Assembly: GCA_022843095.1 (NCBI GenBank)
Contig: JALHOH010000002.1
Location: 498,891-525,788 of the forward strand
DNA from: Candidatus Saccharimonadota bacterium
GTDB taxonomy: Bacteria > Patescibacteriota > Patescibacteriia > 2-12-FULL-60-25
DNA: 26,898 nucleotides
Reading direction: 5' to 3'
The notes below the pieces were generated by a model. That model was given only the letters and a program-made list of their open reading frames with translations. It did not search any database and had not been told where the DNA came from. Numbering within the stretch: the first letter of the stretch is position 1; each line of letters begins with the position of its first letter. Positions 1 to 26,898 of the stretch are shown piece after piece. The position numbers and the translations under genes are program-made.

Positions 1-24
1 AGCCCGACCATCAAAATACCGGCT
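1..24 (+). repeat. Direct repeat copy A (agcccgaccatcaaaataccggct)
   Basis: Read directly: 1-24 matches 177-200 at 23/24 positions (c/t at 20/196). The copy starts at the window edge, so its true length is unknown. Confidence 0.8.
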
Positions 25-43
25 CCAGGCCGGTGTTTTGTTT
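18..43 (+). terminator. Rho-independent terminator-like hairpin after repeat copy A
   Basis: accggc-tccag-gccggt forms a perfect 6-bp stem, followed by gttttgtttg. Confidence 0.55.
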
Positions 44-156
44 GTCGGATACGGGATCGCGAGCACCCATGGACTCCTCGCCGAACAGGCGCGCGACCAA
101 CAGAGAAGGCGCTTCGTGAGGGAGTTGAACCGAGTATGCGTAGGTTCAACGAGGCC

Positions 157-186
157 GTGGGTTCGAGTCCCAACTCAGCCCGACCA
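157..186 (+). other. tRNA/tmRNA-like 3' terminal module (T-arm-like element plus ...ACCA)
   Basis: gtggg-ttcgagt-cccaa resembles a T-stem/T-loop and is followed by ctcagcccg-a-cca. I could not find a matching 5' acceptor strand or a full cloverleaf in 40-186. Confidence 0.3.
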
Positions 187-200
187 TCAAAATACTGGCT
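177..200 (+). repeat. Direct repeat copy B (agcccgaccatcaaaatactggct)
   Basis: 23/24 identical to 1-24. It is followed by a degenerate version of the copy-A hairpin (actggc-ttaat-gccggt) without a T-run. Its last base (200) is the first base of the stop codon (200-202) of the minus-strand gene. Confidence 0.8.
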
Positions 201-1456
201 TAATGCCGGTGTCCATGCCCATGATCCCCTCTTTCCTCCTCCTGCGGACGGACGAGCCCAATATTCTTGATCGCCCATGCCGCCAATATCGCCGTAATGG
301 GCACCGTAAAGATCAATCCAATCGTCCCGGCAAGCGAGCGCACGATTTCATCTACGACCACATCAAAATTGATGAACTTCAGCCACGATTCGCCGTACTG
401 CGTGAACAAAAGCAAGGTCGACAGCGATCCCCCGACGTACGCGTAGACAAGCGTATTCGCGAGTGCGCTCATGTGGTCGCGCCCCACGATCATGCCGGAT
501 AAAAACAGTTGCCGCACCGATAACCGATGGTTTGCCTTCCACACCTCCGAAATCCCAGAAACAATCGAAACCGCGACGTCTTCGACCACCCCGGCCGAGG
601 CGATAATGATTCCGGCAAACAGCAATCCCCGCGGATCCAGGTGCGGGTTTTTATCAAAGAACAGACGATCATCTTCCGTAGATAACCCAGAAAGATGCGC
701 CCAATCCGCAAACAACTGCGCAATGAGATACGCCGTGAGCGCGCCTCCCATCGTCCCGATCGAGGTGACAATCGCCTTCCGATTCCATCCCGTCCCCATC
801 CCTGTCGAAAGAAGCGTAAACACCCCCGCAAGCACGATCGCGATCGGTACAGGATTCAATCCACGCAAAAACAGCGGGATTAGCACATATCCGATCAGCG
901 CAATCGAAATCAAGATGGATAACGCCGTCTTGAATCCCTGCCACCCAGACAACACCACAAGCATCACCACAAACAACGCAACGAGCGCATACATGGCATG
1001 ACGACGATCGTACCCATCCACAAAGAGTTGCCACCCGCCGTCATCTGCCTGCTGCATGTACACGACGATGCGATTTCCGGGGCGCAATTCCAACCGATAC
1101 GGATTCGATCCGACATCGCTTGTAATCTCGCGTACCTGTCCTGTAAGCGGCCCGGATACAAACGTGACTCGATATGACTCCAATTGTTGTGCATGACGAT
1201 CATCTTTCTGCTGAATCGTCTTCACCTCTTCCACAATGGCACGCTCGTAAATCCCCTGCGCATGCGCACGAACAGACTCGGCCGACGGTTCGTGTGTCGT
1301 TCCCTCCTGCACAGTCGTCGACGAGACCCCCATCTCCGTCGTTGTTGCATGCACCTCCGTGGTGGTAGCAAGTGCTGCATACGAAACAAGCGGAGCCTGG
1401 ACAACGCCAGCCAACGTCAGAACTCCAAGCATCCACGCACGAAAAGGGATTCCCAT
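200..1456 (-). CDS. YibE/F family integral membrane protein
   Basis: ORF 200..1495. The start is trimmed to MGIPFRAWMLGVLTLAGVV (signal-like). Multiple TM helices follow, and the motifs GVVEDVAVSIVSG and VGRDHMSALANTLVYAYVGGSL are typical of YibE/F. Confidence 0.75.
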   Translation of the reverse strand: MGIPFRAWMLGVLTLAGVVQAPLVSYAALATTTEVHATTTEMGVSSTTVQEGTTHEPSAESVRAHAQGIYERAIVEEVKTIQQKDDRHAQQLESYRVTFVSGPLTGQVREITSDVGSNPYRLELRPGNRIVVYMQQADDGGWQLFVDGYDRRHAMYALVALFVVMLVVLSGWQGFKTALSILISIALIGYVLIPLFLRGLNPVPIAIVLAGVFTLLSTGMGTGWNRKAIVTSIGTMGGALTAYLIAQLFADWAHLSGLSTEDDRLFFDKNPHLDPRGLLFAGIIIASAGVVEDVAVSIVSGISEVWKANHRLSVRQLFLSGMIVGRDHMSALANTLVYAYVGGSLSTLLLFTQYGESWLKFINFDVVVDEIVRSLAGTIGLIFTVPITAILAAWAIKNIGLVRPQEEERGDHGHGHRH

Positions 1457-1495
1457 ATCCTTTGCATCATGCCGGAATACCACCAACGTCCGCAA

Positions 1496-2953
1496 CTATC
1501 CCTTGTTCCATGGATACGGCTCGCGATAGACGGTCTCTTCCGTGGCGTAGCGCGAAAGCCAGTCCGAGAGTACCGCTGTCGCACGAACATCTTCTTCGTT
1601 GTACTGCAAAATCCCATCCAACACCGACCGTTGCTTGGTGGCGAGCCATTTATCGTATTCGCTTACGGACTGTCCGCCGCTCGTCACCTCCCCCGTCCAG
1701 GCATATCCCAAAAACTTCCCAATCTGTTTGAGGCTATAAAAATGCAACGGGAATACCACGTGATCACGCGTCAATTCCTTCAAGTCCACCATGCGTCGTT
1801 GAAACTTTTGCAGCCAGGGATTCTGCGTATCTCGATAGCGCTCCGCAAGCTGTGTCAGGCGCTGAACCTCGTAATTCGCGTAATGATACACCGTGTACTC
1901 CCCAGGTAACGTAGGGAGCCACGCTAAAAACGCCCGCCACATAGTTTCTTCCTCCTCCGGCCGTTCTGCCACAAACGATTGATAGTGCCCTGCCCCTTCA
2001 CGGATATAAAACCCATACAGATAATCCGTGTCCGTGGGCGGATGACTCTCGATGTCAAAATGGATTTCTACCCCTTTTGTGACAAGCGCGAGCGGTCGCT
2101 TGATTATCACAAGCCGATCGCGAAGCGATTGCGCCTGCCGTTTCGCCGCAACCAACGCACGCAGCGTAAGCCCGGGTGATTGTCCCTCCAACTGCTCGGG
2201 ACGCATCTCCGCCGCGTCATCGACCGTCCGGATCCCAACGCTTCGAAGCGCCTTCAATTTACGCACGTCCACGTTAAACAGAAGCGCGATGTCATTGGTC
2301 CGTGTCGCCAACCGCTCACACGCCTTCCCCCACGGCGAGGTATCATGACACGCCTTCCGATACACCGGGTCCGGCATCTCCCCGGCACGAATGCGCTCGA
2401 GCGTCTCCGTTACCTCTCGATATTCTTCCGCAATTTCCGACGGATCAAACGTAATCCGCTCTCCATCTCCGTTGATAATCGCCGCGTGTGCCGGGTATTT
2501 TTCCTGAATTTTCTCTAAGAGCTCACTATAAAACGCCAACTGGAACTTGTGTTCCTTTTTGAGCTCATGCGCCCGTTTGATATCAAGCGGGGCATAATAC
2601 CAATCACCAAACACACTCTTTCCACGCCGACGCTCCAACACATCCGGCCTCCCAACCCGATCTTCAAACACAAGCCACCCTTGATAAATCGCCGGAACAC
2701 CCTGCTTCATGAGCGCGAGCGTCTTCTCCATCCCATCTTCTGCATCCATTACCTTCACCTCGCGCAGATCTTGAAAGGCTTCTCGCACGATCTTTTTTTC
2801 GTGCTCTAACCCATCCGCCATCCGCTGTTCTTCGGCCTCGGTCAACGGTCGACGATCCGTTGGCTTTCCAAACCGCTCCCAATACGGCCAATGTGGACAT
2901 TGGACATAACGATAGTAGTCGGTCGCGGTCAGTCGATCCTGCGCAAAAGGCAT
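1496..2953 (-). CDS. RecB-family nuclease, TM0106-type (Cas4-like PD-(D/E)XK N-domain + RNase H-like C-domain)
   Basis: ORF 1496..3010, with the start trimmed to MPFAQDRLTATDYYRYVQCPHWPYW. It has an N-terminal Cys, later Cys residues (ACHDTSPWGKACE), APLDIKRAHELKKEHKFQLAFYSELL (D..K, QxxxY) and C-terminal HFDIESHPP / NEEDV exonuclease-like motifs. Confidence 0.7.
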   Translation of the reverse strand: MPFAQDRLTATDYYRYVQCPHWPYWERFGKPTDRRPLTEAEEQRMADGLEHEKKIVREAFQDLREVKVMDAEDGMEKTLALMKQGVPAIYQGWLVFEDRVGRPDVLERRRGKSVFGDWYYAPLDIKRAHELKKEHKFQLAFYSELLEKIQEKYPAHAAIINGDGERITFDPSEIAEEYREVTETLERIRAGEMPDPVYRKACHDTSPWGKACERLATRTNDIALLFNVDVRKLKALRSVGIRTVDDAAEMRPEQLEGQSPGLTLRALVAAKRQAQSLRDRLVIIKRPLALVTKGVEIHFDIESHPPTDTDYLYGFYIREGAGHYQSFVAERPEEEETMWRAFLAWLPTLPGEYTVYHYANYEVQRLTQLAERYRDTQNPWLQKFQRRMVDLKELTRDHVVFPLHFYSLKQIGKFLGYAWTGEVTSGGQSVSEYDKWLATKQRSVLDGILQYNEEDVRATAVLSDWLSRYATEETVYREPYPWNKG

Positions 2954-2960
2954 ACGCGTC

Positions 2961-4490
2961 TCAATACGCATCCATAAAAATCGGCGCCAAATATCGATCG
3001 GTTGGCACAAAGTTATCGGTCAGCGCCGGTGAATCATGACCCGCCAAAAACGTTTCCACCTGTTCGTCGGACAGGAGCTGAATCGCATGCGCATGATCTT
3101 CCCCGTCTTCCGGAGCCGCGCCGTCCGGAAAGGTCACGCGTCCCCACGCATCCCGATCGATCGGAACGTCTGTCGCAAGCAACACGTAGGTGTTTCTGCC
3201 GCCACGAATTTCATCGCTGAGCGACGAAACGTATACATGCGTCCACACACTCCGAAGCGTCCGGACCATGGCCGCCAAAAACTGCCCATACCGCGCATCA
3301 TCAATAATATTCATCGCATACACCCCGTCCGGCGTCAGATGTGCTTTGACCCGTTCATGAAATTCCACCGTCGTCAGGTGATATGGAACGCTAAAATCAT
3401 TGAACGCGTCGCCAAACGCAAACGAAAAACGATGTTCGGTGTCCTGGCGTAGATACGCTCGCGCGTCCATGTTCACCGTTTGGATCTTGGTGTCGCGCGG
3501 CAATTGAAGCAACGCATGATTCGCCTCGGTTACGCCCGGATCAATCTCGATGACGACATTCGTGGAGGACGGATAAAAGCGATCCAGATACCGCGGCATC
3601 GCATATCCACCGCCGCCAATAAACAGGTTCGAAAACGTCTCTCCAGCCCCGTGCCGGCTCGCCACGAGGTTTGCGTAGACCTGTTCATATTTGTACCCCA
3701 ATTTCGATGGTTCTTCCGGACGCACATACGAATGCACCAGATGGTCTAGCTTCAGGACATACGCGCCGTCTGCCTGCGCCTCCACGCGAATGCAAAAGTA
3801 CTGCGTTTCCATCTGACACAACCGTGGGACAAACAGATCGCCGACCAAGAGCACCGCCGCAAGCGCCGCATACCGCTTTGGCCACAGCCACGAAGGCGCG
3901 ACCAGACAAAAGCCAATAGCAAACAACAGGGCGGAGATGACGGAAAGGACGGGCTTTGTTCCAAATACGCCGATCAATACCACCCCTGCAAGCAACGTGC
4001 CGATGAGACTTCCGATTGCGTTCGCCGCACCCAAACTCCCCCATCGACGGCCGGTTTGGGCCAACGTCTCCAAATCCATCTTCATTGCAACCGGCTGGAC
4101 GCACGACAACAAAAACGACATGGGAAGCATCGCATACAACGAAAACACGATCACTTTCATGGTGAGGGGCACGTTCCACGACCCCATCGCATTCCCAAGG
4201 ATCGGCACCGTGTAATTCAGCACAAGCGTCGCGACGCCGGTGAGCGCAAACATCTTTGCTAAGGCCAAACGATGACTCGTCCGATCCGCGATCACACCCC
4301 CTGCATAACTCCCGACCGACATCCCGACCAACACGGACCCGATCACCGCGGTCCACGTGAACACCGATACGCCCAAATAGGGCGCCAGCATGCGCGCAAA
4401 CACCAATTCGATGATCATGAGGGAGGCGGATGCGATCCCAACCAGAATCGGACCACGCGCAAGCCACCCGGAAATACGCGAAAGGATCAT
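2961..4490 (-). CDS. Fused polytopic membrane domain / spermidine synthase-like SAM-dependent transferase
   Basis: ORF 2961..4556, with the start trimmed to MILSRISGW (ATGA overlap with the upstream stop at 4487-4490). The N-terminal half is about 8 TM helices. The C-terminal half has NLFIGGGGYAMPRYL (GxGxG), VVIEIDPGV and FGDAFND. Confidence 0.7.
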   Translation of the reverse strand: MILSRISGWLARGPILVGIASASLMIIELVFARMLAPYLGVSVFTWTAVIGSVLVGMSVGSYAGGVIADRTSHRLALAKMFALTGVATLVLNYTVPILGNAMGSWNVPLTMKVIVFSLYAMLPMSFLLSCVQPVAMKMDLETLAQTGRRWGSLGAANAIGSLIGTLLAGVVLIGVFGTKPVLSVISALLFAIGFCLVAPSWLWPKRYAALAAVLLVGDLFVPRLCQMETQYFCIRVEAQADGAYVLKLDHLVHSYVRPEEPSKLGYKYEQVYANLVASRHGAGETFSNLFIGGGGYAMPRYLDRFYPSSTNVVIEIDPGVTEANHALLQLPRDTKIQTVNMDARAYLRQDTEHRFSFAFGDAFNDFSVPYHLTTVEFHERVKAHLTPDGVYAMNIIDDARYGQFLAAMVRTLRSVWTHVYVSSLSDEIRGGRNTYVLLATDVPIDRDAWGRVTFPDGAAPEDGEDHAHAIQLLSDEQVETFLAGHDSPALTDNFVPTDRYLAPIFMDAY

Positions 4491-5122
4491 ACAGAGGGTG
4501 TCGAACGTGAAGACGGCAGAAAGGCGATGGCGATTCCGACCAGCAACAGCGAACACGCAAGCGCAATCAACAATTCGCGCGTCCCAACATACATAAGAAA
4601 CACAAATCCCGAGAGAAACGTCCCCGCGATACTCCCGGCCGCGCCGGACGCACCGATCGCCCCGGCTTCCACTCCTGCACGATCAAGCGTATCCACTGCA
4701 ACCTTCACCACCTGTGGAGACACGGTCGACAAAAAGAACGCCGTGGGAAAAAACACGGTGAGGCAAAACAGAACGGTGGCAAACCAGACCGGCCACTGCG
4801 CCGAGGCAAGCACCGGGCCGACCGCCTGAGACAATGGGATGGCAACAAGCGCCATGATCCCCGCGCATCCAAACGACAGCCCCAGCGTTTTGCGCGTGAC
4901 GCCCCGATCTGCGACCTGCCCACCAAACCAATTCCCTAGAGAAACACCGATCAAAATGACGGCGATGATCGACGTCCACGTGTACAGCGATGCGCCAAGA
5001 TGGGGCGCAAGGACACGGGAGGCCACCATTTCGATGGTCATGAGCGTAAAACTTCCATAAAACACAATCGCCCGCGCAAACGGAAGTTGCGGGGCGAGTG
5101 TCGGGGCGGAACCTGGTTCCAT
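4487..5122 (-). CDS. Stand-alone paralog of the membrane module of the downstream fused gene
   Basis: 211 aa, all TM helices. IEMVASRVLAPHLGASLYTWTSIIAVILIGVSLGNWFGGQVADR aligns by eye with IELVFARMLAPYLGVSVFTWTAVIGSVLVGMSVGSYAGGVIADR of the next gene. Confidence 0.65.
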   Translation of the reverse strand: MEPGSAPTLAPQLPFARAIVFYGSFTLMTIEMVASRVLAPHLGASLYTWTSIIAVILIGVSLGNWFGGQVADRGVTRKTLGLSFGCAGIMALVAIPLSQAVGPVLASAQWPVWFATVLFCLTVFFPTAFFLSTVSPQVVKVAVDTLDRAGVEAGAIGASGAAGSIAGTFLSGFVFLMYVGTRELLIALACSLLLVGIAIAFLPSSRSTPSV

Positions 5123-5138
5123 ACCCCATCAACCTACG

Positions 5139-5291
5139 CTACTTGGTTTCCTTGTGCAACGCATGCCCTTTGCACGCCTTGCAGAACTTGGAAAGCTCGA
5201 GCCGGTTCTTGATTTTCTTGTTCTTCTTCGAGTGATAATTCACCTTTTTGCACTGGGTGCACTCGAACTTGATGAGGGATTCCTGGGACAT
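5139..5291 (-). CDS. rpmG: 50S ribosomal protein L33
   Basis: The internal Met of ORF 5139..5396 gives the 50-aa protein [50 protein letters not shown], with CxxC...CxxC and a typical L33 length and sequence. The longer ORF would overlap the tRNA. Confidence 0.9.
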
Positions 5292-5387
5292 ACGCGTGGA
5301 AATGATGGGGCAATCCTGCCGGAAAGGGCGAGAACTGTCAAGTAGGATGATCGACGGGAATCCGGCCAGTTTTGGCCGTTTTCTCGA

Positions 5388-5464
5388 TGGAGCCACCTCG
5401 CGGATTTGAACCGCGGACCTGCTGTTTACAAAACAGCTGCTCTAACCAGCTGAGCTAAGGTGGC
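5388..5464 (-). tRNA. tRNA-Thr (anticodon UGU), CCA encoded
   Basis: The reverse complement folds by hand as GCCACCT-TA-GCTC-AGCTGGTTA-GAGC-A-GCTGT-TTTGTAA-ACAGC-AGGTC-CGCGG-TTCAAAT-CCGCG-AGGTGGC-T-CCA (77 nt). Confidence 0.9.
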
Positions 5465-5527
5465 GCGGGAGGCAGGATAACGGATCGCGGACGGATTGTC
5501 ATCTTGAGTGGTTATTTTATCCCGCCC

Positions 5528-6484
5528 ATGCAAAAATGGCATTCTATGCGCCCCGTTATCCTTCTGGCTCTGCTCGCCCTTCTGGGCGTAGGTTGCAATC
5601 CCAAGGCTCCGCTCTCCAACACCCCGCCCCCTTCCGAATCCCCCGCTCCCCAACCCCCGAAGACCGATGCCCCACCGGCTCCGCTTGGATCTGGGCTCGA
5701 AATCCGTGTTGCAACAACAACCAAAACGCTGACGCTCGGACCAAAGGCGAGCTGCACCTTCACCCTTGAGCTCCCACAGTTTTTTGCGACCGGCGACGGA
5801 GATACGCGTGTCGGGACGATGAATCGCGCGATCCATGGCGAACTGCTCCGCGCACGCGTGGAAGGCGCGGGAAAGCCAGGAGAACTCTATCGCCCCGAGG
5901 AGGTTCAGGAACAATTCCTGGCGCTGTGTAAACAAGGCATGCAAGAAAGTTTCGATATTGCAAACGACAGCAACGATTGGATCCTGAATTGGTTCGAAGA
6001 GAACACGGTCGAGATCCAGCGCCTGCCGCATGGCCTGGTCTCCATGAGTTTTTACACAGGAACCTATACCGGCGGCGCGCACCCCAATCATTGGAGCACA
6101 CACCTAAATTTTGACACGAACGCCCGATCCGTTCTCACGATCCAGGATCTGATTCGCGACGATCGAACGGACGCATTCGCAAAGGCCATCGCCGCCCGCT
6201 TACGCGAAGCCGAAGCACAAGACGGTGAGTTTCTGTTCCAGGATGCGCGCGACATGTTTGCGACACTCGAACAAGGCACCTCATCGACGGCGGCAACCGC
6301 TTTTCTGGACCAGGTGGAGCTGACAAAAATCTGGTCGATTTCTCGAGAAGGGCTCGTACTTGAATGGAATACCTACGACATCGCCCCCTACGCAGGAGGC
6401 CCCGTAATCATCACGCTTCCATACAAAAACCACGCGGATCTTTTTGAACCCGCGTGGCTCGAAAAACTCACGACCCTTCAATAA
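5528..6484 (+). CDS. Secreted lipoprotein with DUF3298/DUF4163 (PdaC/RsiV-like) domain
   Basis: ORF 5504..6484. It has a signal plus lipobox-like LLALLGVGC and the YTGGAHPNHW motif characteristic of DUF3298. The start is uncertain (5504, 5528 or 5546). Confidence 0.65.
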   Translation: MQKWHSMRPVILLALLALLGVGCNPKAPLSNTPPPSESPAPQPPKTDAPPAPLGSGLEIRVATTTKTLTLGPKASCTFTLELPQFFATGDGDTRVGTMNRAIHGELLRARVEGAGKPGELYRPEEVQEQFLALCKQGMQESFDIANDSNDWILNWFEENTVEIQRLPHGLVSMSFYTGTYTGGAHPNHWSTHLNFDTNARSVLTIQDLIRDDRTDAFAKAIAARLREAEAQDGEFLFQDARDMFATLEQGTSSTAATAFLDQVELTKIWSISREGLVLEWNTYDIAPYAGGPVIITLPYKNHADLFEPAWLEKLTTLQ

Positions 6485-7258
6485 CTACGCCGTCAGACCA
6501 CGTCCTTGCTTTAGCAACCGTAGTGCCAACATCCAAAGCCCCACGGAGATTACCGCCACCATTCCCAAGCTTACGGAGACCGGAATCTCCGGATTCCCAA
6601 AAAATCCGGCGCGCATCCCGCTCACCAAATACAGTATCGGGTTGATGCGACTGATTGTCTGCCACGGCTCCGGCAACGCCGTCACGGGATAAAAGATCCC
6701 ACTCAAATAGATGAGCGGCGTCAGGATGAAGGTCGTAAAGACACCAGCATCATCAAAGCTTTTTGCGAAGAGACCGTTCAAGAATCCGCCGATCGCAAAG
6801 AGGACGGCTGCAAGAAGCGCAAACGCCACCAAGACGAACGGATGCTCGACTGCCGGCCGCGCAAAAAACATGGACACGGCGAAAATCAAGAGGCCCGTCA
6901 ACAAACCACGCAGCGCACCCCCGGCGACATAGCCCCCAAGGATGGTCGCCGGTTTTACGGGAGAGACCAACAATTCTTCGATACTCCGCTGAAACTTTGC
7001 GGCGAAAAACGAAAACGCCACGTTCGAGAAGGCGCCGTTAATCACCCCCATCATGACCATGCCGGGCACGATGAATTGCGCATACCCCACCCCCTGCACA
7101 TCGCCGACGCGCGCGCCCAAAAACGCTCCAAAGATGATGAAGTACAACGATTGCGTAATAAGCGGCGGGACGAGCGACTGTTTCCAGATGCGCAAAAAGC
7201 GATGGCACTCGCGCCACGCCAGCGTCCGAAACGGCACCCACTGTGAAACGGTGGCCAT
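6485..7258 (-). CDS. ABC-2 type transporter permease
   Basis: 257 aa with about 6 TM helices. N-terminal LAWRECHRFLRIWKQSL is typical of ABC-2 permeases, and the gene lies immediately downstream of the ATPase gene. Confidence 0.75.
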   Translation of the reverse strand: MATVSQWVPFRTLAWRECHRFLRIWKQSLVPPLITQSLYFIIFGAFLGARVGDVQGVGYAQFIVPGMVMMGVINGAFSNVAFSFFAAKFQRSIEELLVSPVKPATILGGYVAGGALRGLLTGLLIFAVSMFFARPAVEHPFVLVAFALLAAVLFAIGGFLNGLFAKSFDDAGVFTTFILTPLIYLSGIFYPVTALPEPWQTISRINPILYLVSGMRAGFFGNPEIPVSVSLGMVAVISVGLWMLALRLLKQGRGLTA

Positions 7259-7259
7259 A

Positions 7260-8165
7260 TTAGCTGATGGTTTGGAGGAAGAGTTCTTCTAAGCGATTGT
7301 TGCGCGGACGGATGTCCGTGACCGTAATCCCCTGTGCGGACAGACCGGCAAGCAGCGCGGTCACCGTTCCCGTTTGCGGAAGCTCCGCATCCCATTCCAG
7401 GTCACCGATCTTCTTGCAGACGATCCCATCGATCGGGGACACGCTTGCAATCGGCGTCGCCGTCGTGAACACAAATCGTTTGACGTCCAAAGAAGCAACG
7501 AGCTCCGCCATCTTCCCTTCGCGGACAATCGTCCCCTGCTTGATGATCGACGCCGTCTGACACAACTGCTCCGCCTCTTCCAGGTAGTGCGTGGTCAGCA
7601 AAATGGTCGTCCCCTGCGCATTCAAGGTCTGCAAGAACTCCCACATGCTGCGACGCAATTCCACGTCGACGCCGGCCGTGGGTTCATCCAAGAGAAGAAT
7701 CTTTGGTTGATGAACCAGCGCACGGGCAATCATGAGTCGCCGCTTCATCCCGCCAGAAAGCGTCCGCGAGGGAAGCGCGCGTTTTTCCCACAAACCCAGC
7801 TGCTTCAGCAGCGCCTCGACACGCGTGACTGCCTCCTGTCGCGGAACGCCATAAAACCCGGCCTGGGTGACACAAATATCGAACGGCGTCTCAAAAATCG
7901 AGAAATTGAACTCCTGCGGCACAACCCCGATCAGCGAGCGAACGACTTCTGGCTCGGCGTCCAAATCATGACCAAGCACCGTCGCCGTTCCGCCGGACTT
8001 GCGCACAAGACCCGTCAAAATCCCGATGGTCGTGGTTTTCCCTGCACCGTTTGCCCCAAGAAGCGCATGCATCGCTCCTTCTTCGACCCGCATCGACAGC
8101 CCTTGCAAGGCCTTGGCGCCGGTCGCGTACTGCTTGGTGAGGCCCTGAATATCAAGAGCGATCAT
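7260..8165 (-). CDS. ABC transporter ATP-binding protein
   Basis: ORF 7260..8210 trimmed to MIALDIQGLTKQY. It has Walker A GANGAGKTT, signature LSGGMKRR and Walker B LLLDEPTAGVD. Confidence 0.9.
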   Translation of the reverse strand: MIALDIQGLTKQYATGAKALQGLSMRVEEGAMHALLGANGAGKTTTIGILTGLVRKSGGTATVLGHDLDAEPEVVRSLIGVVPQEFNFSIFETPFDICVTQAGFYGVPRQEAVTRVEALLKQLGLWEKRALPSRTLSGGMKRRLMIARALVHQPKILLLDEPTAGVDVELRRSMWEFLQTLNAQGTTILLTTHYLEEAEQLCQTASIIKQGTIVREGKMAELVASLDVKRFVFTTATPIASVSPIDGIVCKKIGDLEWDAELPQTGTVTALLAGLSAQGITVTDIRPRNNRLEELFLQTIS

Positions 8166-8170
8166 ACCGA

Positions 8171-8767
8171 TTACGCTCGCGCGGACTGAAACGCCGGTCG
8201 CGCTTTGCACGCCTCCATCCAGCGGACAATGTTTGGATACCCCGTGAGATCAAAGCCAGAGACATCCGCGTAGGTCAGGGATGTGGCGGCGATGATATCC
8301 CCGACCGTGAAGTCCTCTCCCGCGACATAGGCATGCGTTGCCAAATGCCCATCCAAAATCGGCAACCAACGTCCAAGATGCGTCTTCGCATCTTCCACCA
8401 CGGCCGGATCTTCTTTCTTGTTCCAGACAAGCATCGCCATGCGCAACAACTGCGGCTGGATGTTCAACATCACAAATTGCCCCCATTGCTGGGCACGCGC
8501 ACGCAGCTGCGGGGTCGATCCCAGAAGCTCCGGCTTATAGGCATCACACAAATACCACGCGATCGCTGCGGATTCCGTGAGTACAAAGTTCCCGTCCTTT
8601 AGGGTCGGGACCTGCCCCGTTGGATTCAACGCCAAATACTCCGGCGTCTTATTTTCCCCCGCCGGAATGTTGATCGACTTAGTTTCATACGTTTGACCCA
8701 CCTCCCGCGCCGCCCAATGCGCACGCAACGAAGACCCCATCGCCCCACCGTAGATCGTAAGTGACAT
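8171..8767 (-). CDS. Glutathione S-transferase family protein
   Basis: ORF 8171..8800 trimmed to MSLTIYGG. NPTGQVPTLKDGNFVLTESAAIAWYL is the GST N-domain motif. Confidence 0.75.
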   Translation of the reverse strand: MSLTIYGGAMGSSLRAHWAAREVGQTYETKSINIPAGENKTPEYLALNPTGQVPTLKDGNFVLTESAAIAWYLCDAYKPELLGSTPQLRARAQQWGQFVMLNIQPQLLRMAMLVWNKKEDPAVVEDAKTHLGRWLPILDGHLATHAYVAGEDFTVGDIIAATSLTYADVSGFDLTGYPNIVRWMEACKARPAFQSARA

Positions 8768-8853
8768 AGGAAAAATCAATAAATAGTCATTTTCATCCAA
8801 CGCACCCGGTATCTAAGCACAGTTCGAACAGAAGGCAAACAGCAAACACAACT

Positions 8854-8887
8854 GAAAACACGACTCTCCGAGAAGAGTCGTGTTTTC
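8854..8887 (-). terminator. Intrinsic terminator hairpin immediately 3' of the tRNA remnant
   Basis: gaaaacacgactct-ccgaga-agagtcgtgttttc gives a 14-bp perfect stem with A/T runs at both ends. On the minus strand it starts 2 nt after the CCA at 8889. Confidence 0.7.
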
Positions 8888-8888
8888 G

Positions 8889-8913
8889 TGGTGGGCAGGC
8901 AAGGATTCGAACC
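8889..8913 (-). pseudogene. Orphan tRNA 3' fragment (T-loop, T-stem 3' strand, acceptor 3' strand, A, CCA); candidate att site / island junction
   Basis: The reverse complement is GGTTCGAATCCTTGCCTGCCCACCA. Beyond 8913 the expected T-stem 5' strand, anticodon and D arms and the GGGCAGG acceptor strand are absent. Confidence 0.6.
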
Positions 8914-9601
8914 GTCGATTGCCGAGAGATCCGCCGAACACGCGTGACGTAAATTGCGCGTAGTTGTAGCGGAAATTTCGACGAGTTCTTGTCTGGTCAA
9001 AATATCAGTCGAACTCAATCTTATTCAATCCGTAACCCAGATTGGGCACCCGGTGGGCACACAATTGAGGATCGTCTGAATACTTTCAAGGAGGCCTTCC
9101 TGCCTCAATGAGAAGGCTACCGAACGCGCCGCATTCTCGCAAGCGGCGCTTTTCGGGTTGGTCAACCAAGGGAGCGGTGTTCGAAGTGTGGCTGACGCTC
9201 GTTTCCTGTTCGACCCGCCACGAGCAACCACGGAAGGAATGACGTTGTCGCTGCCCAACAACGACAGATGTGGTGCTTGCGGCCACACAGGGCGCTTCGG
9301 CGCCTTCGCCGACGCCGGGTCCCCGCCTCGACAAGCTCCACAGCGGCGCGCGGGACCGGAACGGCCTGAGTATGTCGGCCAGTACAATCGGCAAAGCTTG
9401 GTCTGTGCCCGCGCCGCTCGTGTACCGCTCACGGGAGCGTGATCCACGAACGACATGAACAAATGATTGACTCATGAACATCGCAACTGAGCTTTCACCC
9501 GCCGACGATGACCGTGCGCTACTCACGACACCATCGAAGACCGCGCACTTGTCCATGCACCTCCGCCGAAGGCCAACACACCAACCACAGTATTGAAACT
9601 A

Positions 9602-9630
9602 TTGACAAAATCGTCCGGTTCTGCTATGAT
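9602..9630 (+). promoter_or_regulatory. Near-consensus sigma70-type promoter
   Basis: TTGACA (9602-9607), a 17-nt spacer, then TATGAT (9625-9630). It lies about 150 nt upstream of the ATG at 9781. Confidence 0.5.
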
Positions 9631-9780
9631 TATGAGTACAAATTACTCTTTTGTGAGTAGGCAGGTTTTTGAAACGAACTCGACCACAGATGTTTCGCGC
9701 ACCGGATAGAGACGACGTTTTAGAGACGTGTCGATTCACTAGTTATTGTGACTAGTTTTCGATACGGGGAGGTACAGCGC

Positions 9781-10059
9781 ATGAGTCACTCAATGCTTGA
9801 CGCGCGCGGCAAGGAACGCGTGGAGTTTCAACGTGATGAAGTCTACCTCCGCGCGGGCACCTTCCCGCCGGACATCCTCGAGATCGCGGATCGGATGCTT
9901 CGCGCGCACGATCCGTACGTCTACGACCTGCTTCCTCCGCCGAACTACGATCGCGACGACTGGACACCAGATCTCAATGAGTTCCGCTATCGATACGCGG
10001 AACTGTATGGGGTAGCGCCTACTTATTGCCCGACGTTGCCATCCGGCGACTACGCATAG
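9781..10059 (+). CDS. Hypothetical small protein (92 aa)
   Basis: An internal ATG of ORF 9748..10059 is preceded by GGGGAGG 8 nt upstream. The protein starts MSHSMLDARGKERVEFQRDEVYLRAG and is followed by a terminator. I recognise no family. Confidence 0.5.
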   Translation: MSHSMLDARGKERVEFQRDEVYLRAGTFPPDILEIADRMLRAHDPYVYDLLPPPNYDRDDWTPDLNEFRYRYAELYGVAPTYCPTLPSGDYA

Positions 10060-10082
10060 TCTCCGGCCGCGCCGTTCCCCAA

Positions 10083-10106
10083 GCCTCTCAAGATGAGAGG
10101 TTTTTT
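10083..10106 (+). terminator. Rho-independent terminator
   Basis: cctctc-aagat-gagagg is followed by tttttt. It sits between the convergent 92-aa ORF and the 579-aa gene. Confidence 0.7.
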
Positions 10107-10121
10107 GTTTCGACGCCGAGT

Positions 10122-11861
10122 TTAGATTGTCGGAGAATTCCCGCCAGAATCGGCTGTTCCCCCGAAGAGTTCGGCAACGCCTTCGCCGGAAAACAGAAGC
10201 CCTAGCGCGGTCGAATTCCCTGCGGAATGAGCGTCGAGCCAGGGAAAAGTTCCCAAGACAGAGTACGACGGCCCCGCGATCCATCCGTTCCAATCGGTTG
10301 ATGTGTCAACGACTACCCGAACACCGAGTTTCTGCAACTCGGCTTCCGCGGTCGTTCGTTGGGCGTCTGCGGATGTTTCGAGGGCAGAGCAGTACACCGA
10401 AACAGGCCCCTTCACTGAATCGGCGAATCGTTGTACGAGGGAGAGCGTCTTCGTGGCTTCGCTCTGCCATCCAAGCGCCCCGAGCGTGAAATTGGCGAGG
10501 TTGTCGGTCTTGTGCGTCAGCATCCGGAGAACGCCAAGGTGCTCAGGACCGCGAAGAATTTGGACGGAAAACTTTCCCGTGGCGGCACCACGCCTCGCAG
10601 CAAGTTCGCCTGCGTAGCCGTCCAACTTGACAGCAACTGCACGACCGTCGCTATCGGTCTCGAAGGAATCTGACAACGTTCGCAGGACACGCGCAAGACC
10701 CTGTGGATCTCGAAGACGCACCGAGAACGTGCGCACGGACCCGGCGGCCGTTTTCAGCCAGCAATCAGAGCCCCAAAACACATCAAACTGGTCATGGCGA
10801 TCCACCAGCAGAGCCGCACCGCTCCCCGAATATTTCGTGAGCAACAGCTTGCCGGCAACATTGTCCTGCTCTCCGTGAAATCGCAGCTTCTTCAACCGTG
10901 CGACAGCTTCTTTGTCAGTCGTGGATTGAAACGAGTACCCGACAATCACCGTCATTCCACGAGCGATGGCGGCCTCAATGTCTGGCGCCACCGCTTCGAT
11001 CTGTGGCAGTGACAGGCGCGGCGACAACACCGCTGCCCAGCGCACATCAGTCGAGCGGAGTGTATCGCGAAGGAGTTGTCGATGTGCCTCCACAGTGGTC
11101 AAGACATCTGCGCGATCAATCGACTCGGTCCAATCCGACGACGATTGCGTTGACACTCCTTCCGCTATCCGGCTATTCAACTTGAGGATCGAACGACTGA
11201 TTTTGTCAGACTGTGTTTGTGGCTGACGTTCCGCAGCATCAATGCAGTCGAGGGCGAGAGTGTCGATCCACCGCCTTGGAATGCCCGACACGGTTCGGCG
11301 GGCGAGATCGACATCTGCCATCGCAAACAATCCCGATGCCTGCTCGAGCACAACATCGTTGATCGAGTGGATCCACTGCCCCATGTCTCGGCGGAGCATT
11401 GGATCGACGGCACCGCGTTCCACAGTGTTTGGCAATTCACCGCGGCGGAGTACAGGTGGCTGTTCCACGAGTCCACGCAGCTCGCGACCGCGCACGAGAG
11501 CGATTTCGTGCTGTGCCGCAAGTTGACCAGCCGTCCGTTCCTCGAAGATTGCCATCGAGCGCACCGTCAGAGTGCGCCCCTTCGGCAAGGCATCCTGCTG
11601 TGCGAGTGCGGCTTGGCCCGCCGCTGTCACCACAAAGTTCTCTGACTCCGAGGCGATGGCTAGCCAACCAGCGTGCATCAACGTGACCACGGCCTCGATC
11701 AACACGCGGCGGTGCAGAGCGAAGAGCTGATGAATTGCATCGAGGGAGGTATGCCCTTGCTGCACGGCCTGCAGCAGCAGACGCTCAAGCGGCGAGTAGG
11801 GACGCCCTTGTCCAACAGTATACGACACACGATGCCGACGTAGAGGAATGAGAACGATCAT
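10122..11861 (-). CDS. wHTH + tandem PLD-like (HKD-less) protein; partner of the kinase-helicase (Mokosh MkoB-like position)
   Basis: 579 aa. The start ATG overlaps the upstream stop (ATGA at 11858-11861). The N-terminus is winged-helix-like (SPLERLLLQAVQQGHTSLDAIHQLF...). Two segments have a PLD-type layout: VRWAAVLSPRL..IEAAIARGMTVIVGY..AALLVDRHDQFDVFWGSDCWL and LQKLGVRVVVDTSTDWNGWIAGPSYSVLGTFPWL. None of the 13 His residues sits in an HxK context. Confidence 0.55.
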   Translation of the reverse strand: MIVLIPLRRHRVSYTVGQGRPYSPLERLLLQAVQQGHTSLDAIHQLFALHRRVLIEAVVTLMHAGWLAIASESENFVVTAAGQAALAQQDALPKGRTLTVRSMAIFEERTAGQLAAQHEIALVRGRELRGLVEQPPVLRRGELPNTVERGAVDPMLRRDMGQWIHSINDVVLEQASGLFAMADVDLARRTVSGIPRRWIDTLALDCIDAAERQPQTQSDKISRSILKLNSRIAEGVSTQSSSDWTESIDRADVLTTVEAHRQLLRDTLRSTDVRWAAVLSPRLSLPQIEAVAPDIEAAIARGMTVIVGYSFQSTTDKEAVARLKKLRFHGEQDNVAGKLLLTKYSGSGAALLVDRHDQFDVFWGSDCWLKTAAGSVRTFSVRLRDPQGLARVLRTLSDSFETDSDGRAVAVKLDGYAGELAARRGAATGKFSVQILRGPEHLGVLRMLTHKTDNLANFTLGALGWQSEATKTLSLVQRFADSVKGPVSVYCSALETSADAQRTTAEAELQKLGVRVVVDTSTDWNGWIAGPSYSVLGTFPWLDAHSAGNSTALGLLFSGEGVAELFGGTADSGGNSPTI

Positions 11862-14800
11862 CGCGACCTCCGAACGTCACTCGCCTGTAGTTTGAGTACT
11901 TCTCCGGACTTCATCTTTTCGGCCAGGTAGTCGATAGCGATACGCCAGTGCCCGAGTGGGTTATCCGGATCTCGCGGGATGTCCTTCACTACTCCAGAAA
12001 AGAAATCCCACGAACCAACCAACACCAACATCCGCTCGGCGCGAGAAAACAAGACGTTCATTCGTGTGGCATCTCGCAAGAAACCCAACGAGCGCCCGAC
12101 GTCACTTCCGTGGCGATTTCGAACTAGCGAAACCACCACCACGTCCGCTTGATCGCCTTGAAACGAATCCACTGTACGCACCAATTGGTTCGCCCGCTCT
12201 TTGTGGTTGCCGCGCTGCGCTCCTCGGTCTTCGATCGGCACGAACCACGCAGGCAGATTCCCCAGCGACGCAAACTTCTTGGTGAGCAAGTGCACTTGGC
12301 GTCGATACGGAGACAAGACTACGAGTCGAAGTGGTTTCGGAGGAGGAGTTGTAGGCGTGAGCGCGAATACGAAGTCGGAAAGCAGCTTCGCTTCTGGTTC
12401 CGATTCGTGCTCCGTCTCCTCTTCTCGAGAACGAGCCGCGGGGACATCGAGCCACACGATAGGGCAGCCCGATACTCCCAGCGGCGTCGAAAACGGGTGA
12501 ACAACGCGTGCGAGCGGAACTCCATCCTGAACGGTCATACTTTCGATCGGTTCGCGGTAGTACGCACTGGCGATCAGACCCGCGATTGCGGGGTGCATTC
12601 GATGCTGTTGCCACAGCATCATCGCCATCGCGTCGTCGCTCGCCTCGTCGCTACTTGCTTCATGTTCCCCGCTGGAGTTGCGGCATCGTTTGAACAACTC
12701 AGCAAACGTTGGCAACCACTCGCGCCAGAGACTGCGGCGATCGTCTCTCGCGCTTTCGTCGTCGAGGTCTCTCCACGTGCGAACCAGATCTCGATCAAGC
12801 AATCCCCCCGCGCCCGGCGCAAGTCTGTCGAGTTCATCCATCGCATCATCGATTCGGTCCAGCGCCTTTACAAAGTGGTCGAATCGGTAGGGCGGCAGCT
12901 GATTCTGATCCCCAACCAACAGCCAGCGGTGCCCTGCCTGGAGCGGGAGTACCAAGTCAAAGCCGTGCGCCTTTCCTGCTTCTTCGATGATCGACCAGTC
13001 GAAGGTCTGATGTCGCTTGGTCACGAAGTCGGCGAGATCGCGTGCGGTGGTCGTTCCGAATGTGACGCTGGCGGCATGTCGAAACAGCTCGATCATGTCG
13101 CGGGCACCGCTCGCGTCGTCACTTGTCGAGATTCCAGCAATGCCGTCCTCGAGCACCTTCAGCCACGCTCGTTCAAGTGCGGATTTGTCGTCTCGCTGCT
13201 CGACGATCGAAAGCACGCGACGCAACTCCCGCTCCGTTACTCGTTTGGGAGTGTCAGGATCGCCTCCATCTCCGTCCGGCCGATCCAGGCGGATGAGGTA
13301 CGGTCGTCGATCTTCTGGGATTGTGCTCAACATTTCGCGAACACGGTCACGGAGAACATCGACGGCGGCGTGGGCCTGCGCCGAGACGAGTACCTGCGCA
13401 ACAGGATCGTCTTCGAAGATTTGGGCGAGCAAATTCGCAACAAGAGTCGTCTTGCCTGTGCCGGGCGGGCCCTGTAGCGCAAACACAGGTCGCGTCCGCC
13501 AGATCCGCCGCAATGCCTGCTGTTTCGCCTTGTCGAGCTTTGCCGCTTCTCGCTGCAGCGGCAAGTCGGTTTCCGCAGAGTCCATGCGAAAAAAGTCGGG
13601 CGAGAGCAGAGATCGCATCAAGTAGCCATGATGACGAAGACGTTCGATTGCGTCTTTTCTGCGATGCAGAAGGCTGTACTGAAGAAAATAGTCTTTTGCG
13701 CGTAAGCAACCCTTGCTCGGTGCCGCCTGAGGTTGCTGCTGCCTGCGCAGGTGCACGATGTCGCCATCTATCCCGTCGACGGTCCAGTATTCGTATTCGT
13801 TGATGCGCCCCTGGACCGACAGTGCGCGGTCCTCCCCGAGGAACACGAGATCGCCGTTCACACTGTCAGCTGCCAGTTGCCGCAAATGCCCCGTCATGCC
13901 ATCTTTGGGGCGAACAAAGTCAAACACAGACGCGCTTGGCGGGATCTCACGAATTGAACGATATTCGACACCTCCTTCAGCGCGGTGCGAAACAGTTTCG
14001 TAGTCAAATATTTCAGATGCGCGAAACATCACCTCAATCTGATTTGTCAGTCGAAAGAACTCATGAAGCCGTTCGAATCGATCCCGATCGACGGCTCCGG
14101 GATCGAGAACAGGCAAGAGCGGTTTCCACGGGAGCGACTTTCGCCGAATCGCATCGGCGTCTCTCTTTACACTAGAGAGCAGGTGTACGCTGATCTTGGT
14201 ATTGCTCAGAACGACAGGCGATACTCCGACGGGATTGTAGGCGTTCTGCGCCGGCCTGCCGCAATACGCAATCGCCCAGTCTCCGGCGGGATCATTCGAG
14301 CGATCGCGGTATTCGGTGAGGTGGTACATGAGTCTTCGGCCAACTAGACCGACGCTCATTCGAGCTGGCTCCAGGCGCCCAAGAACACGCGCATCCAGCA
14401 AATCCTGTGCAATAAACTCGCGCTGTCGTTCTATGTCGTTCGCCGGAATCTTCGGCTCTTCATCGATGATTGCCGCCGTGAGGTCGCTGCCTGGACCAAG
14501 GTTGACCGCAAGTGCGAGTTGGGCATCTTTCGGCGCGATGGTTGTTCGCTGAAGGTGCGAAAGGATCTGGCCGATTCGCTGGTCGATCTCGTCCGCGCGC
14601 GACAGACGAGTGGACTCATCCCTTGCGATCAGGTCTGAAATTAGTTCAATTTCGTGCGGAATGAGCTTGGGCTTCCCTTTTAGTGTATCCCGGAAGTCGT
14701 CGAGATTTCCCTCGATTCCTCCAACGAATACCCAGGCGATGAGCGCCCCGAAGTCGAGCCAGTCCTGCGCAAAGGAAGCCGGTGTGTCGCGACGTGCCTG

Positions 14801-15364
14801 ACTTGCTCCTCGAGCAGCACCAAGACGCACGGTCCATTCGAACCCACCGAGGCGCATCGACAGCGGCCCATCAGCGGCGTTGAGAAACACGCTGCGGGCC
14901 GTCAGCGCTCGGTGGATCATCTGCTGTTCATGCAAGCGACCAAGCCCGCGGCTGAGGTTTCGTACGCCTTGCCAAACCCCCACTCGTGCCGAAGCGTCGT
15001 GCAGCCCGCGTAGCCAGTCGGTTCTACCTCGCTGCTTGAGCAGATCGTGCAGCGGCGTGACTCCTTCAACCGCGAGCGCCATCACGAATCGCTGGGCAGG
15101 TTGGTCGATCCCCGCGGCACGCAGCGTGACAAGCTCGCGTTCGATTCCAGGTAGGCTCGCTAGACGAAAGAGGTGTCGAATCTCGACGTCCCACAGCGCA
15201 CGCTCGATATCAGTGGGTCGGCCTCTTCGAAACTCCCATGCCTTGATGAGATGTGGCGCCGAGTATCGGTTTTCGCCCTCCCAAATGTCAGCGCCCTCGA
15301 TGGATGGGAGTTGACTAACGAGCGTGAATCGCCCGTCCAGAAGTTGCTGCCCCTGCACTAGCAT
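11858..15364 (-). CDS. Large fusion protein: N-terminal Ser/Thr-kinase-like domain + C-terminal SF1 Upf1/DNA2-type helicase (AAA_11/AAA_12, COG1112-like); Mokosh MkoA-like
   Basis: 1168 aa. Kinase-like motifs are HLIKAW (K41), WDVEIRHL, IHRALTARSVFL and RLGGFEW. Helicase motifs are FALQGPPGTGKTT (Walker A), WSIIEEAGKA, LLVGDQNQLPP, VDSFQGDQADVVVVSLVRN and GFLRDATRMNVLFSRAERMLVLVG. Confidence 0.75.
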   Translation of the reverse strand: MLVQGQQLLDGRFTLVSQLPSIEGADIWEGENRYSAPHLIKAWEFRRGRPTDIERALWDVEIRHLFRLASLPGIERELVTLRAAGIDQPAQRFVMALAVEGVTPLHDLLKQRGRTDWLRGLHDASARVGVWQGVRNLSRGLGRLHEQQMIHRALTARSVFLNAADGPLSMRLGGFEWTVRLGAARGASQARRDTPASFAQDWLDFGALIAWVFVGGIEGNLDDFRDTLKGKPKLIPHEIELISDLIARDESTRLSRADEIDQRIGQILSHLQRTTIAPKDAQLALAVNLGPGSDLTAAIIDEEPKIPANDIERQREFIAQDLLDARVLGRLEPARMSVGLVGRRLMYHLTEYRDRSNDPAGDWAIAYCGRPAQNAYNPVGVSPVVLSNTKISVHLLSSVKRDADAIRRKSLPWKPLLPVLDPGAVDRDRFERLHEFFRLTNQIEVMFRASEIFDYETVSHRAEGGVEYRSIREIPPSASVFDFVRPKDGMTGHLRQLAADSVNGDLVFLGEDRALSVQGRINEYEYWTVDGIDGDIVHLRRQQQPQAAPSKGCLRAKDYFLQYSLLHRRKDAIERLRHHGYLMRSLLSPDFFRMDSAETDLPLQREAAKLDKAKQQALRRIWRTRPVFALQGPPGTGKTTLVANLLAQIFEDDPVAQVLVSAQAHAAVDVLRDRVREMLSTIPEDRRPYLIRLDRPDGDGGDPDTPKRVTERELRRVLSIVEQRDDKSALERAWLKVLEDGIAGISTSDDASGARDMIELFRHAASVTFGTTTARDLADFVTKRHQTFDWSIIEEAGKAHGFDLVLPLQAGHRWLLVGDQNQLPPYRFDHFVKALDRIDDAMDELDRLAPGAGGLLDRDLVRTWRDLDDESARDDRRSLWREWLPTFAELFKRCRNSSGEHEASSDEASDDAMAMMLWQQHRMHPAIAGLIASAYYREPIESMTVQDGVPLARVVHPFSTPLGVSGCPIVWLDVPAARSREEETEHESEPEAKLLSDFVFALTPTTPPPKPLRLVVLSPYRRQVHLLTKKFASLGNLPAWFVPIEDRGAQRGNHKERANQLVRTVDSFQGDQADVVVVSLVRNRHGSDVGRSLGFLRDATRMNVLFSRAERMLVLVGSWDFFSGVVKDIPRDPDNPLGHWRIAIDYLAEKMKSGEVLKLQASDVRRSR

Positions 15365-15468
15365 GACCGGTCACCTCTTGAGCAAAGAGAACAGTATGCA
15401 CGCCCCGGTCCTCCCAACGCTGGCCCGTCAACGAGCTGGAGTTTGGAGTAACGCGGTGGTCACCATTC

Positions 15469-15496
15469 GACGACACCCCATCTACGCCGTGTCGTC
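15469..15496. repeat. 8-bp inverted repeat upstream of the kinase-helicase gene
   Basis: gacgacac (15469-15476) and gtgtcgtc (15489-15496) with a 12-nt spacer, about 105-130 nt upstream of the ATG at 15364. It may be an operator or a hairpin. Confidence 0.25.
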
Positions 15497-15721
15497 AATC
15501 CGAAATCTGCGGAAAAATGGCGAACGGGGATGCCGTCGTACATTGCGCCCAGTTCGGGAGGACTCGCCGAGTCTCTTCGGCGTGCTGTTTGGTATATTGC
15601 AAGCGGACAGCCGCGACCGACGTATTCGCGTGAAGCGACTTAGGCGCGTAGCGGTTTGAATCGATCCCGGCGATTGGTGGGCGCGATTCCAGCGGCAGAC
15701 GACACGGGCTTGCCGCGAGCG

Positions 15722-15997
15722 CTACAAGTTCGTCGCGATACCCGAGGCTTGGATCGCGCGGACGAGCTCGCCGACCTGCGCGGCGCTGAGCGAGGGCGGT
15801 TCCACCTCCTGCGAGGCAAGGATGCCGTCGAGGAGCGGCTCGAGGTCGACGCCCGCGCCGCGGAACACGGCTTCGAGGCGCTCAAAGAGCTCTCGGCTGC
15901 GGGGCCCGAACGTATCTGCGCCTCCCTGTCGCCGCACGAGTGCGAGTTGCGCAAGCGAGGCAAGCACAACCTCCTGACTCTTGTTCAACGCTGTCAT
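15722..15997 (-). CDS. Hypothetical protein (91 aa), high-GC block
   Basis: ORF with strong GC3 bias in this frame (MTALNKSQEVVLASLAQLALVRRQ...). I recognise no motif. Confidence 0.5.
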   Translation of the reverse strand: MTALNKSQEVVLASLAQLALVRRQGGADTFGPRSRELFERLEAVFRGAGVDLEPLLDGILASQEVEPPSLSAAQVGELVRAIQASGIATNL

Positions 15998-16138
15998 ATT
16001 CTGACACCAGTGAACCGCCTGCGCGCACAGCCGTCAAGGCGGACGGAAGCGCGAATTCCCGGTTCTTTCAGCGGCGAAGTTACGCTCGCAGCGAACCACG
16101 CGGCGGTCACGCAGCGCGATCCTCGCGAACCTCAGTCC

Positions 16139-17536
16139 TCACACGCACGTCCCCCGGCAGCAGGACTGCCCCACCCCGCACGCGTTCCCGCAGCGACCGC
16201 AGTGCTGGTTCGAGTTGAACGGGCAGACGGTTGCGCCGCCGCAAATCGTGGTCCCGCCCGAGCAGCTCGGAGACGGCGTACACGCGCCTGCCGCGCAGCC
16301 TTCGCCGCAGCCGCAGCGCCGCCCGCAGCCGCCGCAGTTCATTGGGTCGTCCGAAACGCTGATGCACGTCCCACCGCAAAGCTCTGTGCCCGCAGGGCAC
16401 GCGCAACGCCCGCTCACGCAGCTCACGCCGCTCGGGCACACCGCTCCGCAGCGCCCGCAGTTGAACGGGTTGGTCTGCGGGTTCACGCAGCCAGGGCCAG
16501 GGCAGTAGATCTCGCCGGCCGTCATGCAGTCGGAGCACATGCCCGCAACGCAGTGCTGCCCGGCGCCGCAGGCGTTTCCGCAGCGCCCGCAGTTACGGGT
16601 GTCGTTCTGCGTATTGACGCAGATCGGACTCATCGCCGTCCCACACAGCGTGGGGCGATCCGCTGGACAACGGCACATCCCCGCTTCGCAGACGCCGTCC
16701 CGGCCGAACATGCGCGTGCAGTTTGTCGTGCAGTTCCCGCAGAAGAACGGGTTCGTCATGAAGTCCACGTTGCACGCAGTGACGCCCGTGATGCGGAGAT
16801 CCCCGGACTGGCTGCTGCCCAGGTACTCGATCGTGGTGTCGCAGCGCGCCCCGCTTCCTGCTGCGCAACGGCAAGCTCCCGCGACGCAGTCTGCGCCGTT
16901 CGGCACGTTGATCGAGCTCCGATAGCCGAGGAAGTCGTAGCAGAGCACCGCGCGATCACAGCCGAGCCCGCAGCCACCGTTGCCCGTCTCGGGGAGACAC
17001 GAGGAGCCACACGTCTGCACGCCGTCGTCGACGCGGCCGTCGCAGTTGTCGTCGCGCACATTGCAGCGTTCGGACGCTGCCGGGTGTACGAGCGGATCAG
17101 CGTCGTCGCAGTCGGAGCCCCCGCAAACGAGCGGCGGATAGCCGTCCATGTCCCCGTCGAGCGGCTCGGAGCGACACGTTCGAGACGCCGCGTCACAGCG
17201 CTCCATTCGCGTGCAAGGATCCATGTCGGCGCAGTCGCTATCGCCTCCGCACGCGCGCCCCATCACACAACCGCGCCGTGGGTCACAATACGCGCCGGCG
17301 GTGCAGCGTGCCGCGACCACAGGGTGGACGCAGCGGCCAAGATCGCAGCGATCGACCGTGCAATCGATGCCATCGTCGCACTCCGCCGCAGAGGAGCAGC
17401 CGACGGCGCTGCCATCCACGACCGCGCCATCCATCACCGCGATGGCACCGTCTCGGCCGCCTCCATCGGGTCCAGGAGGAGGCGGCGACGTACAGCCGAA
17501 GGCGAGCAACACAACGAGCAGAGCGAAGCGCGACAC
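16139..17536 (-). CDS. Secreted cysteine-rich repeat lipoprotein (MopE-like metal-binding motif + repeated NCGxCGxxC modules)
   Basis: It has a signal plus lipobox-like MSRFALLVVLLAFGC, then DGYPPLVCGGSDCDDADPLVHPAASERCNVRDDNCDGRVDD. At least five modules follow, such as DTRNCGRCGNACGAGQHCVAGMC, NPFNCGRCGAVCPSGVSCVSGRC, DPMNCGGCGRRCGCGEGCAAGAC and NQHCGRCGNACGVGQSCCRGTC. This style is common in Myxococcota-like genomes. Confidence 0.7.
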   Translation of the reverse strand: MSRFALLVVLLAFGCTSPPPPGPDGGGRDGAIAVMDGAVVDGSAVGCSSAAECDDGIDCTVDRCDLGRCVHPVVAARCTAGAYCDPRRGCVMGRACGGDSDCADMDPCTRMERCDAASRTCRSEPLDGDMDGYPPLVCGGSDCDDADPLVHPAASERCNVRDDNCDGRVDDGVQTCGSSCLPETGNGGCGLGCDRAVLCYDFLGYRSSINVPNGADCVAGACRCAAGSGARCDTTIEYLGSSQSGDLRITGVTACNVDFMTNPFFCGNCTTNCTRMFGRDGVCEAGMCRCPADRPTLCGTAMSPICVNTQNDTRNCGRCGNACGAGQHCVAGMCSDCMTAGEIYCPGPGCVNPQTNPFNCGRCGAVCPSGVSCVSGRCACPAGTELCGGTCISVSDDPMNCGGCGRRCGCGEGCAAGACTPSPSCSGGTTICGGATVCPFNSNQHCGRCGNACGVGQSCCRGTCV

Positions 17537-17579
17537 GGAGGGACTCCTGCGGTTGAGGGGCTGGGGCCTCCTCGCTCAC

Positions 17580-18680
17580 CTACGCGCAGCTCGAAGCGGT
17601 GCAACGCGCGGCGATCGCGGGACACGCAGACCTCGCCGAACGCGACGTCTCCGTGGGGAAAACCAGCCCGAATGGACCGCTCGACGTTGCGCCCAAGTTC
17701 CCTTCGACGCAAGGCCGTTCGGGCCGGAAAGTGACTGCCTGTTCGCGCGTCGGTGGGACAGGGGCTTCGGCGGATGACGCGCGCAGCTCCGGTGGAATTG
17801 CGGCGGCAAGCGTCGCGATCGCGCGCCTTCGATGCGTGTCCACGAGGTGCAGGTACTGCATGGTGGTCGTGACGGAGGCGTGTCTGAGCGCGCCCGCGAC
17901 AACCGCGACATCGGCCCCGGCGGTCAGCATGTGCGTCGCGGCTGCGTGACGGAAGCTGTGCGGGCTCACCTTGCGCGTGATGCCTGCCTTCCCGCGCAGG
18001 ACTGCGATCACGTGCTGCACGGCACGGACAGAGAGCCGCGTACCGGTCTGCAGCCCGACGAAGAGTGCGGTCTCCCCTGCTTTGGCGATCGCGCCGCGCG
18101 CCTCGACCCACGCCGTGAGCAACGCGAGGGCATCGGGGTTCAGCGCGACGCTGTGTCGGGTCGCGCCCTTCCCGTGCACGTCGAGGAGCGACGCGCTCAC
18201 CGGCTCGAGCTGCGAGACCGTGAGCCCGGCCACCTCGTGCACACGCAGCGCGGTCTGCGACAACACCGCGAGGAGCGCGATGCTGCGGCTCCGCGCGACG
18301 GGGTCCGGCTCTTGGGCTGCCGCGGAGAACATCGCGCGGATCTCTCCGAGCGTTGGGACTGCGGGCTCGTGTGCAGGCTCACGCAAGAGCCGGATGCCTT
18401 TCGTGGGGTCGCGAGAGAGGAGCCCGTGCTCTGCGGCGAAGCGGAAGAACACGCGCAATGCGGCAAGGTCGAGGTTCCTTGCGCGCGGGGCTCGCGCCGC
18501 GCCGGTCTGCTTCGGGCGCACAAGGAAGGCTTCGACGTCTGCGAGGCTTGGCTCTGTTTTCACAGGCAGATCGCGGAACGCGAAGAACGTCTCCACGATC
18601 CGTGCGTACGTGGCTTGGGTTCGTGGGGCGTGGTTTCTGGCGGAGAGAAAGCGGCGAAAGTCGTCGAGGTGTTCACGCAT
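17580..18680 (-). CDS. Tyrosine recombinase / phage-type integrase (XerC/D-like)
   Basis: The N-terminal SAM-like domain reads FLSARNHAPRTQATYARIVETFFAF. Catalytic signatures are ALRVHEVAGL (R), HSFRHAAATHM (HxxR), LRHASVTTT and MQYLH (Y). About 70 aa of non-canonical C-terminal tail follow. Confidence 0.8.
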   Translation of the reverse strand: MREHLDDFRRFLSARNHAPRTQATYARIVETFFAFRDLPVKTEPSLADVEAFLVRPKQTGAARAPRARNLDLAALRVFFRFAAEHGLLSRDPTKGIRLLREPAHEPAVPTLGEIRAMFSAAAQEPDPVARSRSIALLAVLSQTALRVHEVAGLTVSQLEPVSASLLDVHGKGATRHSVALNPDALALLTAWVEARGAIAKAGETALFVGLQTGTRLSVRAVQHVIAVLRGKAGITRKVSPHSFRHAAATHMLTAGADVAVVAGALRHASVTTTMQYLHLVDTHRRRAIATLAAAIPPELRASSAEAPVPPTREQAVTFRPERPCVEGNLGATSSGPFGLVFPTETSRSARSACPAIAARCTASSCA

Positions 18681-18748
18681 ATGCGCGACGGTTCACCACG
18701 CAGGGTACCTGGCGGGCGAGGCTGTTGACGAGGGCGGCCGAAGCAACG

Positions 18749-18778
18749 CGCTTCGTCGAAGGGAACTTGGACGAAGCG
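18749..18778. repeat. 9-bp inverted repeat between the CBASS effector stop and the integrase start
   Basis: cgcttcgtc (18749-18757) and gacgaagcg (18770-18778) with a 12-nt loop. It could be a U-tract-less terminator or a protein-binding site. Confidence 0.3.
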
Positions 18779-18811
18779 GCGTGAGGCGGGCATCTCGGCG
18801 TGCGACCATCC

Positions 18812-19471
18812 TCATGCCCCATCCGCGTCGGTCGGAGTGGACGTCGTCGGAGCCGTCGCGCCCGTGCTCGCAGCTGGTGATGACGTTCTCGCCGCGACGC
18901 GCTTCGTGAGCGTCAGCGAACCGAACGTCTGGCGATCGCGGTCGTTGTAGTAGCGACCTCGAGCTGTTCCATCTGCCGCGAACGTAATCTTCGCCGTGCC
19001 CGCATGCGCGTGGAGGTCGGCCTTCGCCGCGGGATCTGGCTCGTTGCGGTATGCGTAGGTGAGCACGGCACCCTGCGTTGGATCGTCCGAGAGCCACGCC
19101 CCGATGCTCGACGAGCTCGATGTCGCGGTCTTCACGGTCACGAGGATGCGGGTCCACTCCTGCGCGATCGTGAGCGTCCCCTTGATGGGCTTCGCGTGCT
19201 GATCGTTCGACGAGAGAATCTCCAGCTCGTACGTGCCGCGAAGGTCCGGGATGCCGTGCAGCCATCGAAACGCATGCCAGCCCCACTTGTTGAAGAACCA
19301 CGCGAGGCCCGCGAGGAATCCGAAGGGCGCGGGCGTGTCGATCCACCACGGCGCATGCACCACCTCCAAGATCTTGCCCAAACCGAACGCGAGCGCGAGC
19401 GCGGGAACGAAGAGCCACCGCTGCGCCTCTTCCTGCTTGTCGTGGGCATACGGGTGAATGCCCGCACTCAT
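18812..19471 (-). CDS. cap15: CBASS effector, 2TM + beta-strand-rich domain (S-2TMbeta / Cap15-like)
   Basis: ORF 18812..19504 trimmed to MSAGIHPY (ATGA overlap with the cyclase stop at 19468-19471). Two TM helices (WLFVPALALAFGLGKILEVV, FGFLAGLAWFFNKWGW) are followed by a beta-rich segment (GTYELEILS..GTLTIAQEWTRILVTVKT..VLTYAYRNEP..GTAKITFAADGTARGRYYNDRDRQTFGSLTLTKR). Confidence 0.65.
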   Translation of the reverse strand: MSAGIHPYAHDKQEEAQRWLFVPALALAFGLGKILEVVHAPWWIDTPAPFGFLAGLAWFFNKWGWHAFRWLHGIPDLRGTYELEILSSNDQHAKPIKGTLTIAQEWTRILVTVKTATSSSSSIGAWLSDDPTQGAVLTYAYRNEPDPAAKADLHAHAGTAKITFAADGTARGRYYNDRDRQTFGSLTLTKRVAARTSSPAASTGATAPTTSTPTDADGA

Positions 19472-20349
19472 GACGGCGACTGCCCGTTGAACGCGCGGAT
19501 CCACGCCTCCCGCGCGAGCTGCTCGTTCGGCGCACGTCGGGCGTAGTCGGCGTGCACAAGCGCCTCACCGAGCCTCTGCTGAAAGGACTTGAATTGTGGG
19601 GCGTCCCACTCAGTGCTCGTGAAGATGCTGTCCTCTCCTCCAGGACGACGCACGGGGCGCGTGTCGTAGTTCCAGGCGACGATCTCGTGCCCGACGGACA
19701 CGAAGGCATCTGCACCGACGTTCGAGAAGCATCCGTCGGGCACCGCATGGAGCAGGCACTCGATGTAGAACGAGGGGGCGATCTTGCTGTCCGTCGTGAC
19801 GGCACGCCGCCATGCCTTGAAGAGACGCACCGTTTGCTTGAACGCGCCGTCCGTGCGGCGACTCTTCTCCGCTCCCGCTTCGTAGTGGCTGCGCGGCCAG
19901 TTGCGGCGTTCGCGCCTCTCGCGAAACGAGTAGATCGCGACAGGGTCGCTCTCGGGGCTCGTGACGTAGATCGCGGGAACGACGTCGATCGTGACGCCCG
20001 TGTTCAACTGGATGCACTTGTCTTTCCGCTGCCACTTCCCGGCATACCGGCTGTCCGCCTGAAGTTTGCGCTCGATGCGCGCGAAGATCTCGTCCCACGA
20101 GACGGTCGTACCGCCCGCCGCGACCCGACCGAACGTGCTGCTCACGACGCCGAAGGAGACTGCGACGAGATCAACATCGTTCATGTCCCAGAGCGACGTT
20201 TCGTTCTTGTAGCTGCCCTGGAGGAGCGTCGCGTACCCGTCGCCCAGCGCGGCTCGAACGTTTTGATGGAGGGACACGGCTCGCGCGACGGTGCTCTCCG
20301 CGGGCGGGCGGGCGTATCGAAGGACGAAGTCGTTCGGCAGGTTGGACAT
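19468..20349 (-). CDS. CD-NTase / SMODS-family nucleotidyltransferase (CBASS cyclase)
   Basis: LLQGSYKNETSLWDMNDVDLVAV carries the GS ... DxD motifs, VTIDVVPAIY the third acidic residue, and LFKAWRR and PSFYIECLL are present. This layout is typical of cGAS/DncV-like nucleotidyltransferases. Confidence 0.7.
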   Translation of the reverse strand: MSNLPNDFVLRYARPPAESTVARAVSLHQNVRAALGDGYATLLQGSYKNETSLWDMNDVDLVAVSFGVVSSTFGRVAAGGTTVSWDEIFARIERKLQADSRYAGKWQRKDKCIQLNTGVTIDVVPAIYVTSPESDPVAIYSFRERRERRNWPRSHYEAGAEKSRRTDGAFKQTVRLFKAWRRAVTTDSKIAPSFYIECLLHAVPDGCFSNVGADAFVSVGHEIVAWNYDTRPVRRPGGEDSIFTSTEWDAPQFKSFQQRLGEALVHADYARRAPNEQLAREAWIRAFNGQSPS

Positions 20350-20484
20350 GAGGGACAGTTCCTCGCGAACAGTGAGCGGGACGAACGCGACGAGAGCGAC
20401 GGCGGCCCCGTCGTGACCACCTGAACGCTAGCGCCATGCGAGCGTCAGGAGCAACGCGATCAGGCACAGAGACGACGCGAGGAC

Positions 20485-20964
20485 GTGCTTGCTGACGTGC
20501 GTGGTGGCGGAGCGACGAAGTACGCTCCGCATGTGGCAGAGAAGCTCGTGTATCACCGGCTCGATGCGCCTTCTCGAACGTCGCCGTTCGCGCGAGCGAT
20601 CGCGAAGATCGCCCGAGGCGGGAAGGTCGACGTCGTCGGCCCCTATCTCAGCGTCGAGCGGCTGAACGAGCTCGTGTCGCACACGACGTCGTGGCGGCTC
20701 GTGACGGACGCGCAGGAGTGGCTGCGCGCGGAGGGGCACGAGGCGCAGAGAGCGGCGGACTTCATCGAAGCACACCATAAGCGGGTGCGGGACTGTCGCG
20801 GGGTACACGCCAAGGTCGTGATCGGCACGGAAGAGGCGCTTGTTGGCTCGGCGAACCTAACGGCGATCGCCTGGCTCTCCCAACGAAGCTCATCGTCGAA
20901 ACCCTACAATGCCCATCGCGGTAGCGGTAGCGGTCAAGCTCGGATGCTGGCAAAGAATCGTTGA
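20485..20964 (+). CDS. Single-HKD phospholipase D-family (Nuc-like) nuclease
   Basis: FARAIAKIARGGKVDVVGPYLS is followed by GVHAKVVIGTEEALVGSANLT (HxK ... GSxN). Its size of about 159 aa is like dimeric Nuc-type enzymes. The start is uncertain (GTG at 20485 or 20533). The last ~28 codons lie in lower-GC sequence and the last 31 nt overlap a convergent ORF. Confidence 0.65.
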   Translation: MLADVRGGGATKYAPHVAEKLVYHRLDAPSRTSPFARAIAKIARGGKVDVVGPYLSVERLNELVSHTTSWRLVTDAQEWLRAEGHEAQRAADFIEAHHKRVRDCRGVHAKVVIGTEEALVGSANLTAIAWLSQRSSSSKPYNAHRGSGSGQARMLAKNR

Positions 20965-21389
20965 ACGGTCTGCTCGGTCAGCCTCGTCGAAGTAAATCCT
21001 TTGCCAACGAGGATGTTTCTCAGTCCGATCTGAACACTTCTCTCGGGAATCGAACGATCTCGTGCCCACTGGAGGTAGTCCGAGACAAGCTCGAAGTGCC
21101 TAATGCGCGTCGGATCAGCAAGAGACGATTTGCATGTCGGGCACCAGAACATCTTCTCTGTCGAGTACTCGTACGAAAAATATGTCGAAAATCGAGTAAC
21201 AGGACGCTTGCAGCGTCCTTCGCATTGAATCGTGAACGGTGCCGCGTCGAGTTCCTGCATCAGCTCTTGAAGTCGGCGGGCACGTTCGGTTAGGCGACTT
21301 CGTTGCGTTGATGCGAAAGCGGCTAGCGGCTCGCGAAACAACTGCAATTCAGGCGACGGCGGTTCGGTGACATTTCGGGGAGTGGCCAT
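20934..21389 (-). CDS. Hypothetical Zn-ribbon protein (151 aa)
   Basis: The ORF has plausible codon periodicity. QCEGRC (Cx3C) and WCPTC (Cx2C) are about 30 aa apart. I recognise no family. Confidence 0.5.
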   Translation of the reverse strand: MATPRNVTEPPSPELQLFREPLAAFASTQRSRLTERARRLQELMQELDAAPFTIQCEGRCKRPVTRFSTYFSYEYSTEKMFWCPTCKSSLADPTRIRHFELVSDYLQWARDRSIPERSVQIGLRNILVGKGFTSTRLTEQTVQRFFASIRA

Positions 21390-21502
21390 ACTTAATCCGT
21401 ATCGCCAACGGCTGGCTTGTCAACTGGCGCCACGCGGGAGACTGCGCAAGAGACAGATTCCCCGGGGTGAGTTCATGCGGTGATGACTCCTTGAAGTGAC
21501 TG

Positions 21503-21823
21503 ATGAAATGGGACGCAAGGGATCAACCAGCGGCGATTCCGGTAACTATCGACCGACATGCGCTCGACCGAATGCCGGAGCGGAGAGACTCGGTTGATAT
21601 GCCGTCCACATCCTGGCGCGTCCACATTCTCCGTCGCATGAAAACCGCACTGAAGTTCGTCCGCGGCGACGGTTTCAGTCCGGAGCTCCAGGCGCGAGGC
21701 TGTCGCACGATGGCATCGACCGAGCTGCTCGCCGCGATCATGGCGCTCCTTCTGGACGTCAGCGAGTGGCAGCGCCCGACGATCGCAAAGATGGTGGTTA
21801 CGGTAAGGCTTGCCGGAGTTTGA
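21503..21823 (+). CDS. Hypothetical protein (106 aa), weak DUF4258-like N-terminal pattern
   Basis: This frame has better GC3 and periodicity than the overlapping minus-strand ORFs. VTIDRHALDRMPERR resembles the HAxxRMxER motif of DUF4258-type small toxins, and the C-terminus reads IAKMVVTVRL. Recognition is weak. Confidence 0.35.
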   Translation: MKWDARDQPAAIPVTIDRHALDRMPERRDSVDMPSTSWRVHILRRMKTALKFVRGDGFSPELQARGCRTMASTELLAAIMALLLDVSEWQRPTIAKMVVTVRLAGV

Positions 21824-22127
21824 TGGGACACCGAAAAGTCGAAAGATCCGTGGCGAGGACGAGCCCGAGGTCGTTGTCGCGGAGGGCACCGTCCAGAACG
21901 GCTTGAAGGCGCGAGGTCCTAGGAGAGCGTTCCTCCGCATCGTACTGGGTCGCTCACCGAAATAGTGATATAACAAGGCGGTGTAGCGATGCCAGTCCGC
22001 GCAAAACATACCTCAACCTCTCCGACGAATTGCGCGATGTGTCGAGCCGTCGGTGGACGGTGCCCACACGCACAAAACCCATCGACCGGCAAGCGGCCGA
22101 AGGACCTGTCTCGACTGAGTCCCCAAC

Positions 22128-23714
22128 TCAGGACAGATTGGTAGAAACGATCGTTCGGAGCAGATCGTTCCAGGAGTTCGTTGCAAGCGAGAGTCTCTGG
22201 GTAGCCGACAACCAGAACCGCTTGCCTACGTCGCGCCGGTCTACTCGCTGGTCGAGTGAAGGCGACAGCGGCTTGCTGTACGCCGCCTCGATCTGTGTAT
22301 CGAGTGCCGAACGCGCATATCGTGCGTGCTCATGAAACGGAGACGTTGTTCCGAAATCTGCGGAAAGAAGCGCAAAAATGGTCTCTTTCACTTGGGGGAG
22401 CGAGGTGTTTCGAATCTTACTCTCCCCTACTTCCTTCATGGATGCGAGCACGAGTTTACAAGCAACCACCAGGTATTCGAGGGCAAGCGTAAAGTCGACG
22501 CCAGCAATTCCATTCGGGGGCAACGGCGAAGGCAATCGCGCTCCCGCGACGCGTAGCGCTTCGCTGCAGCCCAAGAACGGCACGCGATGGGACCACCGAT
22601 GATACGCGAGATCCTCTACAACCTGGGCGAAGTTCGCGGCTCCTTTGCCTTCCATAATTCGCTTGACCTGTTCCGCATCTTCAGGGTTGAGCGTGATGCC
22701 TCCGGGTTGAACCCTGTTCTGCAGCTTTCGACTGGCAAAGTGGCGAATGAGCGTACGAACCTCTTCGAGCGAAGCGTCTTTCGAGAACAGCGGGATGTCC
22801 ATTGCGACCCACTCCTGGAAAGAGGAGTTGAGCGAAGAGTTCGTCGGCCGAACCCCTATGCTCGATGAGTGCATGACTTTCAGGCCGGCGGATTGACCGA
22901 GCCAGTAGGACAAGGCCGGAAGTTCGAAGACGCTGGACTCGCCGTTGACCTTCATAGTGGACCCGATGTCGAGAATCTCGACCGTGAGGCCATGCTTGCC
23001 TTCGTCCTGCGGACTGGGTTCCGAGGAGCGATTGGTCGCACTACGTTGGTTGAATCGACTTTGCAATTCGTTGAGCGTCACCTCCTTGATACAATACTGG
23101 TCTGTGACCATCGCGCCGAGAAGTCGAGCCCACAGTCTCGCCTCGAATCCGCACAGGACGTACGGTTTCAACGATGGAACAGAATTCGTGTCGATCGCGC
23201 GGAGAACATCCTGCGCCGCGTGTGCCAACTGACTGAAAAACTGCGTTCTTGTGTCGTTCAGCAGCAGCAGTGGCTTCTCTCCCCTCACTCCTACCATCAG
23301 GTCAGCGGATTCAGGTCCGGAAAGGACCTGAATATCGCTCCACAGGCAGTAGTCATCATTTCTGGCATTCAAGGCGCTCACGAGTGCATTGATGTTTTGC
23401 ACCCTTGCCTCGAACCGCCGCTCAGAAGTCAGCACATTCGCGAAGCGCTCGATCTGGGAGTCGGTGAGCACGTCGCTCTCATCGATTGTGCCGGTGTTCA
23501 GGCCAGTCGCAGCCGCGACTTGGCGAAGGCGCTCGACGCTGATGTTGCATGCGTTAGCAAACATCGCCAACGTCGTTCCCCCCGTGGAAACGGGCGCGAT
23601 GCCACTCCCTGGAGTGACCTGCTCGTTGGACCTGTTGTCCTGAGTGATGGAGCGACCTGAAGCGGGAAAGTCGCTCGGCGCACGGGAAGCCCTTTCGGAC
23701 TTCGCGTGCGCCAT
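22128..23714 (-). CDS. Hypothetical protein (528 aa), no recognised domain
   Basis: A long uninterrupted ORF in the low-GC islet. The N-terminal ~50 aa are disorder-like, and an alternative start is M51 (23564). I found no P-loop or nuclease signature. Confidence 0.6.
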   Translation of the reverse strand: MAHAKSERASRAPSDFPASGRSITQDNRSNEQVTPGSGIAPVSTGGTTLAMFANACNISVERLRQVAAATGLNTGTIDESDVLTDSQIERFANVLTSERRFEARVQNINALVSALNARNDDYCLWSDIQVLSGPESADLMVGVRGEKPLLLLNDTRTQFFSQLAHAAQDVLRAIDTNSVPSLKPYVLCGFEARLWARLLGAMVTDQYCIKEVTLNELQSRFNQRSATNRSSEPSPQDEGKHGLTVEILDIGSTMKVNGESSVFELPALSYWLGQSAGLKVMHSSSIGVRPTNSSLNSSFQEWVAMDIPLFSKDASLEEVRTLIRHFASRKLQNRVQPGGITLNPEDAEQVKRIMEGKGAANFAQVVEDLAYHRWSHRVPFLGCSEALRVAGARLPSPLPPNGIAGVDFTLALEYLVVACKLVLASMKEVGESKIRNTSLPQVKETIFALLSADFGTTSPFHEHARYARSALDTQIEAAYSKPLSPSLDQRVDRRDVGKRFWLSATQRLSLATNSWNDLLRTIVSTNLS

Positions 23715-23729
23715 GGAAAATCACCAGTC

Positions 23730-23759
23730 TTGACAACAAGTTATGCGATATGGTATACA
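23730..23759 (+). promoter_or_regulatory. Sigma70-type promoter with extended -10, divergent from the 528-aa gene
   Basis: TTGACA (23730-23735), an 18-nt spacer ending in TGg, then TATACA (23754-23759). Confidence 0.45.
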
Positions 23760-23765
23760 ACCAAG

Positions 23766-24099
23766 TCGCCTGAAAGCGGCCCCCGAATTGCCGATGACAT
23801 GTGGTCGTCGGCGGCTCGGGTGCCGGTGGGGACAACTCGCCATGGATTGGTACTCCTTGTGCGGGTCGCTGTGATGCTTCCTTCATCACATATGCTCCGC
23901 CGGCACCCACCCTCCTCGTGAGCGAAGTCTCGACGATAGGGATGAGGGACGGACAGAACACCCCAGTAAAGTTCGTCCGGCCCAAGCCTCGTCAAGCCGC
24001 ACACGTACTTTTCCGCCTCCCCGGTAGCTCGCAGCGTTAGCTCTCTGCCGCCGCCATAAGCAAAATCGGCCAAGTTTCACCCGGAAACTTGGCTTTTTT
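23766..24099 (+). ncRNA. Candidate ~330-nt transcription unit (structured RNA or small-protein mRNA) bounded by a promoter and a terminator
   Basis: It lies between the promoter at 23730-23759 and the terminator at 24069-24099. A 14-bp long-range helix (23818-23831 with 23895-23908, two G-U pairs) encloses the hairpin gtgatg-cttcctt-catcac (23871-23889). Only weak ORFs without an SD are present. Confidence 0.3.
24069..24099 (+). terminator. Canonical rho-independent terminator
   Basis: gccaagtttc-acccg-gaaacttggc gives a 10-bp stem, followed by tttttt. An A-rich tract upstream gives it some bidirectional character. Confidence 0.8.
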
Positions 24100-24388
24100 G
24101 AATTTTCGAGCCCGGCCGCCGAGTGTCACCCACGAAGAGCGGAAAGGCGATCCGTTGCGACAGCCCGTCATGTTGCCGCAGCCGCACTGGGGCGGATCGA
24201 GCATCGAGCCCAAACATAGACCAGATTGTCAGCACTTCTTGGTGCAATTCGCTCCGCGGGGCCTTCGTCGCCTGCGAATTCTGCGAGAATGTTTGCTCTG
24301 GCTCGCTTGCTTCGACCGCTGGCCCGCGGAACGCACTCAAGGACCTCGCCGCGACGCGCAATCCCGTGCGCTGCGGCAGGAGGTCCCA

Positions 24389-25258
24389 GTGCTCGATTCC
24401 CCCACCCCCCAACCGCCCCTGCCTGTGCCGCTGCGCTCGCTCACAGCGGTCGCTTGCTCGCTCGCCCTGTTCGGCTGCTCCGACGCCGGCGCTCGCGCCC
24501 GCCGCCTCGCGCAGGAGGCCGCCGCGCAAAGCGGACTCGGCGACCGTGCCCCGCAGTCCGCGCGCGCCTTCGTGTTTCTCTGCGACACGAGCCCTCGCGC
24601 GGGGTGCTCCGAGCCCGTGCTCGACCAGCTCATCCCCGCACTCGCCCGCACCGCGTCCCGAGCACCCGGCTCAACTCTCACAGTCGGCGCGCTCGGCTCG
24701 ACGGTGGGTGAGACCCGAGAGGTCGCCTCCCTCTCCGCGCCCCCGCTCCCACCGCGACCCCGCGATCGTGAGGCCGCGCTTGCACGCTTCGTCGACACGA
24801 CGAGGCAGACGCTCTGCCCGCCCATGCGGCCCGTCCTCGCGGGCGTGCGGCCGCGCCAAAGCCCCATCGTCGAGTCCATCGCGAAGGTCGCCCTCGCGCG
24901 CAATCCGAACCTGACGCTCTCGCTCGTGGTGGTCTCGGACGCCCGAGAAGACTCGCGCTTCGGCGCGTTCGCCTGCGGGCCACTGCCGTCGCCCACGGCG
25001 TGGACTGCGCTCCTGCAGCGCCGCGGAGTCCTGCCTCCAGGCTCTCTCTCCGGCGTATCAGTGCACTTCGTCCTCGCTCATGCCGGGCCACAGGGCACGC
25101 GCCGCTGTGCGCCGTCGATTGGGCGCGAGCGCGCGATCCGCACCCTTTGGGCCCACGCCCTCACGCGCGCTGGAGCCGCAGCTGTGACCTTCGCGAGCTC
25201 GCCTGCCGAGCTCGTCGCTTCCTTTTCAACGCCCACCTCGACAGGAGGCTCTCGATGA
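24389..25258 (+). CDS. Putative lipoprotein, weak vWA-like pattern
   Basis: An in-frame GTG within ORF 24089..25258 is preceded by AGGAGG 5 nt upstream. The signal and lipobox-like sequence is LRSLTAVACSLALFGCSD. AFVFLCDTSPR and LSLVVVSDARED recall vWA beta1/MIDAS and beta4. GC3 bias is high in this frame. Confidence 0.5.
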   Translation: MLDSPTPQPPLPVPLRSLTAVACSLALFGCSDAGARARRLAQEAAAQSGLGDRAPQSARAFVFLCDTSPRAGCSEPVLDQLIPALARTASRAPGSTLTVGALGSTVGETREVASLSAPPLPPRPRDREAALARFVDTTRQTLCPPMRPVLAGVRPRQSPIVESIAKVALARNPNLTLSLVVVSDAREDSRFGAFACGPLPSPTAWTALLQRRGVLPPGSLSGVSVHFVLAHAGPQGTRRCAPSIGRERAIRTLWAHALTRAGAAAVTFASSPAELVASFSTPTSTGGSR

Positions 25259-26133
25259 TTCGTCCGCTGATCCACTGGCTGAATTCGCTGCTCTTCAACC
25301 GAGCGGCAGAGACCGACGCTGACGCTGGTGTCGATGGCGTTGATCGACAGCTCAAACGCGCCTTCGGCAAGGACCCAAAGTCGCTCGCACAAGGCTCGCT
25401 CACCCATACCGAGGCCGTTCAGGCGCTCACGGACCGCGCGAACATCCGCGCGCTCGAGCAACAGCTGCGAGAACTGCTTGCTGCACGAGCGACGATCGGC
25501 AGTCCGACGCCCCTCACCATCCAGCTCGCGTGCCTCACGGCCTGCGAGTTCTTCGGCGTGCTCAATCTGCTGAAGAACACCGGGTTGGGCGCGGAGGAAC
25601 GCGTGCTGCCAGCGCTTGGGCTCACGTTCTCGCTCATGTTCCTGACGAAGCACGTCTTCTCGGCGAGAGCCACGCGAACGACCACGCCGCCGGCAATCGC
25701 CTCGGCGGAGCCGTCGAATACGGCGCTCTGGAAAGAAGTTCCCGCGCTCGCGAAGGGCGCCCTGGTCCCGCTCGTGTACACCGTGCTCGTGGCCGCGATC
25801 GCGTTTGCGCGCATCGGCGCGCACGGCGAGAGCGAAGACATCTCCGACACGCAGACCTTCGCCGACGCGATCCTCACGATCGCGATCACGGCTGGCCCCG
25901 CGTGGCTCGCGGCGCACGTAGCCAAGAAGCGCGGCCCCGCAGTCGAGCTCGCCCGTCACCTCAGAGAGACGAAGAGCGCGCTTCGCGCGGCGAGACGGAG
26001 AGAAGAACGCGCCCGCAAGTACCTCGCGAATCTCGACGAGGCCTCCGCGAAACACACCGATGCGACGACGCGGGCCGCAGCGGCGTACTCGCTCGCGCAC
26101 GACCGCGCCCAGGGAGGTGGCGAGACCAACTGA
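25255..26133 (+). CDS. Membrane protein with ~4 TM helices and a C-terminal charged coiled-coil tail
   Basis: The ATG at 25255 overlaps the upstream stop (ATGA) and is preceded by AGGAGG. TM segments are LTIQLACLTACEFFGVLNLL, VLPALGLTFSLMFLT, LVPLVYTVLVAAIAFARIG and FADAILTIAITAGPAWLAAHV. The tail reads RETKSALRAARRREERARKYLANLDEA. Confidence 0.55.
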   Translation: MIRPLIHWLNSLLFNRAAETDADAGVDGVDRQLKRAFGKDPKSLAQGSLTHTEAVQALTDRANIRALEQQLRELLAARATIGSPTPLTIQLACLTACEFFGVLNLLKNTGLGAEERVLPALGLTFSLMFLTKHVFSARATRTTTPPAIASAEPSNTALWKEVPALAKGALVPLVYTVLVAAIAFARIGAHGESEDISDTQTFADAILTIAITAGPAWLAAHVAKKRGPAVELARHLRETKSALRAARRREERARKYLANLDEASAKHTDATTRAAAAYSLAHDRAQGGGETN

Positions 26134-26224
26134 TCGATCTTCGCGCGCCGTTCGTCGCCCTTCGCTGCGCGATCGACACGACGAGCGGTGCCCGTTCTCA
26201 ACGCACTCACACGGAGCTGTTTCC

Positions 26225-26898
26225 ATGCACACCACGAAGAAGTCCGACGGAGCCTCAACCAAGAACGCCCGGCCGAAGAAGTCCCTGAACATCCTCGTCG
26301 GAGGCGCGAACCGCGGAACCCGGCAGAATTTGCCCGGATACGAGCGATTCAACGCGAAGTCCTCTGGCACCGAGCTCGTATTGCGCTGCGTCGATCCCGA
26401 GCCCGGCCGAGCCGCAGAATGCGCGGAGCTCGCCGCAAAGAGCGGCGTTGCGATCACGCCCGATGAAGGGCGCATCGAGGACGCGATGCGCTCCGATCTC
26501 TCGCCCACCGTTCTGCAGGTCGACAACGCCGAGACCGTCGCGAACGCGATGGCTGTCGCGCGAGCGCTCCCGCGGCCCGTCACGGGCATGCTGCTCGTGG
26601 GACTGCCCGGCCGATTGCTCGGCGTGCGCTTCACGCTCACGCTCGGCAACCCGACCGCTTTCCAAGAGGTCGAGACGCTCATGCACACGCTCCGGGAGGT
26701 GACGGCGCCAAGCGGATCGTCGAAGGTGATCGGGCTCGAAGCTCCGATCGGGCAGCAGCTCGCCGAGCCGCTGTTTCGGGAGTGGTTCGCGCGCCACACG
26801 GAGGACGTGCTCGGCAAATTCGCCGCGGGAACACCGGTGAATTGTGCGCCGATCGAAGGCACCTTCGACGGAGGCCGTACCCTTCCCGTGCTCATCGT
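26225..26898 (+). CDS. Hypothetical protein, 5' part only (runs off the window end; not in the ORF track because no stop is reached)
   Basis: My own translation from the ATG at 26225 gives MHTTKKSDGASTKNARPKKSLNILVGGANRGTRQNLPGYERF...GTFDGGRTLPVLI, with no stop to 26898 and strong GC3 bias in this frame. Confidence 0.5.
   Translation, partial: MHTTKKSDGASTKNARPKKSLNILVGGANRGTRQNLPGYERFNAKSSGTELVLRCVDPEPGRAAECAELAAKSGVAITPDEGRIEDAMRSDLSPTVLQVDNAETVANAMAVARALPRPVTGMLLVGLPGRLLGVRFTLTLGNPTAFQEVETLMHTLREVTAPSGSSKVIGLEAPIGQQLAEPLFREWFARHTEDVLGKFAAGTPVNCAPIEGTFDGGRTLPVLI

Follow-up and report, generated by a model that had tools for sequence, protein, structure and literature searches.

A probable type I Mokosh operon of the ETEC H10407 type with an MkoB whose PLD fold lacks both HKD motifs

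The gene pair and its surroundings

In the window analysed here, a stretch of 26,898 nt, two genes on the minus strand directly follow each other. Both ORFs were confirmed as called, at 11858..15364(-) with 1168 aa and at 10122..11861(-) with 579 aa, and the ATGA stop/start overlap claimed for 11858-11861 could be read in the sequence (cgATGAtc). The features of the locus are as follows, with the supporting evidence in brackets.

10081..10103, no strand: hairpin with a 10-bp stem, 19 nt past the mkoB stop (terminator scan)
10122..11861, minus strand: mkoB, predicted winged-HTH and pseudo-PLD partner, 579 aa (PADLOC MkoB PDLC03922)
10149..10571, minus strand: PLD lobe 2 of MkoB, residues ~431-571 (MAFFT columns, profile match to Zucchini)
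10587..11135, minus strand: PLD lobe 1 of MkoB, residues ~243-425 (MAFFT columns, Foldseek)
11157..11861, minus strand: MkoB residues 1-235, beta-hairpin, winged HTH and beta-rich module (AlphaFold2, alignment to ETEC MkoB)
11858..11875, minus strand: ATGA stop/start overlap and mkoB Shine-Dalgarno site GGAGG, 5 nt upstream of the ATG (sequence)
11858..15364, minus strand: mkoA, predicted pseudokinase and Upf1-like SF1B helicase, 1168 aa (PADLOC MkoA PDLC03920, BLASTP to ETEC MkoA)
11858..13564, minus strand: SF1B helicase core of MkoA, residues ~601-1168 (Pfam AAA_11 and AAA_12, phmmer)
13565..14539, minus strand: beta-rich middle region of MkoA, residues ~276-600 (PADLOC profile coverage, alignment, AlphaFold2 secondary structure)
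14540..15364, minus strand: protein-kinase fold of MkoA without catalytic aspartates, residues ~1-275 (Foldseek, motif alignment)
15365..15655, minus strand: non-coding region 5' of mkoA (sequence, promoter scan)

From this arrangement, mkoB is predicted to be translationally coupled to mkoA. The terminator scan identified the hairpin as a terminator shared with a convergent small ORF at 9748-10059(+), and as it follows straight after mkoB, the operon consists of two genes only. A ribosome-binding site (AGAGGTG) lies 7 nt before the mkoA ATG, and no sigma-70 consensus promoter was found in 15365..15655 by the promoter scan.

MkoA matched PADLOC PDLC03920 with E 2.6e-210 (profile positions 4-1100 of 1112), and MkoB matched PDLC03922 with E 3.4e-42 (residues 2-455 against profile positions 7-491 of 610), so that both profiles of Mokosh I fall into adjacent genes overlapping by 4 nt. 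Chance is ruled out by the E value of MkoA and by the length of the ORFs (3.5 kb and 1.7 kb). The same two profiles are matched by the experimentally validated type I Mokosh system of E. coli ETEC H10407 (Millman et al. 2022, SG202; MkoA WP_001293588.1, MkoB WP_001180114.1), which speaks against a distinct or merely Mokosh-like system as considered in the initial annotation. Its naming of type I Mokosh as the nearest described family agrees with the profiles and the shared domain architecture, and the pair is almost certainly a homologous member of type I Mokosh.

The integrase and the CBASS operon expected nearby were both located: a tyrosine integrase is encoded at 17580-18680(-), and Cap15 (18812-19504(-)) and a CD-NTase (19468-20349(-)) make up a type I CBASS. 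An 'orphan tRNA end' had also been proposed; it turned out to be a complete gene for tRNA-Thr(TGT) (5388-5464(-)) at a distance of 4.7 kb, and no partial tRNA copy above chance was detected elsewhere in the window. A small ORF at 20485-20964(+) shows the motif HAKVVIG...GSAN, a weak PLDc_2 match (E 0.025) and no PDB sequence match; with these values it stays unconfirmed as a real PLD gene. Integrase, CBASS and this ORF are located in a higher-GC segment bracketed by a 17-nt direct repeat. The nearest homologs of an ABC ATPase are ~61-63% identical. The loci of relatives adjoin type IIG restriction-modification, Lit-like Peptidase_U49 and caspase-helicase genes.

Domains and motifs of MkoA and MkoB

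The Upf1/DNA2-type SF1 helicase assigned to MkoA is intact. Pfam AAA_11 (5.9e-24) and AAA_12 (2.2e-29) were matched, and Walker A (GPPGTGKT 632-639, K638), motif II (IIEEAG 792-797, E794-E795), motif III (GDQNQLPP 818-825) and motifs V and VI, both within 1064-1110 (TVDSFQGDQADVVVVS at 1064-1079 and NVLFSRAE at 1103-1110), could be assigned. Sequence matches of this region by phmmer and in the PDB were IGHMBP2, DNA2, Sen1, Upf1/NAM7 and ZNFX1. BLASTP of MkoA against ETEC H10407 MkoA gave 28% identity in the helicase region (E 3e-66) and 24% in the N-terminal domain (E 5e-21), the matches being colinear. The middle region is conserved throughout the MkoA subfamily, as seen from unbroken PADLOC profile coverage and invariant alignment columns.

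For the kinase-like N-domain, support from sequence was weak (Pfam PK_Tyr_Ser-Thr, E 0.018). An AlphaFold2 model of residues 1-600 (pLDDT 73.7) led to Foldseek matches with PknB (6i2p, E 5e-11), BRAF and KSR1 (TM up to 0.70, prob 1.0), and the proposed fold is thereby strongly matched. Alignment also bore out the suspected loss of the catalytic signature, with H151-R152-A153 where HRD and G173-G174-F175-E176-W177 where DFG would be expected, and thus neither aspartate. The beta3 lysine K41 and the alphaC glutamate E61 are retained, and reading of the MkoA sequence revealed no glycine-rich loop GxGxxG. The domain is accordingly classified, by its motifs, as a pseudokinase. The motif alignment comprised MkoA, ETEC MkoA, the homologs P0152-P0162 and the canonical MkoA of Bacillus nealsonii. 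ETEC MkoA reads HRH...TGFEW and lacks both aspartates too, as do 11/11 close MkoA homologs aligned, ten of them with GGFEW or a one-residue variant; the loss is the norm for the MkoA subfamily. The degenerate kinase had been regarded as a derivative feature of this locus. As the validated ETEC MkoA shares it, the motif loss marks no new variant and was rejected as a sign of one.

For MkoB, the AlphaFold2 model (pLDDT 78.4) and Foldseek agree on the winged-helix N-terminus and the two PLD-fold-like repeats described initially. In the model, residues 24-78 form a winged HTH of the order helix-helix-helix-strand-strand, and the PLD lobes matched bilobed PLD enzymes with E ~1e-11 (prob 1.0), with F13 as top match besides PLD3, PLD4, PssA and Streptomyces PLD. 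Conservation in the family is highest in residues 1-235 and does not differ there between HKD-bearing and HKD-less relatives. In pairwise BLAST with ETEC MkoB the N-terminus/HTH alone aligned (E 2e-7); homology of the PLD parts was visible solely through profiles and predicted structure. A 15-member family profile (MkoB and 14 relatives; 13 HKD-less, 2 HKD-bearing) matched Zucchini/PLD6 (4ggj) over lobe 2 with E 2.9e-4.

The PLD catalytic signature was found to be lost, as the initial annotation had suspected. In the MAFFT alignment the lobe-1 remnant reads G346-S-G348-A-A350-L-L-V-D354 ... G364-S-D-C367-W368 (ETEC GSHAKIIVCD...GSCNW) and the lobe-2 remnant D523-W-N525 ... G530 ... P540-W541 (ETEC SHAKILSWD...SLNW). 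Both HxK motifs are therefore replaced (H by G348 and K by A350; H by D523 and K by N525), which makes a covalent phospho-histidine PLD chemistry impossible. HxKxxxxD is absent anywhere in the MkoB sequence, and Pfam PLDc_2 gave no match at E <= 1. Lobe 2 retains almost no family-conserved residues, and the PADLOC score of 143 bits is the lowest among the MkoB homologs scored (others 157-331). The PLD of MkoB is very probably catalytically dead, a pseudo-enzyme.

HKD loss among MkoB relatives and modes of action

A word-indexed homolog search with MkoB gave 3 matches, an exhaustive search of representatives 347 relatives, and a genome-contig scan with the MkoB alignment, by means of one narrow peptide pattern, a single locus (L002). 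Both HKD motifs are absent in 88/134 near-full-length relatives, a share of 65% that is biased towards HKD-less proteins as it was drawn from the best 150 matches to an HKD-less query. The HKD state changed at least 19 times on the tree of MkoB relatives. In the 41 HKD-bearing relatives, conservation is 100% for the His and Lys of each of the two motifs and 83-100% for the other active-site residues; the same columns show no consensus in the 88 HKD-less relatives. Conserved in both groups are the first 215 residues and, in lobe 1, the scaffold residues R301, G302, D354, G364 and W368. Six HKD-less loci were inspected (L002, L006, L007, L009, L010, L011), and in each of them a gene of MkoA size with AAA_11/AAA_12 is located directly upstream, cut by the contig end in L007; it overlaps the mkoB homolog by 4 nt in five loci and by 94 nt, according to the ORF call, in L002. 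Judged from these sequences, HKD loss is a trait shared by a large branch of the MkoB family rather than confined to this locus. In the literature searched, neither a description of HKD-less MkoB nor a paper on the mechanism of type I Mokosh was found.

The homology, the folds, the motif states, the operon structure and the pairing across several loci are observations, and from these the two genes likely form an anti-phage operon, a type I Mokosh of the ETEC H10407 type with an HKD-dead MkoB. That the pair confers phage defence is somewhat less certain, and we consider it rather probable. MkoA and MkoB may act as a complex, and by analogy to validated systems, phage RNA or replication intermediates are the probable targets of the ATP-dependent 5'->3' SF1B helicase. 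Without the catalytic and Mg-binding aspartates, the kinase-fold domain cannot phosphorylate; like its counterpart in the validated ETEC protein, it probably has a regulatory or scaffolding role. In the mechanism that we favour, the conserved N-terminal HTH module would couple MkoB to MkoA and/or nucleic acid, and the dead PLD might serve as a non-catalytic phosphate-/nucleic-acid-binding or structural module. Immunity might then be executed by the helicase itself, via remodelling of RNA, RNP or replication intermediates or as a roadblock, which we regard as doubtful; some host factor could be the executor instead. Tentatively, HKD-less MkoBs may represent a functional, widespread type I branch with the PLD fold as a non-catalytic module. 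The conserved engine would be the pseudokinase-helicase together with the MkoB HTH, with the PLD nuclease as just one of several effectors that can be exchanged (active PLD, dead PLD, no PLD or PtuAB fusion), and immunity would be nuclease-independent or mediated by another partner.

Alternatively, although unlikely, the operon could be a decaying remnant that once had an active PLD, has lost its effector and no longer defends, the ORFs being open because the loss is recent or the helicase has a residual role. The missing HKD motifs, a lobe 2 without nearly all residues conserved in live MkoBs, the lack of a PLDc_2 match and the low PADLOC score would fit such a decay. It would also agree with the loss of Mokosh defence upon PLD active-site mutations, which the text of Millman et al. 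(10.1101/2022.05.11.491447) reports without naming the system that carries them. However, both ORFs are intact over 3.5 kb and 1.7 kb and ATGA-coupled with a Shine-Dalgarno site, and AlphaFold2 yet predicts a confident bilobed PLD fold. HKD-less MkoBs are moreover numerous and diverse, with an adjacent mkoA in 6/6 inspected, and their lobe-1 scaffold residues are 78-93% conserved, which argues for continued selection.

A separate nuclease acting in trans, either the ORF at 20485-20964(+) or a fused or neighbouring module, appears very unlikely. The idea derives from the loci L003, L004 and L005, where PtuA (PDLC00269, 4e-129) forms one protein with the MkoB homolog and PtuB (PDLC00340, 6e-91), an HNH protein, comes next, so that effector modules get swapped onto the MkoB scaffold, and from the HxK...GSxN motif and weak PLDc_2 match of the small ORF. 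Yet the operon terminates right after mkoB, and the ORF, itself statistically marginal and without PDB sequence match, is 5 kb off, on the opposite strand and within the repeat-bracketed integrase/CBASS segment. Slightly less probable still is a nuclease or hydrolase with a non-HKD catalytic set in the PLD fold, for which H260 and H441, one starting each lobe, would be the candidates. Both are present in MkoB and conserved in the HKD-less group (0.82 and 0.65), but likewise in the HKD-bearing proteins (1.00 and 0.98), and therefore look structural rather than like a substitute active site. No new consensus has arisen at the cleft positions of the HKD-less group, and catalysis in the PLD superfamily needs the HxK histidine as nucleophile. 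Least probable is a role outside defence, as an RNA/DNA helicase of the housekeeping kind or of a mobile element, accompanied by a DNA-binding protein (e.g. in RNA decay or element maintenance): the helicase core does resemble Upf1, Sen1 and IGHMBP2 with their roles in cellular RNA metabolism, but the pair shows full-length matches to defence-specific MkoA/MkoB profiles and to a validated defence system, a patchy distribution with nearest homologs just 40-45% identical, and defence genes adjoining it both here and in related loci.

Of the defence systems discovered recently, Mokosh is one of the commoner, and it is cited as a system from which the MOV10L1/Zucchini piRNA module of animals may descend. 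The working model for it is that the helicase senses and the PLD cuts. In many natural MkoBs the catalytic residues of the PLD are gone while the fold, the HTH module and the tight coupling to MkoA are kept, and this dead-PLD branch raises the question whether the PLD nuclease is always the weapon of Mokosh. If HKD-less systems still defend, the working model cannot be general, and these systems would offer natural separation-of-function alleles for dissecting the role of the helicase-pseudokinase. If they do not defend, annotation pipelines over-count functional Mokosh. Either way, the annotation of Mokosh I should record the HKD state.

Comparison with known systems

Among the features of Mokosh I, the Upf1-like COG1112 helicase domain with its ATP-binding site is present. 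The kinase domain fused to it is present as a fold, at the same level as in the validated ETEC MkoA, and the PLD-family domain of the partner likewise as a fold. MkoB is without an intact HxK(x)4D site in its PLD lobes, a feature reported to be required for defence, and MkoA lacks the features of an active eukaryotic-like kinase (HRD Asp, DFG Asp, glycine-rich loop). Where a canonical type I Mokosh with conserved residues had been envisaged, the type I assignment by the tools thus holds, whereas the conservation of HKD and kinase residues does not. The pair is a known system, and a member of a widespread branch with a dead PLD.

With the ETEC H10407 pair it shares gene order, overlapping genes, the PADLOC profiles and an adjoining integrase. 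Common to both MkoA proteins are the aspartate-less kinase fold with its GFEW motif, the middle region and a Upf1-like helicase whose motif II has EE, and to both MkoB proteins the HTH and two PLD lobes. The differences are the MkoA identity of just 24-28% and the active site: two canonical HKD motifs (H368/K370/D375 and H554/K556/D561) occur in ETEC MkoB, which matches Pfam PLDc_2 at 9.4e-16, whereas in the MkoB of this locus the H/K positions are taken by G/A and D/N, and PLDc_2 is not matched.

Septu-fused Mokosh (MkoB::PtuA and PtuB) does not correspond to the pair, as MkoB stops at 579 aa and is followed by the terminator, and PADLOC found no PtuA or PtuB match in MkoA, MkoB or ten neighbouring ORFs. 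Vaccinia F13, which has a degenerate HKD motif, resembles MkoB in keeping a bilobed PLD fold with non-canonical motifs at ~13% identity; it is, however, a poxvirus envelope protein of unrelated biology and retains a partial NxKxxxxD motif. Type II Mokosh (MkoC) and animal MOV10L1/Zucchini (PLD6) likewise combine a Upf1-like helicase with a PLD-fold protein, and weak matches to the MkoC profile were obtained with PADLOC. Unlike the pair, MkoC is one polypeptide without kinase fold or HTH, and both Zucchini and MkoC carry active HKD sites.

The SEC470-type type I Mokosh (Millman SG199) matches other profiles, PDLC03921 and PDLC03923, the latter being PADLOC's separate HTH-only MkoB profile. Unlike the one here, its MkoA (1652 aa) has a NERD-like region added at the N-terminus and shows HRD in the catalytic loop of the kinase, and its MkoB (478 aa) has no PLD lobes at all, in contrast to the dead fold retained here. 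In supplementary file 11 of the study (10.1101/2022.05.11.491447), this system is defence-positive and listed as 'Type I, verified', with its MkoB annotated as 'HTH' only. Therefore, type I Mokosh can protect without a recognisable PLD, and an intact PLD site is not universal in type I as its discoverers name it.

The mkoA-mkoB operon and its family

Both minus-strand open reading frames of the initial annotation were recovered at their exact coordinates, and a terminator scan placed a hairpin behind them:

11858-15364, minus strand: mkoA, ORF of 1168 aa, ATG start
10122-11861, minus strand: mkoB, ORF of 579 aa, ATG start
10081-10103: hairpin with a 10-bp stem, 19 nt past the mkoB stop

As read from the junction sequence (...cggaggtcgcgATGAtcg), the TGA stop of mkoA and the ATG of mkoB have three bases in common, and this overlap, together with a GGAGG Shine-Dalgarno site 5 nt 5' of the mkoB ATG, indicates translational coupling of the two genes. 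The mkoA ATG is preceded by the ribosome-binding site AGAGGTG. As the hairpin follows straight after mkoB, the operon comprises these two genes only. The same hairpin also serves a convergent small ORF (9748-10059, plus strand, 103 aa), which lies in the region 9602-10103 with a near-consensus sigma-70 promoter (11/12 match, TTGACA-17-TATGAT plus extended TG) and for which no family match was obtained.

Window MkoA matched the PADLOC-DB MkoA profile PDLC03920 (E 2.6e-210, profile positions 4-1100 of 1112) and window MkoB the MkoB profile PDLC03922 (E 3.4e-42, protein residues 2-455). Two experimentally positive type I Mokosh systems are given in supplementary file 11 of Millman et al. (bioRxiv 10.1101/2022.05.11.491447), and both were retrieved from E. 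coli genomes, one from ETEC H10407 (L001) and one of the SEC470 type (L008). PADLOC separates the two, with PDLC03920 and PDLC03922 for the ETEC system and PDLC03921 and PDLC03923 for the SEC470 type, whose MkoB (478 aa) has the HTH only. Since the window and ETEC pairs match the same two profiles, the window pair is of the ETEC type. In BLASTP the two MkoA proteins were colinear, with 28% identity in the helicase (E 3e-66) and 24% in the N-terminal domain (E 5e-21), and the pairwise MkoB alignment was restricted to the N-terminal HTH (E 2e-7). Its profile matches and its homology to a validated member make the pair a bona fide type I Mokosh, the family initially named as the nearest; the alternative of a distinct system, raised at the same time, is not borne out. 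With regard to strain names, NC_017633.1 (L001) and NZ_CP007594.1, named ETEC H10407 and SEC470 in RefSeq, are of equal length and gave identical match coordinates with an ETEC-type Mokosh query, and the cloned 'SEC470' (SG199) system was matched at 100% in strain TUM1886 only; the strain names in the Millman table may not agree one to one with those of RefSeq.

In window MkoA, Pfam AAA_11 and AAA_12 were detected, and the helicase part matched IGHMBP2, DNA2, Sen1, Upf1/NAM7 and ZNFX1 in the PDB sequence set. The Upf1-type helicase proved intact, as had been noted, with Walker A GPPGTGKT (K638), motif II (E794-E795, likewise EE in ETEC MkoA), motif III GDQNQLPP and motifs V and VI. When residues 1-600 were modelled with AlphaFold2 (ten homologs in the input, pLDDT 73.7), the model matched the kinases PknB (6i2p, E 5e-11), BRAF and KSR1 in Foldseek with TM up to 0.70, which identifies the N-domain as a genuine kinase fold. 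Its motifs were aligned with those of ETEC MkoA, eleven homologs (P0152-P0162, 35-45% identity) and the canonical MkoA of Bacillus nealsonii.

Kinase motifs in the MkoA alignment (catalytic loop; DFG position)
Window MkoA: HRA; GGFEW
ETEC MkoA (validated): HRH; TGFEW
Eleven homologs: H[R/C/T]x; GGFEW or a one-residue variant (GGFDW, GGFEL, GGFEF, GRFEW)
Bacillus nealsonii MkoA: HRDLKPSN; DFG

All the aligned proteins keep the beta3 lysine (K41) and alphaC glutamate (E61). As ETEC MkoA and the eleven homologs also lack the kinase signature, its loss is the norm in this MkoA subfamily, the validated ETEC defender included. Thus the initial annotation was right that the signature is absent, but its reading as a derivative feature of the locus is ruled out.

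MkoB and the loss of the PLD active site

The AlphaFold2 model of window MkoB (15-sequence alignment, pLDDT 78.4) consists of an N-terminal beta-hairpin, a winged HTH (residues 24-78, helix-helix-helix-strand-strand), a beta-rich module and two alpha/beta lobes. Its top Foldseek matches in the PDB were bilobed PLD-superfamily enzymes only (E about 1e-11, probability 1.0), namely vaccinia F13, human PLD3 and PLD4, E. coli phosphatidylserine synthase and Streptomyces PLD. A profile made from an alignment of window MkoB and 14 relatives, 12 of them without the His and Lys of the HxK motifs in both lobes (HKD-less), matched Zucchini/PLD6 (4ggj) across the second lobe (E 2.9e-4), with Zucchini HHKFAIVD aligned to the consensus 'aaNlvvvd'. 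Whereas ETEC MkoB has a canonical motif in each lobe (HAKIIVCD at 368, HAKILSWD at 554) and matches Pfam PLDc_2 at 9.4e-16, HxKxxxxD is absent from the window protein and PLDc_2 gave no match to it at E <= 1.

Active-site segments of ETEC and window MkoB (alignment)
Lobe 1: ETEC GSHAKIIVCD...GSCNW; window GSGAALLV-D...GSDCW; H to G348, K to A350, N to C367, D354 retained
Lobe 2: ETEC SHAKILSWD...SLNW; window TDWNGWIAG...TFPW; H to D523, K to N525, D to G530, N to P540

Catalysis in the PLD superfamily is established to run via a phospho-histidine on the HxK histidine (restated in 10.1101/2025.07.10.664194). As this histidine is replaced in both lobes, the PLD of window MkoB is very probably catalytically dead and the protein no PLD-type nuclease; the suspected loss of the catalytic signature is real.

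HMMER, run exhaustively over 1.84 billion cluster representatives, returned 347 MkoB relatives at E <= 1e-3. A near-full-length set of 129 sequences was made up of window and ETEC MkoB together with 127 of the top 150 hits, and was extended to 134 with five from fetched loci.

HKD state among 134 MkoB sequences
H and K missing in both motifs: 88
H and K retained in both motifs: 41
H and K retained in the first motif only: 5

The HKD-less share of 65% is inflated, as the query was itself HKD-less and the sample was drawn from its 150 top hits. On a neighbour-joining tree of the N-terminal 213 columns, with the PLD lobes left out, the HKD state requires at least 19 changes, so that the loss is recurrent, and window MkoB falls within a large HKD-less cluster; the loss is not peculiar to this locus and is common to a large branch. 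Where the HKD motifs are present, both keep their His and Lys without exception (100%), and conservation at the remaining active-site positions (Ser, Asn, Glu, extra His) is 83-100%; HKD-less proteins have no consensus in these columns. The lobe-1 scaffold (R301, G302, D354, G364, W368) is still 78-93% conserved in the latter, and across the N-terminal 215 residues the two groups are conserved to the same degree.

In all six HKD-less loci inspected, an MkoA-size AAA_11/AAA_12 gene lies directly 5' of mkoB, with a 4-nt overlap in five; in the sixth (L002, an Acidobacteriaceae MAG) the mkoB ORF as called from a TTG start shares 94 nt with mkoA. The others are L006 (Streptomyces), L009 (a 682-kb NCBI contig, its MkoB named Streptomyces lavendulae in the protein database), L010, L011 and L007, where mkoA is truncated by the contig end. 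The proteins in MkoA position of L002, L006 and L007 share 35-45% identity with window MkoA. A dead PLD site would also be expected of a decaying Mokosh remnant, but with mkoA kept in each of these loci the HKD-less pair is a conserved module and no one-off wreck, and we consider decay rather unlikely. In L002 the pair is followed (8313-10760) by an 815-aa protein with HEAT repeats and a PNP_UDP_1 nucleoside-phosphorylase domain (1.9e-28), a type that recurs among defence effectors.

The nearest MkoA homologs with context (44% identity) belong to a three-gene Mokosh-Septu hybrid operon on soil metagenome contigs (L003, 6001-13441; L004, 649-8089; L005, 5835-13287), with all genes overlapping or abutting. 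The second gene (1036-1038 aa) fuses an MkoB that is complete (7-599 of 610 profile positions) to the Septu ATPase PtuA (PDLC00269, 4e-129) and the third encodes the PtuB HNH protein (PDLC00340, 5.6e-91); the fusion has kept its first HKD motif in L003 but not in L005. Taken with the validated SEC470-type MkoB, which has the HTH only, these fusions suggest a constant core of MkoA and the MkoB HTH module, and a variable MkoB C-terminal end that may be missing, an active or a dead PLD, or a PLD with PtuAB.

Genomic surroundings

The integrase and CBASS neighbours of the initial annotation were found at 17580-18680 and 18812-20349 (both minus strand), whereas its 'orphan tRNA end' turned out to be an intact tRNA, with no partial copy in the window:

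5388-5464: tRNA-Thr(TGT), intact
17580-18680, minus strand: tyrosine integrase
18812-19504, minus strand: Cap15 two-TM/beta-barrel effector of type I CBASS (Pfam Cap15_CD_rec, 8.9e-31)
19468-20349, minus strand: CD-NTase of type I CBASS (PADLOC Cyclase, 6.8e-26)

A 370-aa ORF in another frame over the CBASS genes (18693-19805) is probably spurious. An exact 17-nt direct repeat, TCCGAAATCTGCGGAAA, at 15499-15515 and 22350-22366, without surrounding similarity, brackets a 6.85-kb higher-GC segment with a Cys-rich repeat protein, the integrase, CBASS and small ORFs; GC is 0.65-0.70 in the integrase/CBASS segment versus 0.56-0.60 for Mokosh. About 0.02 such repeats are expected by chance in 27 kb by our own rough calculation, and the repeat may be an att duplication left by an integrative element that entered just 5' of the mkoA promoter region. 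The Cys-rich protein (465 aa, 16139-17536, minus strand; Pfam Cu-binding_MopE and Stig1) is encoded by 68% GC DNA, with four copies of a repeat of about 46 nt, spaced 123-150 nt, at 16322-16772.

Divergent from the CBASS cyclase, a 159-aa ORF (20485-20964, plus strand) contains the PLD-like motif VHAKVVIGTEEALVGSANLT; it may encode a small Nuc-like single-HKD nuclease or be a chance ORF in GC-rich DNA. Such an ORF could supply an effector in trans, which we regard as improbable; its PLDc_2 match is marginal (E 0.025), and it had no match among PDB sequences.

To the left of Mokosh lie ordinary-looking genes (GST, an ABC-2 transporter, a DUF3298 protein). Beyond the tRNA, 1496-4556 (minus strand) may be a further defence or mobile-element module, with a 504-aa protein of Cas4-like PD-(D/E)XK N-terminal part (PADLOC Cas4, 8.6e-9) and RNase_H_2/DUF2779 C-terminal part, overlapped by a 531-aa ORF with weak mad2 (1.8e-5) and spermine-synthase-like methyltransferase matches.

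A possible mode of action

Homology ties the pair to a validated defence system, and its three folds, its motif states, the coupled operon and the conservation of the HKD-less pair are likewise established here; a mechanism may be proposed on this basis. MkoA and MkoB would form a complex through the conserved N-terminal module of MkoB, with the pseudokinase of MkoA as a regulatory module or scaffold. The Upf1-like helicase, for which Millman et al. (10.1101/2022.05.11.491447) put forward an action on phage RNA or replication intermediates, would engage either of these in an ATP-dependent manner, and the dead PLD would bind without cleaving. The effector step might then be a helicase-driven remodelling or roadblock, or depend on a further factor. 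That MkoB instead uses a non-HKD catalytic site in its retained PLD fold is quite improbable, the HKD-less proteins having no active-site consensus. A non-defence role of the pair is highly improbable; related loci adjoin type IIG restriction-modification, a Lit-like Peptidase_U49 and a caspase-helicase gene.

No published description of the HKD-less MkoB branch was found in the literature searched, and this branch would provide a natural test of the PLD nuclease as the true Mokosh effector: both PLD catalytic motifs are gone in window MkoB, whereas they are present in the validated MkoB from ETEC.

Follow-up and report, generated by a model that had tools for sequence, protein, structure and literature searches.

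What is encoded in a stretch of some 3 kb that lies between a CBASS operon and a GC-rich lipoprotein operon, and in which no open reading frame can be assigned to a family? A preliminary description of this DNA (hereafter the window, 26,898 nucleotides in all) placed the stretch in a defence island and proposed its genes as a candidate novel system. The setting is indeed a real defence island: it holds Mokosh genes (MkoA and MkoB), a CBASS that is complete (CD-NTase and Cap15 2TM effector) and a PLD-like gene. The genes of the islet likewise proved as unassignable as had been stated; sensitive searches of Pfam, PADLOC, PHROGs and NCBIfam gave no family, and the islet proteins had no match in PDB, phages or plasmids. 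The RT domain that would be expected of a retron or another defence-associated RT with a non-coding RNA was not found in any islet ORF with Pfam or PADLOC. The features on which the following analysis is based are these:

20861/20862, no strand: left junction of the islet, where a rearrangement breakpoint cuts the PLD-like gene
20934..21389, minus strand: 151-aa orphan ORF with a C4 zinc-ribbon-like motif (ORF scan)
21473-22009, minus strand: 178-aa ORF, antisense to the 106-aa ORF (ORF scan)
21503-21823, plus strand: 106-aa ORF, antisense to the 178-aa ORF (ORF scan)
22072..22100, minus strand: terminator-like hairpin with a U-rich tail, 28 nt past the stop codon of the 528-aa gene (terminator scan)
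22128..23714, minus strand: 528-aa orphan protein gene, the conserved core (codon phase, two relatives)
23631..23740, minus strand: conserved mRNA 5' structure, -27 to +83 (folds, covariation, hold-out model)
23730..23759, plus strand: promoter-like site of the divergent RNA, TTGACA (23730-23735), 18 nt, TATACA (23754-23759) (sequence reading)
23766..24099, plus strand: candidate structured non-coding RNA of ~330 nt, ends inferred (conserved fold, non-coding pattern)
24068..24099, plus strand: intrinsic terminator closing the RNA at the right edge of the islet, 11-bp stem and T-run (terminator scan)

The ~3.2 kb islet at 20934-24099 had been described as a distinct low-GC insert. Its GC content (0.575) is lower than that of its two neighbours (0.669 at 15501-20933 and 0.682 at 24100-26898), and that part of the description stands, but the contrast holds for these neighbours alone: the islet is similar to positions 1-9000 (0.558) and 9001-15500 (0.582), and matches the housekeeping and Mokosh parts. 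The notion of a foreign insert was not sustained, as the GC content is that of most of the window, a repeat search found no flanking repeats, and the right junction, between the islet and the lipoprotein operon, is also present in a relative that is ~75% identical. This right end does coincide with a strong terminator, whose stem at 24068-24094 is followed by TTTTTT. The left edge, both compositional and structural, lies at 20861/20862 rather than at 20934. Up to 20861, two metagenomic loci (L103 and L104) match the window at 98.25% identity, and past this point they run on into an uninterrupted PLD-like coding sequence (>=342 aa, GC content 0.656); the PLDc_2 score is 38.1 bits for the intact copy vs 14.9 bits for that of the window (cutoff 27). 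The PLD-like gene of the window is truncated at the breakpoint, and is intact in other metagenomes. A role of the islet proteins as CBASS accessory proteins was considered and rejected: no PADLOC model matched, and the truncated PLD-like gene and the breakpoint lie between them and the operon.

ORFs of 151, 106 and 528 aa are present at the positions originally listed; together with a small promoter- and terminator-bounded unit they had been proposed to form a single four-part system, which the comparison with relatives does not support, as these carry just the 528-aa gene together with the small unit (3/3 loci). The 151-aa ORF does carry the reported Cx3C...Cx2C motif (cysteines 56, 60, 83 and 86). 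Its frame scores best among the six, though weakly (-0.048 bits per codon), its product matched nothing but itself among 5.8 billion proteins, its AF2 model has a pLDDT of 48.5, and the JGI caller made no call of it in L102. The 106-aa and 178-aa ORFs may each be an antisense shadow of the other. Codon scores slightly favour the former (+0.087 vs -0.084 bits per codon), the latter is preceded, 7 nt ahead of its ATG, by GGAGAGG, a good Shine-Dalgarno sequence, and the callers disagree, Logan having called the 178-aa ORF and JGI the 106-aa ORF. Neither has a family match or a relative in the libraries tried, and there is no RNA-structure signal in the region 21473..22009. A resemblance of the 106-aa ORF to DUF4258 (PF14076) had been suggested from a short motif; the motif exists, as HALDRMPER from residue 19, but the family assignment lacks support, since hmmscan searches of Pfam, at E <= 0.1 as well as at E <= 10, yielded just two noise hits (MIAC, HEAT_DAAF5). 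The 151-aa and 106/178-aa ORFs are unsupported orphans, neighbours rather than demonstrated parts of a cassette.

For the 528-aa gene, the GC1/2/3 of 0.58/0.46/0.67 is a phase typical of coding sequence, and its frame is the best of six by codon score; the likely start is the ATG at 23714, with Met51 at 23564 as an alternative (478 aa). The terminator-like hairpin past its stop codon, with a 10-bp GC-rich hairpin and T-rich tail at the equivalent place in a distant relative (L003), suggests that the gene is monocistronic. Searched exhaustively with HMMER, 1.84 billion representatives of ~15 billion proteins yielded only two real relatives, one (P0003) with 60% identity over residues 1-108 and one (P0005) with 24% identity (E 5.6e-9); tblastn found none in 72,556 plasmids or 50,697 phages, and there was none in viral contigs. 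All public data searched thus contain three known loci: the window, L004 and L003, the relatives' contigs being 1.1 and 1.9 kb long. All three keep the ATGGCGCA start and, as Shine-Dalgarno sequence, GGTGAT. Codons 51-108 are under purifying selection (dN/dS = 0.33). In L004 the reading frame is closed by a stop after codon 109, and this copy may be a pseudogene beside a still-conserved RNA.

As had been noted, the 528-aa protein has no recognisable family: profile searches (Pfam, PADLOC, PHROGs, NCBIfam), PDB sequence searches and Foldseek all gave no match, the last with an AF2 model too poor for fold comparison (pLDDT 38, except residues ~46-100 at 58-80). For residues ~46-100 there is a weak similarity to a small DNA-binding domain (8csh_A; TM 0.63, 50 columns, probability 0.47). 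Conservation is highest in the block EEVRTL(I/V)RH, which carries the protein's only R-x4-H motif (R320...H325), in a helix predicted by a low-confidence model, and hints at a HEPN-like RNase, as a lead only: one such motif is about what chance would be estimated to give in 528 residues, no HEPN or other nuclease profile was found in Pfam at E <= 10 (residues 121-373), and neither PDB sequences nor Foldseek gave a HEPN match, the fold test being weak at this pLDDT.

The mRNA start of the 528-aa gene appears to be folded shut. Two hairpins right after the AUG, an outer helix and a helix that joins GGUGAU (23720-23725) to an AUCAC further downstream make up a structure of the same shape at all three loci (fold z-scores -4.6 in the window, -4.0 in L004 and -3.8 in L003), and the minimum-energy folds of 3/3 loci join GGUGAU to an AUCAC or CAUCG lying downstream. 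Paired cells make up 90% of the structure as proposed, vs 38-43% when the partners are slid, and G.U cells number ~12 on the mRNA strand vs 2 on the other. Seven pairs are changed on both sides, vs 0-2 when slid (2/500 shuffles reach this), a covariation that, for this and for the second structure described below, comes from three loci, two of them closely related, rests mainly on the distant L003, and has no computable formal significance. A hold-out model built without L003 recovered the leader at L003:241-360 (38.2 bits, E 7.7e-8). Because the structure overlaps the ORF, dS drops to 0.08 in codons 1-50, vs 1.05 in codons 51-108. The Shine-Dalgarno sequence pairs with codons ~22-24, so that translation is probably off by default; were Met51 the true start, the ribosome-binding site would not be the paired GGUGAU.

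Divergently from the gene lies the second structure, a candidate RNA whose core (23813-23915) consists of a 14-bp closing helix enclosing two hairpins. Substitutions between the window and L004 are spread evenly over the three phases (32/30/31) and gap runs are of 5, 1 and 3 nt, which shows that the RNA is non-coding. In the core 92% of the cells are paired, vs 40-54% with the partners slid, and 13 pairs are changed on both sides, vs 0-2 when slid (0/500 shuffles). The consensus fold favours the plus strand (-69.8 vs -58.5 kcal/mol), as does every single-sequence fold (in L003, -63.8 vs -47.7), and a hold-out model matched L003:46-192 on the predicted strand with 27.1 bits (E 5.7e-4; best decoy 13.8 bits). 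The energies, the G.U asymmetry, the position of the terminator T-run and the strand of the hold-out match all place the core opposite in strand to the gene. In L004 the stem and plus-strand T-run of the right terminator are kept, with a different loop. In a scan of the islet no other fold signals were as strong or as contiguous as those of the core and the mRNA leader, and the RNA accompanies the 528-aa gene at 3/3 known loci. Whole-window and focused Rfam scans found no match; the putative ~330 nt RNA is previously undescribed.

Transcription of this RNA would start at the promoter-like site, which overlaps the mRNA leader of the 528-aa gene and was not flagged by a consensus promoter scan, its second hexamer being without the final T. 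The site is kept in L004, and its TTGACA is invariant in 3/3 loci; a palindrome, GGTATACC, has -10-like hexamers on both strands. With both this site and the terminator present in the window and in L004, the small unit of the preliminary description is real and conserved. Positions 23715-23770 are 93% identical between the window and L004, and as the two 5' regions share this control region of ~60 bp, expression of the RNA and of the protein would be coupled. Duplex energies of the RNA with the mRNA (-15 to +150) were no better than those of shuffles at all three loci (z 0.3-1.0). Tandem repeats at 20500-24500 (TRF, minimum score 30) were limited to a 17-nt GCGGTA run, and there were no iterons.

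Taken together, the conserved content of the islet may be a cassette of ~2 kb (~22072-24100), an orphan protein gene with a partner RNA, in which the RNA restrains an effector; we hold this reading tentatively, at somewhat short of an even chance. The anatomy of the cassette is well supported, and its function is an inference. Its first part would be the monocistronic 528-aa gene, whose mRNA 5' fold hides the Shine-Dalgarno sequence, and its second the ~330 nt RNA, transcribed divergently from the promoter-like site inside the leader and ending at the strong terminator. The RNA would hold back a harmful effector, through promoter competition or by binding to the protein itself, and the effector would be released on some stress, for instance phage infection. 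A bolder version, which we regard as improbable, is that of an undescribed RNA-protein module in the defence islands of an unsampled lineage, in which the divergent RNA keeps a translationally silenced effector in check, perhaps a highly diverged HEPN-type RNase, and which works as a switch in abortive infection or in the manner of a toxin-antitoxin system.

One alternative explanation, unlikely but to be taken seriously, is that the RNA is a 5' leader of riboswitch or attenuator type, or a small RNA, of the plus-strand lipoprotein operon (GTG 24389), and that the 528-aa protein is a divergent regulator, with a role in envelope or physiology and not in defence. Promoter, conserved structure, intrinsic terminator and genes on one strand do form a classic leader layout, and the order of 528-aa gene, RNA and lipoprotein gene is common to L004, including an AGGAGG Shine-Dalgarno sequence and an N-terminal PQPPLP motif; a regulator would also fit residues ~46-100, the only confidently modelled part of the protein, as a small helical module weakly like a DNA-binding domain (8csh_A). 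Yet the terminator lies ~290 nt ahead of the operon's start codon, and a separate conserved block at 24152-24172, between the two, suggests that the operon has its own control region. Moreover, no pairing of >=6 nt with the 5' arm of the terminator was found in the window, and just two 6-nt matches in L004, Rfam gave no riboswitch match, the operon differs in GC content (~0.70 vs 0.57 for the cassette), and L003 cannot show linkage to it.

It is also rather doubtful that nothing functional is present, the islet holding lineage-specific orphans of an under-sampled bacterium, with RNA and protein as unrelated neighbours and the 151-aa and 106/178-aa ORFs spurious or decaying. On a conserved ABC ATPase the closest genomes are no more than 52-56% identical, so that an orphan appearance is to be expected of many genes in this organism, and orphan status alone, in so poorly sampled a lineage, is weak evidence of anything special. 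The weak codon scores of the three smaller ORFs, the disagreement of the gene callers over them and the broken PLD-like gene next door agree with such an account. It is opposed by the RNA and the gene remaining together down to 24% protein identity, by two RNA structures maintained via compensatory changes, and by the purifying selection on codons 51-108.

We consider it very unlikely that the cassette serves maintenance or replication control of a mobile element, with an initiator- or partition-type DNA-binding protein held down by a structured counter-transcript, since, although a divergent structured RNA beside a translationally repressed gene is typical of such control (as of copy number in R1 CopA/repA and repABC ctRNA), the cassette adjoins an integrase-bearing block, the left junction is a rearrangement breakpoint and the weak fold hint is to a plasmid Par DNA-binding domain, the protein matches no Rep, Par, relaxase or other mobile-element family and has no relative in the plasmids, phages or viral contigs searched, there are no iterons or tandem repeats, and the complementarity of the RNA to the mRNA 5' end is no better than chance.

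If the RNA-restrained effector is the right reading, the cassette would add one new family of proteins and one of RNAs, both absent from Pfam, PADLOC and Rfam. Guilt-by-association mining limited to proteins would give four unrelated hypothetical proteins here, and would miss the only conserved partner, the RNA. The reach of such a finding is limited by rarity, with three loci in all public data searched. The layout would mix features of type I toxin-antitoxin (TA) loci (hidden ribosome-binding site, divergent RNA) with those of type III TA and AbiF (structured partner RNA), around a large protein.

Among known arrangements, riboswitch and attenuator leaders likewise place a conserved, structured domain and then an intrinsic terminator ahead of same-strand genes; the RNA described here differs from them in the gap of ~290 nt, with no detectable antiterminator and no Rfam family, and in that its occurrence tracks that of the gene on the other strand. 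The divergent type I TA loci tisB/istR-1, zorO/orzO and shoB/ohsC resemble the cassette in their hidden ribosome-binding site, divergent small RNA and compact control region, and a 5' structure hiding the ribosome-binding site was found here too, in the folds of 3/3 loci, with covariation backing the structure around it. Type I toxins are small hydrophobic peptides, typically of < ~60 aa, and their antitoxins base-pair with the toxin mRNA, whereas here the protein is of 528 aa, the RNA is of ~330 nt with a three-helix core, and antisense pairing from the predicted 5' ends is at the level of shuffles (z 0.3-1.0).

AbiF/RCd22 and type III TA systems (ToxIN, AbiQ) share with the cassette a structured non-coding RNA that has its own terminator and is genetically tied to a harmful protein. 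There the RNA is encoded upstream of the protein gene, on the same strand, is co-transcribed by read-through and carries repeated motifs (abiF motif RF03085, ToxI repeats), unlike the RNA here, which is on the opposite strand and is without repeats. Membership of either group was rejected: for type III TA (ToxIN, AbiQ, CptIN, TenpIN) by the strand of the RNA and by the lack of tandem repeats and of any ToxN/AbiQ match in PADLOC, Pfam, PHROGs and NCBIfam, and for AbiF/Abi_2 by the lack of an RF03085 match in whole-window and focused Rfam scans and of an Abi_2 match in Pfam. In AbiF/RCd22 a structured RNA neutralises a toxic Abi protein through direct binding (PMC12373285), and by analogy direct neutralisation of the 528-aa protein by its partner RNA is a plausible mode of action for the cassette described here.

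The main finding in the lower-GC islet at 20934-24099 is an RNA-protein cassette that is rare and carries two conserved RNA structures; three loci are known: the window and two metagenome contigs, L003 and L004. The cassette spans about 2 kb (about 22072-24100) and consists, as comparison of these loci established, of a minus-strand gene for a 528-aa protein and a divergent plus-strand structured RNA, about 330 nt long from its predicted ends. The features referred to below are as follows.

10122-15364, minus strand: type I Mokosh, MkoA then MkoB
18812-20349, minus strand: two-gene CBASS, CD-NTase and Cap15 2TM effector, with a 37-nt overlap
20485-20964, plus strand: PLD-like (HKD) gene, 3'-truncated remnant (intact form in metagenome contig L103:3-1028)
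20934-21389, minus strand: 151-aa ORF, cysteines 56, 60, 83 and 86
21503-21823, plus strand: 106-aa ORF, HALDRMPER from residue 19
22128-23714, minus strand: 528-aa ORF
23730-23759: promoter-like site of the RNA (TTGACA, 18 nt, TATACA)
24068-24099: terminator hairpin, 11-bp stem and T-run
24389-26898, plus strand: high-GC operon of three uncharacterised genes

The ORFs, motifs, GC drop, terminator and promoter-like site listed in the preliminary description were all found at the islet, the terminator that it had placed at the right edge being the hairpin at 24068-24099. Its statement that the islet genes could be placed in no family also held: the 528-aa protein and the products of the 151-, 178- and 106-aa ORFs gave no match in Pfam (sub-domains and E <= 10 included), NCBIfam, PHROGs or PADLOC. 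The DUF4258 likeness proposed for the 106-aa ORF was absent from the Pfam matches even at E <= 10.

Relatives of the 528-aa protein were sought at several levels. HMMER, run exhaustively on 1.84 billion representatives, yielded two real ones: P0003, a 109-aa fragment on L004 (1083 bp) that is 60% identical to residues 1-108, and P0005 on L003 (1943 bp), with 24% identity (E 5.6e-9). A further match from the exhaustive search, the 4003-aa eukaryote-like repeat protein P0004, was dismissed as repeat-inflated, with 11 short stretches matched. Word-indexed searches, run once with the single sequence and once with a profile of 3 sequences, recovered the window's own protein alone; tblastn found no relative in plasmids or phages, and representative genomes and viral contigs scanned with the protein alignment contained none. 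Two metagenome motif-scan matches, L005 (GC 0.37) and L006, were without protein similarity and were attributed to chance. A PDB sequence-profile search and Foldseek with the AF2 model gave noise only; the AF2 models were poor (pLDDT 38 for the 528-aa and 48.5 for the 151-aa protein). The single R-x4-H motif of the 528-aa protein falls within its most conserved block, EEVRTL(I/V)RH, and may serve as a lead, and as a lead only, to a HEPN-type function.

A translation start at 23714 is supported by the sequences compared: the conserved ATGGCGCA, a GGTGAT 5 nt upstream and a frame open for 49-50 codons occur in 3/3 loci. Met51, which begins the 478-aa call of the gene on the source contig (P0001), is a possible alternative start. 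Between the window and L004, codons 51-108 evolve like a normal gene (dS 1.05, dN/dS 0.33); in codons 1-50 synonymous sites are almost frozen (dS 0.08, dN/dS 2.5). The gene looks monocistronic, since a terminator-like hairpin (22100-22072) follows its stop codon and a strong one lies at the equivalent place in L003. The closest homologue (L004:730-1059) is interrupted by an in-frame stop that follows codon 109 and lies 24 nt short of where the contig ends; from that stop on, similarity to the window is lost. This copy is a pseudogene next to an RNA that is still conserved, or else a contig-end artefact.

The 5' end of the 528-aa mRNA carries the first of the two structures, a leader at 23631-23740 (mRNA -27 to +83), which folds into one shape in the three loci (z -4.6, -4.0 and -3.8). 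Two hairpins stand immediately past the AUG, and the conserved GGUGAU Shine-Dalgarno is paired in a helix with a downstream AUCAC or CAUCG. In the alignment 90% of cells are paired, compared with 38-43% when slid, and both-sided changes occur in 7 pairs (0-2 when slid). By our own count of pair types, there are about 12 G.U pairs on the mRNA strand versus 2 on the other. In a hold-out test the model scored the copy in L003 at 38.2 bits (E 7.7e-8).

The second structure belongs to the small unit bounded by the promoter-like site and the terminator, which is a conserved non-coding RNA. L004 is 75% identical to window positions 24105-23390 over 727 nt, covering the whole unit. Over 23771-24067 the substitutions between the two are spread evenly over codon phases (32/30/31) and the gap runs are 5, 1 and 3 nt, so a coding sequence was ruled out. 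Three-way alignment with L003 revealed a core at 23813-23915, in which a 14-bp closing helix encloses two hairpins; each of the three homologues folded singly takes the same shape. In this core 92% of cells are paired (40-54% with partners slid), and 13 pairs show both-sided changes as against 0-2 when slid, a value reached by 0/500 shuffles. The strand opposite the 528-aa gene folds better in 3/3 loci (in L003, -63.8 vs -47.7 kcal/mol), and the consensus fold likewise favours the plus strand (-69.8 vs -58.5 kcal/mol). With a hold-out model built from the window and L004, the copy in L003 scored 27.1 bits (E 5.7e-4 in 211 kb) on the strand expected, and the best decoy 13.8. The upstream TTGACA is invariant in 3/3 loci, and this -35-like hexamer sits within the outer helix of the leader; the terminator stem and plus-strand T-run are kept in the window and L004, the L003 contig stopping earlier. 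When a sliding scan was run along the islet, no other fold signals were as strong or as contiguous as those of the core and the leader. Rfam 15 contained no family matching the RNA, and no second copy was found in the window. A viral scan with the core pattern produced 15 matches, all below 15 bits by covariance model and thus at chance level. Pairing of the RNA with the 5' end of the 528-aa mRNA was looked for and rejected.

At 0.575, the GC of the islet is indeed low beside its flanks (0.669 on the left, 0.682 on the right) but not beside the rest of the window: the first 9 kb, with tRNA-Thr, YibE/F, ABC transporter and GST genes, has a GC of 0.558 and the Mokosh genes 0.582. The compositional outliers of the window are the high-GC blocks; the left one contains a tyrosine recombinase. 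For the conserved ABC ATPase the nearest representative genomes are just 52-56% identical and are spread mainly across Gammaproteobacteria. A repeat search found no direct or inverted repeats flanking the islet, and a 24-nt repeat (21640-21663 / 23956-23979) was no more than chance would give for an 11-nt seed in 7.9 kb. The left edge of the islet is a breakpoint at 20861/20862, where two metagenome contigs, L103 and L104, diverge after 98.25% identity to the window across the CBASS genes. The intact PLD-like protein of these contigs (at least 342 aa) runs on at this point as GSANLT|NAGLGRRTEMAVF..., whereas the window copy reads into islet DNA after GSANLT (20861) and stops at 159 aa; the intact copy passes the Pfam PLDc_2 cutoff of 27 with 38.1 bits and the window copy fails with 14.9. 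The best PADLOC matches of the intact form are the DrmC and ZacB models. The tandem run GCGGTA x 2.8 (20918-20934) lies in the convergent overlap that the truncated PLD ORF forms with the 151-aa ORF at the latter's 3' end.

The 151-aa ORF is weakly coding, was not called by one gene caller and, in a single-sequence search, matched only itself among 5.8 billion clusters. At the 106-aa (+) ORF two gene callers picked differently: it has the better codon score (+0.087 vs -0.084 bits per codon), the antisense 178-aa (-) ORF has the better ribosome-binding site, and their frame relation is one that often keeps shadow ORFs open. The L003 and L004 contigs end before these ORFs, so no link to the cassette was established for them. 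The single novel defence system envisaged for the islet is only partly borne out: the RNA and 528-aa gene form a conserved pair, whose role in defence would be putative, and the 151-aa and 106/178-aa ORFs are not tied to it.

The window is a defence island, as proposed, with MkoA (1168 aa, PADLOC E 2.6e-210), MkoB (579 aa, E 3.4e-42), a CD-NTase (E 6.8e-26) and the Cap15 2TM protein at 18812-19504 (PADLOC 1.8e-70, Pfam 8.9e-31). The last of these is the CBASS effector, and the PLD-like gene is accordingly not. An identical CD-NTase occurs in at least 6 metagenome contigs, including the activated-carbon metagenome PRJNA301005 and JGI sample 3300002461 (contig prefix AADWTP), sources that hint at a water-treatment biofilm habitat. 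Directly downstream of the Cap15 gene, a 1.1-kb stretch with a tyrosine recombinase gene (17682-18781) is inverted, relative to the window, in L102-L105, four metagenome contigs independent of one another. It is bounded by inverted repeats that share a perfect 17-bp core, CCAAGTTCCCTTCGACG (17693-17709 and 18754-18770), and looks like an invertible segment, possibly phase-variable; because the recombinase ORF extends through the repeat at its 3' end, its C-terminus depends on orientation (366 vs 333 aa). At 15656-17734, the GC phase of a 692-aa plus-strand ORF is atypical, and a 465-aa minus-strand ORF (16139-17536) carries Cys-rich repeats, MopE-type and STIG1-like (Pfam 1.3e-9, 2e-7); GC3 phase shifts along the stretch suggest frameshifts or overlapping calls. 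At 1496-4556 (-), two neighbouring genes encode an RNase H-like/PD-(D/E)XK (Cas4-like, DUF2779) protein and a 531-aa protein that weakly resembles spermine synthase (Pfam E 0.0011, below cutoff; PADLOC mad2 1.8e-5). Both genes lie upstream of tRNA-Thr(TGT) at 5388-5464 (-), a possible integration hotspot.

On the right, the operon begins with a 289-aa lipoprotein (lipobox LALFGC, GTG start 24389), followed with an ATGA overlap by a 292-aa protein and by a third gene that runs off the window. No match to any of the three turned up in Pfam, NCBIfam or PADLOC, and a 605-aa minus-strand ORF over the same DNA was spurious by GC phase. The 19-21-nt block GTTGCGACAGCCCGTCATG (24152-24172), which lies past the terminator and ahead of the lipoprotein gene, is kept in L004 while its surroundings are not; it is a possible operator or promoter element for the operon. 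The right junction of the islet is old, as L004 has in common with the window the terminator and this block and, for the lipoprotein gene, its Shine-Dalgarno, its start and an N-terminal motif; exact look-ups of the 528-aa protein and the lipoprotein gave identical contigs only and no alternative right-hand context. The shared gene order would also suit a different reading, in which the RNA serves the lipoprotein operon as leader or small RNA and the 528-aa protein regulates that operon; against this stand a 290-nt gap and an antiterminator that was looked for and not found. The cassette could instead be a maintenance module of a mobile element, a reading that lacks any family, plasmid or phage relative. 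That its parts could be unrelated orphan neighbours is countered by co-retention of the pair and by the two covarying structures.

By analogy, we favour the 528-aa protein as an effector restrained by the RNA. The gene would be held translationally silent by its own 5' structure, and it and the divergent RNA would use a common near-invariant control region; a silent gene with a divergent RNA would be typical of genes that may do harm and are kept under tight restraint. From this we infer the function of the cassette, which may include a role in defence. In layout it is like divergent type I toxin-antitoxin loci, and in its possible mode of action like type III and AbiF/RCd22 systems; in AbiF/RCd22-type systems a HEPN toxin is bound and neutralised by a structured RNA (PMC12373285). 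The cassette belongs to none of the three families: its protein is large, its RNA is encoded on the other strand and has no repeats, and neither RNA-mRNA complementarity nor a profile match was found.
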